Positions 1 to 64,000 of a DNA stretch of 64,000 nucleotides are shown piece after piece. How positions within the stretch are numbered: position 1 is the first letter of the stretch; each line of letters opens with the position of its first letter. Below the pieces are notes generated by a model, which had not been told where the DNA came from, searched no databases, and worked only from the letters and a program-made list of their open reading frames with translations. The stretch comes from a virus (taxonomy: Duplodnaviria > Caudoviricetes): IMG/VR virus record IMGVR_UViG_3300044556_000086, positions 29,434 to 93,433 of that record, one strand, 5' to 3'. The position numbers were made by a program, and so were the translations under genes.

Positions 1-2
1 AG

Positions 3-227
3 GGAGTCTCTAGTTCAGATGACGAGTTAGTTACTCTATTGGACAGAAAGGCAGACCAGTGGTGTAAGTTGTATAATTTCTATGATACTAAAGGATGTTA
101 TCGTATGTCCGGGGGACATGTGGGGTATTGTCCTAGTCAGATGGGTGATGGTTGTTGTTCCACTCATCTGATTAACAAATTGAAATCTAAAGGGAGTGGT
201 TCTAATGGACGATGTCAAGACAGGTGA
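3..227 (+). CDS. Cys/His-rich mini-protein (paralog family), 5'-truncated by window edge
   Basis: Frame is open from the window start (GVSSSDDELVTLLDRK...); pattern WC-x10-C-x10-CP-x7-CC-x2-H aligns with 196..423. Confidence 0.6.
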   Translation, partial: GVSSSDDELVTLLDRKADQWCKLYNFYDTKGCYRMSGGHVGYCPSQMGDGCCSTHLINKLKSKGSGSNGRCQDR

Positions 228-423
228 ACTAATACATCTGTTAAAGGAGCAATCTTATGAGTGGTGTAGTACTTATGGGTTGAGGAAAGATAACTGGTGC
301 TATAATGTGAATCATGGTGATGTAGATTTTTGTCCAGGTAATCTTTGCAGGGGATGTGCTATAGCACATCTTTTGTCATACTTCGATAGGGAAAGGTATA
401 AAGGGAATGGAACATCTAAGTGA
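196..423 (+). CDS. Cys/His-rich mini-protein (paralog family)
   Basis: AGGGAG RBS; LLKEQSYEWC...CYNVNHGDVDFCP...C...H aligns with the upstream ORF. Confidence 0.65.
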   Translation: MVLMDDVKTGELIHLLKEQSYEWCSTYGLRKDNWCYNVNHGDVDFCPGNLCRGCAIAHLLSYFDRERYKGNGTSK

Positions 424-589
424 TATACAGAAGATTCAGTATCTTCATGAACAGCAGGTCAAAGATGATTTACATACTTGTACTAAGGTGATAAATCAGT
501 ATTGTTATGGTAGGGATTGTATGTATTGTATACTGGAAGACTTCTGTTCTCAGATACGGAGAAAGTTTAGTTGTTATCATAGGGGGTGA
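407..589 (+). CDS. small Cys-rich hypothetical protein
   Basis: Overlapping, coupled ORF with YC-x4-C-x2-C-x5-C. Confidence 0.5.
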   Translation: MEHLSDIQKIQYLHEQQVKDDLHTCTKVINQYCYGRDCMYCILEDFCSQIRRKFSCYHRG

Positions 590-831
590 AATCTATGAAG
601 CTGGTAGTACCTGAAAGGGCATTAACTGGGTTAGAAGAGAAGATATTTACTCTTATTGTTATCAAGTTACAGGGTTACTATTGCCGAAAGAAATACACGA
701 ATAAGTGTATGAGAATCAATTCTGAAGGTCGTATTCAGTTATGTCCTTTCCGTATTCCCTGGGATGTAGGGGATGGGTATGAGTGTAGTCTTTGTGTTTC
801 TCATAAGGTGGTGTCATCTAATCAACTATGA
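586..831 (+). CDS. Cys/His-rich mini-protein (paralog family)
   Basis: YC...C...CP...CSL..H pattern; start/stop overlaps with both neighbours. Confidence 0.6.
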   Translation: MKSMKLVVPERALTGLEEKIFTLIVIKLQGYYCRKKYTNKCMRINSEGRIQLCPFRIPWDVGDGYECSLCVSHKVVSSNQL

Positions 832-1049
832 AAATCTTGACGTATGAAGAAAAGCACATTGTAGGTACCTTACTCAATAAAGTAAAAATGGCCTGTTGTT
901 CTGTGTATCATAAGAATTGTGTAGATGATGCTGGTACTATCTGTCCGTTACGTTCTGAGGGTGACTCTAAGTATTGGTATTGTTCTTTGTACCATACGGA
1001 GAAGATACTTCAACTAAATGAGTACAGTGATGAAAAGAAAAAGTGGTAG
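828..1049 (+). CDS. Cys/His-rich mini-protein (paralog family)
   Basis: LLNKVKMACC...C...ICP...YCSLYH; ATGA coupling. Confidence 0.6.
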   Translation: MKILTYEEKHIVGTLLNKVKMACCSVYHKNCVDDAGTICPLRSEGDSKYWYCSLYHTEKILQLNEYSDEKKKW

Positions 1050-1061
1050 GGGTGTTTCTAA

Positions 1062-1574
1062 ATGATTGATGCAGAGCAGAAATGGAAAGAATATCAGGAA
1101 CGGATGAGAAAGCAGAAGGAAGAAGAGAAAGAGCATAGGCGTAAATCTATTCCAAAGAAAGTCCGTCAGAAAGTGTATGAAAAGTATGATGGTCATTGTG
1201 CTTATTGTGGTAAGAAGTTAGAGTATAAAGATATGCAGGTAGACCACATTCAGTGTCATTATCTGAATGGTTCTGATGAACTGGAAAACTATAACCCAGC
1301 TTGCAGACAGTGTAATTTCTATAAGGGTACTATGGATATCGAAAAGTTCCGTGAACAATTAACTAAGTTAAGGGAACGTCTTAGAAAGGTGTATATTTAC
1401 AGATTATCTATAGATTACAACTTAATCGAGGAAAAAGATAACCTTATTCAGTTCTATTTCGAGAAGGTAGGTCAACATGAAGGGAATAAGTATGTTCGTG
1501 GTAATAAAACGAATGTTAGACCCGTAACTATTACTCAGAAGGAAAAACCTGCTCCATCTGGGATAAAGAAATAA
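1062..1574 (+). CDS. HNH endonuclease
   Basis: GHCAYCG...MQVDHI...NYNPACRQCNFYK HNH motif. Confidence 0.9.
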   Translation: MIDAEQKWKEYQERMRKQKEEEKEHRRKSIPKKVRQKVYEKYDGHCAYCGKKLEYKDMQVDHIQCHYLNGSDELENYNPACRQCNFYKGTMDIEKFREQLTKLRERLRKVYIYRLSIDYNLIEEKDNLIQFYFEKVGQHEGNKYVRGNKTNVRPVTITQKEKPAPSGIKK

Positions 1575-1594
1575 TTCTATTAAGTCTATTTTTA

Positions 1595-1660
1595 GAAGGA
1601 GGAAACTTAAACAGCAACCTTCTCAAGAATCCCCCGCTTCTATAAGTGGGAGAGGTTCAA
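1595..1660 (+). mobile_element. IS200/IS605-family right-end remnant
   Basis: GAAT + hairpin CCCCCGCTT-CTAT-AAGTGGGAG + ...TTCAA end, the same architecture as the right end at 12181-12212. Confidence 0.65.
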
Positions 1661-1730
1661 TTATGAAGGGTGATAAATTTTTTTGAGTGGGGGAGGTTCA
1701 ATTATGAAGGGTATTAAATTTTTTGAGTGG
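1652..1730 (+). repeat. imperfect tandem duplication (~39 bp x2)
   Basis: GAGGTTCAATTATGAAGGGT(GA/AT)TAAATTTTTT(T)GAGTGG at 1652-1690 and 1693-1730. Confidence 0.9.
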
Positions 1731-1814
1731 TTATCTGAAAATCCAGAATGGATAGCCGTCTATCTTCTTATCATAGGGTGGGTAGTAATTGTTCTTTCAG
1801 GTAGCTTAAAGTGA
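1704..1814 (+). CDS. small membrane protein (36 aa)
   Basis: GGGAGG RBS; MKGIKFFEWLSENPEWIAVYLLIIGWVVIVLSGSLK has one hydrophobic helix. Confidence 0.5.
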   Translation: MKGIKFFEWLSENPEWIAVYLLIIGWVVIVLSGSLK

Positions 1815-2358
1815 GGAAAGGGGAGGTATACCGTGGAAAAGAAATATTTTACATCTGACGACTATTTCCATAAGTTGAAGACTGATAGGGAAACTGTCAC
1901 AGAGGAAAATCTAAATCAGTTCTATTCAGCCTGTAAACAGATAGGGTTGCAGTTCAAAGATACGGGTCAGACAGATGGACTAAACCAAGTATTATTTCTA
2001 TTAGACTGTATCGAAAAGGAAAAGAAGCTGTTAGACTTAGGGATAAACCAGTACATTTCTAAGTCCTTGATTCAGAAGTATGTAGATTCTATTTCCGATG
2101 ATGATGTGTCTATCATAGAGTTATCTAAATTTTCTAGGGTAGTACCTCTCCATATTAAAGAACGGATACAGAAATGTAAAGACATATTCGATAATATGTA
2201 CGTACTATACACGGACTACTCAGAGGATAGGTATAGGGAAATCAGAAGAGCAGATGAAAACCGTGACCCTATACTATTTGGTACTTTTGAAAAAGGTGAT
2301 CTAATCAATGAAAGGTTCTACATCATAGGTGACTGGGAAGATAAGTATTGTCATTTAA

Positions 2359-2553
2359 CCTGATTCTGCAAGAAGTCTCCCGCCTCTTTAGGCGGTGAGA
2401 TGAATTGCACTGACGTAATCCATAAAATACCGTGGGGCGCACGGGAATCTACGCCTGTGGAGAGAGTGTAAGCCGCCGTAACTCTTTGGAGTCCGTGGCG
2501 CTGTTCTCGTTGAAGCAGGAAGCTCCCGCCTCTATAGGTGGGAGTACGTTCAC
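2359..2553 (+). mobile_element. non-autonomous IS200/IS605 mini-element (left end + tnpB 3' tail/omegaRNA + right end)
   Basis: Inserted 3' of TTAA without TSD; LE hairpin CTCCCGCC-TCTTTA-GGCGGTGAG preceded by AAGT; RE GAAG+CTCCCGCCT-CTAT-AGGTGGGAG...TTCAC; GC-richer than its flanks. Confidence 0.85.
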
Positions 2554-2573
2554 CTCTTCAGAATATGATAGAT
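2425..2573 (+). ncRNA. putative stand-alone TnpB omegaRNA scaffold plus flanking guide (boundaries approximate)
   Basis: ACCGTGGGGCGCACGGGAATCTACGCCTGTGGAGA...GAAGCAGGAAGCTCC resembles the tnpB 3' end/right-end RNA. Confidence 0.5.
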
Positions 2574-2928
2574 GTCTGTAAGGATAAAGGGGTAGAGGAT
2601 ATCGTATCAGATTTAGATACTTCTTACTATAGAGAACTGGAAGGTACTCTGAAAACTCCTAATGCTTCTAAAGAACCGTGGTGGAAGAAAGTGTTAGGTT
2701 TATTATTTGGTAAGGGGTGATATTCATGAAGCCTAAGATACTAGAACCTATATTCTATAATTTCAATTCATCTAGTGGGATAGAGGAAGGGATGTCTACT
2801 TTCCTAAACTCGTCTATGATGACAATAATCATTTAGTAGCCATTGAGTATAAGGGATATCCAATTATCGGAGTGAAACCACTATGACAAATAAGGAAGCA
2901 TTTCATAAATATGGGGAGGGGTTAAGTC

Positions 2929-3234
2929 ATGAAAAAAGATTATGCTAAGAAATTTTGGGATTTGTTTGATTCTGGGGATAAAGATACATTAGAAAAAGAA
3001 TACCCTTTTTCTTTTCTAGTTTGTACTACGGGTGTAGTAGATGAAGAAGTCATTGGTTCTAGTCGGTGGTATGATTTTGTTAAATCTGTATTAAAACTCG
3101 GGGATAGGTATATGGCTGTAGAGTGGAACCGGGGTAAGACAGAGTTGCAGGATGACGATTTTGATGACGTTGAATATTATGAGGTAGTTCCGAAGGAAAA
3201 GACAATTACCGTACTGGAGTGGGTACAAAAATGA
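2929..3234 (+). CDS. hypothetical phage protein
   Basis: GGGGAGG RBS; SRW...W.RG.TE.Q...EV.PKEKTITV..W pattern common in phages. Confidence 0.7.
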   Translation: MKKDYAKKFWDLFDSGDKDTLEKEYPFSFLVCTTGVVDEEVIGSSRWYDFVKSVLKLGDRYMAVEWNRGKTELQDDDFDDVEYYEVVPKEKTITVLEWVQK

Positions 3235-3539
3235 ACCTAGATACCTTTGACTTGACAGATAAACAGATATTTCATTATACTCATACTCCATTACCTATGT
3301 GGGTACGTGGTCATAAGTTCCGTATTATGAACTCGATTATACCTAATAAGGTTAAACCTTCAAATTCTTTATTGGATAAATTCAAAGAAGAAAGGTATCA
3401 TAAACTACTAGATACCTATTGTTATCGGTGTGGGAGGAGGTTAGTGGCCTCTAAGACTATGTTATGTGACTATTGTAATCTGGAATTGACAAACCAGGTA
3501 GAGTCTGATAAGGTAAAAGATAGGTTATTTCACTATTAA
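3231..3539 (+). CDS. small Zn-ribbon protein
   Basis: CYRCG-x9-CDYC; ATGA coupling to the upstream gene. Confidence 0.6.
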   Translation: MNLDTFDLTDKQIFHYTHTPLPMWVRGHKFRIMNSIIPNKVKPSNSLLDKFKEERYHKLLDTYCYRCGRRLVASKTMLCDYCNLELTNQVESDKVKDRLFHY

Positions 3540-3555
3540 GGGGAGGTGATTTCTG

Positions 3556-4008
3556 ATGGGTTTCGATACAAATAAGGTAGATATCTACACAAGTACCTGT
3601 ACAATATACCAGTTAATTAAGTCTGGGGTATTGACTCATGAACTAGATACAGGTGACTTCTCAAGGGAACATGAGTCGTGGGATACAGTTCAAAAGAGTA
3701 GGTTCATAGAATCTATACTACTCAGGATACCCATATCTAGTATGTACTTCGATATGACTATTTACACGAAGACAATTATTCTTGATGGATACCAAAGATT
3801 ATCTGCTATAAAGTCTTTTGTAGTAGATAAAGATTTATCACTGGAAGGGTTAGAATATCTCAAAGACTTAGAAGGGTGTACGTTTGATACTTTACCTAAG
3901 AACTTGAGTAGAAGGATAGAAGAAACAAAGATACTATGTCATTCTGTTCAACCAGGTACTCCAGAGTCCATTAGTCATACGATATACTATTTACTTCATA
4001 CTATCTAG
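3556..4008 (+). CDS. DUF262 (ParB/Srx-like, GmrS-type N-terminal domain) protein, stand-alone
   Basis: W...QKSRFIESILLRIPI...ILDGYQRL motif. Confidence 0.85.
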   Translation: MGFDTNKVDIYTSTCTIYQLIKSGVLTHELDTGDFSREHESWDTVQKSRFIESILLRIPISSMYFDMTIYTKTIILDGYQRLSAIKSFVVDKDLSLEGLEYLKDLEGCTFDTLPKNLSRRIEETKILCHSVQPGTPESISHTIYYLLHTI

Positions 4009-4026
4009 TAGGGAGGGTGTTATTCC

Positions 4027-4224
4027 ATGGAGTGTTATAGAGACCGTACGTATTGTGGGAATGAATCATGTGACAAGTATAGTAGTTGTAAAGATGCCTT
4101 TCCCTATGCTGTGAAGGACGCTGAATCTCATGGGTTAGATACAAAGTACGTATCTTTTTCTGTATGTATGACTCGTGAGTGTTCTAATTATACTAAGAAC
4201 AGGGAGAACAGGGAGTTGGTATAG
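4027..4224 (+). CDS. small Cys-rich hypothetical protein
   Basis: MECYRDRTYC...C...C; RBS GGGAGG. Confidence 0.6.
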   Translation: MECYRDRTYCGNESCDKYSSCKDAFPYAVKDAESHGLDTKYVSFSVCMTRECSNYTKNRENRELV

Positions 4225-4226
4225 TT

Positions 4227-4457
4227 ATGGTAGATACGAGTAATCTGGTATCCTCATTATTGGATGCTCAGCTTGGGTATTGTGGGGAGTTCCGTAAAGA
4301 GGGTCATTGTTGTAAAGTATTAGATAACGGGGATGTTTCCTATTGTCCTATGTTGTACTATGGGGAGTTGTACAATGGGTGTACCATTCACATGAAGGAA
4401 CCTATTAACTGTAGGATAACTGATTTCATACAAGTTTTGATAGGTGGTAGTAACTAG
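4227..4457 (+). CDS. Cys/His-rich mini-protein (paralog family)
   Basis: LLDAQLGYC...CC...GDVSYCP...CTIH matches the family at 1-1050. Confidence 0.6.
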   Translation: MVDTSNLVSSLLDAQLGYCGEFRKEGHCCKVLDNGDVSYCPMLYYGELYNGCTIHMKEPINCRITDFIQVLIGGSN

Positions 4458-4480
4458 GTATCTTAAAGGGGGTATACCTA

Positions 4481-5113
4481 ATGGTAGGTACTAAAATATT
4501 CAATAGTCAGGATGTAGTAACGTACTGTTCAGATAGGGTATGGGTTGAATCATTAGTATTTATAGTGAACGATGAAGGTATTTCTTATAAAGTAAATAAT
4601 ATACGGGATGATGTTATCTTTCATTCTCAGTATACAGGGATAGGGAAAGGGAAAGGGATAAATGCTTTCATACGTAACGATAATCGTGAGGTATTGATAT
4701 TCCGATATTCTAATGCTGTGTATGATTGGTTCGTAGACTTTCTATTCAAACTATGGGAAGTCATTAAGAAACAAGGATTATCTTATTCTGGGGTTTATCA
4801 TATCTTGGAACATAATTGGTATAATGTACTGGATTATTCTGGAGAAGATAGGGAAATCAATGAGATTGCAGATATTGATATAGGAATTAATAATTTCATT
4901 GTAGCTTTCATCATTATAGGTTTATCTCCTGTATACTCTGTTAATTCTGGAATTAAACTAACTGATATGAAGGTATTCTATGGAAAGAAGTTGAAGTCTA
5001 TAGAATTCCGTAGTACAGTAACTCGTAAAGATGGAGTGACAAATTTCTATAATACTCGTAGATACATACTATCTTATGATTCTAATTCTAGGTCATATTA
5101 TTTGAAGGAATGA
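4481..5113 (+). CDS. hypothetical protein
   Basis: 210-aa ORF with RBS. Confidence 0.7.
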   Translation: MVGTKIFNSQDVVTYCSDRVWVESLVFIVNDEGISYKVNNIRDDVIFHSQYTGIGKGKGINAFIRNDNREVLIFRYSNAVYDWFVDFLFKLWEVIKKQGLSYSGVYHILEHNWYNVLDYSGEDREINEIADIDIGINNFIVAFIIIGLSPVYSVNSGIKLTDMKVFYGKKLKSIEFRSTVTRKDGVTNFYNTRRYILSYDSNSRSYYLKE

Positions 5114-5273
5114 TATCTTAGAGGGGAGGATAACTGTATGAAGTATATAGATGTTCATAGTGATGGTAGAATCGTAAGTGAAGTAATTATGGCTTTAGTT
5201 CTAATGATAGGTATGGTTCCTTTCTATATTCTGATGGGGTTGTTGAGTAAAAGAAATACTCAGTAATTATACT

Positions 5274-5300
5274 AACCTGCTCTTAGTAGCAGGTTTTTCT
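5274..5300 (+). terminator. Rho-independent terminator
   Basis: AACCTGCT-cttagt-AGCAGGTT followed by TTTCT. Confidence 0.8.
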
Positions 5301-5312
5301 CTGATTCTGTAG

Positions 5313-5345
5313 TTACTTGACATTAAGTAAAATATATGGTATACT
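5313..5345 (+). promoter_or_regulatory. sigmaA-type promoter with palindromic TTACTT-N6-AAGTAA over -35
   Basis: TTGACA(5317)-17 bp-TATACT(5340), extended TG. Confidence 0.85.
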
Positions 5346-5373
5346 CTAGGTGTAATAAGAAGGGGGTAATTAC

Positions 5374-5655
5374 ATGAGTAAACTGCAAGGTGTGTGGACT
5401 GGAAGTCTTTATCAGTTGAAGAACTTGAGGAAAGTATTCACAGAGGTAGGTACTGCTTACTATGGCAGTGAAGATGCTCTGTTTGAAGACGGCGATAACG
5501 TTTTGAATAAACCGGCCCTGATGGTTTTCTGGCTGGGTGACTTCGGGAATCAGTTCTCAGACCCGGATAATTCAGCCAGTGATACCGAGGATTCTGATAC
5601 ACTAGCCAAGAAATGTTTCCGGGCCGTAAAGAGATACAGAAAATATGTAGGGTAG
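5374..5655 (+). CDS. hypothetical protein in its own promoter-terminator unit
   Basis: RBS AGGGGG; flanked by a promoter and a terminator. Confidence 0.7.
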   Translation: MSKLQGVWTGSLYQLKNLRKVFTEVGTAYYGSEDALFEDGDNVLNKPALMVFWLGDFGNQFSDPDNSASDTEDSDTLAKKCFRAVKRYRKYVG

Positions 5656-5664
5656 AGGGGTTAC

Positions 5665-5698
5665 ATAAGGTCTGCTGTTCGTGGCAGGCCTTATTTTT
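5665..5698 (+). terminator. Rho-independent terminator
   Basis: ATAAGGTCTGC...GCAGGCCTTAT followed by TTTT. Confidence 0.75.
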
Positions 5699-5708
5699 GT
5701 ATTCATAT

Positions 5709-5741
5709 TTACTTGACATTAAGTAATTACATTGGTATAAT
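5709..5741 (+). promoter_or_regulatory. consensus sigmaA promoter with TTACTT-N6-AAGTAA palindrome
   Basis: TTGACA(5713)-17 bp-TATAAT(5736), extended TG. Confidence 0.9.
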
Positions 5742-5769
5742 ATAAGTGTAGTGAGAAGGAGGTAATATT

Positions 5770-6132
5770 ATGGGTATCTTAAATGTAGGTGTTATTGCTA
5801 GAAAGAATGAAACTGATAGTGATGTTATTCTTAGATTGACTGATTTGATGGAATTTGTAAAAACACGGGGTAAAGAATTCCATACTTACAATGATTCATT
5901 ATACTATAAGGTTCATACAGTATCCGATGGAATGGACGAAAGACTAGTAGTCATTCCTAGTGGTGAGTATCCCGCTGATACTTTCCCGTTTGATGAAGAA
6001 CATTTGAAATTGAATGTTCAAGCCGTATTGGACGAAGGAGACGTATTCTATACCGAAGGGTATGACGCTAGAAACGTCTTGGATTCTAGGAACCGGGAAT
6101 TGATGTTGTACGTATTTGAATGTTACTACTAA
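5770..6132 (+). CDS. hypothetical protein
   Basis: Strong AAGGAGGT RBS downstream of the promoter. Confidence 0.75.
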   Translation: MGILNVGVIARKNETDSDVILRLTDLMEFVKTRGKEFHTYNDSLYYKVHTVSDGMDERLVVIPSGEYPADTFPFDEEHLKLNVQAVLDEGDVFYTEGYDARNVLDSRNRELMLYVFECYY

Positions 6133-6430
6133 GGAGGTGTTTCTAGTGTTTGGAAAAGGAATGGAATTTATCACTAAGCTGGCAGAACGGTTCGAAGGTA
6201 GTACGGTACAGGTAGTCAATGAAAACTGTAAGGTATCTCCTAAAGGTACTTTCAAGATGGATTCTGATAACAAGAAATTCAATGTAGAGTTTTCTGGCTG
6301 TAAAGGAAAACGTACTAAAGGTTATACTCTGAAGGATGACGATTTACTGGTATTCTTGAATGAAGGGGTCATGGTTCTAAGAAAAGTACACGGTAAGGAT
6401 ATACTAAAGTATATCATTGTAGGTGCTTGA
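6116..6430 (+). CDS. hypothetical protein (true start probably ~6146)
   Basis: AAGGAGGT RBS at ~6131; followed by a hairpin at 6446-6477. Confidence 0.65.
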   Translation: MNVTTKEVFLVFGKGMEFITKLAERFEGSTVQVVNENCKVSPKGTFKMDSDNKKFNVEFSGCKGKRTKGYTLKDDDLLVFLNEGVMVLRKVHGKDILKYIIVGA

Positions 6431-6514
6431 TTATTTAACTAGAAAGGGTATCCGGGGGTAGACTCTTCTGGATACCCGTATATTTGTATATGTTTTTAGA
6501 AGGGGGTTAAATAC

Positions 6515-6979
6515 ATGGGAAAAATGCATAAGTACGTCAAGATAGAGCCAGTAATGGCCTATCAGGTGGATAAAGAAGAAACAGTACATACACTATATGG
6601 TGAAGCTACAGCTAGTAAAGGGGATTATGTCATTGAAGGGGCTTTTCATGAACTGTACCCTTGTAAGAAAGGGGTATTTGAGAGTACCTACTGTAAAGTA
6701 AGTGATGAAGAGTATGGTTTCAGTTTCAGTGAAGCTTTGTATGCCATTAAGGCCGGGTCTAAGTGTGCTAGACGTGGTTGGAATGGGAAGAAGCAGTACA
6801 TTGAACTAGCTAGGGATATCAGTTATGTAAACTCTGATGATAAGGTCATTAATGCTGACCATAAAGCCATAGGGAATTGTGCTATAGCTTTTGTAGGAAC
6901 TTCTGGGGTTCAGATTGGTTGGTTAGCTAGTCAGGCTGATATGCTAGCTGATGACTGGTATGTGGTGGATTTATTATAA
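6515..6979 (+). CDS. two-domain protein: N-terminal TLxG..GDY..YPC domain + DUF2829 (Tad2-like anti-defence sponge)
   Basis: FSEALYAIKAG..CARRGWNGK...W.ASQADMLADDW is the DUF2829 signature. Confidence 0.75.
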   Translation: MGKMHKYVKIEPVMAYQVDKEETVHTLYGEATASKGDYVIEGAFHELYPCKKGVFESTYCKVSDEEYGFSFSEALYAIKAGSKCARRGWNGKKQYIELARDISYVNSDDKVINADHKAIGNCAIAFVGTSGVQIGWLASQADMLADDWYVVDLL

Positions 6980-6996
6980 GCAGGAGGTATACTACT

Positions 6997-7179
6997 ATGT
7001 ATGAACGGATACGGAAACGCTATTGTAAAAAAATCATGGAAGCTGATAATATTGAAGCAGCCAATATGATTTTGGCTTTACTTAATATTGAAGATGAGGT
7101 GGATATAACTAAACCCATATCTGAAGAAGATATGGAAAATCTGTTGGATTGGGATGAAAGCCTAGAAGGGATGTACTGA
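6997..7179 (+). CDS. small acidic hypothetical protein
   Basis: AGGAGGT RBS. Confidence 0.6.
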   Translation: MYERIRKRYCKKIMEADNIEAANMILALLNIEDEVDITKPISEEDMENLLDWDESLEGMY

Positions 7180-7180
7180 G

Positions 7181-9427
7181 ATGAGAGTATTATTTTTATT
7201 AAGGGGTGCTCCTGGTTCTGGGAAATCTACATGGGTACATACTCATAACTTAGAACCTTATACACTAAGTGCTGACGATATACGGACTATGTATCAAGGA
7301 CCTGCTGTACGTATGGATGGGTCTGAGTATATTTCTCAGTCTAATGATGGTAAAGTGTGGTCTTTATTGTTCAGGCGGTTAGAAGAACGGATGATGAATG
7401 GTGAGTTCTTAATCGTAGATGCCACACACTATAAAAGAAGTCTGTTGAATAAGTATAAGAAACTCAGTGATGAATACCGGTATAGAGTGTATATCGTAGA
7501 CTTCACAGATGTGCCAGAAGAAACTGCTTTACAGAGAAATAAGTTGCGGGATGGGTATAAGGTAGTACCCGAAGGAGTTATTCATAAAATGTATTCTGTG
7601 TTCCGTGATGATACAGAGGTATCTAAAAGATACACTATTCTGTCTAGGGATGACGCCATCAATATGCTGTCTAGAAGTGAATCTACAGGTTTGGTAGAAG
7701 ACTATAATCATTTCAATAAATTAGTGGTATTCGGGGATGTGCATGGATGCTATGAACCTTTATCTACCTATTTCAAAGACCATCAGATGGAAGATTCCAC
7801 ATGTTATATTTTCTTAGGTGACTATTTGGACAGGGGTTTACAGAATAAGGACGTACTGGAGTGGCTACTTCATAACTATACTCGTAAGAATGTTATCTTA
7901 CTGGAAGGGAACCATGAAAAGTGGTTACGTCTATATAGTTCAAAAGGGTATACAGAAATACCTAAGGAAGACTTTTCTGTATTGAAGAAGTATGGGGATT
8001 TAGATACTAGTTCTTACCTTGCTTCAAAGCAGATACGTAGTAGGGTATTTTCTAAGTATACTGTACCTGACATAGAAGATTTACCTAAGAAGGATATCCG
8101 TCAGTTATGTCGTAAATTCCGTCAGGTGGTATGTGCTTCTTTTAGGGGTAAGACCTATTTCATGTGTCATGGTGGTTTTTCTAATTTACCATCTATACTT
8201 ATTCCGACACAATATTTAATTCATGGTGTGGGTGGATACGAAGATACAGATGATTTGTACCAGGAAATGGATAATCATAAAGATATTGTATTCATTCACG
8301 GTCATAGGAATGTACTACACCATCCTACTAAGGTAAATTCTCATATCTATAACTTGTGTTCAGATGTAGAGTATGGGGATGATTGGAGAGTACTGGAAAT
8401 AGGTGATTCTGGGGTACATACCTTAGAAATACCGAATACGATACATGTTGAAAGACCGGAACAAGAAAATACTCAAGGGGCTGTACCCGTAGACCCTAAT
8501 ACTATTATAGCTCAGTTGAATAAATCTAAATTAATTCTTAAGAAAGACTTAGATGGTGGGATTGTATCTTATAATTTCACAAGGAAAGCTTTCAGAGATA
8601 GAAAGTGGAATGATTTAACCTGTACTGCTAGGGGTTTGTTCTTGGAAAAAGATACGGGTAAGATAGTATGCAGGAGTTATAATAAGTTCTTTAACTGGGG
8701 TGAACGTCCACAGGATGATACAGATGCTTTAGCTAAGTCTTTGGTATTCCCAGTCACTTCCTACTATAAAGAGAATGGGTTCTTAGCTCTTATTTCTTAC
8801 TATAAAGATGACTTGCTGGTATGCTCTAAGTCATCTAATACAGGTACTATGGTACAGTACATAAAAGATACCTTAGCTGAGTTACCTGATGGTACGTTAG
8901 ATAAACTGAAAGACTTTGTAAAGACTCATGACGTTACTATGGTATTTGAATGTATCCGACCAAAAGAAGACCCACATATCATAAAATATGATAGGAATGA
9001 ATTAGTACTGTTAGATATCATAGATAATACCTGGGATTGTCATAAACTAAACTATGAGGATATGGTACAGGTAGCTAAGGAAATAGGACTCGACTTCAAA
9101 AAGCGTGCTTCTATATACACTTCCTTTGAAGACTTGTATTCTGATATCAAGGGGTATGATACCAATAACTACATTCATCTAGAAGGATGGGTATTTGAAG
9201 ATGCTAAAGGGTATATGGTAAAGTATAAGACTCCTTATTATAAGTTCTGGAAGAGAATGAGAAATTTCAAAGAGATAATAGAAAAGTCAAAGGGAGATAC
9301 TATTCAGTTGCCGTATGATTCTGATTTAGCTGTACGTACCATAAAGTGCATGGAAGACTTGAATAAGCAGAATAGGTTGTCTGAAATGTCCATTATAAAT
9401 ATTCTGGAAAAGTTAGAAAATCAGTAA
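7181..9427 (+). CDS. polynucleotide kinase / metallophosphoesterase / Rnl1-type RNA ligase fusion
   Basis: GAPGSGKS P-loop and DAT; GDVHG, GDYLDRG, GNHE, HGH calcineurin-like motifs; KFFN, KENG, EGWV, KYK ligase motifs. Confidence 0.9.
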   Translation: MRVLFLLRGAPGSGKSTWVHTHNLEPYTLSADDIRTMYQGPAVRMDGSEYISQSNDGKVWSLLFRRLEERMMNGEFLIVDATHYKRSLLNKYKKLSDEYRYRVYIVDFTDVPEETALQRNKLRDGYKVVPEGVIHKMYSVFRDDTEVSKRYTILSRDDAINMLSRSESTGLVEDYNHFNKLVVFGDVHGCYEPLSTYFKDHQMEDSTCYIFLGDYLDRGLQNKDVLEWLLHNYTRKNVILLEGNHEKWLRLYSSKGYTEIPKEDFSVLKKYGDLDTSSYLASKQIRSRVFSKYTVPDIEDLPKKDIRQLCRKFRQVVCASFRGKTYFMCHGGFSNLPSILIPTQYLIHGVGGYEDTDDLYQEMDNHKDIVFIHGHRNVLHHPTKVNSHIYNLCSDVEYGDDWRVLEIGDSGVHTLEIPNTIHVERPEQENTQGAVPVDPNTIIAQLNKSKLILKKDLDGGIVSYNFTRKAFRDRKWNDLTCTARGLFLEKDTGKIVCRSYNKFFNWGERPQDDTDALAKSLVFPVTSYYKENGFLALISYYKDDLLVCSKSSNTGTMVQYIKDTLAELPDGTLDKLKDFVKTHDVTMVFECIRPKEDPHIIKYDRNELVLLDIIDNTWDCHKLNYEDMVQVAKEIGLDFKKRASIYTSFEDLYSDIKGYDTNNYIHLEGWVFEDAKGYMVKYKTPYYKFWKRMRNFKEIIEKSKGDTIQLPYDSDLAVRTIKCMEDLNKQNRLSEMSIINILEKLENQ

Positions 9428-9466
9428 TTCATTAATAGGATATTAAAACATAAAGGAGACTAAGCA

Positions 9467-10372
9467 ATGAAAGGGTACGAAGAAGAAAATACGCAAGTAA
9501 GGAAAGTAGGTCGTCCTAGAAAGAATCATAGCACTACTCATGAACTGGTTCATGAAGAACCTATTCATGATTTAGAACCAAAAGAATCTGTACAGAATGA
9601 ACCTGAGGTAGAAAAAGCAGGGGCAAAAAAAGAACCTTTGAGTTACGAAGTTACAGTAACGCTTCCTTCTAAAGGTTTACTGTATAAGGAAGAAGGGATT
9701 CCTGCTGATATTTCTTTGAGGGGAATGACCACAAAAGAGGAAAAGATTCTTTATGCTTCTCAGGGTGGGAGTGTCTTTAAGAAGATTCTAAGGAATTGTG
9801 TAGTAAGTCCGAAGAAGTTAGATGTCAATAAACTGGTATTGGCTGATGAAATGTTCCTTATTCTTCAGCTACGGATGGTTACCTATGGTGATTCTTACAA
9901 GGTATCTGCTACATGTCCGAATTGTGGGTCTAAGAATTCTTTTACTATTAAGTTATCTGATTTTGAAACAGAATATCTTGATGATGACTTTACAGAGCCC
10001 GTAGAAGTAGAATTACCCAGAAGTGGGGACACCATAACATTTAAACTACTACGGAATGAAGACTTGGAACAAGTACATAAGTATTCAAAGAGAAATGCTA
10101 AGCAGTTCAACCAGAACATCCGTGAAGTAGAATATATCTGCCGGTTGGCTAAGTATATTACTTCTATTAACGGAAAACCAGTAGACTTCATTGATGCAAA
10201 GGCTTATGTAGAAAATATGCAGTCTATGGACTCTAGAAAGTTACAGACAGCTATTTCTAAGATTCAGTTCGGTGTAGATACTCTGGTCACGGTAACATGT
10301 CCGGATTGTGGTGAAGATTTTGATTTCATTATGCCCTTGACTTCTGAGTTTTTTCGCCCCGACATTGAGTGA
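9467..10372 (+). CDS. T4 gp26-like baseplate hub / tail assembly protein
   Basis: LPSKG...MTTKEEKIL...CPNCG...CPDCG...FF repeated architecture. Confidence 0.75.
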   Translation: MKGYEEENTQVRKVGRPRKNHSTTHELVHEEPIHDLEPKESVQNEPEVEKAGAKKEPLSYEVTVTLPSKGLLYKEEGIPADISLRGMTTKEEKILYASQGGSVFKKILRNCVVSPKKLDVNKLVLADEMFLILQLRMVTYGDSYKVSATCPNCGSKNSFTIKLSDFETEYLDDDFTEPVEVELPRSGDTITFKLLRNEDLEQVHKYSKRNAKQFNQNIREVEYICRLAKYITSINGKPVDFIDAKAYVENMQSMDSRKLQTAISKIQFGVDTLVTVTCPDCGEDFDFIMPLTSEFFRPDIE

Positions 10373-10631
10373 TGATAATACGGAAGAGGAAAATCTAAAA
10401 ATCAGGGATATGAGGATGGGTATGTTTGAGTCCATCATGAAGGAACAGTTCCAGTTGACTTATTTTGGAAAAGTAGATTATCAGTCTACAAACGATATGA
10501 CTACGTTAGAGAGGCATATGATGTACAGGTTACTCGTAGAGCAGAAAGAAGAAGAACGAAAAGCTCAGGAAGAAGCCATTAAGAAAGCAAAAGAAAAAGG
10601 GAATAAACATCGGATGCATAGAAGACGATAG
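10365..10631 (+). CDS. gp51-like baseplate hub assembly protein
   Basis: Follows the gp26-like gene; MTTLER..Y..L motif. Confidence 0.55.
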   Translation: MSDDNTEEENLKIRDMRMGMFESIMKEQFQLTYFGKVDYQSTNDMTTLERHMMYRLLVEQKEEERKAQEEAIKKAKEKGNKHRMHRRR

Positions 10632-10786
10632 TACTCTATAGTAGGTGGTCTGGTATGGTTCATAGGAAGAAGAATAAATTTGAATGGATAGACTGGTATT
10701 GTTTCGATAAGCAGTGTTTCTATTTACCGAAAAAGTTTCCCTATCGAAAATGGAAGAAAGAGGTAGTAAAGAAATACAATGCTTAT

Positions 10787-12212
10787 TTGATGGCGGGTGG
10801 GAAGACCCACGGTTTCAACCGTGGGATGAAAGCCCGCTTTCTCTTGTTTTTCTCTTACTTTTGTTATATAATATATATATAACAAGAAAAGAGGTGAAAT
10901 TAATATGTTCTTAACTCAATCCAACGTAATACGCCACCTTTCGAAAGATGAATATGCCATGCTTGCGGAGATGTGCCGATATTCTAATAATCTTTACAAC
11001 GTTGCTCTTTATAACATCCGGCAATACTATTTCAGCGAGAAGAAATTTCTGACATACGAAAGTAACTATCATGAATGCAAAATTAACGAGAATTATGGAC
11101 TCCTGCAAGCTGGTGTGGCACAGCAGACCTTAAAAGTCGCTGACCGCAGTTTTAAGTCATTTTTTAATCTCATTAAAAAAGCAAAGTCTGGAGAATATCG
11201 TTTTCAAGACATCAAGATTCCACATTACCGTGAAAAAGGCGGGATGTTTGTCTTGGTGCTGTCTACCAATGCCATCAATATCAAAGACGGCTTCTTGCAG
11301 ATTCCTATGAGCAGGGCTTTCTCGAAGGCTCATGCTGGAAAGTTGATTAAGATTGCATTTCCTGAACGCCTTGCCGATAAGAAAATCAAAGAAGTGCGTA
11401 TAATCCCGATATTCAAAGGACAGTATTTCAAGATTCAGTATGTCTACGAACAGGCAGAACAGAATCTTAATCTTTCGCAGGATAACGCTCTTGCTATCGA
11501 TATAGGATTGGAGAACTTTGCGACTTGCATAACCACTATTGGGACTTCGTTCATTATGGACGGACGTAAACTCAAATCAATCAACCAATACTGGAACAAA
11601 CGCAAGGCACAACTTCAATCTATAGCAGACAAGCAGAAAAATAAATCCACGAAACTCATCCAGTGTATTACTACGAAACGCAACAACCGTGCCAAAGATT
11701 ATGTTCGCAAGACATCCCGATACATCGTAAACTATTGCATCGACAACAATATCGGAACAATCATTTGTGGTTACAACAGTGATTTCAAGCGTTCCATTAA
11801 TCTCGGAAAGATGACCAATCAGCAGTTCACACAAATCAGCTTTGGTTCTTTACGTGAGCAGTTGTCCAGTCTTTGCGAACAATACGGTATGAGATATATA
11901 GAGCAGGAAGAATCCTACACATCAAAGGCAAGTTTCCTTGACCTCGATGAGATTCCTGTCTATAATCCCGAACAGCCGTACACGGGAAAATTCAGTGGCA
12001 AACGCATTCATCGTGGCTTGTATCGGTATTCTGATGGAAGAATTGCTAATGCTGACTTAAATGGTGCGGCAAACATCATGAATAAAAGTAAGCAGAACTA
12101 CGATTTTGTAGAACTGTGTAAGGGGCTTTTGGCAAGCCCTTCAAGAATAAGGATTGCTTAACGGTAATCAAACTTCTTTAGAATCCCACGAATTTATTCG
12201 TGGGAGTGTCAA
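10787..12212 (+). mobile_element. IS200/IS605 (IS1341-like, tnpB-only) element
   Basis: LE hairpin CCCACGGTT-TC-AACCGTGGG with AAGA at +16..+19 after TTAT; RE GAAT+CCCACGAAT-TT-ATTCGTGGG...TCAA; no tnpA. Confidence 0.85.
10905..12161 (+). CDS. tnpB: RNA-guided endonuclease TnpB
   Basis: NLYN, AIDIGLENFA (RuvC-I D), EESYTSKAS, NADLNGAANI (RuvC-III D); distinct codon usage. Confidence 0.95.
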   Translation: MFLTQSNVIRHLSKDEYAMLAEMCRYSNNLYNVALYNIRQYYFSEKKFLTYESNYHECKINENYGLLQAGVAQQTLKVADRSFKSFFNLIKKAKSGEYRFQDIKIPHYREKGGMFVLVLSTNAINIKDGFLQIPMSRAFSKAHAGKLIKIAFPERLADKKIKEVRIIPIFKGQYFKIQYVYEQAEQNLNLSQDNALAIDIGLENFATCITTIGTSFIMDGRKLKSINQYWNKRKAQLQSIADKQKNKSTKLIQCITTKRNNRAKDYVRKTSRYIVNYCIDNNIGTIICGYNSDFKRSINLGKMTNQQFTQISFGSLREQLSSLCEQYGMRYIEQEESYTSKASFLDLDEIPVYNPEQPYTGKFSGKRIHRGLYRYSDGRIANADLNGAANIMNKSKQNYDFVELCKGLLASPSRIRIA

Positions 12213-12321
12213 TTGATGGTAAACTTGTCTGCTGACCTTGACTATGTTAATATATATGTATGTGAGTATTCCTAAGTAGATACTGTTGATGGAAAAAGAT
12301 ACTTTCATAGTGTAGAGAAGG

Positions 12322-12849
12322 GTGAAAAATAAAGATATGGTTAGAAAAATTGTAGAAAGTTATACTCTTTCCGATACATTATTCCAGGTAAAGGGTATTA
12401 ATGGTAAAGTACAGGATGCTTTGCAGAAGTTCATTACTCATAAGATTCTAAAAGATGAACTTACAGATGTTGAACTAGATATGAGTGTAACGGACTTACA
12501 CGGCTATTCTGTAGACAGTGCTAAAGGTATCGTAACAGAAGTCACGATTATCTGTTTTGTATCTGGTTCAGAAGATAGTGATGTAGTGGGTAAAGACCTA
12601 AAGAAGAAGTTCGGCAGTTATGCTGATTTAGAATATAGTGATGATGAGAATGTATGGTATGTCTATATAGACAATACAGATGATATTGCCGAATTTTTCC
12701 AGGACATGAAAAAACATGGATTTGACTCCGCTGATAAGATGGTAGAGGAAGTATATCTGGAAGATATTAAAGCTGACCAGGAAGAGCTGGAACAGGAATG
12801 GAAAAGTGAAGATATCGAACAGAATCGGGAATACTGGAGAAGTCGTTAA
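12322..12849 (+). CDS. acidic hypothetical protein (paralog of 12998..13447)
   Basis: Shares ..VTI.. and Y(I/V)(D/E)..D.I..FF......G(F/W)D..D with the next gene. Confidence 0.7.
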   Translation: MKNKDMVRKIVESYTLSDTLFQVKGINGKVQDALQKFITHKILKDELTDVELDMSVTDLHGYSVDSAKGIVTEVTIICFVSGSEDSDVVGKDLKKKFGSYADLEYSDDENVWYVYIDNTDDIAEFFQDMKKHGFDSADKMVEEVYLEDIKADQEELEQEWKSEDIEQNREYWRSR

Positions 12850-12882
12850 TCTAATCTTACAGAACTGAATAGTATGTATAGG

Positions 12883-12920
12883 AATAGTACCTAAGGAGTA
12901 AAACTTTAGGTACTATTTTT
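12883..12920 (+). terminator. Rho-independent terminator
   Basis: AATAGTACCTAAGG...CTTTAGGTACTATT followed by TTTT. Confidence 0.8.
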
Positions 12921-12997
12921 AGTTATATATTCGGTAAGGAGTGTTTTTCGGTGGAACAGTATAAAATTATTTAAAATAAATTATAGGGGTATCGATT

Positions 12998-13447
12998 ATG
13001 AGTAAGAGAATAAAACAAATACAGGATTCGTATTATGATGAAGGGGTATACATTGCACTACTTGAAGATTCTGAGGTAGTCAGTCAGGAAATACAGGATT
13101 TTTTAATCCGTAAATTTGGTGAAGAGTTGTCTTCATTAGGGGGTTGTGGAATACAGTTAGAAGTATTTCTTAGTAACATCTGGAGACCTGATATAGAAGA
13201 TAGCCGGAACATTATAGATTCTGTCACTATTGATATGGTCATAGAATGTCCAAGTCTGGATACAAAAAAGACTGAAAAGATAGTAAACAGGATACTATCT
13301 GAGCTAGGTGATTTCCGATATGTGTCTAGTGAAACCTGTTTATCTCTGTATGTAGAAGACAGGGACGAAATAGAACAATTCTTTAATTCATTAGAAGAAC
13401 TTGGATGGGATACATCTGATTACGTAGAGTTCATAGACTATAGATAA
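12998..13447 (+). CDS. acidic hypothetical protein (paralog of 12322..12849)
   Basis: See paralog; RBS AGGGG. Confidence 0.7.
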   Translation: MSKRIKQIQDSYYDEGVYIALLEDSEVVSQEIQDFLIRKFGEELSSLGGCGIQLEVFLSNIWRPDIEDSRNIIDSVTIDMVIECPSLDTKKTEKIVNRILSELGDFRYVSSETCLSLYVEDRDEIEQFFNSLEELGWDTSDYVEFIDYR

Positions 13448-13474
13448 GGGCCTTAGAAGGGGTATGGGTTAGGT

Positions 13475-16400
13475 ATGGATAAGACAGACAAGAAGAATAA
13501 GCAAGAGAGAAAGAAACGTCTGCAAGAGATGGATAGGGAATACGCCAAAGGTTTCCTAGACATAGCCAAAAAGAATATGGATAGCATGAGTACTATGATG
13601 GATAGGCAGTACGATATGCTGGAAGGATTCTATGACTCTACGAGTAAGATACGCCGGGAGTATATCAAAAATGATATGTCCGAACGTCAGCAGATTATGG
13701 AACAGCAGTTAGAGCAGATGAGAAAGTCTTACTCTGTATACAAGAACTTTTTGTCTGAATCTGATAAAAGACTATTTGCTGATATGTATAGGATAACTCA
13801 TGAAGGGATGAATTCTATTTCTGATGAAATGACCTCTAGGTTTACAGATATGTCAGATAATATAAAAGACTCTATGGGTGATATGTCTGACTCTATCTTA
13901 AATAAGATACAGAAAATGGCCATGAGTATTACTACATCTCTTACTGCTATCAATGTAGGGGATATCGGAAGTAAGTTAGGGGAAGAAGTAGACTCCTATA
14001 TTGATAATAAAAGGCAGGTAGCTTCTAGAACGGGAAGAAACTTTGACTGGTCTGGTTATCAGTCTGCTGTATCTGACGTAGTATCCTCAGGGTATTTTAT
14101 GTCTAGGAGTGAAGCTTCTGAGGTAGTCTCTGACTTGGTAAAAGATGAATCTATCCGTGACATGAACTATATCAAGCCTTACGCTACAGAGTTAGCTGCT
14201 GGGATGAAGACTTTAGGGGTAAGTCTGGATGCTTATCATGATGTACTATGGTCTGATATTCATATGGCAGGGAATGACCCGACTCAGAGAGGTAGGTTCT
14301 TAAGGAACGTAAATAATATGGCTATCTCTCTGGAAGATAATGCTGATTTGAATGTCAATGCTCAGGATATACTACAGAGTATTAATGGGAGTATCCAAGA
14401 TTTATATGGGGTTAGTGTAGGGGATTCTAAAACGACAACCTCCATGTCTAAGACGTTGACAGCTATAGAAGCTATGAGGGAGACCAATGCCACAGAAGGT
14501 TCAGATGCTGTAGCTGAACTAATCTCTAGTACAAAAGATAAGAATTTGTACGGTATGATGGAAGATGACAGGATACAGCAGTTAGCGAATATAGCTGGGT
14601 ATTCCGTGTCTGATTTGGATGAAGCTAGACAAGACCCTGAAAAGATGCAGGGTTTCTTAGAGGATTTGCAGGATAGTATTAAAGATTTTGATGATGTGGA
14701 TATCCATAACCAGGGTCAGTTGTTAGGGTTGTCTGATTCTCAGATGGGTGCCATGGTAGCTGACGCTAAACAGGGTAATCTTGCTTCTAATTATGGAAAA
14801 TCACTAAGTTCTATGGACCAGGGAGAGAAGACAGGGTTATCTTTAATGGTGCAGAAGGCTGGGGAAACTTTAGGTATTGTAGATAAGACAAAAAATGCCG
14901 TATCGAATAATCCAATAGTGTCTGGGTTCTCTGATGCTCTGAACGAGTTTGATATTAAATGGATTAATGCTGCCGCTATTGTTACAGCTACTTCTGGGAT
15001 AGCTTCTGGTATGAAGTCCATTATAGAGATGGGTGGACTCAAGGCTGCTCTGACAACGTATATAGGATATGCTGGAGGTATCCTGAAAGACGGACTAGGG
15101 TTACTTGGTAAAGGGATAAGTTTCCTAAGGGGATTTCCTGTTCTAGGTAAGGTAATATCCGCAGTTGCTCCAATAGGTGGTAAAATAGTTACACTACTAG
15201 GAGCCATCTTAGCCAAAGTAGGGGTTGGGGGTCTATTTGGTTCCGGTGGTCTGTTTGGTGAAGGTGGACTCTTCGGAGGTGGTGGTAATAAAGAAGGAGA
15301 ATCTGGGGGACGTTTCGGTGGTGTCCTAAAGACTATCGGTAGAGTAGCTGCTATACTACCCGCTGCTATAGGTACCTTCGAAGGAGCTACTGATTTAGCC
15401 TCTAAATGGTATGGTGATGATGCCTCACTAGGGGATAGGATTGTTGGTGGTATCAGTGGTCTATTCGGTGGGGGTGCTGAAGGTGGTCTAGGAAATGCTG
15501 CCGGACAGGCATTAACAGGTGCTTCCATAGGTGCTACAGTGGCTTCTGTTGTTCCTGGTGTAGGTACTCTAGCAGGGGGTGCTGTTGGGGGTGTTATTGG
15601 TGGTATAGGTGGTTTGCTAGGTAGTGAGTCTATTGCCGATTTCTTAGACCCTGTACAAAACACAGCTATAGACCAGACAGGGGTTAACTCCTATGCTAAT
15701 GGGTTGTCTGATGTACCTTTTGATAATTTCCCAGCTTACTTACATAAAGGGGAAGCGGTACTAACGGAAGACCAGGCGAACACTTTAAGGAACACTACGG
15801 CTGATGGGGGTATACCCTTCAATTCTAATGGTGCTTCTTTAGAGGATACGAATAATATATTGAAGGCCATTTTAGGGGTTAACTCTGATGAATTGACTAA
15901 CTCTAATACTATGACAGATAGTTTAGATGATGTAAGTAGTTTCTTTGACCCGTTATCTGCCACTAACTTAGGTAAGACAGATACACCCGCCGCTAGGATG
16001 GCTGGTTCAGTTGGAAGTGGTTCAGGGGCTAATAAGGGTTCCGGTGGTTTCTTAGATACTTTGAAAAGTCTGTTTGGGGGAGCTGCTGATAAAGTAAAGA
16101 GTTTCTTTGGTTTCGGTAGTGAATCCTCCGGAGGTTCTGGTGGTGGTGTAAATGTTACACCTGATACGGGTGAAAATGCTAAGACTACCTGGTCTTTTTT
16201 GACTGGGAATGGTTTTACTCCGGTAGCTACAGCTGGGATAATGGGTAATCTTGCTCAGGAATCTCAGTTAGACCCGTTAGCTACAGAAGATAAAGCTTAT
16301 TCTGGATGGAACACCTTAGCTGACGTAGCTTCTGGGGGTGCCGGGATAGCTCAATGGACAGACCCGTCACGTCGTCAGAACTTTGATGACTTCATGGCCA

Positions 16401-16927
16401 AGAATGATTTAGACCCACATGATTTACTAAGTCAGTTACAGTTCTTACTCTATGAAGCTAGGACATATTATTCAGGTACTATCAGTGCTGTTAATGATGC
16501 TACAGATGTAGATGACGCTACGGATATCTGGCAAAGGGGTTATGAAGGTGCCGGGAATGTGCAGTTGGCTACTCGACAAGCTTATGCAGAATCTTACTAT
16601 AATGAGTTTGCCGGTAATCAGTATGCTTTAGGTACTCCATGGGTACCCGAAGACCAGATAGCTCTATTACATGAAGGGGAAGCCATAGTACCTGCGGACT
16701 TAAATCCATTTTCTGGTATAGGTAACTTAGCCACCTTTGATTCTTCTAACTTTGAAAATAGTCCGTTAAGTGATACTTCTGGAGATACGGATGATGTCAT
16801 AGATACCTTAAAATGGATGGTGAATAGACTAGAAATAAAGTTAGATGCTGTAATTTCTGCTGTAGGGGGTACCCGGGGACGGATAACTCCTTCTTATAGT
16901 GATGTAGATACGACATTTTCTTATTAA
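13475..16927 (+). CDS. tail tape measure protein with C-terminal phage tail lysozyme domain
   Basis: Helical N-terminus, Gly/Ala-rich hydrophobic middle, AGIMGNLAQES...GIAQWT lysozyme motif, LH(K/E)GEA motifs. Confidence 0.9.
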   Translation: MDKTDKKNKQERKKRLQEMDREYAKGFLDIAKKNMDSMSTMMDRQYDMLEGFYDSTSKIRREYIKNDMSERQQIMEQQLEQMRKSYSVYKNFLSESDKRLFADMYRITHEGMNSISDEMTSRFTDMSDNIKDSMGDMSDSILNKIQKMAMSITTSLTAINVGDIGSKLGEEVDSYIDNKRQVASRTGRNFDWSGYQSAVSDVVSSGYFMSRSEASEVVSDLVKDESIRDMNYIKPYATELAAGMKTLGVSLDAYHDVLWSDIHMAGNDPTQRGRFLRNVNNMAISLEDNADLNVNAQDILQSINGSIQDLYGVSVGDSKTTTSMSKTLTAIEAMRETNATEGSDAVAELISSTKDKNLYGMMEDDRIQQLANIAGYSVSDLDEARQDPEKMQGFLEDLQDSIKDFDDVDIHNQGQLLGLSDSQMGAMVADAKQGNLASNYGKSLSSMDQGEKTGLSLMVQKAGETLGIVDKTKNAVSNNPIVSGFSDALNEFDIKWINAAAIVTATSGIASGMKSIIEMGGLKAALTTYIGYAGGILKDGLGLLGKGISFLRGFPVLGKVISAVAPIGGKIVTLLGAILAKVGVGGLFGSGGLFGEGGLFGGGGNKEGESGGRFGGVLKTIGRVAAILPAAIGTFEGATDLASKWYGDDASLGDRIVGGISGLFGGGAEGGLGNAAGQALTGASIGATVASVVPGVGTLAGGAVGGVIGGIGGLLGSESIADFLDPVQNTAIDQTGVNSYANGLSDVPFDNFPAYLHKGEAVLTEDQANTLRNTTADGGIPFNSNGASLEDTNNILKAILGVNSDELTNSNTMTDSLDDVSSFFDPLSATNLGKTDTPAARMAGSVGSGSGANKGSGGFLDTLKSLFGGAADKVKSFFGFGSESSGGSGGGVNVTPDTGENAKTTWSFLTGNGFTPVATAGIMGNLAQESQLDPLATEDKAYSGWNTLADVASGGAGIAQWTDPSRRQNFDDFMAKNDLDPHDLLSQLQFLLYEARTYYSGTISAVNDATDVDDATDIWQRGYEGAGNVQLATRQAYAESYYNEFAGNQYALGTPWVPEDQIALLHEGEAIVPADLNPFSGIGNLATFDSSNFENSPLSDTSGDTDDVIDTLKWMVNRLEIKLDAVISAVGGTRGRITPSYSDVDTTFSY

Positions 16928-16947
16928 GGGATAGGGGACGATGATGC

Positions 16948-17463
16948 ATGGCAGGATTATCTTATACGACTTCTAATGTAGCACCGGGAAATCTGATACC
17001 CTGTTATATTGTAAATAAGCTGACAGGGGATACGATACAGTTCATGGTATTACCCGAAGAAGTAACAGAATCTTATTCTGTAAGTATGGAGCCGAAGGAA
17101 ATCATGGGACGGTCGGCTCCTTATATTTCTTACTCCGGGAATGAGGCTAGGACAGTTGGATACTCTATTACGTTACACGAAGATATAGTACCGAATATGA
17201 TGACGGTCATAGATAAATTGAAACGTTTGGTATATCCGAAATATACAGATAGTCATATACAGCCTCCCTATCAGTACGTTAAGTTTGGGGATATGATAGA
17301 CATGATGGCTGTTGTAACGAGTGTATCTTTATCTTGGGGGCAGACTATTATAGAAGACCAGCAACATTATTCTCAGTGTGAAGTTTCTTTAGAGTTTATG
17401 GAACTAAGAATAAGTAGTCTTCCGAGTGTAGATGCCAACCCATTCCAGGAAGGGAACATGTAA
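16948..17463 (+). CDS. tail tube initiator / baseplate-associated protein
   Basis: F...PEE.TESYS....IMGRSAP...YSG...R pattern, immediately after the tape measure gene. Confidence 0.7.
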   Translation: MAGLSYTTSNVAPGNLIPCYIVNKLTGDTIQFMVLPEEVTESYSVSMEPKEIMGRSAPYISYSGNEARTVGYSITLHEDIVPNMMTVIDKLKRLVYPKYTDSHIQPPYQYVKFGDMIDMMAVVTSVSLSWGQTIIEDQQHYSQCEVSLEFMELRISSLPSVDANPFQEGNM

Positions 17464-17464
17464 T

Positions 17465-17818
17465 ATGAAGGATAAACCTTACAAAATAAAAAGTTACTAT
17501 ACCTTAGATGAAACTTCTGGACCTGGGGCTGTGTCTAGGTATAAAAATTACAAGAGGTATACAGATACAAACGGAGATACTTATGTAGAATCTCCTGAAC
17601 GGATAGAAATACAGGAATCTACTGCTGATACGTTCTATTCCGTAGAAAAGCAGAATGAGAATAGACTAGACCTTATTTCAAATCAATTTTATGGTACTCC
17701 TTTGTTATGGTGGGCCATTGCCTCCATGAATCATATCAATAACCCGTTAGATGTAAAAGCAGGTATAATCCTAAGGATACCTGCTTTAGCTTCTATTTAC
17801 GATAGTGGGGTGATTTGA
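17465..17818 (+). CDS. LysM-like baseplate wedge protein (gp53/gpX-like)
   Basis: RLDLIS..FYG.P.LWWAIA..N.I.NP...G..LRIP. Confidence 0.85.
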   Translation: MKDKPYKIKSYYTLDETSGPGAVSRYKNYKRYTDTNGDTYVESPERIEIQESTADTFYSVEKQNENRLDLISNQFYGTPLLWWAIASMNHINNPLDVKAGIILRIPALASIYDSGVI

Positions 17819-20800
17819 TGGGGTTTTTAGAGTGGTTAAAATCTGATACAGATGATAATGCTTCCATACTATTAGACCCGATGGGTACAGGTGTCGGACA
17901 GGGAACGAAGAATCCTATGGATAATAGTAAGGATGACTCAGATTCAAAGAAGGATGAAAACTCTGGAAAATCTGACAAAAAAGATACAAGGGCTGAAGAT
18001 GCTAAGATAGAGAAGCAGGTACAGTCTGTCAATGAGAAGATGATGAAGAACCAGCCATTGACTCCGTATGTGACAATATCTATTATGGGAAAGTCCATTA
18101 CTAGTTATACAGATAAAACATCTGATTGTTTGGTAGGTATCAGTGTCACTAAGATGGGGAGTCAGAAGAAGGGTTTTGCTTCTTCTAAAGTTCAGATACA
18201 GTTGTATGATGATAAGGCTCTTGAAATAGAAGAAATAGTAAGTAATGCTTTAGCCAAGAATACGAAGCCTAGTAAGTCTACGAATAATAAAAAGAACAAC
18301 GATAAGTCAGACTCTTCAGATTCTAAGAAAGATGATAGTAAGAAAGATAGTAAGGATAAAAAGAATAAATCAGATGCTTCTAACTTTACATTACAATATG
18401 GTTGGATGGCCAGAGGTGGGGGTGTACTAGCTGAAACTCCTTTAATGAGGGGTAATATTACAAATTACACAATTTCTTTTGCTGGTTCCTCTATAGAGTT
18501 AAATGTAGAAGGGACTATATCCGGTTTGTATCAGGCTTCTAAAGTAAAGACAGAAGAATATAAGGCTGATGTATATGGTGGTAAGCCTTCTGTTATTGTT
18601 CAAAAGATAGCAACTGACGAGGGGTGGCAGGTAGGTGGTATCACTGAAACAGCTCCGATGATAGGGGAAGACGGGAAGCCAAGGTCTTTTGTACGGAAGA
18701 ACCAGTCTGCTACTCAGTTTATAATGAAGGAACTATCTGAAAAAGCCACTTCTACTTCTGGGGTAGTGGGGTATACGTTCTATTTCGATACTGGGGGTAA
18801 AATGTGGTTTGTTCCGGATACGGATTCTAATGAAGCCCAGGTAGTAGACAGTAGGGGGAATAACTATGGGTCTATACTGTATGGTACTCCTATAATAGGG
18901 GGAGCTGGTTCCGCTGATTGGACGAGGTCTGATGGGAGTACGTATAGTACAGGAACTTCTGAGGGTATATCTTATCCTGAATATAGGGCTTCTGCTTCTT
19001 CTACAATAAAGGCTGGGGGTTCTAATTCCTATAAAGCTGAAACGACTTCTACCTCTACAACGTCTGGTACAGGTGATTTGTATATTATTGGTGGTATTCA
19101 TATCCATAAGATAGATGATGCTGTACAACAGAATAGTCATGTAAAGATGTACTATAATGATGTTGCTGATGTAAGCTATATTCAGAGTGTAATAGACTCT
19201 TTACCTAAAGATATGTCTTCTGGAAGTCGAATCTGTATACTACCAGACTATGCTCCGGGTGGAATAGAAGGATATACTACAGCTATAAAATCATGGTTAC
19301 GGGAAATACCCTCTAATTGTTATATGGTGTTTATTACATACCCTCCCATATACGATTCTAAGAATACAGACAGCACTATTTCATCTGATTTAATTTCTAA
19401 GTATAATGATGCTATAGTGGGTGAACTTCCTGATTCTGTAGAGGTAGTAGACATATTTAAACAGTTAAAAGACAGAATAACCTCTTATACGACAGATGGA
19501 ACAGGTAGGTATTATACTACGCAGGTATATCAGGATTTTTATAATATGATAATTTCTTCTACGTATGTATCTTATGCTGGGTCTGGTCATTCTCAGCATA
19601 AGTCTGCAAAGAAGGATTATTCTGGGGTAGAAGACCTTTTAAAGCTGGGTGTATCTATGAGTTCCTTGAATGGGACAGTATACCAAAGTATCATTAATGA
19701 TGTACTGGATGATACGATAGGGAGTTCTTCAAACTCTACAGGTAAGACTCGAAAATTGATAACAGATGTATTGACCACTGTACTAACTACTTCTAAGTCT
19801 ACAGGAACTCCCGCCAGCACTACTACCATTCAGGATTTATTAAATATGAGGGGTATTATACTTCATGATACTATGAATGATTCGATAGTCCGGAGGATAC
19901 AGTCTTTAAGTACAGATGCTACAGTACTTAATATGGTTCCGAATAGTTCAATTAAGTCTTTATTAGGGACTTCTAATTTACTGGGAACTAGTGTATCTGA
20001 CTATATCAAGAATAATTCTATATTGAACTATGAACAGAAGGATTCTAGTACAGCTACAGAAGGTTCTGATGATAAAAATGCTTCTGTAGCAGAAGACCCG
20101 ATGGGTATCGGTATGGGTACAGACTCCGGTTCAAAGTCTGGTAGTAGTTCTGACAGTAAATCAGATAATGGTTCTGGTACAGATGGAAAGGATAAGACGC
20201 CTGCTAAGAATGAACATTCTGTTATAGGGTATTACGAATACTATACAGGTAGACCTGATGGAGTAGTCATAAGTTTTTCACCTGAGTTTAAAGGGAACGC
20301 TATAGCAGGTAGTAAGAAAGCTGGGAAGAATTTATCCGTAGATGCTGTTCGGAATGAAATGTTAAAATGTACCGTAGGTGGGAAAGGTGCTTCTGAATCC
20401 GATACGGGGGATGACGGTTCAGAATATCTGGTCATGGGTATGAGTTCTTCTACCTATTCTGATTTGGAGAAGGCTTCTGTAAGTCTATGGAATAGGTACC
20501 ATTCTAGTGCTGTAAAGGCTTCTCTTGAAGTACTAGGGAATCCGTTTTTGGAAGTAGGGAAGTGTATCAAGCTGGCAGTATTCACAAAGTATGGATTCAT
20601 GCATCACACCTCTGGGGAATACTTAATAAAATCCATAGAAGATAGTATTGCAGGTGGTTCTTATACTTCTAGCTTGCAGTTGATTAAGAATGAAAAGAAT
20701 GCTTCTAAAGGTAAAAAGGGAGAAGGTGCTTCTAGAACACCTGGTTCTGTTAGTGTACCTGACGGGACATACTGGCAGCCTCAGACTTCTGGAATCAACT

Positions 20801-21204
20801 TTGATGATGCAAAGCCTTGGATGGTAGATATAGCTAATTATCTAGGGGAGTGGTTCTTTAGTCAGACAGGTCATAAGTTAGTTATAAACTCTGTAACTAC
20901 GGGCAGTCATAGTGGTGGTCAATATTCTCATGCTAATGGTTACAAGTTGGATTGTAGTGACTGGGGTGGTACAGAAGACCCGCTATCTGGTGGTAAATTG
21001 GTTACAGATGATAGTGGTGGAGTAGATGAATCTTTTCAATCTTCTTTCATAGAATATGGTCGTGAAGCTGGTCTTGGTATGAACATTGAAGGTAGTGATG
21101 ACTCTAACTATCATATTGATGTACAGTCCATGGGTTATGAATGGTCTACAGGAGAAGATCATGGTGGCTGGCCGGATGCTAAGAGTCAGGAAGGGGACAG
21201 TTAA
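17815..21204 (+). CDS. baseplate hub protein with inserted SGNH-like domain and C-terminal M15-like peptidase
   Basis: Hub C-terminal GNPFL.VG...SGEYLI...DSI..G.Y; SH.NG...D and H.D Zn-peptidase motifs. Confidence 0.7.
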   Translation: MMGFLEWLKSDTDDNASILLDPMGTGVGQGTKNPMDNSKDDSDSKKDENSGKSDKKDTRAEDAKIEKQVQSVNEKMMKNQPLTPYVTISIMGKSITSYTDKTSDCLVGISVTKMGSQKKGFASSKVQIQLYDDKALEIEEIVSNALAKNTKPSKSTNNKKNNDKSDSSDSKKDDSKKDSKDKKNKSDASNFTLQYGWMARGGGVLAETPLMRGNITNYTISFAGSSIELNVEGTISGLYQASKVKTEEYKADVYGGKPSVIVQKIATDEGWQVGGITETAPMIGEDGKPRSFVRKNQSATQFIMKELSEKATSTSGVVGYTFYFDTGGKMWFVPDTDSNEAQVVDSRGNNYGSILYGTPIIGGAGSADWTRSDGSTYSTGTSEGISYPEYRASASSTIKAGGSNSYKAETTSTSTTSGTGDLYIIGGIHIHKIDDAVQQNSHVKMYYNDVADVSYIQSVIDSLPKDMSSGSRICILPDYAPGGIEGYTTAIKSWLREIPSNCYMVFITYPPIYDSKNTDSTISSDLISKYNDAIVGELPDSVEVVDIFKQLKDRITSYTTDGTGRYYTTQVYQDFYNMIISSTYVSYAGSGHSQHKSAKKDYSGVEDLLKLGVSMSSLNGTVYQSIINDVLDDTIGSSSNSTGKTRKLITDVLTTVLTTSKSTGTPASTTTIQDLLNMRGIILHDTMNDSIVRRIQSLSTDATVLNMVPNSSIKSLLGTSNLLGTSVSDYIKNNSILNYEQKDSSTATEGSDDKNASVAEDPMGIGMGTDSGSKSGSSSDSKSDNGSGTDGKDKTPAKNEHSVIGYYEYYTGRPDGVVISFSPEFKGNAIAGSKKAGKNLSVDAVRNEMLKCTVGGKGASESDTGDDGSEYLVMGMSSSTYSDLEKASVSLWNRYHSSAVKASLEVLGNPFLEVGKCIKLAVFTKYGFMHHTSGEYLIKSIEDSIAGGSYTSSLQLIKNEKNASKGKKGEGASRTPGSVSVPDGTYWQPQTSGINFDDAKPWMVDIANYLGEWFFSQTGHKLVINSVTTGSHSGGQYSHANGYKLDCSDWGGTEDPLSGGKLVTDDSGGVDESFQSSFIEYGREAGLGMNIEGSDDSNYHIDVQSMGYEWSTGEDHGGWPDAKSQEGDS

Positions 21205-21206
21205 CT

Positions 21207-22544
21207 ATGTCCGTTGTTAGGGATTTAGATACTAGTTTATCGAAGCATGAAAACATGATAGGTGTCTATAGAGCTAGGGTAGAGAATAATAAAGACCCTT
21301 TAGGGATAGGCAGGGTGCAGGTACGGGTACCCATGTTGCATGGACTGGAAGGAGAAGGGGTTTCTTCTGATAGTTTACCTTGGGCTAGTATGTGTAGTAA
21401 TAATGGAGCCGGGTATAACTTCGGTTCCTTTATTGTACCCGAGATAGGGGAGTACGTATTTGTAGTCTTTGAAGATGGGGATACCAATAAACCTGTATAT
21501 CTTGGGTCTATCTTTGGTACAGGTTCTTTGACACAGAAGAAATACGGTTCTGGTGATACGTCTTGGTCAGGGGTAGCTGGGGTATGTGAAGTACCTAATG
21601 AAGCCCAGAGGGAAGACCCTACGAATAAAGTACTGTATAAGTCTAGATTAGGTTCTAAGATTTGTATGGATACGTCTATATCCACGGAAGGCACTAGTAT
21701 AGAGGATGAGTACGGTCAAAGATTCAAAATAAATTCCGCTGAATCTGGCAGAAGTATTTGTATGACTGGTACAGGTGGAGTATCTGTAGTTATACGTGAC
21801 AGTCATGTGTATATTGGTTCTGGGGCTACCATGATAACCGTAGACCCGAATGATAAAAATGTCATAGTAGCTAGTGGTAAAGGTAAGATTACCATGGATA
21901 GTTCAGGGAATGTAAAGATAGATTCCGCTAAGACGCAGATACTCTCTCCGAATGTAAAGGTATCTGCTAAGAACTTAAAGATGAGGGGTGCTGATGTACA
22001 TATTGTAGAATCAGCTAATTCTATAGCTAACCTGGTTTCTGCTGTAGGGGATATCATGAAAAATGGGATTACTCCAGAAGGGGCTTTAGAGTACTTAAAG
22101 ACTACTCCGTTTGGTCAGGATGTCATGGCAGACTTACAATACTATCAGGATATACTAGGACAGTCTAAAAATTCAGCTATATTGAACGTATTGAATAACT
22201 CTGAATATTCCTATTTAATTTCTACAGCTTCCGATAAAGCACAGGAATACAGTAAAGCTTTAAAGCAGGCTGCTATTACAGCTAGTTTTGAAGTTTTATC
22301 TAAAGTATTTAAGGGAAGTGAAATCACTTCTTTATTAAATGAAGGATTGTCTTTATATCAAGCTTATCAACAGTTGTCTGAAAAAGCAAAGAATGATGCT
22401 TCTATATGGATTAATTATGGTATAAGTTCCATGAGTGGATTACCTTATGATTCTACGGATATAGGATATTTACTAAGTCAGGGGTATTCCGTAGAAGATG
22501 CTAAGGGTATACTAGATAGAGCCGAAGTGAAAACAGCTCCATAA
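21207..22544 (+). CDS. baseplate spike gp5/VgrG-like (OB fold)
   Basis: RARVENNKDP..GRVQVRVP...LPWA...PEIGEYVFVVFEDGD..KPVYLG. Confidence 0.9.
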   Translation: MSVVRDLDTSLSKHENMIGVYRARVENNKDPLGIGRVQVRVPMLHGLEGEGVSSDSLPWASMCSNNGAGYNFGSFIVPEIGEYVFVVFEDGDTNKPVYLGSIFGTGSLTQKKYGSGDTSWSGVAGVCEVPNEAQREDPTNKVLYKSRLGSKICMDTSISTEGTSIEDEYGQRFKINSAESGRSICMTGTGGVSVVIRDSHVYIGSGATMITVDPNDKNVIVASGKGKITMDSSGNVKIDSAKTQILSPNVKVSAKNLKMRGADVHIVESANSIANLVSAVGDIMKNGITPEGALEYLKTTPFGQDVMADLQYYQDILGQSKNSAILNVLNNSEYSYLISTASDKAQEYSKALKQAAITASFEVLSKVFKGSEITSLLNEGLSLYQAYQQLSEKAKNDASIWINYGISSMSGLPYDSTDIGYLLSQGYSVEDAKGILDRAEVKTAP

Positions 22545-22594
22545 ATTTAGGGTTCTGAATTCTGTATAAATAATAGGTAGGGAGGCTGGGAACA

Positions 22595-23062
22595 GTGGCA
22601 TATTATTATAATACAGATTTTAAACAAACAGTTGCCGGTAGTGGGGCTTCTTTATACAATATGTTTCAGACAGATGTAAGAGATGGTAAGGGTAAAATGG
22701 TATCTATGTCTGGGGAAGATAAGATACATGAAAGTATACGGATGATACTCTCTACTAGAGTAGGGGAAAGGGCTTTCATACCCGAGTTTGGTTCTAGGTT
22801 ACATTTAGTGGTATTTGAGCCGAATAGTCTGATTGCTAGGGATTTGTTGAAGATGTATGTAACGGAAGCCTTAGCTACCTGGGAAAAGAGAATAGATGTG
22901 GTGGATGTATCTGTAGGGGATATAGATGATTCTAATAGTATACCCATCACAATAAGTTATAAATTTAGAAACTCTAATATTTATGGTTCTTACGTGTACC
23001 CATTCAATATAAAGGATGGGAATATTGATGTGTACTCTTTGGATGATACAGTCACAGGTTAG
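22595..23062 (+). CDS. baseplate wedge gp25/GPW-like
   Basis: I.ESIRMILST..GER...PEFGSRL...FEP...WE.RI. Confidence 0.9.
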   Translation: MAYYYNTDFKQTVAGSGASLYNMFQTDVRDGKGKMVSMSGEDKIHESIRMILSTRVGERAFIPEFGSRLHLVVFEPNSLIARDLLKMYVTEALATWEKRIDVVDVSVGDIDDSNSIPITISYKFRNSNIYGSYVYPFNIKDGNIDVYSLDDTVTG

Positions 23063-23079
23063 TGAGGTGAGAAGAGAAA

Positions 23080-24519
23080 TTGGCTAATAATTTATCTTAT
23101 ACTGGGAAAGATATAGCAGATATACGTAGGGAACTCATTAACCTAATTCCGCAGTTGACTACGAAATGGACAGATTTTAGTGAGTCTGACCTTGGGATGG
23201 TGTGGTTGGAATTACTAGCTAGTGTGTCCGATATGCAGAATTTCTATATGGATACACAGGCTTTGGAAACGTTCTTAGATACCGCCGTACAGAGTAAGAA
23301 TATAAGGTCTTTGTTAAGGGTAATGAATTATCCAGTTCCGTTGGTACATGCTGCTTCTGGGTATTTGCAGATAGACTTTGAAAATAATTCTTATAAAGAA
23401 ATAACGATACCGAAATACACTCCGGTTACAAGCAGTAGTTATACAACCAAGGTAGACTATTGTGTAGTTGAAGATGTTTCCGTATCTGGTGAGATAAATA
23501 CTTTAAAAGTACCCATTATGGAAGGACAGCCTAAAGTATTGACAATGACTAGGAGTGATTTCTTAAATAATGTCAATACTTCTGGGAATACTTCTAGAAG
23601 GGTATATCTAGGGTATACTTCCGTAGCTAGTCGTGGTATTCAAATCATACAGGATGGGTCATATTTATGGAAACAGGTAGAAGATGCCTTACTTGAGTAT
23701 CGAGGGGGCAGGCTATACTCTGTTCATAAAGATTCTGACGGTCAGGTATATGTACTCATGTCTGTAAATTTCTTAGATTATTTAACGGATGATAGTACCC
23801 TGGTATTTTCTTTTGTCATAAGCTTAGGGTCAGACGGAAATGTTCCAGCCAATACATTAGACACTATAGGGGTTCCTTTGTCTGGGGTTACCAGAATAAC
23901 GAACCCATTGAAGATGTCTGGGGGTGCCGATGAACCTAATCTACAAGACTTGAAGATTCTAGCAAGGAAAAATGCTGTCACTATGGGCCGGTATATCACG
24001 GTAGAGGATTATGAAACAGGAGTACGGAAAAATCCTGCTGTATCTGATTGTTATGTAGTAGATTGGAAAACTCCGAAGTATGTTTTATCTCCCTATTTGA
24101 TAAAAGTATGGGCTGTAGGGTATGATGGTCAGGAGTTACCTAGTACCGTAGAAAATGAAATACGGGCAGACTTAGAAGAAAACGGTATTGTAGGGAATAC
24201 TATAGAATTTATGCCAGTAGAAACCACGGATTTTGAAATTTCTTGTACGGTATATACTAACTCAAGAAATGAGCAGGAAAAAGCCTTGATAAAGTCTAAT
24301 ATACGGGCATACTTAGACCAGAAGTTTAAACCAGAAGCTGTTTCTTTTGGACAAGGTGTTTCTTTAGCTATGTTGTCTTCTGTATTTAGGGCTGTATCTA
24401 CTACTATAACAGACATAGTATTTACTTCTCCTACAAAAGATATTACAGTAGAGGACACTGGTTTCATACGTCTGGTAAAGTCTGATATACAGGTAGTATC
24501 TAATAGGGTGTCGAAGTAG
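23080..24519 (+). CDS. baseplate wedge gp6 / Baseplate J-like
   Basis: WTDFSESD.G...LEL; SGGADE; R.IT.EDYE. Confidence 0.9.
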   Translation: MANNLSYTGKDIADIRRELINLIPQLTTKWTDFSESDLGMVWLELLASVSDMQNFYMDTQALETFLDTAVQSKNIRSLLRVMNYPVPLVHAASGYLQIDFENNSYKEITIPKYTPVTSSSYTTKVDYCVVEDVSVSGEINTLKVPIMEGQPKVLTMTRSDFLNNVNTSGNTSRRVYLGYTSVASRGIQIIQDGSYLWKQVEDALLEYRGGRLYSVHKDSDGQVYVLMSVNFLDYLTDDSTLVFSFVISLGSDGNVPANTLDTIGVPLSGVTRITNPLKMSGGADEPNLQDLKILARKNAVTMGRYITVEDYETGVRKNPAVSDCYVVDWKTPKYVLSPYLIKVWAVGYDGQELPSTVENEIRADLEENGIVGNTIEFMPVETTDFEISCTVYTNSRNEQEKALIKSNIRAYLDQKFKPEAVSFGQGVSLAMLSSVFRAVSTTITDIVFTSPTKDITVEDTGFIRLVKSDIQVVSNRVSK

Positions 24520-24530
24520 AGGTGTGGTAA

Positions 24531-27500
24531 ATGAACTGGAAAGATGAATTAGCAAAAAGCAGATACCGAAACTTCGTACCTGAATACTTATGGAATAATG
24601 ATAACTTCAAGATATGGTTAAAACTCATGGATAGTGAGTTTTCTAGTATCTTTGAAAATATCCGAACTTACCCTGATATAGTAAACCCGGATAAGACTCC
24701 AAAAGAGTTCTTAGAGTCTCTTGGTTCTTATTCTAATTATACGTATAATACCTTAGGTTCTGTTGAGTTTAATAGGGAATTACTTACTAGAATGTTCTCT
24801 GTATGGAAACAAAGGGGTACAGAACATTCTATTATTATGGCTGCTACTCACGGGAATAATAAAGCTTACGTGGGTGGTGACCTTTTTGTACCTGGGTATC
24901 CAATATCTAATGACGAAGCTTCTATAAGTATTCCATTCCGTAATATTTTCATACATAATCAGTCTAGTTTTTCTGGGGAAGACGTATTTGCTGATGGTGA
25001 CCAGCATATGCCGGGGGTTATTGTATTGACAGTACCTGACTTATCTGAAGCTATTCGTGATAGGGTACTTTCTGTCATGCCTGCTGGGGTAAAGGTGTAT
25101 TATGAAGTATCTAGTAACTTTCCACCGAACACGGATTTACCTGACATAGACCTGGGGGACTTCAATATACTATCTTTCTATAAGTGGTTAAGGGTATGGC
25201 CGAAGACAGATATAGAAAAGCAGGGGTATAATCATAATGCTGATATAGATGTTACGTACACTATAGAATCGGAAGTACTACCTTATTACTTAATAGATAC
25301 CTTAATTCATAGTCGGAATGATACAGGACGGATGCATAGTGGTTTTTATGAAACCATGTTGCAGACAGATATGTCTTTATTCACTAGTGTATCTATGTTA
25401 TCCGTGTCTGGGTTGAAATCACCGTTTAAGGTTAATGGGAAAATTTTAAGTGATGATAAGTACCTTAAATCTAAGACCGGGGAATACCTGGATACCATAG
25501 AAAAAGACGGGGTATCTCAATTATACCATGATTTAGATACAGTTCTGAATGATGATGTAGAAGTAGAAAAGTATTATAATATCACATTTACTCCTAGCAC
25601 AAATACAGAAATTAATTCATCAAATTCCGGTACTCCGGAATTGAAGAAGTCTGGAGTACATAGTAGTTTAGCTAATCGAAGTGGGATGATAACAGGTGAT
25701 ATTACAGTTTATGCTCCTGAATCTCCTATATTTCCAGATGATGCGTTGTATAGTGTGGATACGATACAGGATAAAACACCTGAAGATTTAAGGGATGTTT
25801 TTTATGCTGATAGTCCAGATGTAACACAAGAAGTATCTTATAATGGGTTATCTGTAGTATCTAATGGGAAATCATTGTATAATAAGGAACTGGAAGGAGT
25901 TACTATCTATGGTAGGAGTTGGCAGAATGAAACTCCTTCATCCACTCACGAAGTTCCTATTAATTATATGGAAGGTACTCTAAGTGCTGGTAGTAGAAAC
26001 CTTTGTAATAATTATAATCTACTAGACAATACAGATGGGTGGACTTTACAAGGTATTACAAGTCACTCAGTAGTAACGGAATCAGATGGGTCTAAGTGTT
26101 TCCAGTGTATAGGAACAGGAAGAATGTATTATATGTTACCCTTATATAAAGGACAATCTATAGTTATGTCTGCTTATATAAAGGGTAAAGGTAACCTCCA
26201 TATAGAATTAAACGGGTATTCTTATAGTTGGGAATCAGGGGTAGATTCAGAAGTGGTATCTGATTCTACTTCTTATCATAGGGTGTATGCTACAGCTGGC
26301 CCTGTAAAGAATGATTGTAATGCTTTTTGTTTTGTATATGCAAATGATTCAAACCCGTTAAGTGTGAAAGATATTCAGATAGAGTATGGAACCTCTATGA
26401 CTGACTTTGAACCATATTACAATGTTTCTGGTTCAGTATCTGGTATTTCTAATGGTCTGTTAGGTGTCATGGTTCAAAGTGGTGGCAACTACACGGATAG
26501 TACAGGTCAGCAGTGGTTATCTGATACACTTACAGTCCATAAAGATGGTACGGGTGAACTCGTTAAGAGGGTTTGGAAGGATACGTTTACGGGTTTGACT
26601 TATACGAAAACTCATGATGCTTCTACAGGGTATGCTTTATATGGATCATCTTATATACCTAGTTTAGCTTATTCTAGTGTATATGTTCCAATGTCTTATA
26701 ATGATGTACTATCTAACTATGGTTCAACTACTTCTTATTCTTCTAAAATTAAAGGAACTCATGATGTATGGTCTTCTATTTCTTCTGGGTATGGTATTTA
26801 TGCAGAAGATAATCATATACAGATACTAGTTCCTACTACGGAAGACTTGACTAAGTATTCTTCATTAACTTATCAGTATATACTATGGACTCCTATTGTT
26901 ACACATTTAACTTCTGAACAGGTAAAGTCTTTCTTGTCTGTATTCTGTTTAGATAATAGTTCCTATAGTGTGTATAATAGTAGAGGTGCTGGTCTGGATG
27001 TAATCCTTTCAGGATACTCTGGGTTAAAGGATACTATCAGTACTTCTAAGGTTTCTGGGACATTAGTTTCCTTAGATAAAAAGAAGTATGGTGATTTAAG
27101 TAAAATCGTAATATATGGTAAAAGTTGGCAGAGTGGTATTCCTACGCAGTCTGTACCTGTACCTATTCAGTCTTTTAGTAGTGCAAATAAGATATACGCT
27201 GGGTCTTTAAATATTCTGGATAATTCCTCATTTGATTCTTCAGATGTATCGAAGTGGGTAGATGTTACAGGGGGAACCATGGAGTACAAAAATGAACTAG
27301 CTTATGGTATGCCTTCTTGTTTATATTTTACTCATTCTGGTAGTAATTACGTATATACGGAGGTATCTGTTAAGAAGGGTCAGCCTGTAACTTTTTCTGC
27401 TTATGTAGCCGGTAGTTCAAAGGTACATTTAGCTATCAAGTCTGCTAGTGGGAAGGATTTAAAAACAACAGATTCTATATCTTCATCTTCTGGGTATACT

Positions 27501-28253
27501 CGGTTATCTGTAAGTATGAGTAAAGCTGGTACAGATACTACCTACCTTTTAGCCGTATGCAGTGACTCTACAGGGGACGTATATATAGACAATGTACAGG
27601 TTGAAATCCGTGATACAGTTACTGAATACTTCAGAAAAAACCAGAAGAGTTTTTCATTACCTGTAGATTATTTACGGAGTGTTCCAACTTATGAGGAGAA
27701 TGCTTCGTATGATACTTACTCTTATTCAGATGGTGATACAAGATATGTAAGTGATGAGCTAGTACTAGATGTAGTTCATAGTGAGTATTATGTCTTAAAG
27801 AGAGTAGGTTCTGTACGTCTTACTGGGCATGAGAACTGGATGAGGAATTTTACTTCTGAAGGTACTCGTGACTATACGTATGAAACGTATATACCCGGGG
27901 TATATTCAAGTGATTCTGAAGATTGGAATAGGGTATCCCCTATTTTATGTTCTCTAGGGGTGTCTAGAAAAGACTCTGATTTAGCTAAGTCTGAGATAGA
28001 TGAAGGGGTTTTAATTAGATGTGGTGAAAATCATAATCTAAGAGTTAAAACGAATAAATCTACAGTAGATGAGTTTAAGAATTATTTAAAGACGGTAAAT
28101 GCTGAGGTATTATATGTACTAGAAAAGCCTGTACGGACAGATTTAACAGATGAACAGGTGGAAAACCTGTTGAATTTCCTATATAGTGGGTGTCATAACT
28201 TATACACAGATATAGGAAATCATATATCGATTCTATTTGAAGAACATGTATAA
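24531..28253 (+). CDS. baseplate wedge gp7-like protein with carbohydrate-binding-like repeats
   Basis: P2 gpI-like N-terminus (NPDKTP.EFL..L...RGT; PAGV); two repeated IYG.SWQ..P + CBM-like modules. Confidence 0.7.
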   Translation: MNWKDELAKSRYRNFVPEYLWNNDNFKIWLKLMDSEFSSIFENIRTYPDIVNPDKTPKEFLESLGSYSNYTYNTLGSVEFNRELLTRMFSVWKQRGTEHSIIMAATHGNNKAYVGGDLFVPGYPISNDEASISIPFRNIFIHNQSSFSGEDVFADGDQHMPGVIVLTVPDLSEAIRDRVLSVMPAGVKVYYEVSSNFPPNTDLPDIDLGDFNILSFYKWLRVWPKTDIEKQGYNHNADIDVTYTIESEVLPYYLIDTLIHSRNDTGRMHSGFYETMLQTDMSLFTSVSMLSVSGLKSPFKVNGKILSDDKYLKSKTGEYLDTIEKDGVSQLYHDLDTVLNDDVEVEKYYNITFTPSTNTEINSSNSGTPELKKSGVHSSLANRSGMITGDITVYAPESPIFPDDALYSVDTIQDKTPEDLRDVFYADSPDVTQEVSYNGLSVVSNGKSLYNKELEGVTIYGRSWQNETPSSTHEVPINYMEGTLSAGSRNLCNNYNLLDNTDGWTLQGITSHSVVTESDGSKCFQCIGTGRMYYMLPLYKGQSIVMSAYIKGKGNLHIELNGYSYSWESGVDSEVVSDSTSYHRVYATAGPVKNDCNAFCFVYANDSNPLSVKDIQIEYGTSMTDFEPYYNVSGSVSGISNGLLGVMVQSGGNYTDSTGQQWLSDTLTVHKDGTGELVKRVWKDTFTGLTYTKTHDASTGYALYGSSYIPSLAYSSVYVPMSYNDVLSNYGSTTSYSSKIKGTHDVWSSISSGYGIYAEDNHIQILVPTTEDLTKYSSLTYQYILWTPIVTHLTSEQVKSFLSVFCLDNSSYSVYNSRGAGLDVILSGYSGLKDTISTSKVSGTLVSLDKKKYGDLSKIVIYGKSWQSGIPTQSVPVPIQSFSSANKIYAGSLNILDNSSFDSSDVSKWVDVTGGTMEYKNELAYGMPSCLYFTHSGSNYVYTEVSVKKGQPVTFSAYVAGSSKVHLAIKSASGKDLKTTDSISSSSGYTRLSVSMSKAGTDTTYLLAVCSDSTGDVYIDNVQVEIRDTVTEYFRKNQKSFSLPVDYLRSVPTYEENASYDTYSYSDGDTRYVSDELVLDVVHSEYYVLKRVGSVRLTGHENWMRNFTSEGTRDYTYETYIPGVYSSDSEDWNRVSPILCSLGVSRKDSDLAKSEIDEGVLIRCGENHNLRVKTNKSTVDEFKNYLKTVNAEVLYVLEKPVRTDLTDEQVENLLNFLYSGCHNLYTDIGNHISILFEEHV

Positions 28254-28267
28254 GGAGACAGGGAGTA

Positions 28268-28813
28268 ATGGCAATTTGTACATTAAAAGCACATGTAGCT
28301 AGGGCCATGGATTTCTATAATCATGATGACATTTATTTTGCTATAGGGAAGTCTTCTGCTTGGTCTAGTTCAGACCTTACAGATTTCGATAGTTCTAGGA
28401 ACTACGATGTAAATCCTCCCGAACCAAAGAATACAGATGATATGAAAGAAGTTATAGGGTATAAGAAGGCTGAATATAAGTCTTTTGTTGTACAGGATGA
28501 TACAAATGGTACTCTTGACTATAGAAATACAAAATGGAGAGTAGTCAATAAAGAAGATGCTGCTACAGCTGGTGCTAGGTGGGTATACGTATCAACCGAA
28601 CTTTTATATGAAGAACTTCCTACAGAACTACCTTACAGGTGTATAGGGGTATATACAGGTCTTATTCTGGCTGACGGGGTTAGTTCTTCGAAGTTTAATT
28701 TACTTCCGAGTGAAGTAAAGGATGCCGGGTTGTTACAGGTCATTGACTACAGGAAGCCTATTTATAGGAATACGGATGTAAAAGAAAAGATAAAGTTAAT
28801 TCTAGAGTTTTAA
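28268..28813 (+). CDS. baseplate gp8-like structural protein
   Basis: YFAIGK.S.W...PP.P; EKIKLILEF C-terminus; precedes DUF4815. Confidence 0.7.
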   Translation: MAICTLKAHVARAMDFYNHDDIYFAIGKSSAWSSSDLTDFDSSRNYDVNPPEPKNTDDMKEVIGYKKAEYKSFVVQDDTNGTLDYRNTKWRVVNKEDAATAGARWVYVSTELLYEELPTELPYRCIGVYTGLILADGVSSSKFNLLPSEVKDAGLLQVIDYRKPIYRNTDVKEKIKLILEF

Positions 28814-28828
28814 GGGGGAACCGGTAAC

Positions 28829-31800
28829 GTGGCAGGATTTGAGGATACATTAAAGAGTAGTCCTTACTATGATAGGTACGTAGGGGATTCCGCTCATAAA
28901 AATGCAAATTACACCAGAGTACTAGCTCAGCCAGGTCGTGCTGAACAGGCTTCTGAATTTAATGAAATACAGTCTATTGCTAGGGATTATACTGAACGGC
29001 TGGGGAACGCTGTACTAAAAGATGGGTACGTAGTATCAGGGATAGTTCCGTCTATATCTGATACAGTTCTAACTCTTACAGCTGGTAAGATTTTTCTTTC
29101 TGGGTTGGTTAGGAATACGAACGCTGTTACACTACATGTAAATTCTGTAGGGATGGAATATGTAGTAGCTTATGTGACAGAAAGTATTGTAACCTATGCT
29201 AATGATACTAGTTTACGTGACCCAGCTCAGGGTGCTCAGAACTATAATATGATAGGTGCTGACAGGGCTAAGGAAGACGTAAATTTTGCTATAGTTACGG
29301 ATTTGAGTAACGCACCTGAGGGTTCTGCTCAGGTATATGCTTTTTCTGATGGTGTACTAGTAAAAGATACGGACACGAATCAGTATGATTTTATTAATGA
29401 CATTCTCGCTGAGCGAACCTATGATGAAAACGGGAACTATAAAGTAAATGGTCTGGATATTCAAAAGGCTATGGAAATAGATGGTGACCAGATTAGGGTA
29501 TATGTTTCTTCTGGTAAGGCTTATGTAAAGGGTTATGAAGTATCTAAGTCTAACATGTCTAGTGTACTGTTAGATGCTGCTGTAACCGATAGACTAGTTC
29601 AGAGTGAATCTCATTATTATAAGTCTACCTCTAATACGTATGAACTGTCTAATACACCTGTTAAGTCTATTTCTAACTTTACATGTTTAGTATCTGTATT
29701 AAAAGAAAAGCATTACAGGGGTTCTATTGCCGGTGGTGCCGAATCTTTAACAAATACACCGGTAGATTCTGTTTCTAAGGTATATACGCTAAATAGTTCT
29801 GGTACGATAGAAACCACATACGTTCAGGGTAGGGACTATAATTTATATAATGACCAGATAGACTGGTCTCCTACAGGGGATAACGTTCAAGAGCCTTCAC
29901 CTGGTACGACTTACTATGTAGATTATGTGTATAATAAGTCCATGGTAGAAGGAACAGACTATAGCGTTACGAATGATTCTAATTCTTCTTATATTACGTT
30001 CTTGAGTAATGGTGATAAGCCTGACCAGAATTCAAGGATGTATATTTCCTATTACTATACATTAGCTAGGAGAGACCTAATCCTGTTGGATAAAGACGGG
30101 AATTTGTCTGTTTTGAAGGGTACGCCTGCTAAGTATAGTGAGTTGATGACTCCTTATAATGGTTCTACATCTTATATTGAGTTAGGTTATGTTACTGTAT
30201 TTGCTAAGGATATGATTAAAGGTTCTTTGAAAGAAGAACACTTGGCTGAAGTAACGAACTATGATAGTGTTCGAGTAACGCAGGATAGTATGCTGACAAT
30301 GATGAGGCGTATAGAATACCTGGAAAATAGTGTAGCTCAGCTGGATATGGAACGGAGTGTAGAAGCTGGTGCTGACCTAACTTCTTTAGGTGGGTATTTC
30401 ACAGATGACTTTGATAGTATTAATAAGTCTGATATAGGGTACGTAGATTCTAAGAATAATATCTCTTACGATTGTTGTATCGACTATGACAGGAAAGAGT
30501 TGACAACAGCTGCTGATATTTCTTCTTATGATTTAACAGTAGATAGTTCTAGTAGTGAATCTTATGCTGTATATGGGGATGTTATATCGGCTCCTTATAC
30601 CTTTGGTAAGTCTATCGAGCAGTCTTGGGCTACAGGTACTTACAAGGTTAACCCTTATGCTTCTTATGGTCCTATGTGTAAAGTTACTCTAAATCCTGCT
30701 AAGGATAACTGGGTAGATACGAAGACCATTAAAGTGTATAATACGATTGAAAACCAGACATATACCACAGATACAAAAGTATATTCTCATGGATTCTGGT
30801 CTAGAAACGCTAATAAGAATCTTAGAGGGTATATTGGTACGACTACAAATACCACGACTACTTATACAGGAACGACTACAAAGACAGATATATCCGATAG
30901 AGTAGCAAAAACACTTATTGAGTATATGAGGGTTAAGCAGGTAAAAGTTACAGGGGAAGCCTTCGGAGCTAACCAGAATAATATCAGTTGTACTTTTAAT
31001 GGTAAACCCATTGATATTATAGCTTCTGGTACTTCTTCACAGGGTAGTACGTACTCTTCAGGAGGTAAGAGTTATAAGACCATTAAAGCAGATGCAAATG
31101 GTACGTTCACAGGATACTTTACAGTACCTGAAAAGACGCCATGTGGGAATGTACCCGTAGTATTTTCCGCTACTAATAACTTGGGTGAAAAACATACGGG
31201 TCAGGCAACCTACTCTGCTGTAGGGACGTTGCTAACAGACACTATTACTGATACAAAAGTTGTTACTGACCACTATAAAGTACTAACGGAAGTAGATAAT
31301 ATTTATAAGAGTGACCCGTTAGCTCAGTCTTTTATAATGGATACGGTATATGACAGGAATCTGATGAAGCTGGATTTATATTTTGCTACAAAGTCTACTA
31401 CACGTCCTGTCATTGTGCAGATTCGTAATATGGTAAACGGGTATCCAGGTGAGACAGTATATGCAGAAGTATCCATTAAATCTGAAGACGTAAATATTCC
31501 TACAAATAAGAATGTTCCGGTAGCTACTTCTGTAGTATTGAACCAGCCTGTATATTGCTATGCAGGTAGGTATTATTGTTTCTGTGTTCTGTCCGATAGT
31601 AATGATTATTCTATGTACTATGCACAGATGGGTAAGAACCGATTAGGTACTACTAATCCGGTTGTAGTTAATCCATATGCTACAGGGGTTATGTTTAGTA
31701 GTTCTAATGCTAGTACTTGGACGGCTCATCAGGATAGTGACTTGATGTTCACATTGTACAGGTCTGTATATACGGGTTCTGGTGAAATTATATTCAATAA

Positions 31801-32455
31801 TGTAAGTGCTCAGGATGCTACAGGTATTTTCTTGGATGCCGCTTATGAAGTAGATAGTGATAATAATTCTTCTAATACGAAGACAGGGTTGACCTGGTAC
31901 TATCGGTTCATGGATTCTAGGAATGGTAACTCTCTGACAGACTGGTTAGGTATAGATACTTTGACTTATCGAGACTTCCAGAGTACGACGAGTAGAATTT
32001 CATTGAAGGCTGTCATTACAACAGACTTTAGTACTTCTCCGTTCATAGATTCTGGCAGGGTAAGTTTAAGGTCGTTCACAGATGGGTTAAATGCTACGTA
32101 TATCTCTAAACATTTAACGGAATCTGATTTTTATGAACCTTATAAAGCCTTGAAGATAACTTATCAGGCCGCTCTTCCTTCAGGTTCTTCACACAAAGTA
32201 TACTATATGGATACTTCTACAGGTACCTGGAATGAGCTGGTAACTGATGCTAATACTGTACTAACTACATCTGTAGTAGATGAAGAATTTACGCAGTATA
32301 CTTGGAATGTGAAGAAGATTCATAAGCTGGTAGCTGATTCCTCATCTAGTGGGGCTACGTTCTTTAAACTGAGAATAGACTTATATACGAATATTAGGTA
32401 TAATCGTCCTAGGATTAGGAAATTGGCTTGTATCTTTAAATATGAAACTGAATAA
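28829..32455 (+). CDS. DUF4815-like large baseplate/tail structural protein
   Basis: SPYYD...PGRA.QA.E.NEIQ; LAERTYDE.GNY.V; GKAYVKGYE; DPLAQSF; SSNASTWT. Confidence 0.85.
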   Translation: MAGFEDTLKSSPYYDRYVGDSAHKNANYTRVLAQPGRAEQASEFNEIQSIARDYTERLGNAVLKDGYVVSGIVPSISDTVLTLTAGKIFLSGLVRNTNAVTLHVNSVGMEYVVAYVTESIVTYANDTSLRDPAQGAQNYNMIGADRAKEDVNFAIVTDLSNAPEGSAQVYAFSDGVLVKDTDTNQYDFINDILAERTYDENGNYKVNGLDIQKAMEIDGDQIRVYVSSGKAYVKGYEVSKSNMSSVLLDAAVTDRLVQSESHYYKSTSNTYELSNTPVKSISNFTCLVSVLKEKHYRGSIAGGAESLTNTPVDSVSKVYTLNSSGTIETTYVQGRDYNLYNDQIDWSPTGDNVQEPSPGTTYYVDYVYNKSMVEGTDYSVTNDSNSSYITFLSNGDKPDQNSRMYISYYYTLARRDLILLDKDGNLSVLKGTPAKYSELMTPYNGSTSYIELGYVTVFAKDMIKGSLKEEHLAEVTNYDSVRVTQDSMLTMMRRIEYLENSVAQLDMERSVEAGADLTSLGGYFTDDFDSINKSDIGYVDSKNNISYDCCIDYDRKELTTAADISSYDLTVDSSSSESYAVYGDVISAPYTFGKSIEQSWATGTYKVNPYASYGPMCKVTLNPAKDNWVDTKTIKVYNTIENQTYTTDTKVYSHGFWSRNANKNLRGYIGTTTNTTTTYTGTTTKTDISDRVAKTLIEYMRVKQVKVTGEAFGANQNNISCTFNGKPIDIIASGTSSQGSTYSSGGKSYKTIKADANGTFTGYFTVPEKTPCGNVPVVFSATNNLGEKHTGQATYSAVGTLLTDTITDTKVVTDHYKVLTEVDNIYKSDPLAQSFIMDTVYDRNLMKLDLYFATKSTTRPVIVQIRNMVNGYPGETVYAEVSIKSEDVNIPTNKNVPVATSVVLNQPVYCYAGRYYCFCVLSDSNDYSMYYAQMGKNRLGTTNPVVVNPYATGVMFSSSNASTWTAHQDSDLMFTLYRSVYTGSGEIIFNNVSAQDATGIFLDAAYEVDSDNNSSNTKTGLTWYYRFMDSRNGNSLTDWLGIDTLTYRDFQSTTSRISLKAVITTDFSTSPFIDSGRVSLRSFTDGLNATYISKHLTESDFYEPYKALKITYQAALPSGSSHKVYYMDTSTGTWNELVTDANTVLTTSVVDEEFTQYTWNVKKIHKLVADSSSSGATFFKLRIDLYTNIRYNRPRIRKLACIFKYETE

Positions 32456-32457
32456 AG

Positions 32458-32676
32458 GTGGTAATAGGGAAAATGTCCATAAAAACTCACCGTCCGTTCT
32501 GTGTTATGTTCAAAAGGTCTGAAGCAGAACGGAACGTAGCTAAGTTAGGAGAAACACAGCAGACGTTGAGTAATGCTGTAGATATGATTAAGAAGCTTCA
32601 GGAAGAAGTCAATAAATTAAAAGAAAGTTCTACAGTAGAAGATGAGGGGACTTCTACTGATACGGAACAGAAATAA
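32458..32676 (+). CDS. small coiled-coil protein
   Basis: Coupled to the DUF4815 gene; heptad pattern. Confidence 0.55.
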   Translation: MVIGKMSIKTHRPFCVMFKRSEAERNVAKLGETQQTLSNAVDMIKKLQEEVNKLKESSTVEDEGTSTDTEQK

Positions 32677-32700
32677 GTTTCTATACTAAGGAGATATAAA

Positions 32701-33642
32701 ATGCTGGTAAAGAACTATTCACATCCATTGGATTGGAACATAGGTAGTTTGTTTGCTCATGATGATTTTGTGTGGAAAATTCTAGGAATATGTAAGGAAC
32801 TTGGAATAGACTCAAATATAAAGTATGTGTTTGGGTCTATTCCCTGCAAATTCCAGGGTGGGAGGATTCCTGCTCGTACAGCTACGTTAGAAAACGCAAG
32901 GAAAATCATAAGACGGTATAACAAAGAATTTGGGGTGTCTTGTAGGTTAACCTTTTCTAACGCACTTATCACTAAGGAAGATTTAGGGGATGACTTATCA
33001 AACAGTTTATTACAGATTCTTGAAGATAGTAATAAAGAGTTCGGGGTGCAAAATGGGTTAATGATTACTCTGGACATGTTGGCTGATTATGTAAGGGAAA
33101 CATATCCGTCTTTGGAATTAATCTCATCTCAGGTAAAACCTTCTGTTGAAGTAGGGTTTGGGGATGATAAAGATACAGTGGATTACTATAATAAATTATT
33201 TGATAAATATGATATCGTGGTAGTCAATCCATTCAAAGTACAGGACTATTCTTTCTTGGAACAGATTAAGTATAAAGATAGGGTGGAATTTATTGTAAAC
33301 CATAGGTGTATTCCTAATTGTCCGTTAGTAAAGAAGCATTATATTACTCAAATGCTGATATCCGATAAATTTTTATCTGATGAATCTTGTGATAAGGAAA
33401 AAGAAGATTTATCTGAAATTCATTCTTGGTGTGAGTCTAATAGAAAGAAATATCCATTATTAGGAACGTCTATGTCCGAAGATGATATAGATTTATTACT
33501 AAGTATGGGTTATAAGCACTTTAAAGTAGAGGGACGGGATAATGAAGGTTCTTGTTTCGTACGTGATTTAGGGGATTATGTATTTAATCATCATGAGTTT
33601 ACTAGGGTAAGTCAGGCTATTCTCGGTATGGTAGCTGTATAG
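32701..33642 (+). CDS. peptidase U32-like (Fe-S) protein
   Basis: QGGR; EFIVNHRCIPNCP; HFKVEGR resembles the U32 E..V...C and (F/L)KIEGR motifs. Confidence 0.65.
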   Translation: MLVKNYSHPLDWNIGSLFAHDDFVWKILGICKELGIDSNIKYVFGSIPCKFQGGRIPARTATLENARKIIRRYNKEFGVSCRLTFSNALITKEDLGDDLSNSLLQILEDSNKEFGVQNGLMITLDMLADYVRETYPSLELISSQVKPSVEVGFGDDKDTVDYYNKLFDKYDIVVVNPFKVQDYSFLEQIKYKDRVEFIVNHRCIPNCPLVKKHYITQMLISDKFLSDESCDKEKEDLSEIHSWCESNRKKYPLLGTSMSEDDIDLLLSMGYKHFKVEGRDNEGSCFVRDLGDYVFNHHEFTRVSQAILGMVAV

Positions 33643-33644
33643 GG

Positions 33645-34583
33645 GTGCGAGATATGGCAACAAGTATAGAGAATGAATCTGGGGAACTGTTGTGGAGTCC
33701 AAATAATTTTGGCTCATACTCAGTAGAAAAGATTCAGTTAATCGTAGATATTCTAAAATCCTTATTACAGGATACAACCTTAAAACTAGATACCTCATCT
33801 TCATTATCTGGTGACTATTACACTAAGGAACAGACGAATGAAACGTTTCTGTTAAAGACAGATTTCAATAGTCTGGCAACGGCTCTGGTAACTAGTAAAT
33901 TGAATGAGTACATACAGCAGAAAGAAACTAGTGGTGATTTAGTAGATGCTGAAACAGTTCGTACTTGTGTAAAAATTCTGAACTGGGTATGTAAGGCTTG
34001 TTTTGACCAGTCTTATACAGATACTTCAGAAATTACGGAAATGACAGAGATTACTCCATTTCCAATTTCTATTCAGAATATAACAAGTAACTTGGCTTCT
34101 ATGAGTACTTCTGTATCTCACTTGCAGAGTGTAGTGTATGAAGTAAATTCTGATGGTACGGTATCTTCTATAGTCCGGGTAACCACGAAGTCTGAATTTA
34201 CTGCTTTGACAGATAGAATAGGCTCAGATACACTAACCACTTCTGCAAAGACTATTACAGGAGCTATCAATGAGCTGAATAGTAATGTAGCTACAGGTAG
34301 TAGGGTTACTGATTTAGAAACGAAGACGGATAACTTATCTAGTACCGTTACAAACTTAAATAGTTCGATAAGTACCTTAAATTCTACAGTAAGTAGCTTG
34401 TCTACTGCTGTATCTAATAAGGTGAATACTTCTAGTATTGTAACGAAGAGTACAGATAGTACTACCTCTGTACCCGCTGCTTCTCTGGAGTATGAGGATA
34501 GGGATAATATAAAGTCACTGCAAAATTCTTTAAATTCATTAATCACTAGGGTAACTGCTTTAGAAGCCAAGGTAAATTCTTAG
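33645..34583 (+). CDS. tail fibre-associated coiled-coil structural protein
   Basis: L.T.AKTITGAINEL fibre motif; Ser/Thr heptads. Confidence 0.65.
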   Translation: MRDMATSIENESGELLWSPNNFGSYSVEKIQLIVDILKSLLQDTTLKLDTSSSLSGDYYTKEQTNETFLLKTDFNSLATALVTSKLNEYIQQKETSGDLVDAETVRTCVKILNWVCKACFDQSYTDTSEITEMTEITPFPISIQNITSNLASMSTSVSHLQSVVYEVNSDGTVSSIVRVTTKSEFTALTDRIGSDTLTTSAKTITGAINELNSNVATGSRVTDLETKTDNLSSTVTNLNSSISTLNSTVSSLSTAVSNKVNTSSIVTKSTDSTTSVPAASLEYEDRDNIKSLQNSLNSLITRVTALEAKVNS

Positions 34584-34600
34584 GGAGGCTACGATTTTAG

Positions 34601-35080
34601 ATGGATATTATACCCTTTAAAAAAATAAAAGGTAGTGGGTATTCTTTTGGTAAGATTTGGGATACTTATGATGAACAGTTCCGTATACTAAGGGATGCTT
34701 ATCTTACATTGAATGATTCTTTTGTAGTAGAAGAATTTACGGATACCACAGATAAGACAAAGAGGTTAAAAAACTCATACACTCCTGGTCAGGTATTTGT
34801 GTATATCAATAATGTCATACAGTGGAAAGATGTAGACTACGAAGAAACCGATGGAAATACGATAACCTTATTGAAGGATATCGTAAATACAGATAAAGTA
34901 AGGATAATTACTATTCATGTGAATCAGTTGAGAGATACAGACAACTCTTTGATTAACTATAGTAATCTTATAGCTTCTTTAAGTACCACTATAGACTCTT
35001 TGACTAGTAGGGTACATCAATTAGAATACGAGTTAAAAAACTCATACACTAAGGTCATACAGTGGAAAGATATAGATTAA
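34601..35080 (+). CDS. structural protein with Ig-like V(Y)xN..Q...DY.E domain
   Basis: VFVYINNVIQ...DYEE...TITL...DKVRI. Confidence 0.6.
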   Translation: MDIIPFKKIKGSGYSFGKIWDTYDEQFRILRDAYLTLNDSFVVEEFTDTTDKTKRLKNSYTPGQVFVYINNVIQWKDVDYEETDGNTITLLKDIVNTDKVRIITIHVNQLRDTDNSLINYSNLIASLSTTIDSLTSRVHQLEYELKNSYTKVIQWKDID

Positions 35081-35118
35081 GAAGAAACGGATGGAGATAC
35101 GATAACCTTATTGAAGGA
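34765..35118 (+). repeat. partial direct duplication (34765-34878 vs 35032-35118)
   Basis: GTTAAAAAACTCATACACT and GTCATACAGTGGAAAGA...TACGATAACCTTATTGAAGGA each occur twice. Confidence 0.9.
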
Positions 35119-35136
35119 GGGTAGGGGAATATAACT

Positions 35137-36213
35137 ATGAATAAAGTACCATTTAAAATGATAGAACTCACCTTGAGTAGTGGTGAGAAGATAAACCTGG
35201 AAGATTTATTAAATTCTATGTATGATAGACAGATGTATAGTATATCTGGTGCTAACTATACAAAGTCTACCGTAGAAGATGTCATAAGTTACTTAAAATC
35301 TAAGGGTGGGGGTACGGTCGTAATCCCTCCTACAGATACGACAAATAAACTAAAAATAGATGTACATAAAAATAAAACTGGGGATTTAACTGTAAGGTAC
35401 TTGTATAATGGATATCGTCCGCCTAACTCTGGTGAATTACGTCCATTCACAGGGGATGAGTGGCAGGCTGGGGATATCATGTTCAATATGGATATGGTAC
35501 ACTCAGATGATAAGTGTTACCTATGGTATTGTAAGGGTTCTGGGAATCCTGGAACGTGGGTACAGCAGAGTGTCTGGGCTTTTAATGCAGATGATATGGC
35601 AACGTATGCTGATGCTGCCATTAAAAAGACCTTAACCTCTGATGTTTCTACAGAAGTATCTAGTCAGTTAGGTACGAAACTTCCTACAGAAGTAAAGAAC
35701 CAGTTAGACTCTGATTTACCTCCTGCTGTATCTGAAGAAGTAAAAAAACAGGTAGATGCTAATGTACCGGGGTTGGTACAGACAGATGTAGCTAATACCT
35801 TGAGTAGTACAGTACAAAGTGAAGTAAGAAAGCAGTTACCCGATGAAGTCACAAGTCAGTTGGATGCCTCTGCTGATAGTGGGTATATCAGTACTGTAAT
35901 CAAAGAAAAGGTTGATTCTGTAGTACTGTCTACATCCGACTATAAAGGGGTAATTTCTAAAGCTTTTACATTGACTGCTTCTTCTGTGGTATCTGATACT
36001 ACTTATTCTTCGTACGGGTTTAAGAATAAGTATTCTATTTCTTACTCTGGGTGTACAAGTTCCTTCACAGCAGATGTAATATTTCCTTTATACTATAAAG
36101 AGCCTTATATGGTAGAAACAGGTACAGGGGTTATTTCTATTTATTTAGTAGGGGAGCCTTCTTCAGATATGAACTGTACTCTGTTATTATCATATACAGT
36201 TACTTCTAACTAG
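35137..36213 (+). CDS. tail fibre-related structural protein
   Basis: W.AGDI.FN...W.C..SG.PGTW module; EV..QL repeats. Confidence 0.6.
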   Translation: MNKVPFKMIELTLSSGEKINLEDLLNSMYDRQMYSISGANYTKSTVEDVISYLKSKGGGTVVIPPTDTTNKLKIDVHKNKTGDLTVRYLYNGYRPPNSGELRPFTGDEWQAGDIMFNMDMVHSDDKCYLWYCKGSGNPGTWVQQSVWAFNADDMATYADAAIKKTLTSDVSTEVSSQLGTKLPTEVKNQLDSDLPPAVSEEVKKQVDANVPGLVQTDVANTLSSTVQSEVRKQLPDEVTSQLDASADSGYISTVIKEKVDSVVLSTSDYKGVISKAFTLTASSVVSDTTYSSYGFKNKYSISYSGCTSSFTADVIFPLYYKEPYMVETGTGVISIYLVGEPSSDMNCTLLLSYTVTSN

Positions 36214-36228
36214 CAAGGGGGTTTTTCT

Positions 36229-36552
36229 ATGGATGTAATAACTAAAGGTACAGATTCCGCTATTACTATGGTTTTTGATTCTAGTGAACTAGACGTAAGT
36301 AAACTCAGAAGTGTGGAAATATACTTACAACAGGGAAATACCGTACTGGTAAAGACTTTGGATGATGCTTCTATTGATGTAGAAAATAATTGTATTATAT
36401 TACTTATTACTGAGAATGAGTCTAGAAAGTTCTCTGCTAGTGTCATAAATCTACAGATGAGATACAGACAGGATGGGTCTGGGGTAACTGCTACAGATAT
36501 ACAGCCGATAAAGGTTTATCCTGTTATTTATGATAAAGACTATGAAGGGTAG
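36229..36552 (+). CDS. BppU-N-like baseplate/fibre adaptor
   Basis: I.KGT...Y.QQG...L.E.ES..F...QMR pattern. Confidence 0.5.
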   Translation: MDVITKGTDSAITMVFDSSELDVSKLRSVEIYLQQGNTVLVKTLDDASIDVENNCIILLITENESRKFSASVINLQMRYRQDGSGVTATDIQPIKVYPVIYDKDYEG

Positions 36553-36560
36553 AGATACCT

Positions 36561-36926
36561 ATGAAGATACATGTACGTAATGGTGGAACATTTGGTACTG
36601 GTAATTATAATACCCTATTGAATGTGCCAATTATTAATTTATTTGGTAGCAGTGAGAACAGTTTTGTAAACCTGGCTGGGGTTACTTCTCAAGGTACATA
36701 CTGTTTGAAAGGGTATTATAAGTATACAGTTACTAGTGATTTATACTATACAAACCCTGGTATTCTATGTTGTGTTATGGTAGAAGGTGAGTATAGGATT
36801 GTAGAATCTGTAATACTAGTAGATGGACGGAATACCTTGCATAAATTATGGTATAGGATAGATGATAATTCATTTATCAAAGAGGAATTTCAGAACTTGG
36901 AAGGGGTTCTTTGGTTAGAGGTGTAA
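36561..36926 (+). CDS. hypothetical structural protein
   Basis: GT.NYN.L.NVP.IN motif; operon context. Confidence 0.55.
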   Translation: MKIHVRNGGTFGTGNYNTLLNVPIINLFGSSENSFVNLAGVTSQGTYCLKGYYKYTVTSDLYYTNPGILCCVMVEGEYRIVESVILVDGRNTLHKLWYRIDDNSFIKEEFQNLEGVLWLEV

Positions 36927-36929
36927 AGC

Positions 36930-39900
36930 ATGGCATATAATGTACAATTTACTAGGTGTTTGCAAGAAAAGTTTGACGCCTTAGAAACGAAAGATAATAA
37001 TACAATATACTTTATCACAGACACTCCAGCACTATATCTAGGGTCTGTAAAGTATACAAGTGTCACAGAACTAGCTGCTGCTTTGACAAGGATATCTGCT
37101 AGTGAAACAAGTGTAACGAATCTAACGAATGCCTTGAGTGGTATTTCTTTATCAACTAAGGGTTCTGTTAAATCAGCTATTGATGGTGTAAGTACTTCTT
37201 TAAATACAAAGACAGGTAGTTTGACTAATCTTAAAACTGCCTCTAAAACGGACATTGTTTCTGCTATTAATGAAGTATATGTAGCTGTTGATACGGGTGG
37301 TACTGCTTCTGTAGTTACTCTAACGAAAGAAGCTACAGCAAATTCTGGGTATTTATCTACATATACCTTGTATCAGGGTACTAAATCCATAGGTCAGATT
37401 GATATACCGAAAGATTTAGTAGTAACCTCTGGTAGTGTAGTTAAGGCTACAGCTGATGAACCTATTAATGGTATGACTTCTGGGGAGTTCATTAAGTTAG
37501 TTATTCAGAACCAGGATGACCCGATTTATATTAATGCTAGTTCTCTAGTAGATGTGTATACAGCCAAGTCTGGTGCTGATAAGATTCAGTTGTCCATAGT
37601 AGGTGGGGTTATTTCTGCTGATGTCGTAGCTAAATCTATTGGAACATCTGATTTAGCCGATAGTTCTATTACAACCGTTAAACTAGCAGATGAAAATATT
37701 ACAGATGCTAAGATAGCTAGGGGTACCATTACAAAGGGTGCTTTAGCTACAGCTATTCAGTCTAGTTTAACTAAAGCAGACAGTGCTGTTCAGTCTGTTA
37801 CAGCTGGTACTTCTAATGGTACGGTTAAGGTAAATGGTACAGACTTATCTGTAACTGGGTTAAAATCAGCTGCTTATACGGAAAGTTCTGCCTATGATAT
37901 TGCTGGTGCTGCTAATGCCGTAAAATCTACAGTAACAGGTGCTTCTACAGATACAGCCACTACGTTAACTTTATATGGTTTGAAGGCTAAAGATGCTTCT
38001 TTAGAATCCTCTATTAATAGTCTGACGAATACAGTAAATAATTTAAATGTGACAGATTCTGAAAAATCTGGCTATTATGTTAGTGCTGTATCTCAGACAA
38101 ACGGGAAAATAGCTGTAACAAGGGAAGCTTTACCTGATTATAGTACAGTTGCTGCAAACGCTAATACGGCCATGAATACTGCCAATATAGCGGCATCTTC
38201 TGCCAGTGCATCAGCTACAAACGCTAAAACATCAGCGTCCGAGGCAGAATCGTCTAATCAACAGGCTAAGAAGTGGGCTAGTGCTACAGAAAGTCCAGAT
38301 GGGGCAGTAGACACGGATTCTCCTACAGGGAAAACTCAGAGTTCCCGTTCATGGGCCTTAGAATCTAAAGCCAATGCAGAAAGTGTTAGTTCTAGTGCTA
38401 GAACAGCCGCGACTCAGGCGTATTCTTCGAGTTCATCTGCTGCGAGCGCAAGTGCTTCTGCAAGTAACGCTAAAACATCAGCCACCAGTGCAGAATCGTC
38501 TAATCAACAGGCTAAGTCCTGGGCCATTGCTACAGACAGCCCAGACGGGGCAACCGATACAGGCTCATCCACGGGTAAGACGCAAAGTGCAAGGTCTTGG
38601 GCTTTATCAGCTAAGGCTAGTGCAAGTGACGCTAAGAATTATTCAGACACTCTGATTCCTATTCTCTTTGATGGTACAGTGGATACTTATAATAAAGTAC
38701 AGCGTACATGGTTCCTTTCAAATGGAGCAGAAACAGCTGATGCTGCTACACTTACATCCTTAGTTGATAAGTGGTATACCATCACGCGTCCGGACTGGGA
38801 TGGGTACGTAGAGTTCTATAATCCGGATGTATCTTCTGTAACTACAGGTACTAAACGTGGAGACTTAGCTGGTATGGTATGCGAACCGTCTACCACTACG
38901 GTAGCTGGGCGTGATGACTTTGCTGGGAATCCTTTATTCGCCGTTACGACGGTCAACTGGGTAATGAATGGAACAGAACCTCAGATTACAGCTATCAAAG
39001 GGATTACATCGAATTATGAACAGGATAATCCAGCTAAGTATGTCGGTGTAGTCCAGATGAGCGGTTATCATTATTGGACTGACCCTACAGAACAAAAGAC
39101 AGACACCTATATGGAAGGATACTGTTCTAAATATAAAAACAAATATTCACATATTGAGCCGTTACCTGAATCTATCCGAGTAGATAAAACAATTCGTCCA
39201 TGGGTCATCCACGCTAAGTATCTCGGTGGCGTCGATAGTGACGGTAAGGCTACATGTTGTTCTGGGCAGGTAATTAAAGACCAGGTATCACATAACAATT
39301 GGCATGACACGGTAAAAAATAACGGGCCTACTTATAGTGGCTGGTGTATCTGTGACTTGTCATTCCTCAAATTAATGACCCATATTAAATTTGCCAGTCT
39401 TACTCTCGATAATATTATGAACGGCTGTTTCTCGTATTATTTACAGGACTACGTAGCTTTAGCTGAATCAGATACTAACCGTGTCCTGATTGCTTCTACT
39501 GGTAATGATTACGTAGTTGGTAGTCGTATTTTTATTGGTGCTAATAAACAATCTGATGGCATCATGGAGATGACACAAAACGCTAATACTTATAGCCTTT
39601 CTGGTCGTGATGGTCGTATAGTAACTAGTGTGCAAACTGTAACGATTGATGGCACGACTTATAAAGCTATTTATTTTACTGGTTCTCCAATTACTACTTA
39701 CATCAATGATCCTTCTACTGGATTTACAGTAGCTATCCATACGGCTTGGTGGAACACGGGAAGCACAGACGATGTTCTTGGCAATACTGGGAGCATCGAC
39801 AATAAAGACCAGCGTTATCCAATTATGCTACAAGGCATTGAGTTTGCATGTGGCCAATATGAAATCCCTGTAGACTGTATCGTTAAATATTGGCAGGATA

Positions 39901-40301
39901 CCACGGATACTGCTAAGTATTATTATGCTCCGTATATAGTTAATACCGTAGCCAATCAGTCCACGGATATTACGTCTAACTATATAGATATTGGCATCCA
40001 TATTCAATGTCCAGAAAACAATGACGAATCATATATCAAATACGAAAAATACAAAAACGGGGTATACTTCCCGTATTTAGTCGGAGGCTCGTCAAGTACC
40101 TATGCCTGCGATATGGTATGGAGATATGGCGCAGGGAAATATACAGGTTCCGTAGAGCTTATGTGTTTCGGCCGCTGTGACTGGGACGCTTCTGCCTATG
40201 GATTGTCCCGGTTGCACCTCGGCAACAGGTTGAGTATCACTTGGTGGCACCGCTGCTCCCGCCTTTCTCCAAATGGTAATCGGGGGGCATGGGGGGCGTA
40301 G
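36930..40301 (+). CDS. tail fibre / receptor-binding protein with C-terminal DGR-type (CLec-like) variable region
   Basis: KD.NTIYF, AINE and Ala/Ser repeats; C-terminal GGSSSTY.CD...FG..W..G...L...WW..SRLS. Confidence 0.85.
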   Translation: MAYNVQFTRCLQEKFDALETKDNNTIYFITDTPALYLGSVKYTSVTELAAALTRISASETSVTNLTNALSGISLSTKGSVKSAIDGVSTSLNTKTGSLTNLKTASKTDIVSAINEVYVAVDTGGTASVVTLTKEATANSGYLSTYTLYQGTKSIGQIDIPKDLVVTSGSVVKATADEPINGMTSGEFIKLVIQNQDDPIYINASSLVDVYTAKSGADKIQLSIVGGVISADVVAKSIGTSDLADSSITTVKLADENITDAKIARGTITKGALATAIQSSLTKADSAVQSVTAGTSNGTVKVNGTDLSVTGLKSAAYTESSAYDIAGAANAVKSTVTGASTDTATTLTLYGLKAKDASLESSINSLTNTVNNLNVTDSEKSGYYVSAVSQTNGKIAVTREALPDYSTVAANANTAMNTANIAASSASASATNAKTSASEAESSNQQAKKWASATESPDGAVDTDSPTGKTQSSRSWALESKANAESVSSSARTAATQAYSSSSSAASASASASNAKTSATSAESSNQQAKSWAIATDSPDGATDTGSSTGKTQSARSWALSAKASASDAKNYSDTLIPILFDGTVDTYNKVQRTWFLSNGAETADAATLTSLVDKWYTITRPDWDGYVEFYNPDVSSVTTGTKRGDLAGMVCEPSTTTVAGRDDFAGNPLFAVTTVNWVMNGTEPQITAIKGITSNYEQDNPAKYVGVVQMSGYHYWTDPTEQKTDTYMEGYCSKYKNKYSHIEPLPESIRVDKTIRPWVIHAKYLGGVDSDGKATCCSGQVIKDQVSHNNWHDTVKNNGPTYSGWCICDLSFLKLMTHIKFASLTLDNIMNGCFSYYLQDYVALAESDTNRVLIASTGNDYVVGSRIFIGANKQSDGIMEMTQNANTYSLSGRDGRIVTSVQTVTIDGTTYKAIYFTGSPITTYINDPSTGFTVAIHTAWWNTGSTDDVLGNTGSIDNKDQRYPIMLQGIEFACGQYEIPVDCIVKYWQDTTDTAKYYYAPYIVNTVANQSTDITSNYIDIGIHIQCPENNDESYIKYEKYKNGVYFPYLVGGSSSTYACDMVWRYGAGKYTGSVELMCFGRCDWDASAYGLSRLHLGNRLSITWWHRCSRLSPNGNRGAWGA
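38200..38625 (+). repeat. internal ~80-aa tandem repeat in the tail fibre
   Basis: NAKTSA..AESSNQQAK.WA.AT.SPDGA.DT.S.TGKTQS.RSWAL occurs twice. Confidence 0.9.
40161..40268 (+). repeat. DGR variable region (VR)
   Basis: Gapless 108-nt match to 40326-40433, at the 3' end of the fibre gene. Confidence 0.75.
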
Positions 40302-40307
40302 CCCACC
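40291..40307 (+). promoter_or_regulatory. short GC-rich hairpin after the VR (DGR cruciform-like)
   Basis: GG-G-GGGC GTA GCCC-A-CC overlapping the stop codon. Confidence 0.45.
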
Positions 40308-40325
40308 ACAAAGGGATGCATGATG

Positions 40326-40433
40326 ATTTGTTTTGGCAGCCTGAACTGGGGCGTTGGCCCCTTTGGCCTGTCTTACCTGAACCTCAACAACAGGTTGGGT
40401 AACACTTGGTGGAACTACTGCTCCCGCAATTCT
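40326..40433 (+). repeat. DGR template repeat (TR), partly degenerate
   Basis: AAC-rich copy; in the 3' 54 nt, 8 of 10 mismatches to the VR are at TR adenines. Confidence 0.7.
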
Positions 40434-40499
40434 GAACAATTAATTTTACTCTTCGTAATGCTCAGTCAATCATTGGGCGGATAGAAAGGAAGAAATCGA

Positions 40500-40802
40500 A
40501 TGAAAGTTTATTATGATTCTAAACCAGACGCTATTTTATATCAGCCGTTGCCTGATGGCACAGCAAATGTATATCTTCGCAAGAACATAGAACAGGCTGA
40601 ACGGTCTACGTTTAACGAAGATAAGGAAGAAAAGATAACCGTCTGGACAGCAGATGAAAAACAGATTATCACAACAATGACTAAAGACGAAGTTACTACT
40701 AGCTTCGACTCTTTATTTTTGTCTGCCGACATCCCTACTCCGACACTGGAAACGCGGGTAATGGCTCTGGAACAGGTAATCATGGAGGTAAACAATGGCT
40801 AG
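40500..40802 (+). CDS. tail-fibre-associated small protein
   Basis: VYLRKNIEQ...W.ADE...PTLE.RV.ALEQ; typical position after a fibre gene. Confidence 0.7.
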   Translation: MKVYYDSKPDAILYQPLPDGTANVYLRKNIEQAERSTFNEDKEEKITVWTADEKQIITTMTKDEVTTSFDSLFLSADIPTPTLETRVMALEQVIMEVNNG

Positions 40803-40902
40803 ATTTTATGCAATTCAGGTAATCCTTGGACATATTACGATTGATAAAGTACCGGAAAAGTATCGTGATGCAGTTATTAAAATTCTTGAATCTTATAACT
40901 AA
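40795..40902 (+). CDS. XkdX/CD1375-like mini-protein (35 aa)
   Basis: GGAGG RBS; MARFYAIQVILGHITIDKVPEKYRDAV. Confidence 0.7.
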   Translation: MARFYAIQVILGHITIDKVPEKYRDAVIKILESYN

Positions 40903-41188
40903 AGGAGCAGTACTTATTAAAAGGTGGTGATATAGCTGGCTAAACAAGTAGGAAAATCAAAAAGGGTCAAGGAGTTTGATGTCGGTTCTCTGGTCGGTGG
41001 GATGGATGTGGCCACTGGCCCTTGGCTCCTTCATTCAAAAGAATCACCTCATGCCGTATTACAATTAACAAGTTACAACAAAATATAGGGATATAGTTAT
41101 TAAAATTCTTAAATCTTACAATTAAAGGGGATTAGTTTGCTCGCTTCTATTATTACATCATTAACCGTAACAGTCATTACAACATTTT

Positions 41189-41708
41189 GTGCTTATATAT
41201 GGGGACGCCATACGAAACAAAAATGGAAGTACCATCAAATACAAACCGAGCGAAATGGCTGATGCTATTAATGATATAACGACACAAGATAATACTGTTC
41301 TAAATAGTATATTAGACCGCAGTATATCAGGGGATTACGTAAACGACGATTTAACCAAAGCAGGAAACTATGCGTTTGCAAGTTGCAACAACCTTACATC
41401 TGCCACTTTTACGAAATTGACAAAAATTGTTAGGGATTCTTTTTGCTACTGTAGGTCATTAGAATCAATATCTTTACAGGAAGTTAAAGTCTCTTAGCAT
41501 GCCAAAAATCGAGGTGATAAGTTCTGACAGTTCTTATTGGGGGATATTTAGTGGTACTTATGAGATGAAAACGATTAACATCCCATCTACGATTAAATCA
41601 ATTGGAAAGTACGCATTTGATGGGTCAAGTATAACTACTATCAATATAGATAAACCTTTTAATTCTATTTCTGGGGCTCCATGGGGTTCTACAGGGGCCA
41701 ATGGGTAG
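41189..41708 (+). pseudogene. fragmented BspA-type leucine-rich-repeat protein
   Basis: GNYAFASCNNLTS, SFCYCRSLESI and IKSIGKYAF split across 41189..41497 and 41499..41708. Confidence 0.7.
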
Positions 41709-41740
41709 ATTATGAGTATGGAAAGTATATTAAATAGACA

Positions 41741-41839
41741 GTTACAATTACGGCTAGTTCTGTAGTATCTAGTACTACATCTAGTTCTTATGGGTTCTGG
41801 TATTCTTATTCTATAGACTACGAAGGGTGTACTTTATAA
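41741..41839 (+). pseudogene. remnant paralogous to the C-terminus of 35137..36213
   Basis: TITASSVVSSTTSSSYGFWYSYSIDYEGCT vs TLTASSVVSDTTYSSYGFKNKYSISYSGCT. Confidence 0.7.
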
Positions 41840-41889
41840 GTAATCTAAGTTGTACTTTAATTCTGATACATGGTGAGGAGTGATATAAA

Positions 41890-42762
41890 TTGCAGACGAT
41901 ACGACAGGGGTTGAATGTACATACAGATAATTTATCCTCTCTGGCTAATAAAGATATACAGGTAAATTCTGGGGTTGTACAGAAGTATGAAACCTCAACG
42001 GGTTCTGTTACGATAAAACAAGGGGTAGATGTATATGTAGTAACTCCTACAAATAATGCTGTAACCGTAACGATACCTAGTGGATTGGGCATCGATAACT
42101 ATGTACGCACGGTAGAGATTATAATTCATAACTCTAGTAATACTAACTCTAATACTGTAACGGTAAGTCAGACAGGGTATTCTATAGCTTATGGGTATAC
42201 TTCCTATACATTCGTTACCAATCTAGTATTAAATGTATCTATTCTAGGAACGTTACTGATTATTAGGTCTTCTGATGATGTAGTGGGAAGGGCTGTATCT
42301 GATAGTGTAGGGAATCCTATATTGACTACCTATGCTAAGAAGACGGATGTAGTCAATAAATCTACTCAGTTAACGGATATACAGGATTTAAATACTATAA
42401 AAACAGAAGGTATTTATTATCAGTCTTTAAATGTTTATGCAACAGCTGCTAATCATTATCCCGTAACGAAGGCAGGTTCTTTGGTAGTGTTAAAGAATAG
42501 TGCTAATGGTGCTGATGGGTGTACGCAGTTGTACTATCCGTATGAAACACAGGTACAATATCAGAGGAAATATCTAGTAGCTGGTACTTCATGGACTCCT
42601 TGGGATACAGGGGTTAATAGTCTGATGAGGAATACAGCTTATAAAGTAGGGGACATTGCCTATAGTCCGAATTTACCTTCCTGGGCTTATCTGGAATGTA
42701 TTACAGCTGGAACAACAGGTGATACAGAACCAGATTTTAGTACAGTAGGGGGGGGGCAATAG
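41890..42762 (+). CDS. tail fibre protein with pyocin-knob-like domain; extended via G9 frameshift
   Basis: DLNTIKTEGIYYQ...NHYP...AGSL.V; RNTAYKVGDI...LECITAGTTG..EP; ends at the G9 tract. Confidence 0.8.
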   Translation: MQTIRQGLNVHTDNLSSLANKDIQVNSGVVQKYETSTGSVTIKQGVDVYVVTPTNNAVTVTIPSGLGIDNYVRTVEIIIHNSSNTNSNTVTVSQTGYSIAYGYTSYTFVTNLVLNVSILGTLLIIRSSDDVVGRAVSDSVGNPILTTYAKKTDVVNKSTQLTDIQDLNTIKTEGIYYQSLNVYATAANHYPVTKAGSLVVLKNSANGADGCTQLYYPYETQVQYQRKYLVAGTSWTPWDTGVNSLMRNTAYKVGDIAYSPNLPSWAYLECITAGTTGDTEPDFSTVGGGQ

Positions 42763-43202
42763 TTAATGATGGAAGTGCTACTTTCAAAATACGAAGCATA
42801 GCAGAGTTAGTAAAGAACCTTGAAGATTTACAAACTAAGAATACACAGTTAGTTAACCAATTGGAAGAATTAACAACAGTGCAGCACGTAAATGTTCAGT
42901 TTAATTCAACATATGTACAAAATGTGCAGGTTTATAAAATTGGATATGTTGTGTGTGGATATTTAAGTTTTATAAAAAGTACAACAGAGGCAGACTTACC
43001 TATCATTACAAATTTGCCAAAGGCTATATCCGAATGGGGTGCTGTAGTTATACCTTTTAGGGCACATTATTCTGATGGAAATTTTTTACGTGTACATATG
43101 AATATGGGTGAAACGGTTATTAATTTACACTACTCTACATCATGGGAATCTACACAAGGAAACGAAGCTGAATTGAGTTTTACATATATAACAGCTGGTT
43201 AA
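42757..43202 (+). CDS. out-of-frame continuation of the 41890 fibre gene (ORF track start 42861)
   Basis: The -1 frame after G9 reads IVNDGSATFKIRS... and is open to 43202. Confidence 0.65.
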
Positions 43203-43222
43203 TGAAAGAGGGAGGATAATAT

Positions 43223-43685
43223 ATGAGTAATATAACTGATGGTTCAGTAGTATTTAAGTTGAGGGATATTAGGTTGGATTCTATTCTTACCTCTGTATTA
43301 GATACAATTTACCCTGTTGGAAGTATATACATTACTACGAATTCCCCCCCCCTTCTCTAATTTAGGTTTTGGGGCATGGAAAGAAGTAAGTAGTGGTAGG
43401 GTTCTGCAAGGGGCAGACAGTACACATAGTGCTGATTCTACTATAGAAGCAGGGTTACCTAATATTTATGGTTGTGCTGGGGCAGTTGATGACCAATCGT
43501 ACTCCGGGGTATCAGGTGGGTTTTATAAGGGAAGTAACAATAACTATGATGCAGCTTCTGATGCTAATAGGGGTGGTGGATGGTATCTTTTATTAGATGC
43601 TTCACGTTGTTCCAATATTTATGGTTCCTCGTCTACTGTACAGCCACCAGCATATGTTGTTCATATATGGAAACGAGTTTCTTAA
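43223..43685 (+). pseudogene. gp10-C-like fibre cassette frameshifted at C9 (43344-43352)
   Basis: GGAGG RBS + MSNITDGSVVF...YPVGSIYITTNS, then +1 frame PFSNLGFGAW...; colinear with intact paralog 44303..44752. Confidence 0.75.
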
Positions 43686-44275
43686 TGAGTAATATAATAA
43701 GATATTTACTATATTCTGTTTTACAGATTATATGCATGATTCTGTGTTATCTTACAAACTGGTTAGTAGTGTTATTTTCTGATGAAGAAGGAGAACTATC
43801 AGGTATTTTTCATCTGTGGCAGACTTGGGATGATACCTTGGATAATCCTTCTTTCATAAATGACTCTCTACCTAAGTTCTTAGATTATGACTGGCATAGT
43901 CATTATGTTCAGTACTCTATCATAGATAAGTATAATCGAAAGGTCTATAAGGAAAGATTAATTAAAGGGTTTACAGTTAAAGATAGATTGAAACGGTATG
44001 TGTGTCGTGTGCTTTGGCTGTATCGTAATTGTGGGTATGGTTTCGCTTATTATATCTTTGGTAGGAATATTACTCAACCAATTCAGGTATATTGTAAGGA
44101 TAAAAGATACTATGCTGTTGACTCTAAAGGTGTATGGGTCTTTAAAAACGATAACCATATTATAGGTAATTGGTACTGGAAAGTATATTTAGGATGGAAG
44201 ATAGATATACACTCTACAGTAAATCATAGAGCTATGATAGCCACGAGGGTGTTTGTTAAGAGGAAAACTAAGTAA
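43685..44275 (+). CDS. membrane-anchored protein typical of fibre cassettes
   Basis: Hydrophobic N-terminus; WQTWD..LD; RVLWLYRNCGYGF; YLGWK. Confidence 0.7.
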   Translation: MSNIIRYLLYSVLQIICMILCYLTNWLVVLFSDEEGELSGIFHLWQTWDDTLDNPSFINDSLPKFLDYDWHSHYVQYSIIDKYNRKVYKERLIKGFTVKDRLKRYVCRVLWLYRNCGYGFAYYIFGRNITQPIQVYCKDKRYYAVDSKGVWVFKNDNHIIGNWYWKVYLGWKIDIHSTVNHRAMIATRVFVKRKTK

Positions 44276-44302
44276 TAATTCTAGTATAAGGAGGTCTAAA
44301 AT

Positions 44303-44752
44303 TTGTTACAGATTGCAGATGGTACTGTTAAATTTACAGTACGGGATAGTCGATTAAATTCTCTGCTGGAAATTCTTTATCCAGTGGGGTCTATAAAGAT
44401 AACAGTAAGTAGTACAGCTCCTTTTTCTGACTTAGGTTTTGGCACCTGGGAAGAAGTATCTAAGGGTCGTGTCTTGTGGGGTGCAGATGATAGTCATGCC
44501 GCAGGAAGTACGATAGAAGCGGGACTACCTAATATCAAGGGTAGATTAGGGCCAATGGATGATATGTCTAGTGAAACAGTAGATGGTGTTTTTTATAGAG
44601 GGGATAATAGAGCTTATGATGCTAAATCAGATCTTAGTGGTGATGGATGGTGTCTCGGTTTTGACGCATCTCGTTCTTCTAGTGTCTATGGTAAATCTGA
44701 TACAGTCACCCCCCCCTCTTACGTCGTTCATTTCTGGCAAAGGGTCAGCTAG
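44303..44752 (+). CDS. gp10-C-like tail fibre cassette
   Basis: YPVGSI...GTW...GRVL.G...EAGLPNI.G...FDASRSS..YG...V.PP.Y.V..W.R. Confidence 0.8.
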   Translation: MLQIADGTVKFTVRDSRLNSLLEILYPVGSIKITVSSTAPFSDLGFGTWEEVSKGRVLWGADDSHAAGSTIEAGLPNIKGRLGPMDDMSSETVDGVFYRGDNRAYDAKSDLSGDGWCLGFDASRSSSVYGKSDTVTPPSYVVHFWQRVS

Positions 44753-44780
44753 TCCGTATCTTAGGGAGGTAGTGTAGGGT

Positions 44781-45263
44781 ATGAGTACTATAACAGATGG
44801 TACAGTAAAGTTTGCTGTAAGAAAGATGGGGGGGGGGCAGTTGAATACTGGATTCATAGTAGCTTTCTCAGGTTCATTTAGTAATGGATACCCAGTAGAT
44901 AAAGAGACAGGATTAGTAGATACATCTTGGCATGTATGTGATGGGACGAACGGAACACCAGATTTGAGAGGTAGGTTTATTCTAGGGGCATCTGATACCT
45001 ATAAGGTAGGAAGTACAGGTGGTGAAGCAGAACACAGTCTTAATATAGATGAACTTCCAACTTTTACTCCATCAATTAAAGTATCACTAGATGAAAATCA
45101 TTTATATTCAAATGGTTTGTGGCATGTCACTAGGGATTGTGTTGCAGGTGGGTATGATTCTCCAAAAAATAGTAGTACTCCATTTGAATCAGTAGGTGGT
45201 AATCAGCCTCATAATAATATGCCACCATACTATACTTTAAGTTATATAATGAAGATAGGATAA
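44781..45263 (+). CDS. tail collar-type fibre cassette
   Basis: W..CDGTNGTPDLRGRFILGA...GSTGG...HNNMPPYY.L.YIMK. Confidence 0.85.
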   Translation: MSTITDGTVKFAVRKMGGGQLNTGFIVAFSGSFSNGYPVDKETGLVDTSWHVCDGTNGTPDLRGRFILGASDTYKVGSTGGEAEHSLNIDELPTFTPSIKVSLDENHLYSNGLWHVTRDCVAGGYDSPKNSSTPFESVGGNQPHNNMPPYYTLSYIMKIG

Positions 45264-45750
45264 TACTTAATCTAATCATTCAGAAGTCCTTCTTATCTAT
45301 AGACTTGGGTATGACATAAGATACTAGATAAGAAAGTAAAATTCATTAATTATTTTATTAAAATTTACTGTCATTCGACAAGAAATATTATAAATGATAT
45401 GATGTACGTAATAGCGAACTTGTGGTACCGTTGGTTTAGAAAGGTTGATGCTGGGGGGGGTGACCCGCTCTTAAATCAATTAAGAGTTTAACAGGGTTCT
45501 GCCAGATTCGTAAAAACCAACCAAGCTACACATGCAACCGCACAATAGGCAACATTTGCCGAAAATAATGAAAAAGTATTCCCGAACGTTCATGCCGACG
45601 GGATAGAGGGCGCAGTGTCACGTCCATCAGTAGTAGCCATTTACTAGTGAACTGTAAAATTTATTAAAATATTTAGTGTATTTTGCTATATATTTTACAA
45701 TAAATAAGACATGTTTATAACTCATATTTAGGGATGAGGAAGAAGAAGTC

Positions 45751-45948
45751 ATGTTTAATATATCATCTACTCCGATGCGGGCTGGATATAGACTTATAGA
45801 GGTAGTACAGCCAGTAAATGGATATATAAAGATAGACGGTGAGATTGTTACGTCTAAAGTAGTACAAACTGGAACAGTTGTACATATAGAAGTAGGTAGT
45901 TACGGGAACCAGAGTAGTGACTACCTAAATTTAGAATACAGGAAATGA
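45751..45948 (+). CDS. small hypothetical protein
   Basis: RBS-like purine run; 65 aa. Confidence 0.4.
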   Translation: MFNISSTPMRAGYRLIEVVQPVNGYIKIDGEIVTSKVVQTGTVVHIEVGSYGNQSSDYLNLEYRK

Positions 45949-45983
45949 TTTTTTTGCTCTAGTGGGAGGTGAAATGAAGATAT

Positions 45984-46913
45984 ATGGCTATATCTTATGA
46001 TTTACGGATAAACGATAGTACACGAATTTCAGAGACAGTAAGTTCTCTCCCATTAGGGTTTATTTTTTATTCTGCTAATGGGTCGAGTACTTTTACAGGG
46101 GCTTTACCTCTAACTGGTGGTTTATATTCTAGGACAACATATAGCACCTTATGGAGTTACATCAACACAAAGGAAGGTGATGTAATCTCTGATTCTGATT
46201 GGAATACAAAGAAAAGTTCTAATTCTACAGTTCCTTATTACTCCTCTGGGGATGGTTCCACTACGTTCCGGGTACCGGATATTACAACTGTACCTTCAGA
46301 TGGTGGTAAGTGGTACGTCAATGCTCTCGGGTATATCACGAATGTAGGGAGTACAGACGTATCTACCTTATATACAGACTGCTATAAGGTATCTGGGGGT
46401 ACCATTACAGGGGATGTGACTATCAATAAAGCCTTGAAAGTTACAGGGGATGTCACGTGTAGTGGTTCCATTACAGGTTCAAAGGTATATAACGCATACT
46501 ATAATGACTATGCCGAATTCTTTCCGAGGGGTGAGAAGACAGAACCTGGAGATATCATAGCTTTAGATATGGATTCTGATGAAGAAAGGTATGTCAAGGC
46601 CACGGAGCATAGCAGGGTAGTAGGGGTACACTCTAATGAATTTGCTATGTTGATTGGTGGTAAACCTGTACCTGTAGGGGAAGATTTCTATAAGTATAAT
46701 CTGAAGGACTATATACCTGTATCTTTGGTAGGCCGTGTTACTGTAAAAGTTAGGGGTCTGGTAAAGAGAGGGGATTTATTGGTATGTTCTGCTACAAGGG
46801 GAGTAGGCAGGGTATATGATGAATCTAAAGATAGTCCAGTAGATATTTTTGGTATGTGTGTCGTAGGTTCCGACCGTGATGACTTACATACTGTAAAGGT
46901 ATTACTAAGATAG
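45984..46913 (+). CDS. tail fibre with collar domain and C-terminal intramolecular-chaperone (peptidase G2-like) domain
   Basis: G.L.L.G...SR..Y..LW...GDGSTTFRVPD; YNDYAEFF...GD...VGV.S...V.L.GRV.VKV.G....GD.L. Confidence 0.8.
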   Translation: MAISYDLRINDSTRISETVSSLPLGFIFYSANGSSTFTGALPLTGGLYSRTTYSTLWSYINTKEGDVISDSDWNTKKSSNSTVPYYSSGDGSTTFRVPDITTVPSDGGKWYVNALGYITNVGSTDVSTLYTDCYKVSGGTITGDVTINKALKVTGDVTCSGSITGSKVYNAYYNDYAEFFPRGEKTEPGDIIALDMDSDEERYVKATEHSRVVGVHSNEFAMLIGGKPVPVGEDFYKYNLKDYIPVSLVGRVTVKVRGLVKRGDLLVCSATRGVGRVYDESKDSPVDIFGMCVVGSDRDDLHTVKVLLR

Positions 46914-46929
46914 ATTGAGGAGTGTATAA

Positions 46930-48042
46930 ATGGGAGACAGGAAATGTTTTGTAGCTAAAAATGTAGATACATTCTTTATCATGCTGGGTATGGAGTGTAA
47001 TTTGAACTGTAAGTATTGCTTACAGCATGATTTAGTGGAACATCCGATACAGCACGACATTAACCCAGATATCTATGACTTCATAGAAGGTTGTGTAAAA
47101 GCTACTGAAAATACCATACGAATACAGTTCTTTGGTGGTGAACCTCTACTATTCTTTGGGTCTATTAAAGAAATAGTCACAGAGTTGAATCGTAGGGAGT
47201 TAAATGTAGGCTATTCTGTCATTACAAATGGGAAAGCTATTACACAGGAAATGGTAGACTTCTTCATAGATAATGACTTTACAGTAGGTATCTCATGGGA
47301 TGGATTTAATGTAATCAACTCTAGGGGTTTCGATGTATTCAAAGAAGGTAGTAGACAGAGAAATCTTATCTTGCAGTTGCCTGACTTGTGGATAACTTCT
47401 GTACTAAGTGCTAGTGCCTATCCAAAGGAACTACTAGATGCTCAGCAAAAGATGGATGATGAATACATGAAACGGCATGGATATCATGCTAAGTTCAATG
47501 TAGATGACTTGATGACCTTTGGGGAACTTCCGAAAGAAGTATCTGATATAGACCTGGAAAGGGTAGAGTCTGAAGTAAGGGATATGGCAAAAGAGTTTAT
47601 TCATGATTTAAAGACTCAAGCAGATATCAGTGACCATTATACAAGGAATGTGTATATCAGTAGTAAGTACTTTCTGTTAAGGGGTTTCTATAAAAAAGAA
47701 CTGGAAAATGAAGAAGATAGATATACAGGGGAAAAGTGCTGTTGTGGAAATGGCTACTATACTCTAAACCTAGACCTTAATGGTAATTTACAGGTATGTC
47801 ATAATAAGTCCACTCCTATAGGTACGATTTATGATAACTATGATGAGTATATTAGTAAGATAAAAAGTAATGATACTACTCATGATAGGGTGGATATGTG
47901 TAGGGAATGTCCTGCTGTATTCTCTTGTCGAGGTGGCTGTAAGCTGATAGAAGATAAGTACAGGGATACATATTGTTCCCTAAAACGAGCTACAAACGTT
48001 CCGGTATTAGAAGAAGTATTGAAAATTAATCAAATGGAGTAG
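46930..48042 (+). CDS. radical SAM/SPASM enzyme 1
   Basis: CNLNCKYC; FFGGEP; ITNG; ISWDG; SPASM C..G...GNLQVCH...CRECP...CRGGC...YC. Confidence 0.95.
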   Translation: MGDRKCFVAKNVDTFFIMLGMECNLNCKYCLQHDLVEHPIQHDINPDIYDFIEGCVKATENTIRIQFFGGEPLLFFGSIKEIVTELNRRELNVGYSVITNGKAITQEMVDFFIDNDFTVGISWDGFNVINSRGFDVFKEGSRQRNLILQLPDLWITSVLSASAYPKELLDAQQKMDDEYMKRHGYHAKFNVDDLMTFGELPKEVSDIDLERVESEVRDMAKEFIHDLKTQADISDHYTRNVYISSKYFLLRGFYKKELENEEDRYTGEKCCCGNGYYTLNLDLNGNLQVCHNKSTPIGTIYDNYDEYISKIKSNDTTHDRVDMCRECPAVFSCRGGCKLIEDKYRDTYCSLKRATNVPVLEEVLKINQME

Positions 48043-48048
48043 TTCAGT

Positions 48049-48315
48049 ATGGCAAATGGAACAATAAATCAGACGAATTTCACAGATTATTCTGATATCC
48101 GGGCTACTGGAAGTACCGAGATTAAAGCAGTACACATTAATGAGATGCAGGATGCTTTGACTAAGTTGGAAACTTATGTCAAGGGTGTAGATAATTGTGG
48201 GTATACGAATTGTTGTCAGTCTTGTCAGAATTCCTGTACTTGTCAGAGTTGCCAGGGTTGTCAAGGTTGTCAGTCTTGTCAGAATTCGTGTACTTGTCAG
48301 AGTTGCCAAAGGTAA
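48049..48315 (+). CDS. Cys/Gln-repeat precursor-like protein A
   Basis: 13 Cys in the last 39 aa; CQSCQNSCTCQSCQ occurs twice. Confidence 0.85.
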   Translation: MANGTINQTNFTDYSDIRATGSTEIKAVHINEMQDALTKLETYVKGVDNCGYTNCCQSCQNSCTCQSCQGCQGCQSCQNSCTCQSCQR

Positions 48316-48348
48316 GTAAGTTTTATATTCTTATTGTGGGGTATGTAA

Positions 48349-48702
48349 ATGTCAGTAGATACAAATACCAAAATAACATCTACAGAGATGGGTGATATAA
48401 AGACAAGGATAACTTCTCTAGTATCTAAATCTAAGCTTACATCTATAGATGTATCTAGTGTAAGTACTGTGGGTAAGATATCGAAGTCTACTATTATATC
48501 TTTGCAGGATGCTATATGGTCATTAGAAAGTAACTTCAGTAATAACTGTTGTGAATCGAATCATTGTCAGACGTGTCAGTCCTCGAAATGTCAGGGTTGT
48601 CAGAGTTGTCAAAGTCAGAGTTGTCAGTCCTCGAAATGTCAGTCATGTCAGTCCCAGTGTGATTGTAATTGTAATTGCCATAGTAATGACAACTCTGAAT
48701 AG
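48349..48702 (+). CDS. Cys/Gln-repeat precursor-like protein B
   Basis: 14 Cys in the C-terminal half; CQS/CQG/CQT repeats ending CDCNCNC. Confidence 0.85.
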   Translation: MSVDTNTKITSTEMGDIKTRITSLVSKSKLTSIDVSSVSTVGKISKSTIISLQDAIWSLESNFSNNCCESNHCQTCQSSKCQGCQSCQSQSCQSSKCQSCQSQCDCNCNCHSNDNSE

Positions 48703-48721
48703 TTAGGGGTGTGTTTATCCG

Positions 48722-49510
48722 ATGAATTTTCATGTATATAGACCTAAATTCATAGATAGTAGTAAATTTATAGGTAGATCTGTATCCGTGGTTTACTCTT
48801 TTGAGGAATCTGAGGGTAGTATATCTTTTGGGTTTAAGTTGATTAGTATGTTTGACTCCAGTAAGATATACTCTGACAGAGTAATTACTGTCAATAAAAA
48901 GGACTATTCTGGAGGTCTGTATTCTATAACTTCTTCTAGGACTGGGGATAGACTAGGTGTTCATATATTCCCTAAATATGCAGGGAGGAATGTATCAAGA
49001 CCTTTCCTGTTGGATGATGATGTGTGTAATCTGGTAAGGTTCTATATTACAGATGATTTGCAGAATATGTATATTTATTTATACTATAATGATACTTCTA
49101 CAGATATGTTGGGAAATTTGCCTATAGAAACTGTAGATTTAGGGATTAATAATAGTGTAGATGGTTTATTTTTTTCTAAATGTCCAGAAGTACGTGAAAA
49201 AATAACGAAATGGAATGCTAAGATAAATTTACAAAATAAAGTAAATGCTTATAATTCTATTTCTTACTTAGAAGGTCAGTTAGATGTTCTGTATAAAATC
49301 GTGGAAAAGCTAATAGAAAAGACAGGAATAGATGTATCTGAATATAAAGAACTCCTAGATAGTGTGGATTCTAATAGTGTACTAACTCTGAAAGATGTAA
49401 AAGTAGTTACGAAAGATATATTAGATGATAAGTCTAATGTGCGAAAAGCTCAGACAGAATACTACAAAGTGTTAAAGGGTTTTTCAGAAGGTGTGGATGA
49501 TAAGACATGA
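48722..49510 (+). CDS. uncharacterised protein in the radical SAM cluster
   Basis: 262-aa ORF; ATGA coupling to rSAM2. Confidence 0.75.
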   Translation: MNFHVYRPKFIDSSKFIGRSVSVVYSFEESEGSISFGFKLISMFDSSKIYSDRVITVNKKDYSGGLYSITSSRTGDRLGVHIFPKYAGRNVSRPFLLDDDVCNLVRFYITDDLQNMYIYLYYNDTSTDMLGNLPIETVDLGINNSVDGLFFSKCPEVREKITKWNAKINLQNKVNAYNSISYLEGQLDVLYKIVEKLIEKTGIDVSEYKELLDSVDSNSVLTLKDVKVVTKDILDDKSNVRKAQTEYYKVLKGFSEGVDDKT

Positions 49511-50454
49511 TAACTGATACTATGACGGGTAAGAATTTCATAAGTCTAGTACTAGGTCTGGACTGTAACTGTCAGTGTTCTTATTGTTATCAGAACATAT
49601 TAAAAGAGAAATGTCATAAGGTTCTGGGTAAGAAAGACTTAGATAGAGTTATCCGGTATATCACGGGTAGGTATAAGGAAAATACAAATACGGCTCTTAC
49701 TCTGTTTGGGGGGGAGCCTTTGTTGTATCTAGATGATGTAAAGTATGTTTTATCTTCATTAGATGGTACTCAAGGGATGTTTAAAAGGATATTTACGAAT
49801 GCTTACTTATTAACAGAGGAAATAGTAGACTTATTAAATAGATACCATGTTCATGTCATAATATCTAATGACGGAGAAGACTCTGAAAGGGTTAGGGGAT
49901 ATAATATCTTAAAGGATAAAAAGATAGTCCGTCTGATACAGTCTTTAGATTCTTATGCTATATCTAGTGTGGTATATTCTGGAAATGAGGATGTATTCAA
50001 AACAAACAGGTACCTTAGAAAGTATTTACATAATCTAAAGTCTAATATGTTCACACCTATGCAGGTGTATGCAGATACAGAAAAGTATGTAAATAACTTT
50101 GACTTTGATATGTACAGGGATTCTATGGTAAGATCATTTTCTGCTGGGTATCAGTGTATTTCTATTTTTGGTGGATATCGGAGTGGATTTTCAACTTTTA
50201 CAGATGGTTCTATTATGAACTTAAATACCAATACTCTGGTAGGTAAGATAGATAAAGACGGGATACGTCATGATTTTGATGTGGAAAAAGAGTTGAGGAA
50301 GAAATCTGGTTGTTTGTTTGAAGAGTGTGAATGGTATAAATCTAAATTCTGTTGTGGTAAGGTATACCAGATAGAAGATAATGTATTTTGTCGTAAGGTA
50401 GCAAAGGTACATAAGGAGATTTTTGATGAGATACAAGGGAGTGTACAAAAATGA
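49507..50454 (+). CDS. radical SAM enzyme 2
   Basis: CNCQCSYC; LFGGEP; FTNA; ISNDG; C-terminal Cys cluster. Confidence 0.9.
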   Translation: MITDTMTGKNFISLVLGLDCNCQCSYCYQNILKEKCHKVLGKKDLDRVIRYITGRYKENTNTALTLFGGEPLLYLDDVKYVLSSLDGTQGMFKRIFTNAYLLTEEIVDLLNRYHVHVIISNDGEDSERVRGYNILKDKKIVRLIQSLDSYAISSVVYSGNEDVFKTNRYLRKYLHNLKSNMFTPMQVYADTEKYVNNFDFDMYRDSMVRSFSAGYQCISIFGGYRSGFSTFTDGSIMNLNTNTLVGKIDKDGIRHDFDVEKELRKKSGCLFEECEWYKSKFCCGKVYQIEDNVFCRKVAKVHKEIFDEIQGSVQK

Positions 50455-51460
50455 CCCGTACTATGAAGTACAGGGTGTAGGGGTTTACCTGGGAAGTAAA
50501 TGTAACCAGGATTGTCTATATTGTAGGGATAAAGCTTTCAGAAAACACCCGGAAGTAACAAAAGACAGTGTTTCTAGGCTTCTAAAGTTTTTAGATACCT
50601 TGAAAGGTCTGAGAGGAATTACCTTAGTTGGTGGGGAACCTTTTCTATATACGGACTATTTAAATTATTTCTATGACTATGCTGATGATAGAAAGTTAAC
50701 TATTCATTTCATCACTAACTCTTTAGGGTTGCAGGAAGATAATATCTGGGATACGTTCATTAAGGATAGAAGGAATATACATATCCAGGTTTCTTATGAT
50801 GGGTCTAATAACTCTAGGGGGTACACTATTCTGGATAATAAGAAAGTTAGGGAAAGGTGTAGTACTCTCATAGCTGAAAGTCGTTTCAGTGTATGTTCTG
50901 TCATTACAAAGGATAGTTGGAACGTAGTATCTATATTCTCTGATTTTTTAAATTCTTTTGGGAATGTGTCTTTTAATTGGATGATTTCTCCCTTATTAGA
51001 GTCAGCTGGGTGTGAAGACTTGAATAAAGAGACACCTATAGATGATTTCTTATACTCTTTCTATCAGTTTTTAAATACGTATAAGTGGTCTGGATTAGCT
51101 AGGTATGTTCTGTTAAAATACCTAAGGTCTATGGATTATCATATAGGTAAAGAAGAGTTATTCTTAGAGATGGATGGTTCTATAATTCGTAGCTGTTTTG
51201 ACTATACACCTATAGGTCGATGGGATAGTGAGGGTATTTCTGAAATATTCAATAAGTCGAATTATTTATCCTTGAATAGTAGTTCCCCTAAGTGTTCTGG
51301 ATGTATGATAAATGAATTATGTATCAAAAGACCAGAGTTTTTCAGTCCGACTTCCTGTCAGATGAGAGTAGGTATGGAAGAATGCATATTCTCTATCATT
51401 AGGGAATCTGGATGTAGTACATTGGAAGAGTTTGAGGGGATGCTTCATGAATTACAATAA
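50423..51460 (+). CDS. radical SAM enzyme 3
   Basis: CNQDCLYC; LVGGEP; ITNS; VSYDG; DG...SC...CSGC....C. Confidence 0.9.
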   Translation: MMRYKGVYKNDPYYEVQGVGVYLGSKCNQDCLYCRDKAFRKHPEVTKDSVSRLLKFLDTLKGLRGITLVGGEPFLYTDYLNYFYDYADDRKLTIHFITNSLGLQEDNIWDTFIKDRRNIHIQVSYDGSNNSRGYTILDNKKVRERCSTLIAESRFSVCSVITKDSWNVVSIFSDFLNSFGNVSFNWMISPLLESAGCEDLNKETPIDDFLYSFYQFLNTYKWSGLARYVLLKYLRSMDYHIGKEELFLEMDGSIIRSCFDYTPIGRWDSEGISEIFNKSNYLSLNSSSPKCSGCMINELCIKRPEFFSPTSCQMRVGMEECIFSIIRESGCSTLEEFEGMLHELQ

Positions 51461-52472
51461 ACGAATACAGATGCCATTCAAACAGTTACGGGTTCATTTT
51501 GGGAATGACTGTAATATGAAGTGTTCTTTCTGTCATTCTATCAGTCTGAATACTAAGATAGACTATAACCCGGATAAGATAGTATCTATCTTTAATGAAG
51601 GTGGATTCACGGCTTGCAGTTATGTGGGTGGAGAAACCACACTATATCTGGATAAGATAGTAGACCTTTCACACAGGTTACCCGCAGGGGTTCGTAACTC
51701 CTTTACAACCAACGGGTCTACTATGGAGGGGGATATACTGGATAAGACTTTAAGGAATATGTTTGTTGTATCTGTGTCTGTGAATGAGTTCACACTGGGT
51801 AGTCTGAAATATGAAGGATTGAAACAGATATACCAGTTAGGTACTTCATGTGTGTGGGATGGAAAACATACCTTAGATGAGATAGATAAGATGTATGATG
51901 AGGTATCTGAGGGTCTTGGTTATCTAAAGTTTCCGTATTATAATTTAGTTCACAGGACAGGTACCAGTTCAGAATTTCACTATACTGATAGTCAAATAGA
52001 TAGGTTCTTATCTGATATAACCTATCGGTTACAGTTAGCCTGTCATTCCTTTGTACGGGGAAAGATTTCTAGGTATTCTATGTTACTACTAACCTTGAAT
52101 ACTTGGTTCTCTTATAAAGGGTTTGGGTGCTGGAGAGATGATTATATTACAGTACAGGCTGATGGGAAGTACTCTCCATGTTCTTATTCTCCTATTTCTT
52201 TCGATGACTTTGAGAAAGCTGATGCTTTCATACGTGGGTCACTTCATAATAAGTTCAAGTGTGACAGTTGTATCGTACCGAAAAACCAGTGTAAAATGTG
52301 TTATCTAAGTCTGGATGATACAGAATGTACAATTTTGCGGGGAGTGTACCAGATTTACATGAGAACCTTAAAGAAGTATCGAATTAACTATATGGAAGTG
52401 TATGATAGGTTACAGCGATACCCGTTTACTATACAAGGAGGGGTTCATTGTGGGGTTGGCGATTCCATATAA
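51447..52472 (+). CDS. radical SAM enzyme 4
   Basis: CNMKCSFC; GGET; TTNG; GC...DGKYSPC...CDSC....C..C. Confidence 0.9.
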   Translation: MNYNKRIQMPFKQLRVHFGNDCNMKCSFCHSISLNTKIDYNPDKIVSIFNEGGFTACSYVGGETTLYLDKIVDLSHRLPAGVRNSFTTNGSTMEGDILDKTLRNMFVVSVSVNEFTLGSLKYEGLKQIYQLGTSCVWDGKHTLDEIDKMYDEVSEGLGYLKFPYYNLVHRTGTSSEFHYTDSQIDRFLSDITYRLQLACHSFVRGKISRYSMLLLTLNTWFSYKGFGCWRDDYITVQADGKYSPCSYSPISFDDFEKADAFIRGSLHNKFKCDSCIVPKNQCKMCYLSLDDTECTILRGVYQIYMRTLKKYRINYMEVYDRLQRYPFTIQGGVHCGVGDSI

Positions 52473-53421
52473 CGGAATAGATTACAAAAAGTATAATCAA
52501 TTTCTGGAAGATAGAAAATCAGATATAGATTACATATACATAGCTAATAACCCTGTATTCAAGGATAGGGATAGGAATATAGCTTATACTGTCTTACAAG
52601 ATGATATAGGGGAAGGATACTATAAAGATTGTGAGAAGTTTCTAGAATATAGACCTAAAGATGTACCTATATTCTTAGATTGTACGGAGTTTTACCATCC
52701 ATCAAACTATAACTCTATGAAAGGGGAAATAGAGTCTTTTCTGATACCCGAATTAGATAGGTACTCTTTTACAGGTATCATAACTTGTGATTACGGGGTA
52801 GCTTCTTATATTAAGAATAATACAGACTATGACGTTATCATATATGGACTATCTAATCTTAGAGCTATGTATTCTTACGAAGAAGACATAGAGGTATCCG
52901 ACTTCATACTGCCATTGGATACGTTACGGAACCGGGATTACGTAGAATACCTAAAGAAAGTAAAGCAGGATTATAATAAAAACTCGTATGACGCTAAATT
53001 CCAAGCTGTTGTAAATAATAACAGGTACTATGGAGATATGTGTTTCAATCAGGATGCCTATAAAGTAACTCGTACAGGGTATATGAAATATGGTCAGTGG
53101 AATAGACCATACGATGAATTCCGTAAGAACTGGGTGCTTCCAAGGTGGTTGAAGATTTACGATGACTTGATTGAAACCTATATCATAGAAGGGTTATATA
53201 CTTATTCAGTAGAAGGGTTATTTAAGACAGTAGATGCTTATATTCATAGAAGTGATGATATTCTACTATCTGATATCGTGTCTACTAGGTTACAAGATTA
53301 TCCAGTAAAAGATATAAAAGGGAAGTTGGCTAGGTGTATGTGCAGGGAATGTGATGTTTCTTGTACGACATGTAAGGGTATTCTATCCGAGTACTATACT
53401 TCTCATAACATTGAAGCCTAG
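52450..53421 (+). CDS. divergent peptidase U32-like protein
   Basis: DIDYIY, GIITCDYGVASYI and AVVN; C-terminal C..C...C..C. Confidence 0.55.
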   Translation: MGLAIPYNGIDYKKYNQFLEDRKSDIDYIYIANNPVFKDRDRNIAYTVLQDDIGEGYYKDCEKFLEYRPKDVPIFLDCTEFYHPSNYNSMKGEIESFLIPELDRYSFTGIITCDYGVASYIKNNTDYDVIIYGLSNLRAMYSYEEDIEVSDFILPLDTLRNRDYVEYLKKVKQDYNKNSYDAKFQAVVNNNRYYGDMCFNQDAYKVTRTGYMKYGQWNRPYDEFRKNWVLPRWLKIYDDLIETYIIEGLYTYSVEGLFKTVDAYIHRSDDILLSDIVSTRLQDYPVKDIKGKLARCMCRECDVSCTTCKGILSEYYTSHNIEA

Positions 53422-53429
53422 ATAATCAT

Positions 53430-53455
53430 AGGGCAGTTGAAAGACTGTCCTTTTT
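53430..53455 (+). terminator. Rho-independent terminator closing the tail/rSAM operon
   Basis: AGGGCAGT-TGAAAG-ACTGTCCT followed by TTTT. Confidence 0.8.
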
Positions 53456-53468
53456 AGTAACTATTTAT

Positions 53469-53501
53469 TTACTTTACATGAAGTAAAATATATGGTATAC
53501 T
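53469..53501 (+). promoter_or_regulatory. sigmaA-type promoter with TTACTT-N6-AAGTAA palindrome, upstream of the replication genes
   Basis: TTTACA(53473)-17 bp-TATACT(53496); AAGTAAAATATATGGTATACT identical to the 5313 promoter. Confidence 0.8.
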
Positions 53502-54097
53502 ATGGTTGTAAGGAGGTGAGTATCATGTTGATGGATGTGAAGGGGTTCTCTGATGGGAAAGAGAATGAAAGTGATTCTTTCGTTATTAAGAGTCATAATT
53601 CTTTTAAAGAGAATTCTTTTTCTAAGGGAGTGATGAGTGATATTTCACCTCTGGTAAAGATGGACGTTATAAATCACTTTTTTAGACTAGATTCTTTATT
53701 GAAGAATTTGGGTATTGAAGTTGGAAGTGGAACAATGTATTGCCCATTTCATGATGATGAAATGGGGGGTAAACCCTCTGCAAAGTATCATAGTGATACA
53801 GACTTACTATATTGCTTTTCAGAGAATAAAATGTACTCTGCTTATCACGCTGTTAAATTTTTGTACCATCAGGATGTAAACAGGGTATTCGATAAGATTT
53901 GGAAGACGTTACCTAAATCTGAAAAACTGAAGTTCTTAGGTAACAGGGATTCTGATATGGGAGAAATCAAGGTAGATAGTCAATGGGATTTCTACATGAC
54001 TAAGGTTCTTGGTTCTTTCAAACGGAGGGAAGTAACTTTCCCTCAATATAAGAGAGCCTTGTATAAGATTCTTGAATTATCCGGGAAAGGGGAATAA
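53492..54097 (+). CDS. CHC2 zinc-finger (primase-like N-terminal domain) protein; true start probably ~53525
   Basis: MYCPFHDD....PSA...YCFS. Confidence 0.65.
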   Translation: MVYYGCKEVSIMLMDVKGFSDGKENESDSFVIKSHNSFKENSFSKGVMSDISPLVKMDVINHFFRLDSLLKNLGIEVGSGTMYCPFHDDEMGGKPSAKYHSDTDLLYCFSENKMYSAYHAVKFLYHQDVNRVFDKIWKTLPKSEKLKFLGNRDSDMGEIKVDSQWDFYMTKVLGSFKRREVTFPQYKRALYKILELSGKGE

Positions 54098-54099
54098 CC

Positions 54100-54717
54100 A
54101 TGGTATCTGTAGAATACGGCAGCTGGAAATACATCTCTCATGATGTAGGGAACGAACATACGAAGAATGACAAGATTTTCCTTCCGTATGTACTTCATGA
54201 TGTGGGTGACCCTTTAGGGAACCATTATGATAAAGTTTACTATGTTCCTTCTATTTCATACGATGTCTTCACTGTTGGGGAAGATAAGACATATATCCTT
54301 GCTAGTATTGATTTTAGTAAAGATGACAGATATGCAGATGACCCGAAAGTCATGAATCTGATGGATTTATATGGTTCCTATGTAGAAGGGTATAGTAAAT
54401 ATTTAATTAGTGGTTTGTACTCAGATGATTCTGAAAGGTTCATCAAAGATACTTTCGTAGAAAACTATAAAGTGGTCTACGAAGAAATCTATATGAATAC
54501 TATTCATGTCCCAGGTCAGGGATTATTCATGAATGTGGGAAGACGAGATTGTATCTTCCGTCATTTACCTAAGGAACTTGGGGAATTGATTAAATTCAAT
54601 ATGGAAAGTCAGAGGGCTGGAGAATCATTAATTCCCTTGTATGATAATTTTGGTAAATTAGTCAGTAAGACTAACTATATTATTAATAAGGATTACAGGT
54701 TTAGAGTTGAAGAATAA
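54100..54717 (+). CDS. hypothetical protein
   Basis: 205-aa ORF with RBS. Confidence 0.7.
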   Translation: MVSVEYGSWKYISHDVGNEHTKNDKIFLPYVLHDVGDPLGNHYDKVYYVPSISYDVFTVGEDKTYILASIDFSKDDRYADDPKVMNLMDLYGSYVEGYSKYLISGLYSDDSERFIKDTFVENYKVVYEEIYMNTIHVPGQGLFMNVGRRDCIFRHLPKELGELIKFNMESQRAGESLIPLYDNFGKLVSKTNYIINKDYRFRVEE

Positions 54718-54723
54718 GGAAAG

Positions 54724-54909
54724 GTGGTTCAATCTATGAAAGTTGTTACCGTAGTAAAATTGTTGAATGGGAAATATCAAGTTACAGAATCGTTTGATGG
54801 TACCAGAGGAAAGGTGTATAATAGTTTAGATGACGTATACCAGTCTTATCCCGTCAACGAAGGGGTAGACCCAGTACAGGTAAAGGTCATGGAGACTATT
54901 AATGGGTAG
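54724..54909 (+). CDS. small hypothetical protein
   Basis: Coupled ORF. Confidence 0.5.
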   Translation: MVQSMKVVTVVKLLNGKYQVTESFDGTRGKVYNSLDDVYQSYPVNEGVDPVQVKVMETING

Positions 54910-55357
54910 TTCTTTATCCGAGTACTATTTAACATTTAAAGGGTTATGTATCGTACCCGTCATAAAGAGAGTTCCTTTCACAGGGAAGGTAAAAGACGCG
55001 GTACGATACATAGGGTACATGGAAGATATCACAAAGTTCTGTATGTCAAATTCCCTAGATTTGTATTTCTTGACATACTCTAGGGGTCTGGTAACACTGG
55101 AAGATGAACTGGAAAGAGAAGTGTCCATAAAGGATGACACTAATTTATTAATATGGGCCAGTATAGTATCAGAACAGACATACAGGGTTTGTGTAGGTAC
55201 TCACTCTTTAGATGTGTATTTACTGAATAAAGAGATTTCTAACTATAGACAGTATGTTGATTTCATGAAGCAGAGGGGAATACTTGTTCATCAACCCATT
55301 TTAGGGATGAGACGGTCATTCATACCTTCTGCTTTAGGTTCTATTCATATAAGTTAA
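54902..55357 (+). CDS. hypothetical protein
   Basis: 151-aa coupled ORF. Confidence 0.6.
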   Translation: MGSSLSEYYLTFKGLCIVPVIKRVPFTGKVKDAVRYIGYMEDITKFCMSNSLDLYFLTYSRGLVTLEDELEREVSIKDDTNLLIWASIVSEQTYRVCVGTHSLDVYLLNKEISNYRQYVDFMKQRGILVHQPILGMRRSFIPSALGSIHIS

Positions 55358-55376
55358 TTCTATACAGGGGGATATC

Positions 55377-55802
55377 ATGAGTCAGATATCAGTAGAAAAA
55401 GCAGTTAAGTCATTACTATCTAGTGGGAGTTGGTGTGCTTGTAATGTAGCAGGTACATCCTTCATACCTAATTCTGAAAAAGTGCTTCATTATCTACAGT
55501 ATCTGAATAGTTTGCCTTCTGATAAGGATTCTAGTGTTTATCTACGTCTTGAGTATGAGGCAGATAATCCATATGATGAGAACGCTGTAAAGGTGTATGC
55601 TAAGTCTAATGCCTTTAAAGGGAAGAAAGTAAAGATAGGGTATGTTCCTAAGAAACTGTCAGGACTGTTCAGGTATATCTTAAGTTCTGATTTTATAACA
55701 TTGAATATGACTAGACCTAAATTTGTAGGTGGGGGGTACCCTAAGAAAAATATAGGGGTATTCTTTGACTGGAGCATTGAGGAGGTTCGCAAAGATGGGT
55801 AA
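55377..55802 (+). CDS. HIRAN domain protein
   Basis: VAGTSF...LEYEADNPYDENAVKV...IGYVPK. Confidence 0.9.
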   Translation: MSQISVEKAVKSLLSSGSWCACNVAGTSFIPNSEKVLHYLQYLNSLPSDKDSSVYLRLEYEADNPYDENAVKVYAKSNAFKGKKVKIGYVPKKLSGLFRYILSSDFITLNMTRPKFVGGGYPKKNIGVFFDWSIEEVRKDG

Positions 55803-58005
55803 GCAGGAAGCTAAAGCAAAATATACAAACTTCATTCCACCCCATAAAAAGGTAGAAAACTGGTATAAGAACTTTAATTTCATACTGATAGATTCAATGG
55901 AAAAGTTGGAAGGTGTATTCAAAGATGTAAAACCAAAATCCTACTATATGGGTTTCGATACAGAAACAACAGGTCTTGATTTTGAAGAGTTGGATTTAGT
56001 AGGGTATTCTTTCTGTCTGGACGGTAAAAATACATATTATGTCCCCGTATACCATTTTGACTATGAGCATAATCTTGGAGAAGCTTCTGTAGACTTTATT
56101 TATCAGAAGATGGTAGAAGCGAAGAAGGTATTCATGTTCAATGCTAGGTATGATATGCGAGTAATGGAGTATATCGGGTACAAGGATAGAAAAGAAGAAT
56201 TAGATAAAAAGCGGTGGAAGTTTGTCAAGTACGATATGTCTAAGGTAGGTTACTTCGACGTAGCTTGTGCTGTATGGAATTCTGATACAAATATTAAGAT
56301 GCCTTCCTTGAAGTATTCTTCAGAACACTTCTTAGGGTTTTCTCAGATGCACTTTGATGAAGTAGTCGAAAATGCCGGTAATTTCTTTTATTTAAATCCT
56401 TCTACAAATCCGGATGTAGCTTATTACGCTGGTGCTGATGCTTTATGTACCTATTTATTGGTCACTGCTACTGCTAAGTATTTCATTGAAGCTAAGATGG
56501 CTGGTAAATTGGATAATGCTGTTCTATATCCTCTCATGCATTTCGAGAATGAAAAGCTTTGGTTAGATAAAGATAAGTTAGATAGGATGGAAATTGATGC
56601 TAGGAAAGAAGTCGATAGACTGGAAAAAGAAGTCTATGACATGATAGGATATCAGATTAATCTAAATTCCCCTAGACAGGTAGCTCAGGCTTTTTCTCGT
56701 CTTGGAATTGATACAGGGGAACGTACTGCTTCTGGGACAATGGCTACAGGTATGAGTGTATTGAATAATTTACCAGAAGAAGTGTTGAATGAATACCCAG
56801 CTTTAAAGTCTTTTGTAGAATATAAGAAGATGTATAAACTTCTTTCTTCTTATATTTCCGTATATCAGAAGGAAGCAAACTCTAGGGGGTTCTTACGTGG
56901 CTCCTATAAAAACACGGATGCACCTACTGGTCGTTTGGCATGTGGTAAAGATGGGAAGAATCATTTCTTTTCTCCTGTAAACCTGCAAGCTATTCCGAAA
57001 CCTCATGTAGCTATGTATGATGTATTTGATTTAGGGGATAGAAAGTTATTCCGAAAGAAAGATAATATTCTGTTCGGTTATCAGTTCAAAATGAGTCAGT
57101 ATGATAAAGACGGGAACCACATTGTACCTGAAGATAGTTCTTATATTGGAATGGCAGAAGGGATGAACCCAAAGTTTAATCTAAGGGATACTATCTTACC
57201 TAAAATGTATGAAGACTCAGGGGAAGATGAATTCTGTTATTGTACTTGTGACTATGCTGCTCAGGAATTACGTATTACTTCTAATATTAGTCGGGAACCC
57301 ATATGGACAGATGCTTTCTTACATGGCAAGGATGTACATAAGTCTACGGCGATTGCTCTTTGGGGAGAACAAAATTACAATAAGGACTATCGAAAGAGAG
57401 CAAAGGGGTTCAACTTCGGCATAATCTATGGTATGGGTCCTAGTTCTATGGTAGGGAAGAAGTTTGGTATTCATTCTTTACCCGAGGCTGAAGAGTTTTA
57501 CGCTAAATTCCAGAATACCTTACCCACTTTGTTTCAATGGATTGACAGAACTCAGAGACGGGCTAGGAAGATGGGTACCACATACACATTCTTTGGTAGA
57601 CCTCGGCGTTTAAAGTCTTATTACCAAAACGGGAATATCGGGTTCGCAAACAGGACCTCCGTGAATACAGTTATCCAGGGAACCGCTGGGGATATGTTAA
57701 AATTGGTTATGTGTCGGTTATGGAAAAACTTGTATAATAATCCTGAGTATGAGAATGATATTTCATTCATGGTTACTATTCACGATGAAATAGGGAATAG
57801 AATCAGAACAAGCCGGGCTAATGAATTAGTAGGGTTGATAGAAGAAAATCAGACAGTTAAAATTAAAGAGTGGCCCATCCCTATTATTACAGAAGCCTCT
57901 TTAGGGTGGAGTATGGGTAATGTGTTTGCTTTTGAGAGAGTATGGCACACTGATGAGAATGGGAATCGGACTGGGGAATGGCATTATGAACCTAAGTTAG
58001 ACTGA
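55795..58005 (+). CDS. polA: DNA polymerase family A with 3'-5' exonuclease
   Basis: DTETTG, FNARYD and YAGAD exonuclease motifs; TGRL, DYAAQELR, RKRAKGFNFGIIYG, IQGTAGD, IHDE. Confidence 0.95.
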   Translation: MGKQEAKAKYTNFIPPHKKVENWYKNFNFILIDSMEKLEGVFKDVKPKSYYMGFDTETTGLDFEELDLVGYSFCLDGKNTYYVPVYHFDYEHNLGEASVDFIYQKMVEAKKVFMFNARYDMRVMEYIGYKDRKEELDKKRWKFVKYDMSKVGYFDVACAVWNSDTNIKMPSLKYSSEHFLGFSQMHFDEVVENAGNFFYLNPSTNPDVAYYAGADALCTYLLVTATAKYFIEAKMAGKLDNAVLYPLMHFENEKLWLDKDKLDRMEIDARKEVDRLEKEVYDMIGYQINLNSPRQVAQAFSRLGIDTGERTASGTMATGMSVLNNLPEEVLNEYPALKSFVEYKKMYKLLSSYISVYQKEANSRGFLRGSYKNTDAPTGRLACGKDGKNHFFSPVNLQAIPKPHVAMYDVFDLGDRKLFRKKDNILFGYQFKMSQYDKDGNHIVPEDSSYIGMAEGMNPKFNLRDTILPKMYEDSGEDEFCYCTCDYAAQELRITSNISREPIWTDAFLHGKDVHKSTAIALWGEQNYNKDYRKRAKGFNFGIIYGMGPSSMVGKKFGIHSLPEAEEFYAKFQNTLPTLFQWIDRTQRRARKMGTTYTFFGRPRRLKSYYQNGNIGFANRTSVNTVIQGTAGDMLKLVMCRLWKNLYNNPEYENDISFMVTIHDEIGNRIRTSRANELVGLIEENQTVKIKEWPIPIITEASLGWSMGNVFAFERVWHTDENGNRTGEWHYEPKLD

Positions 58006-58212
58006 TAAAAATACAATAAAAATTTGTACAGGTTACAAAAATAGGTGATAGTATCCAAATTTTATGTATAGTTATTAGTTTCTGGGAAGATTGAGTGAGG
58101 TGTGTACTTTCTCATACTATTTCCTTTCATTTTCTTCTGTAACGTTAAACACTGGATACTTACGGTTACTAATGGTATACTATTCAATAGGGATAGAAAG
58201 GAGGAAATTAAG

Positions 58213-59796
58213 ATGCCAAATAAAGGTGAAAAGTTCTATAATAATGGTAAAGTGAATATCGTAGTAAAAGATGGTGACCCTATACCCAAAGGTTTTGTCC
58301 GTGGTCTGAAGAAGAGGGATAAGAAGCTAATAGCCGAAACAAATAAAAAGAGGAAACGAACATGCTTAGAAAAGTATGGTGTAGACGTTCCTTCCAAGTC
58401 TAAAGAAGTTCAGGAAAGAATGAAACAGACTAACTTAGAAAGATATGGTGTTGAATCTCCATCTCAGTTTGAGGGGGTTCAGGAAAAGAGTAGACAGACA
58501 AGCCTGAAGAAGTACGGTGTTGAATATCCATTCCAATCAGAAGAGGTTAAAGAAAAGATAAAGAAAACCAATTTAGAGAAGTATGGTGTAGAGTGTTATC
58601 TTAAGTCGGAGGGGGTAAAAGAAAAAGCTAGGAAGGCTATTCTAGAGAAGTATGGTTCTAATTCCTCATTTGGTTCTAAAGAAGTTCAGGAAAAGATAAA
58701 AAATATTAATCTTGAAAGATATGGGTATAGTCGTGCTTCAAGTTCTACTGTTATTAAAGATAAGACTAAGAAAACATGCTTAGAAAGATATGGAGTAGAA
58801 AACCCTATGCAGAACGAACAGATTAGGGAAAAGAGTAAACAGACAAATCTAAAGAAATTTGGGGTAGAGAACCCATTCCAATCAGAAGAGGTTAAAGAAA
58901 AGATAAGGAAAACTAGTTTAGATAGATACGGGGTAGATAATGTATCTCAGTCTAAAGAAATAAAAGATAAGATAAAGAATACCAATTTAGAGAGGTATGG
59001 GGTAGGGACTCCATTCCAATCAGAAGAAGTTAAAGATAAGATAAAGAATACCAATTTAGAGAGGTATGGAGTAGAAAACCCTATGCAGAACGAACAGATT
59101 AGGGAAAAGAATAGACAGACATGCCTAGATAGGTATGGTGTTGAATACTCACTTCAATCTAGTGAAGTTAGGAAGAAGATAGGGAAAACTAATATAGAAA
59201 GATACGGTGTTGAAACCCCATTACAGTCTGGGGAAGTCCATGAAAAGATAAAAAATACTGTATTATCTAAGTATCATACTCTTTATGCTTGTAATACACC
59301 TATGTGTACATCTTCTAAGAAAAACCCTAATCATTCATATTCTAATAATTCCTTCAAGGGCTTATTAAATAGCATGAAGATTAACTATGTAGAAGAATTT
59401 CCTATAGATGACGTTAAAAGTGGTACTTCTTATCGGTATGACTTCAAGGTGGGTAATTATCTAATAGAGATTGATTCTACAGCTTATCATAACTCGTATA
59501 AGCACCCATTCAATAACCCGAAGGATAAGTTCTATCATCAGAAGAAATCTAAGTTTGCTTATAGTCATGGGTTCGTATGCATTCATATCTTTGACTGGGA
59601 TGACACTAAGGAAGTGTTATCTTCTATACTTAGTGGTTCATTAGAAATTAGTGGATTTGTAGAACCTAGGTTATTCTTTTACAGCAGTAAAGATGAGAAA
59701 GTAATAAAATATTCTGATGGTTTAGATGTATCTAATTTATTAAGTAGTGGTTATTTACCTATCTATGATGATGGAGTTGTTCTAAAGAATAAGTGA
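58213..59796 (+). CDS. free-standing endonuclease with 23-aa T.LE(K/R)YGV tandem repeats and a C-terminal PD-(D/E)xK/Vsr-like domain
   Basis: AAGGAGG RBS; 13 full repeats; YDF...LIEID...YH...K...G...IHIFDW. Confidence 0.8.
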   Translation: MPNKGEKFYNNGKVNIVVKDGDPIPKGFVRGLKKRDKKLIAETNKKRKRTCLEKYGVDVPSKSKEVQERMKQTNLERYGVESPSQFEGVQEKSRQTSLKKYGVEYPFQSEEVKEKIKKTNLEKYGVECYLKSEGVKEKARKAILEKYGSNSSFGSKEVQEKIKNINLERYGYSRASSSTVIKDKTKKTCLERYGVENPMQNEQIREKSKQTNLKKFGVENPFQSEEVKEKIRKTSLDRYGVDNVSQSKEIKDKIKNTNLERYGVGTPFQSEEVKDKIKNTNLERYGVENPMQNEQIREKNRQTCLDRYGVEYSLQSSEVRKKIGKTNIERYGVETPLQSGEVHEKIKNTVLSKYHTLYACNTPMCTSSKKNPNHSYSNNSFKGLLNSMKINYVEEFPIDDVKSGTSYRYDFKVGNYLIEIDSTAYHNSYKHPFNNPKDKFYHQKKSKFAYSHGFVCIHIFDWDDTKEVLSSILSGSLEISGFVEPRLFFYSSKDEKVIKYSDGLDVSNLLSSGYLPIYDDGVVLKNK

Positions 59797-59799
59797 GGA

Positions 59800-60354
59800 G
59801 TGGTTTTTGTGGATAAGTTTATTTTTGAAGATATTAAGGATATACATCCGTTCCTTGAGGAAGCTTATGTATTTAATGCATTGAAAAAAGACATAGAAAA
59901 AGAGGTATTCACATTAGTTTCTTTTGAAGATGAAAGGCTAGGTTCTTCTAAAGAAAAACTGGATATTGCTATTCAGGGTAATAATGGGGAGTATACTTTA
60001 TGTAAGTCTGATGTTCTGACAAATACAGATTATAATGAAATACCTTTAAGTTTTTTCATTACAGGGAAACCTTATAAGAGTGTATTAGTCATTAGTCGAA
60101 TGATGTCTAATATGTTACTAGATAAGGTAAATCATTCTTCTCATAGTGTAGTGTATGTACCTGTACATAGTGACTTCAAGGATATTGATAAGTATAAAGG
60201 AATACAGGGTAAGTTTGCTAAGTGGGGTATTTATCTAAATATGCCTAAAGAAGAAGTTGAAAAAAGTATTAATCTAAAGTATAATAGTAATAAGGAATTA
60301 GCCGAAGAGTTAATTTCTGATGTACGAAAGGTGGCAGGTGACGTTAATGACTGA
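59800..60354 (+). CDS. hypothetical protein
   Basis: 184-aa ORF; GAGGAG RBS. Confidence 0.65.
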   Translation: MVFVDKFIFEDIKDIHPFLEEAYVFNALKKDIEKEVFTLVSFEDERLGSSKEKLDIAIQGNNGEYTLCKSDVLTNTDYNEIPLSFFITGKPYKSVLVISRMMSNMLLDKVNHSSHSVVYVPVHSDFKDIDKYKGIQGKFAKWGIYLNMPKEEVEKSINLKYNSNKELAEELISDVRKVAGDVND

Positions 60355-60685
60355 AAATACGTTAACAGATAGTGTAGTTTTAGATAAATGTCTTGTATGT
60401 ATCGGTAAAAATGTACGGTACACTAGACGGGTTTTATTAAAAGATACTCTTGCTAAGTTTTCTGAAAGGACAGGTATTAGTAGAGATGTTATTTGTAGAC
60501 TAGAAGATTTAGCTCATGGTGAGGACTCTAGGTCTAAGTCTAGTCCTTCTATTTCTACACTAGTTAAATTCTGTAGTTCTATGGGGGTAACTATGTCTGA
60601 GTTATCTGAACAGGACATGCAGGGGTCAGAAGAAATTAAGAATAGGATACGAAATAAGTTCAATCTGACAATTCCTGAAAAGTAA
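60347..60685 (+). CDS. XRE-family helix-turn-helix protein
   Basis: IGKNVRY.R...T...FSERTGISR..I.RLE...PSISTLVK. Confidence 0.8.
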   Translation: MTENTLTDSVVLDKCLVCIGKNVRYTRRVLLKDTLAKFSERTGISRDVICRLEDLAHGEDSRSKSSPSISTLVKFCSSMGVTMSELSEQDMQGSEEIKNRIRNKFNLTIPEK

Positions 60686-60697
60686 GGGGAGTGTATT

Positions 60698-62050
60698 ATG
60701 GTAATATCCGTAGGTAAGAAGATGAGTGAGTTAGTCAAAATGGTAGACTCCTTAGGGATAGAGATACCCAAAAGGGAAGATGGTAAGAGATTAAAGAAGG
60801 AAGACTACATACTACCTATTAGGGAATATAACCTTATTCAAAGGTACGGTAATATAAATAATATTCCTAAACATCTGTCTATGGTTATGAAGCTTAAATC
60901 TCCTATGCTGGCTGGTCGAATAGATAACTTCAAACCAGAACAGCAGAAGGAAGTATGGGATTCTGAAGAGTGGGACATGGAAGAAAAGCTGAATGGGGTA
61001 CGGTGTTTCATAGTATATGATGGGGACACTATTCAGTTATACTCACGTCATAATTCTGAGATAGATTTACTACCTATTACATTTACGGATAATGTATTGT
61101 TTCCTACAGTATTTGATGCTGATAAGGTATCTAAGGAGTTTATCTTAGATTGTGAGATGACCTCTGATAGTCCGAATATCTGTACTGTAATGGATTCTTA
61201 TGGGGTAGAAACTGAGTCTCAGTTACAGGCTGTAACTGCTATTCTAGGGTCTTTGCCTGAAAGGGCTAGGGAGATACAGAGAAAGAATAATATTTACCTT
61301 ACCTTTAACTGTTTTGATTGTATTTACTATGATAAGCAGTGGTTATTGAATGAGCCTCTTGTAAAACGTAGGGAAGTAGCTGAAGAGTTAATACATTTCT
61401 TGAAATCTATAGGGTTTAATATTTGTGGTGTTGCCCATACCAATAAAAACAAGAGGGAGTTCTTTAAGAGTATCATACGCAGGGACTTTGAAGGAACCGT
61501 AGCTAAACGGTTAGATGGTATCTATATTCCGGATACAACCCGTAATTTTAAAGGGTGGGTAAAGTGTAAGAAGTCTGCTATGTCCTATGTAAATGCTGTA
61601 AAAGCAGAAGATTATGGGATAGACCTTGACGAGATGTTCACAGGTGATATCCGAGTAGATGGTCTGGAAGATATACGGTTCGGTGATACTATTGACGCCT
61701 ACATATCTGGGTATGAACCTGGTAGTGTAGGAACTTCTTTTGAGGGGTTAGTAGGGTCTGTAGCTGTATCTGTGTATATCGAAAAGAAAGATGGAACTCT
61801 CGAACCTAGGGAGATAGGTAAATTCTCAGGTATCCTTCTTTCATTAAGACGGGAGATGACTGATATTATAGATGGTGAACCTGTACTAAGACCTGAATTT
61901 TATAATAGGGTATGTGAAGTAGATGGTATGGGTTTGTCTGCTAGAAATATGAGGTTAAATCACTGTCAATTTTTAGGATTCAGACAAGATAAATCTCCTA
62001 GTGATTGTGTAATTAAAGAAGAAGATTTCTTGCATATGGTGAACTATTAA
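60698..62050 (+). CDS. ATP-dependent DNA ligase
   Basis: EEKLNGVR, LDCE, FDCI, EGTVAK, WVKCK and R.DK motifs. Confidence 0.9.
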   Translation: MVISVGKKMSELVKMVDSLGIEIPKREDGKRLKKEDYILPIREYNLIQRYGNINNIPKHLSMVMKLKSPMLAGRIDNFKPEQQKEVWDSEEWDMEEKLNGVRCFIVYDGDTIQLYSRHNSEIDLLPITFTDNVLFPTVFDADKVSKEFILDCEMTSDSPNICTVMDSYGVETESQLQAVTAILGSLPERAREIQRKNNIYLTFNCFDCIYYDKQWLLNEPLVKRREVAEELIHFLKSIGFNICGVAHTNKNKREFFKSIIRRDFEGTVAKRLDGIYIPDTTRNFKGWVKCKKSAMSYVNAVKAEDYGIDLDEMFTGDIRVDGLEDIRFGDTIDAYISGYEPGSVGTSFEGLVGSVAVSVYIEKKDGTLEPREIGKFSGILLSLRREMTDIIDGEPVLRPEFYNRVCEVDGMGLSARNMRLNHCQFLGFRQDKSPSDCVIKEEDFLHMVNY

Positions 62051-62118
62051 GATTAGGTGGTATACACCTTTTCTTTTTACATCTATATGTACTTAAATTC
62101 AAGGAGGTGTGGTACTAT

Positions 62119-62683
62119 GAAGGAAGGAAATCTTGAGAAAGAAGTTAGCGACATTCTAAAAGAAGAAAATAGGTGTCCTATTCTTTTCATAGGTAGATAC
62201 GTAAATGCTTTTAAAAGAGTGTATAAGGGTAATATCACAAGGATTTACACTCTAGATAGTGTACGGACTGTATTACAGGAGTATGATGGAATAGATGAAA
62301 TACGTAACCCTTTCTTAGTTCTGGAGGGGGTAGGAAGTTTGTCTGGTATCGGTCAGAACTCCTTGTTAAAGTTCATAGAAGAGTCTAAGCTAAATCTTAT
62401 TCTTTTATCTTATAATGATAAAGTACTAAGTACTATACTTAGTCGAATGAGGACTATCATGAAATCATGGTATCCAGTAAAAGAGTTGAAATTCTTGGGT
62501 ATGGCTACTGCTAATTCTATGTTAAAAGAGAAGAAACAGAATGGAATGAAGGAGTATGAGGAAATACAGTTTCTAGCTGATAACTGTCCTTCTTTATATT
62601 CTTTGAAAGAGCAGTCTGGAAATTCATATGACTATATGAACAGACGGTTGTTGGATGTCATTACTACAAAGGGTGGTTCATAA
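62119..62683 (+). CDS. DNA pol III delta'/clamp-loader-like subunit (short, no Walker A)
   Basis: QNSLLKFIEE...LILL....VLSTILSR sensor/SRC-like region. Confidence 0.65.
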
Positions 62684-63402
62684 TGAATGAAGACTTATCT
62701 ATGGTGGGAAAGATAGTAAAGGTTGTAGATGGTTCAGTAAACACTCTAGGGTTGGTTCAGTTCATGTATCCGGACTATATTCCTGTAGAAGAACTACGGT
62801 TTAACTATGAGGATAATGTACTATACCTTGGGAAATATTCCAGTGACCTGAAGGAAAGACTAGCTCATGGTACGAAAAGTTTCATTGCTGTAAGTAATGT
62901 GGGGTTACAGGATATAGATTTTACTTCTAGGGATACGCAACTAAAGGTACTATTCAGTAAATGGAATAGAAGGATACCTAAAACCGTTCAAAATGCTGTA
63001 GAATCTATGACAGATGAAGAGTTCTATGACTTCTTTAAAAGATACTGGGTCATAGGAAAAAGTAAGTTTGATTCTTCTGACGTCACTTTATGGGATTTGT
63101 ATAAGGTTCTCGGTAAGAATCGAAGTGATATTTTTAAGGTGTACTACTCTTTAATGGAAAACTTTTCAGATGCGTATATCATGAGTGGGGTTCTAAGTTT
63201 CATTGAAAAGTCAATGAATGTGGGTATGGTGTCTTCATCTAGTGGCAAGTACCTCATGTTATTAAATGATTTCAATAAATCTTTTGGTGGGTCTATTAGA
63301 AAGATACTGTATAAAGTGTATAAGATGAAAGTGAAGTCTGATGAAGACAGGGAAAAGAGATTAAAGTATTTACTATACTCTATCGGAAAGGGAGCTATAT
63401 AA
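62683..63402 (+). CDS. hypothetical protein, possibly a second clamp-loader-like subunit
   Basis: Coupled to the delta'-like gene; no clear motif. Confidence 0.5.
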   Translation: MNEDLSMVGKIVKVVDGSVNTLGLVQFMYPDYIPVEELRFNYEDNVLYLGKYSSDLKERLAHGTKSFIAVSNVGLQDIDFTSRDTQLKVLFSKWNRRIPKTVQNAVESMTDEEFYDFFKRYWVIGKSKFDSSDVTLWDLYKVLGKNRSDIFKVYYSLMENFSDAYIMSGVLSFIEKSMNVGMVSSSSGKYLMLLNDFNKSFGGSIRKILYKVYKMKVKSDEDREKRLKYLLYSIGKGAI

Positions 63403-63403
63403 T

Positions 63404-63844
63404 ATGAGTTCTTCTCTTGAAAATTCCATATTATCTATGGATACAGAAACAACTAAAATTATGAAGGATATTCGGGTACGGATTGATGAAATGTACTCTA
63501 AGTTCACGGATGATAACAGAAAAATTCCTGAGTTACCTAAGTTTGATGATATAAAAGGAAGGTTTAACATCAACTATTCTATTTCTAAGGAATTAACAGA
63601 CTTAATAGATTACCTATTAAATATCAAGTTACGGGTTAAAGTGGCCTTGAGTGGGATAGAAGACATGATACATATTCAGATTACTTCTAAAACAGACTAT
63701 GTACTCATAAATAACTTCAAAAATAACCTAAAGAGATACAAAGATGAGTTGACTGGTTACTTATTCGATATTTCTGATTTGGTAAAAAATGCAAATAATA
63801 AGTTAAAGGTTTTACAGGCCTATAACTGGGTAGTCGTAGACTGA
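63404..63844 (+). CDS. hypothetical helical protein
   Basis: 146-aa ORF in the operon. Confidence 0.65.
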   Translation: MSSSLENSILSMDTETTKIMKDIRVRIDEMYSKFTDDNRKIPELPKFDDIKGRFNINYSISKELTDLIDYLLNIKLRVKVALSGIEDMIHIQITSKTDYVLINNFKNNLKRYKDELTGYLFDISDLVKNANNKLKVLQAYNWVVVD

Positions 63845-63861
63845 TTAGCTAAGGAGATATT

Positions 63862-64000
63862 ATGAATGGTAATTTAGAGTTCAGTTACATAGAGCATGTA
63901 AAAGATACCTTAGGGAAGACTCTTGGGGTAGATTCTTGTACCTTAGCAACTATATCTAAGTATTTTTTACGGGATGTTGTAGACTATATACGGTCTAATG
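63862..64000 (+). CDS. partial ORF running off the window
   Basis: AAGGAG RBS + ATG, open to the window end. Confidence 0.55.
   Translation, partial: MNGNLEFSYIEHVKDTLGKTLGVDSCTLATISKYFLRDVVDYIRSN

Follow-up and report, generated by a model that had tools for sequence, protein, structure and literature searches.

The ranthipeptide systems CteB/CteA (SCIFF) and PapB/PapA (freyrasin) (PDB 5WGG and 5WHY; NCBIfam TIGR03974 and NF047865) pair a radical SAM enzyme (rSAM) with a Cys-rich peptide, and in CrpC/CrpA of Methanococcus voltae (TIGR04463 type) a SPASM rSAM forms ranthionine thioethers in a substrate that is a Cys-rich protein and not a small peptide (PMC13692751, 2026). CrpC/CrpA was the sole experimental precedent for a protein-sized substrate that we found in the literature (PMC13692751). 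The locus described here lies in a 64,000-nucleotide stretch (the window) of a large, uncultured gut phage that is myovirus-like (baseplate hub and wedge genes). As in the CteB and PapB systems, a full-SPASM rSAM (rSAM1) stands beside putative Cys-rich substrates with repeated Cys motifs; unlike them, cassettes of this type have up to four or five rSAMs, lack an exporter and are part of a phage tail-fibre operon. We found no published description of a fibre-linked cassette of rSAM and Cys-Gln (CQ) ladder genes in the literature. We propose, with a probability of roughly 0.55, that this late-operon cassette makes and matures an oligomeric, fibre-associated protein, built from the ladder proteins A and B, that would be stapled by ranthipeptide-type maturases without an RRE domain.

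The ORF check of the window placed eight plus-strand ORFs at 46930-53421, in the order rSAM1, A, B, U262, rSAM2, rSAM3, rSAM4 and P8 (a TIM-barrel protein), at the coordinates given in an earlier sequence-only reading. The cassette genes are tightly coupled to the tail-fibre gene just upstream (45984..46913, plus strand; 309 aa), the stop of which at 46913 is followed by a GAGGAG ribosome-binding site and the rSAM1 ATG at 46930. On the plus strand, the best terminator candidate is an intrinsic-terminator-like hairpin with a T run at 53430-53451, which ends the late operon; 3' of it, a promoter-like site (53473-53501) marks the start of the replication module. Coordinates, GAGGAG site and hairpin all agree with the earlier description of tightly coupled ORFs directly behind a fibre gene and ended by a terminator at 53430. 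As read from the sequence, the preceding fibre gene and the genes of A and B are co-translated.

The fibre protein is a conserved partner of the cassette on its 5' side. Its N-terminal part is similar to annotated phage tail fibres (tblastn matches to those of Erwinia, Ralstonia and Pseudomonas phages), and its C-terminal ~155 aa form a Peptidase_G2 intramolecular-chaperone (IMC), autoproteolytic domain (Pfam PF11962, 26.1 bits with the cut-off at 25; the Collar match was weak). A G2 IMC is likewise found in fibres of the phi29 gp12 type, as is the S74 chaperone domain in endosialidases, but known IMC fibres have neither a radical SAM requirement nor Cys-ladder partner proteins. In 22 other loci, the C-terminus of the gene directly 5' of rSAM1 is 44-52% identical to this C-terminal domain.

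The orthologous loci are those that have readable flanks or downstream DNA and an rSAM1 orthologue at 41% identity or more; beside the window there are 22 of them (L015-L031, L036-L038 and L043), with rSAM1 orthologues 41-52% identical and in the equivalent position. All 22 have exactly two CQ-ladder ORFs directly 3' of rSAM1 and a G2-IMC fibre gene directly 5' of it. The core set, a G2 chaperone fibre with rSAM1, A and B 3' of it, is therefore present in 23/23 loci in which an rSAM1 orthologue has readable flanks, and loci found via B have the same fibre/ladder arrangement. The synteny between rSAM plus CQ-repeat ORFs and fibre genes that the sequence-only reading had proposed to look for was thus strongly positive, without exception among orthologous loci that have readable flanks. 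Dozens of phages that are unrelated to one another have the core set behind a matching fibre gene type. The loci, on viral contigs or in prophages and almost never in non-phage chromosomal contexts, include siphovirus-like Acidaminococcus prophages, where the cassette lies between fibre and lysis genes, and viral contigs of 200-280 kb. These phages come from pig gut, manure and sludge, which are anaerobic habitats. Among about 186,000 species-representative genomes there were 2 close rSAM1 relatives, one of them a prophage. An exporter is absent from all cassette loci, and the transporters seen are of the uptake type (an SDF carrier in L011 and L019-L021, a Vut_1 protein in L012). This distribution differs from the one named earlier as contrary to a phage system, namely clusters mainly in bacterial chromosomes, with transporters and without tail linkage.

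Protein A (48049..48315, plus strand; 88 aa) consists of one 'IKAVHxNEL...LE' unit, a VDNCG junction and a CQx ladder, with 13 Cys and 9 CQ dipeptides; its core contains a 43-nt duplication of 98% identity. Protein B (48349..48702, plus strand; 117 aa; 14 Cys and 8 CQ dipeptides) has a longer N-terminal region with two helical segments and an FSNNCC junction, followed by a CQ ladder, a CDCNCNC tail and an acidic end. By comparison, Cys makes up 1.5% of the window's other ORFs, which have 3 CQ dipeptides in total in about 17,300 residues. The CQ dipeptides of the ladders are separated by 1-3 small residues, and the Gln after each ladder Cys is near-invariant in both the A- and B-family alignments. 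The C(D/N)C(D/N)C tail is found in B and in most A relatives, although A itself is without the CNCNC tail. The A-type family is kept in all related loci and B (48 clusters of homologues) is always accompanied by A; no A was found among the cultured phages of INPHARED. In contrast to CteA and PapA, A/B-type proteins are not short leader-bearing peptides but proteins of 88-165 aa with a structured N-terminal unit, and their repeat is CQ, not the CxxxD or Cys...Thr of the ranthipeptide systems.

The N-terminal unit is present in one clear copy in A, and in one copy plus a degenerate second helix in B, where the second unit was weakly detected. A homologue of the unit occurs in three tandem copies, in a single compact domain, at the C-terminal end of proteins of Ig, fn3 and FG-GAP type (741 representatives); an AF2 model of this three-copy domain consists of three helices and has a domain pLDDT of about 90. 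The repeat unit was not detectable in the neighbouring fibre proteins, which counts against the fibre-associated reading that we prefer. Elsewhere the A module itself makes up the C-terminal part of fusion proteins: one of 708 aa that contains two lectin-like domains (Laminin_G_3), a 344-aa LamG protein and a Gly-rich fibre-type protein, fusions that add support to a putative structural role. In the prophages, a tail-module protein beside Tal has the same CDCNC...SDD tail at its end. Relatives of A and B also carry a self-cleaving Hint domain, including a fusion to the A module; this would be a self-removing C-terminal module, as in IMC fibres. To our knowledge, a Hint domain has not previously been described in such a fibre-type role.

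These features bear on a conventional RiPP pathway, in which A and B would be leader-plus-core precursors of a bacteriocin, signal or anti-competitor agent freed by phage lysis, and the linkage to the fibre a mere moron insertion site in the late operon. Exactly as in sactipeptide/ranthipeptide gene logic, an rSAM/SPASM gene lies beside short Cys-rich ORFs in which the N-terminal part is conserved and the core varies, and ladder core repeat number differs even within 90%-identity clusters; lysis would make an exporter unnecessary, the U32-like P8 could serve as leader peptidase, and the site 3' of fibre genes is a known moron position as well. However, a single fibre type directly 5' in each of the orthologous loci, in types of phage that are unrelated, is unexpected for a moron. 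The supposed leader is structured, a unit of which three copies make up a C-terminal domain of large proteins elsewhere, and the A module is the C-terminal end of lectin-like and Gly-rich proteins of 300-700 aa. P8 is missing from most cassettes, and searches of Pfam, NCBIfam and PHROG found no exporter, immunity gene or signal peptide, the lack of an immunity gene also counting against this pathway, which we consider unlikely.

All four rSAMs exceed the Pfam Radical_SAM cut-off and have intact motifs, as the sequence-only reading had described, with CxxxCxxC at residues 23, 20, 27 and 27 and GGE at residues 69, 68, 70 and 66 of rSAM1 to rSAM4, respectively. The SPASM assignment made at the same time applies in full to rSAM1 (46930..48042, plus strand), an enzyme of the thioether-maturase (CteB/PapB-like) type with a full motif (Gx4C, then CxxCx5Cx3C, then the last C) and an additional match to Pfam Fer4_12. 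The C-terminus of rSAM4 (51432..52472, plus strand) is SPASM-like; in rSAM2 (49507..50454, plus strand) the N-terminal half is PapB-like and the C-terminal Cys motif partial, and rSAM3 (50423..51460, plus strand) has a partial SPASM/twitch-like C-terminus. The top NCBIfam match of rSAM1 is PapB (2.3e-25, end to end), but it scores far below all equivalog cut-offs (89.6 against 340 for PapB), so that family membership cannot tell its chemistry; TIGR04463 is among the matches of both rSAM1 and rSAM2 (about 1e-9). Its top PDB relative is CteB (5WGG; 7.7e-21, over core and SPASM). From position 11, the rSAM1 family profile aligns to CteB residues 96-417; the N-terminal RRE of CteB therefore has no counterpart in rSAM1, which bears out the earlier claim of a missing RRE and distinguishes rSAM1 from the CteB and PapB families. 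CrpC resembles rSAM1 as a SPASM rSAM, its Cys-rich, protein-sized substrate being of the kind proposed for rSAM1, but has an RRE and substrate-engaging N-terminal domains, and the CrpC/CrpA pair is archaeal and cellular, without a CQ ladder or a link to virus particles (PMC13692751).

By sequence, rSAM4 is the window's representative of a second rSAM present in nearly all cassettes: its full-length matches are the second rSAM of L002 (31%), L005/L008 (23%) and L015 (27%); identity to its L123 counterpart is 48%. Orthologues of rSAM2 are encoded in L123 (41%) and L125 (30-33%), and those of rSAM3 in L123 (51%) and L125 (29%); in L123, L125 and L126 the entire eight-gene set is kept one-to-one at 25-58% identity.

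The cysteines could alternatively form a metal or Fe-S ladder, with CQ/CxC tracts binding Zn, Fe or Fe-S at the fibre tip or inside the cell, and the rSAMs performing cluster-linked chemistry, epimerisation or methylation instead of Cys crosslinking. CxxC ladders and CxCxC tails would also be suited to metal binding, their spacing being typical of metal-thiolate proteins; some cassettes also encode an SDF transporter and an enzyme of the PLP C-S lyase family, both counted as sulfur amino-acid genes, and lambda gpL and T4 gp37 are Fe-S- or iron-binding phage tail proteins. Yet the near-invariant Gln is a poor metal ligand and a plausible carbon acceptor, the top matches of rSAM1 are thioether maturases over its full length including SPASM, and we know of no radical SAM enzyme that loads metals. 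We regard a metal ladder as distinctly unlikely.

It is highly improbable that the rSAMs act on another substrate altogether, such as the fibre, a host envelope component or nucleic acid, with A and B left unmodified, as chaperones or assembly factors that the particle does not retain. Four rSAMs for two small proteins would fit such a role, as would the nearest solved structures of rSAM4, which are viperin-like enzymes matching over the core only, the self-cleaving C-terminal domains (G2 IMC and Hint) typical of assembly helpers, and a Parendomicrobium MAG locus with an rSAM1-like gene and a 280-aa accessory protein but without a CQ protein. Against it stand the position of A and B directly 3' of rSAM1 in the 22 other orthologous loci and the reduced cassette of L002, which retains only A and B together with one rSAM and a 209-aa protein. 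In addition, the L013/L014 version, behind a myovirus baseplate, has other enzymes including YcaO and a double rSAM, and the YcaO points to peptide substrates.

U262 (48722..49510, plus strand) is a conserved protein, accessory to a 'type III' version of the cassette, with orthologues in the equivalent position in L009, L015, L123, L125 and L126 and a strongly conserved C-terminal helical region (SISYLExQxDVLYKI...); it had no matches in Pfam, NCBIfam, PHROG or PDB. P8 (52402..53421, plus strand; true start probably the GTG at 52450) is confined to the window's phage clade. Its best matches are to U32, which includes the Fe-S enzymes RlhA, TrhP and UbiU/UbiV, the 'collagenase' PrtC and 5D88, and with which it shares a TIM barrel: 5D88 was the top Foldseek match of its AF2 model (pLDDT 71.8; E 3e-6) and gave Z 14.2 in VIA, with other TIM barrels within one Z unit (13.5). 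P8 scored 0.95 to clusters with PF01136 in the ESM Atlas and is weakly linked by sequence (E 9e-6) to a protein with PF01136, but has no Pfam match, PF01136 included. The earlier label 'U32-like' is thus borne out in part, by 5D88 as the top match in two aligners but not by Pfam membership; of the companion claim that exporter and protease are both lacking, the former holds, whereas the latter needs a caveat, U32 being nominally a peptidase family. An invariant four-Cys cluster (C312, C317xxxC321xxC324) is a further likeness to U32 Fe-S enzymes, although in P8 it lies in a C-terminal extension, and there is no evident substrate or partner subunit.

In the stapling mechanism that we prefer, the N-terminal units would drive assembly into A3 or an A+B pseudo-trimer and, together with the junction, would be the element that the RRE-less maturases recognise. 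rSAM1 and the rSAM4-type enzyme would then install thioether bridges, of ranthionine or sactionine type, from the Cys sulfur to a carbon of the invariant adjacent Gln; for Gln as acceptor this extrapolates from Asp, Glu, Asn and Thr. The bridged ladder would become a rigid rod or knot resistant to reduction and proteases, and the matured product would ride on or cap the fibre. rSAM2, rSAM3, U262 and P8, as a U32-like Fe-S protein, would be clade-specific additions that might, as a guess, give extra crosslinks, a hydroxylation or trimming step, and a scaffold. We infer the chemistry of A and B and their virion location, and likewise which rSAM acts on A and which on B, and crosslinking as opposed to metal loading.

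Because the core set recurs behind a matching fibre gene type in dozens of phages, these phages probably cross-link part of a fibre enzymatically. If so, the bridges would be a covalent substitute for disulfides, fitting phages of strict anaerobes.

We propose, at a probability of roughly 0.4, that the cassette specifies a stapled fibre part: the Cys-Gln (CQ) ladder proteins A (88 aa; 48049..48315 +) and B (117 aa; 48349..48702 +) would join via a split three-repeat domain, several phage-encoded radical SAM enzymes, joined in certain lineages by a YcaO or a U32-like Fe-S enzyme, would thioether-bridge the CQ ladders into a rod, and a self-cleaving Hint domain or an acidic CxCxC tail would finish or anchor the C-terminus. 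Mechanistically, rSAM1 and an rSAM4-type enzyme would link Cys sulfur to carbon of adjoining Gln residues, a structured N-terminal unit and the junction would stand in for the leader/RRE pair, and the end product would be a rigid, non-reducible part of the fibre; the enzymes rSAM2 and rSAM3, the accessory protein U262 (48722..49510 +) and the last cassette protein, P8 (52402..53421 +), would be elaborations specific to the clade.

The window covers the 3' two-thirds of an IMG/VR virus record of 93 kb (CheckV completeness 45%), and every gene in it lies on the + strand. Baseplate hub and wedge genes are encoded upstream of the cassette, which indicates a large myovirus-type phage. All eight ORFs that the sequence-only reading had placed in the cassette (46930-53421) were found, and its remark that no obvious terminator precedes 53430 agrees with our search: the sole good + strand terminator (53430-53451) follows the last gene, with a promoter-like site downstream. 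The stop codon of the upstream fibre gene (45984-46913), a GAGGAG site and the rSAM1 ATG all fall inside 17 nt. The N-terminal part of this fibre protein resembles annotated tail fibres of cultured phages, and its C-terminus matches Peptidase_G2 (PF11962; 26.1 bits, cut-off 25); these matches mark it as a predicted tail fibre that ends in an intramolecular chaperone of the Peptidase_G2 kind (G2-IMC). Upstream of the tail genes, the window also encodes a 748-aa polynucleotide kinase/phosphatase and RNA ligase fusion (7181-9427; phrog_8238, 6.7e-188) and a transposase (10905-12161; phrog_506).

Proteins A and B contain 13 Cys with nine CQ dipeptides and 14 Cys with eight, respectively; in the remaining window ORFs, Cys accounts for 1.5% of residues, with three CQ dipeptides in a total of ~17,300 residues. 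The repeat consists of CQ plus 1-3 residues, mostly at period 3, and the CQ dipeptide is invariant in the ladders while the spacers vary. A-type and B-type proteins are distinct, consistently paired paralogues. Neither A nor B has an NCBIfam match at E <= 0.1, and A has none by tblastn against cultured phages. The CXXX-repeat radical SAM target system (TIGR04114/TIGR04115) was rejected as an assignment, the A/B repeat not being of period 4. A 43-nt direct duplication (98% identity) lies inside the core of A, at 48212-48254 and 48266-48308, and the A and B proteins of Acidaminococcus prophages (clusters P0042 and P0038, 90% identity) range over 101-110 aa and 128-143 aa, the differences arising from gained or lost CQ and CNC units. 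The duplication and the length variation within 90% clusters indicate that the ladders expand and contract quickly.

As the sequence-only reading had stated, the radical SAM motifs are intact in all four enzymes, rSAM1 (46930..48042 +), rSAM2 (49507..50454 +), rSAM3 (50423..51460 +) and rSAM4 (51432..52472 +). Each has an N-terminal-proximal CxxxCxxC (at residues 23, 20, 27, and 27, respectively), a GGE SAM-binding motif (at 69, 68, 70, and 66) and a PF04055 score of 35.7-42.1 bits, above the Pfam cut-off of 29.5. The SPASM motif, a C-terminal seven-Cys pattern for two auxiliary clusters (Cx9-15Gx4C ... CxxCx5Cx3C ... C), is complete in rSAM1 (GNLQVC, then CRECPAVFSCRGGC, then the last C), and its Cys are invariant across six orthologues; rSAM4 has a SPASM-similar arrangement (Gx4C, CxxCx6CxxC), and rSAM2 and rSAM3 match the motif in part only. 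The top NCBIfam match of rSAM1 is PapB, aligned end to end (2.3e-25), at 89.6 bits against a cut-off of 340; the model for the SCIFF maturase CteB gives 45.4 bits against 425. Both scores fall below the curated equivalog cut-offs; the likeness of rSAM1 to these ranthipeptide maturases is real, but family membership is not established. In comparisons with cultured phages, rSAM1 has generic radical SAM matches only (<=33% identity). A DNA-modification (QueE-like) role for these enzymes was rejected, the matches being weak and restricted to the core.

The rSAM1 family profile aligns to the CteB structure (5WGG; 7.7e-21) from profile position 11 at CteB residue 96 onward, past the RRE of CteB, to which rSAM1 has no counterpart. 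No N-terminal RRE (PqqD-like, ~90 aa) was found ahead of the core of these thioether-maturase-type enzymes, in which the cluster motif already begins at residues 20-27; this bears out the earlier remark that an RRE would not fit there. The enzyme matches also bear on whether A and B could instead be metal or Fe-S ladders: the Cys spacing agrees with such a role, but the invariant Gln misfits it and the enzyme matches speak against it, and we regard it as rather improbable.

The association with tail genes recurs across B homologues, which form 48 clusters at 90% identity. Radical SAM genes adjoin B in every context examined, and tail genes adjoin wherever upstream DNA is present (L012 begins at its contig end). 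One cassette is on a 281-kb contig (L002). In siphovirus-type prophages (L005, L006, L008) the order is TMP, Dit, Tal, fibre, rSAM, A, B, two accessory genes, rSAM, and lysis genes; the hosts are Acidaminococcus intestini and A. fermentans, in which the cassette proteins are annotated as hypothetical. Carriers include A. fermentans WCA-389-WT-5B (L043) and isolates of A. intestini. In L013 and L014 the cassette is downstream of a myovirus baseplate (PAAR, sheath initiator, Baseplate_J), and its enzymes comprise an rSAM, a YcaO and a double rSAM; L009, L011, and L012 represent other contexts. Scans of viral contigs with the single sequences of rSAM1 and P8 returned nothing, and a profile scan alone succeeded. 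The rSAM1 profile, built from six orthologues, identified 24 orthologous loci in IMG/VR, and among ~186,000 species (one genome each) it found two close relatives only, in an Acidaminococcus prophage and a Parendomicrobium MAG. The cluster DNA had no match in cultured phages.

The loci with readable flanks and an rSAM1 orthologue of >=41% identity number 22 (21 viral contigs and the Acidaminococcus prophage just named). In all 22, exactly two CQ-ladder ORFs follow rSAM1, and the gene just upstream encodes a C-terminal domain 44-52% identical to the last 155 aa of the window fibre protein (45984-46913). Synteny of radical SAM and CQ-repeat ORFs with tail-fibre genes, as anticipated from the window, thus extends to a G2-IMC fibre directly before rSAM1 in 23/23 loci, window counted, across unrelated phages. 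The habitats are pig gut, manure, and sludge; such anoxic habitats and the Acidaminococcus host fit O2-sensitive enzymes and a need for reduction-resistant crosslinks. An RNA-library contig of a ~93% identical relative, from two runs of one pig-gut study, spans the fibre gene, rSAM1, A, and B, and fragments in RNA-library contigs cover the rest of the cassette. Given that DNA carry-over is possible and that contigs are not transcripts, this result is counted solely as compatible with expression, including co-expression of these four genes.

A profile from A residues 1-50 retrieved 741 representatives, among them A-type proteins and many with three tandem (F/W)TDxxLxxGxxIKAVHIxELRxAIxxL units. 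The three-copy forms (P0118, P0130, P0145 and alignment A8; C-termini of P0113 and P0187) either are small proteins of 110-170 aa or make up the very C-terminal end of large Ig, fn3, or FG-GAP proteins. The AF2 model of the three-copy domain (pLDDT 81.7 overall, ~90 over most of the domain) consists of three helices linked by extended segments. Searches with the domain in Pfam, against PDB sequences and by Foldseek (PDB) were all negative, the A N-terminal profile has only a chance-level match in the PDB, and a search for the unit in the neighbouring fibre proteins was negative too. A has one copy, and B has one clear copy plus a second helix adjoining the core, weakly detected. Since one copy would be insufficient to form the domain, we infer from the repeat count that A and B oligomerise, either as A3 or with A and B together providing the three units.

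A protein of 708 aa that contains two Laminin_G_3 domains has a complete A module as its C-terminus, and in two other kinds of fusion it lies behind one LamG domain or a Gly-rich domain. In many A or B proteins, the CNCNC tail continues directly into a Hint domain (PF05203; P0094, P0243, P0246, P0255), and a close relative of the window phage has an A-Hint fusion within the equivalent cluster (L126 9002-9850); the window's own A and B have no Hint domain. The fused Hint domains start with Cys and are followed by no extein, which implies self-cleavage that would leave a C-terminal thioester at the ladder end. As a predicted self-removing C-terminal domain, Hint has its analogue in the G2 chaperone that the fibre carries. 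A 209-aa protein from the tail module of the prophages, adjoining Tal, also ends CDCNC...SDD, and this protein and the fusions suggest that the A module is placed on fibre-type proteins, with a self-removing C-terminal domain.

The same features bear on the possibility that A and B mature into a RiPP freed by lysis. The gene logic agrees with such a product, but the invariant fibre partner is a misfit, the structured 'leader' of A and B does not suit it, and the A-module fusions to large lectin-like proteins speak against it; we consider it unlikely. The peptidase and/or exporter and immunity gene of a classical RiPP cluster are missing from the window cluster: searches of this cluster and related cassettes with Pfam, NCBIfam, and PHROG found no leader peptidase, exporter, or immunity gene, save that P8 belongs to a nominal peptidase family, and no cassette protein has a signal peptide. 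The earlier statement that the cassette has neither exporter nor protease accordingly stands for the exporter and needs qualification for the protease.

The description of P8 as U32-like is likewise partly borne out. P8 itself has no match in Pfam (including PF01136), NCBIfam, or PHROG, and its profile finds nothing in PDB sequences. P8 adjoins Peptidase_U32-carrying clusters in ESM Atlas (0.95), and one distant homologue carries PF01136 (E 9e-6). The AF2 model (pLDDT 71.8) is a beta/alpha barrel with the U32 protein 5D88 as top structural match (Foldseek E 3e-6; VIA-align Z 14.2 with an rmsd of 3.7 across 198 residues); other TIM barrels, however, score up to Z 13.5. Five Cys are invariant, four of them in a C-terminal Cx4Cx3Cx2C (residues 312-324), a motif that includes the CxxxCxxC spacing typical of radical SAM clusters, yet is C-terminal. 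Together, the ESM Atlas neighbours, the distant PF01136 homologue, the 5D88 match and the invariant Cys make 'putative U32-like Fe-S protein' a reasonable but unproven label. P8 homologues begin at the equivalent of GTG 52450. In pairwise comparisons P8 resembles neither the second ORF of the window that had been taken for U32-like (32701-33642) nor the product of the 313-aa gene that closes the L012 cassette. That cassette is followed by genes for a protein like ADP-ribosyltransferase toxins (ADPrib_exo_Tox) and for an ADP-ribosylglycohydrolase (L012 8484-11049).

Accessory genes fall into three types. Type I comprises a 133-aa Hint-like protein, a 280-aa protein, an rSAM, and a 220-aa protein; here the Hint-like gene is free and lacks the Cys (L005 10433-10834). 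Type II encodes a PLP-dependent Cys/Met-metabolism enzyme (methionine gamma-lyase/cystathionine lyase family, 1e-30), an SDF-family transporter, and a QueC-like protein (L011 5647-8652; L019-L021 about 9736-12883); this set may provide the Cys-rich proteins with cysteine or sulfur. Type III, that of the window, consists of U262 and an rSAM4-type enzyme. Each of L123, L125, and L126 retains one-to-one counterparts of all eight window genes, at 25-58% identity; the entire set is hence under purifying selection, and in L123 the cassette is followed by the replication module, as in the window. Two relatives of the window phage have a DNA polymerase A gene that is broken into parts or interrupted, and a weak match to intein splicing occurs there (L123 12722-14473, L124 7080-11520); PolA of the window (55765-58005) is one uninterrupted 746-aa ORF. 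In the YcaO version, a YcaO (TIGR00702, 125 bits), an rSAM of 292 aa, and a double rSAM of 667 aa are encoded beside B-like and A-like proteins (L013 7368-9997, L014 5085-7088), so that azoline or thioamide chemistry may also be applied to the CQ ladders.

U262 has no detectable kinship to the 280-aa accessory family (hhalign probability 0.2). Both lack PDB matches, and Pfam is blank for the window's U262 and each 280-aa member; a LamG label for U262 from ESM Atlas was set aside (scores <0.9), and U262 showed no similarity to a LamG fusion protein. In the Ca. Parendomicrobium MAG (L044 7851-9855), a homologue of the 280-aa accessory protein (35% identity) comes after an rSAM1-like gene (32%), with no CQ-ladder protein near them, and the 280-aa protein may itself be the partner or substrate of the enzyme. 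This locus is a hint that the radical SAM enzymes act on a substrate other than A and B, which we judge very improbable.

Full-text literature searches found no description of the cassette. New are the eight-gene version, in which four radical SAM enzymes occur with a U32-like protein, the constancy of the G2-IMC fibre as partner, the fusions to Hint and LamG domains, the N-terminal unit homologous to a three-copy domain, and the YcaO and sulfur-metabolism variants. The type of chemistry is already known, and its use within a virus tail module would be new; CrpC/CrpA is the only experimental precedent found for a protein-sized substrate (PMC13692751). Two families without Pfam or solved-structure match are revealed: one is the helical domain of three repeats, the other the 280-aa/U262 accessory proteins. 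RRE-independent maturases acting on a simple, expandable CQ repeat would serve peptide and protein stapling, and the Acidaminococcus prophages offer a cultivable host for direct tests of the stapled-fibre hypothesis. If true, this would be the first RiPP-type radical chemistry to build a virus particle component, taking the thioether chemistry of radical SAM/SPASM enzymes beyond secreted peptide natural products, to structural proteins of viruses. It would partly explain why certain phage genomes are so rich in radical SAM genes, a long-noted puzzle exemplified by the 11-12 of Campylobacter phages CP220/CPt10 (PMC2853527). The stapled ladder would be a non-reducible disulfide replacement in anoxic habitats, and would give phages of strict anaerobes in the gut a route to covalent, reduction-proof receptor-binding organelles.

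Follow-up and report, generated by a model that had tools for sequence, protein, structure and literature searches.

Proteins A and B, two cysteine-rich proteins encoded by adjoining phage genes, are read here as a matched pair that belongs to a tail-fibre module and serves as substrate for SPASM-containing radical SAM (rSAM) enzymes, and probably not as precursors of released peptides, a reading to which we attach about even confidence. Small peptide natural products are the known setting of rSAM/SPASM thioether chemistry, joined in 2026 by one archaeal Cys-rich protein. Here, an enzyme of this type is tied to a structured protein pair in the host-recognition (fibre) module of many phages, which include 40-kb temperate siphoviruses of gut Negativicutes at one end and jumbo myoviruses at the other. 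If the pair is indeed cross-linked and part of the virion, it would be the first virus-particle protein with enzymatic radical cross-links, and RiPP-type chemistry would have acquired a new architecture.

The stretch of DNA analysed, referred to as the window, covers the final 64 kb of an IMG/VR virus record of 93 kb and ~45% completeness. The source is a giant “gut-type” phage, and the T4-like baseplate hub and wedge and the tape-measure-like protein encoded by the record indicate a jumbo phage with a contractile tail. The genes for A and B lie in a tightly packed, same-strand string (45984-53421), located 3' of a run of fibre genes and ordered fibre, rSAM1, A, B, 262-aa protein, rSAM2, rSAM3, rSAM4, and U32-like protein (Table 1). 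A terminator-like hairpin at 53430 separates the string from a primase-like gene. The C-terminal ~140 residues of the tail-fibre protein form an auto-chaperone-like domain of the Peptidase_G2 IMC type. At the DNA level, the complete string matched none of 50,697 phage records searched.

Table 1. Features of the gene string encoding proteins A and B, in window coordinates.
Feature	Coordinates	Strand	Evidence or remark
Tail-fibre protein, 309 aa	45984..46913	+	Pfam PF11962 (E 6.6e-6) and Collar; PHROG tail-fibre families
rSAM1, radical SAM with full SPASM, 370 aa	46930..48042	+	Motifs, Pfam, NCBIfam, PDB
Protein A, 88 aa, 13 Cys	48049..48315	+	ORF, motifs, AF2, unit HMM
Direct duplication in A core, 43 nt	48212-48254 and 48266-48308	+	98% identical
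Protein B, 117 aa, 14 Cys	48349..48702	+	ORF, motifs, AF2, relatives
CDCNCNC tail of B	48658..48678	+	6-nt period (Tandem Repeats Finder)
Accessory protein, 262 aa	48722..49510	+	Homologous to JWF gp029
rSAM2, Cys-poor C-terminal part, 315 aa	49507..50454	+	Pfam, NCBIfam, motif scan
rSAM3, radical SAM, 345 aa	50423..51460	+	Pfam, NCBIfam, motif scan
rSAM4, SPASM-like C-terminus, 346 aa	51432..52472	+	Motif scan
U32-like protein, 339 aa	52402..53421	+	ESM Atlas, 0.95 to Peptidase_U32 clusters
Terminator-like hairpin closing the gene string	53430..53451	+	Consensus match only

The 262-aa protein has no match in Pfam, PHROG, or NCBIfam and no credible relative in the ESM Atlas, and homologues of it are encoded at four of the other loci described below (L004, L027, L032, and L037). 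The U32-like protein has no Pfam match, and its gene was ruled out as a core member of the module because it is missing from all other A/B loci examined. A 100-aa antisense ORF (48007-48309, minus strand), rich in LTRLTT-type repeats, was rejected as a gene because it results from reading the CQ repeat in reverse, and it should stay unannotated. Another ORF, at 32701-33642 among virion genes, was assigned to no family in a PHROG scan. No other real ORF in the 64-kb window is Cys-rich in the manner of A and B.

Radical SAM enzymes of the gene string

All four rSAM proteins of the string contain a CxxxCxxC motif at residues 20-27 together with a GGE motif, and this early start of the rSAM motif leaves no room for an N-terminal RRE in any of them. 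The most complete architecture is that of rSAM1, in which C23xxxC27xxC30 and a GGE at aa 69 are followed by the seven-Cys SPASM signature (CX9-15GX4C ... CX2CX5CX3C ... C), represented by C272-X12-G-X4-C290, C324xxC327x5C333x3C337, and C349. Its matches to Pfam Radical_SAM and Fer4_12 are above the cut-offs. A SPASM-like variant is present in rSAM4, with C233-X11-G-X4-C250, then CxxCx6CxxC and C299.

The best NCBIfam match of rSAM1 is to the PapB family (NF047865; E 2.3e-25, aligned over residues 12-340 of 370), with a score of 89.6 bits against a cut-off of 340. Judged by these scores, the PapB family is the nearest relative of rSAM1, which is not a member of it. The third-best match is to QhpD (TIGR03906), with 65.5 bits against a cut-off of 453, and the scores for SCIFF/CteB (TIGR03974; 45.4 against 425 bits) and CrpC (TIGR04463; 37.5 against 525 bits, with no RRE in rSAM1) likewise place the enzyme outside those families. 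The nearest PDB chains are those of anSME and CteB. The SCIFF precursor on which CteB acts is a six-Cys peptide of ~45 residues, in contrast to the 88 and 117 residues of A and B with their 13 and 14 Cys. While the enzyme class of rSAM1 is clear from its motifs, any reaction type assigned to it would be a guess from the nearest relatives, as all of these scores fall far below the curated cut-offs. Distant relatives of rSAM1 occur in cultured phages.

Architecture of proteins A and B

Protein A consists of INEMQDALTKLE...VDNC followed by a core with 13 Cys residues, and protein B of IISLQDAIWSLESNFSNNC followed by a 14-Cys core with a CDCNCNC end. The initial annotation, which was made from the DNA sequence and described A and B as precursor-like proteins with a common leader and expandable CQx cores, had placed both ORFs and their motifs at these positions, and the Cys counts it gave were reproduced. 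In A, one repeat unit (aa 13-42, with a helix at 27-45) leads to the junction VDNCG and a Cys-Gln core at aa 50-86. In B, two repeat units, of which the first is degenerate (helix 11-28) and the second has its helix at 46-63, are followed by the junction SNFSNNC, a Cys-Gln core at aa 67-110, and a short acidic tail. The direct duplication in the A core, first reported as 42 nt, is real and spans 43 nt, and the CQSSKCQ repeats of B and its CDCNCNC end were recovered by Tandem Repeats Finder with periods of 24 nt and, for the CNCNC tail, 6 nt. Both the duplication in A and the repeats in B are far beyond chance.

Neither protein matched any family in Pfam, PHROGs, or NCBIfam, and tblastn of B against phage records was likewise without a match. 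Both proteins of the window end without a Hint domain (Pfam) and without an HxH motif. AF2 monomer models of A and B were confident in the leader helices only (pLDDT 75-84 for the helix of A), and the cores were unstructured, with pLDDT <50, as would be a segment that depends on partners, metals, or modification. Foldseek comparison of the B model with BFVD and the PDB returned a single uncharacterised family member and no known fold.

Both families are large and known only from metagenomes and prophages. Metagenome protein collections contain ~40-50 cluster representatives of each, all unnamed, and dozens of homologues of both A and B keep the same layout. A-types start with MAxNGxIxxTxFTD...KAVHIxELRxAIxxLExYxxNVDNCG, while B-types have a similar first segment and then ...LQxAIxxLESxFSNNC. 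After the junction, the cores proceed in CQx, CQxxx, and CxC steps and often end in a CDCNCNC-type stretch followed by an acidic, Gly-rich tail. The initial annotation had proposed that homologues of the leader be collected, on the view that a motif not conserved among them would speak against its interpretation. The motif proved to be conserved, with A36 and L40 invariant in A-types and L59/E60 present in at least 90% of B-types. The view that the cores are expandable was also borne out, as core length varies between lineages (28-92 residues) and internal duplications occur.

Across 82 cores, Cys makes up 30% and Gln 20% of residues, and the commonest Cys spacing is 3. The residue after Cys is Gln in 54% of cases, Glu in 5%, and Asp in 4%, and 80% of all Gln residues directly follow a Cys. 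This composition fits a pairing of donor and acceptor residues. Internal Cys-Gln thioesters occur in complement C3 and in Gram-positive adhesin domains, and if A and B formed reactive bonds of this type, the fibre could attach covalently to its receptor. The arguments for this idea are limited to the strict pairing of Cys with Gln and the placement in a fibre module, and we consider it extremely improbable, as known thioester domains need a folded pocket and form without radical SAM enzymes, the ~5% of Cys-Glu sites would be unable to form such a bond by the same route, and no sequence similarity to thioester domains was found in Pfam.

The division into leader and core is also that of a classical phage-encoded RiPP, in which helical leaders would guide the rSAM enzymes and the Cys-Gln cores would be released at lysis as ranthipeptide-like antimicrobial or signalling peptides. 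The kinship of the rSAM1 SPASM enzyme with PapB and other peptide maturases, the repeat-built core, which has a counterpart in PapA-type precursors, and the U32-like putative peptidase at the end of the window string are all in keeping with this scheme, and the disordered AF2 cores fit a classical RiPP core equally well. We nevertheless regard it as unlikely, one reason being the nature of the leader itself.

The A-leader profile (alignment A4) was searched against 1.84 billion representatives (E ≤ 0.001) and matched 2277 of them. Among the best 150 of these 2277, ~40 are A-types by our own tally, and ~85 are Cys-poor proteins with three tandem units of ~37 residues, as delimited by HMMER. The latter are either stand-alone proteins of ~115 residues or long proteins that carry the block of units at the C-terminus, some of them together with Ig or M23 peptidase domains. 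A further three of the best 150 are A-types in which a Hint domain directly follows the core (...CNCNCS then CFIAGT...; Pfam Hom_end_hint). Another four (P0218, P0231, P0189, and P0178) combine three units and a Cys-rich tail in one chain, and the gene for P0218 is followed by three rSAM genes. An earlier word-sharing search had found no long proteins closely related to the A N-terminus; the unit emerged later, from the exhaustive profile search. Neither the leader profile nor a triple-repeat protein had a meaningful match among PDB sequences.

The unit, a strand and a helix within ~37 residues (WTD..L..G...IKAVHI.ELR.AI..L), has no counterpart in Pfam, PHROG, or the PDB, and the triple repeat, carried by P0106, P0145, P0190, and ~80 further representatives, looks like an undescribed domain. 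An HMM built exclusively from Cys-poor triple-repeat proteins matched A-types once each, including A of the window at aa 21-37 (E 1e-6), and matched B-types at residues 3-30 or 40-64, with no match to B of the window. Two B relatives (P0236 and P0234) contain two canonical units and adjoin one-unit A relatives of the A-Hint fusion type. By its sequence, then, the A leader is one unit of a structural repeat that is widespread and normally triple, which counts against the RiPP scheme. Because one unit in A and two in B (canonical in relatives of B) add up to the three of the natural domain, we infer that A and B may form a complex in which a three-unit domain is completed across the two chains. 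The proposal that the shared helix is a trimerisation helix thus came close, the unit being one that is normally tripled in tandem, although a pseudo-trimer of A and B fits better than a homotrimer. A role of the helix as an enzyme-recognition leader is an alternative.

The core lengths of A and B, measured from the junction Cys to the last Cys in proteins of the same genome, vary together, with r = 0.91 for the 23 distinct pairs and r = 0.89 when the pairs are grouped into 14 lineages (permutation p = 5e-5). Over the range of 28-92 residues, the cores of A and B differ by a mean of 5.6 residues. Close relatives change both cores together, e.g., 92/84 versus 71/64, and in several genomes, the repeats of A and B have a common flavour. 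A constraint from a shared enzyme or gene conversion, instead of pairing, could also produce such co-variation. Recent gene conversion is not the cause in the window, since A and B there have no DNA repeat family in common. For the RiPP scheme, proteins that are always paired, matched in length, and built on a count of one and two units are a second difficulty.

Genomic linkage to tail-fibre genes

The loci fetched for analysis of gene context comprised 24 from IMG/VR, 47 from metagenomes, and 3 from genomes. All 51 of the B loci with at least 2.5 kb of flank on both sides have an A gene on the same strand within 3 kb and an ORF with CxxxCxxC within 4 kb. Most often, the fibre gene is followed by an rSAM1 orthologue (42-46% identical) and then by A and B, with a tail-fibre gene directly upstream in nearly all loci, and the conserved part of these upstream fibres is the C-terminal, auto-chaperone-like domain of ~140 residues. 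Orthologues of rSAM1 adjoin A/B in most loci and those of rSAM4 in four (L001, L004, L027, and L032). One of these, on a 281-kb contig (L001), is rearranged to fibre, B, an unknown gene, rSAM4-like, A, and fibre, and still lies inside the fibre block. In a 74-kb phage judged 100% complete by CheckV, the sole rSAM gene is an rSAM1 orthologue that adjoins A/B, which suggests that one enzyme suffices.

The module is found both in small siphoviruses, in which it is located 3' of the tape-measure, Dit, and fibre genes, and in jumbo myoviruses. Many of the small-siphovirus modules are in prophages within contigs of 0.5-1 Mb, and one is in a prophage of the cultured strain Megasphaera sueciensis TMW 2.2488. 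The named prophage hosts, M. sueciensis, an Acidaminococcaceae MAG, and a Mailhella MAG, are all strict anaerobes and would suit oxygen-sensitive enzymes. This persistence of the module in the fibre operons of unrelated phage types argues further against peptide precursors, as does the observation that no leader protease or exporter is conserved with the A/B loci, the U32-like gene being confined to the window. Of the original interpretation, the conserved leader and the expandable cores therefore stand, while its “precursor-like” reading has become less convincing in view of the fused forms and the fibre setting.

Two contigs of the IMG/VR collection, of 107 kb (L012/L029) and 105 kb (L014/L018), each carry two non-identical fibre-rSAM-A-B modules 50-59 kb apart; the module may have been truly duplicated, or two related phages of ~50 kb may have been joined into one chimeric contig. 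A 167-kb phage contig that is ~60% complete (L011; IMGVR_UViG_3300045988_167296) contains 13 Radical_SAM matches (E ≤ 0.001), at about 60-65 kb, 92-106 kb, and 126 kb. Four of them surround the A/B module, the remaining nine are on the opposite strand in other parts of the contig, and the total is unusually large for a phage.

A candidate cross-linked fibre component and related systems

The observations on repeat units, core lengths, and gene context can be combined into a tentative model, in which we place somewhat less than even confidence: phages of anaerobes would build a two-chain “cysteine ladder” with a pseudo-trimeric head and thioether-zipped tails that acts as a fibre tip or accessory. 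The single unit of A and the two units of B would assemble into one three-unit head, from which two Cys-Gln tails of nearly equal length, as their co-variation suggests, would run side by side. SPASM rSAM enzymes would then cross-link the tails, within or between chains, most likely through ranthionine-type thioethers that join a Cys sulfur to a Gln or Glu carbon. The product would be a covalently stapled rod or knob of tunable length that is attached to, or works with, the fibre encoded upstream. It would remain protein-sized and part of the fibre, and its length would change by gain or loss of repeats, of which the duplication in A may be an example.

The proposed chemistry draws on the nearest characterised enzymes, PapB and CrpC. 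The interchange of Gln and Glu after Cys, the kinship of rSAM1 with PapB, QhpD, and CrpC, and the precedent of CrpA favour Cys-to-Gln/Glu thioethers. The motif of PapA is Cys-X3-Asp. Serial motifs of that type were not found in the cores of A and B, which read CQxCQ and hence contain Cys-X3-Gln as an analogue. PapA/PapB (freyrasin; NF047865) is similar to the window module in its serial Cys motifs and differs in that the acceptor in the window would be Gln instead of Asp, the substrates are paired and have structured heads, and the genes lie in a fibre operon. QhpD is a SPASM rSAM enzyme that forms Cys-to-Asp/Glu thioethers in a protein subunit that stays in its complex. This QhpC/QhpD system of quinohemoprotein amine dehydrogenase modifies one small, repeat-free enzyme subunit and has no link to phage.

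A parallel in substrate design is the Crp system of Methanococcus voltae, in which the SPASM enzyme CrpC installs ranthionine-type thioethers on a Cys-rich repeat protein, and the substrates CrpA and CrpB are paralogues with a common N-terminal domain and a noted C-x-x-Q/D motif (PMC13692751, 2026). It shares with the window a SPASM rSAM and two protein-sized, Cys-rich repeat substrates with a common N-terminal domain. Unlike the window module, it is archaeal and cellular, its enzyme has an RRE, its repeats are 17-34 residues long and not of the CQx type, and it has neither a fibre context nor a three-unit head. Literature searches that combined radical SAM, SPASM, or thioether with phage tail fibre or virion found no description of such a system, and in one paper, an rSAM maturase of a phage is assigned to antibiotic synthesis with no evidence given (PMC12801897). 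If A and B do form a stapled part of the virion, phages would harden or tune their adsorption apparatus with RiPP-type enzymes, phage “rSAM maturase” genes annotated for antibiotic synthesis would need to be re-read, and a modular, length-programmable cross-linked scaffold would be at hand.

The long-tail-fibre tip of phage T4, formed by gp37, is a His-x-His iron needle with short-period metal ligands on a three-fold axis. By analogy, the Cys tails of A and B might form a metal-thiolate rod that binds Zn, Fe, or Cu between chains, with the rSAM enzymes acting elsewhere or on only part of the tail. Such a rod would accord with 30% Cys at a spacing of 2-3 residues and with the HxH found after each unit helix in P0178 and in ORFs of Ralstonia phage RP12, the arrangement to be expected of a metal site on a three-fold axis. 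The ligands of T4 gp37 are His instead of Cys, however, and T4 has no need of radical SAM enzymes, whereas the A/B genes are strictly coupled to genes for SPASM rSAMs. In addition, the Gln or Glu after each Cys has no obvious metal-binding role, and HxH is absent from A and B of the window. On balance, the metal rod appears quite unlikely.

A fibre protein that itself contains a Cys-rich tract is encoded by the cultured Achromobacter phage JWF (NC_029075), whose gp36-like fibre gp028 contains NCNCDCNCNC directly before a Hint domain. The following genes encode gp029, a homologue of the 262-aa protein of the window (E 5e-12), the rSAM gp030, and lysis proteins. JWF thus resembles the window in having an rSAM in the fibre module, a homologue of the 262-aa protein, and a Cys-Asn tract similar to the CDCNCNC of B, and it differs in that the tract is fused to a T4 gp36-like fibre and followed by a self-cleaving Hint domain, with no CQ repeats, A/B pair, or repeat-unit head. 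No experimental characterisation of the JWF fibre or rSAM genes was found in the literature. That a Cys-Asn tract like the end of B is part of a real fibre protein is a further argument against the release of A and B as peptides. Hint domains are present in the relatives P0100, P0132, and P0153 as well as in JWF gp028; in the A-Hint fusion P0100, the domain is preceded by CNCNCS, and the Hint domain fused to A relatives has a nucleophilic Cys. In the small siphoviruses, an ORF encoding a 129-aa Hint-like protein follows B (L012:10306-10695 and 44 further loci). This ORF (Pfam Hint_2, E 2.8e-4) has a stop/start overlap with B and lacks an N-terminal nucleophilic Cys.

The examples of JWF, RP12, and the small siphoviruses indicate that Cys-rich tails, rSAMs, Hint domains, and fibres associate across unrelated phages. 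No Cys-rich neighbour was found in the ORF translated from a Campylobacter phage rSAM neighbourhood. In RP12 (NC_041911), an unannotated 65-aa ORF (L085:840-1037) encodes a unit-like helix, an HTH (His-Thr-His) sequence, and a NCNCNCAC tail. It is located between a virion structural gene and a gene for a 295-aa protein, which is followed by three rSAM genes, and the adjoining ORF074 encodes two similar helices, each followed by HTH.
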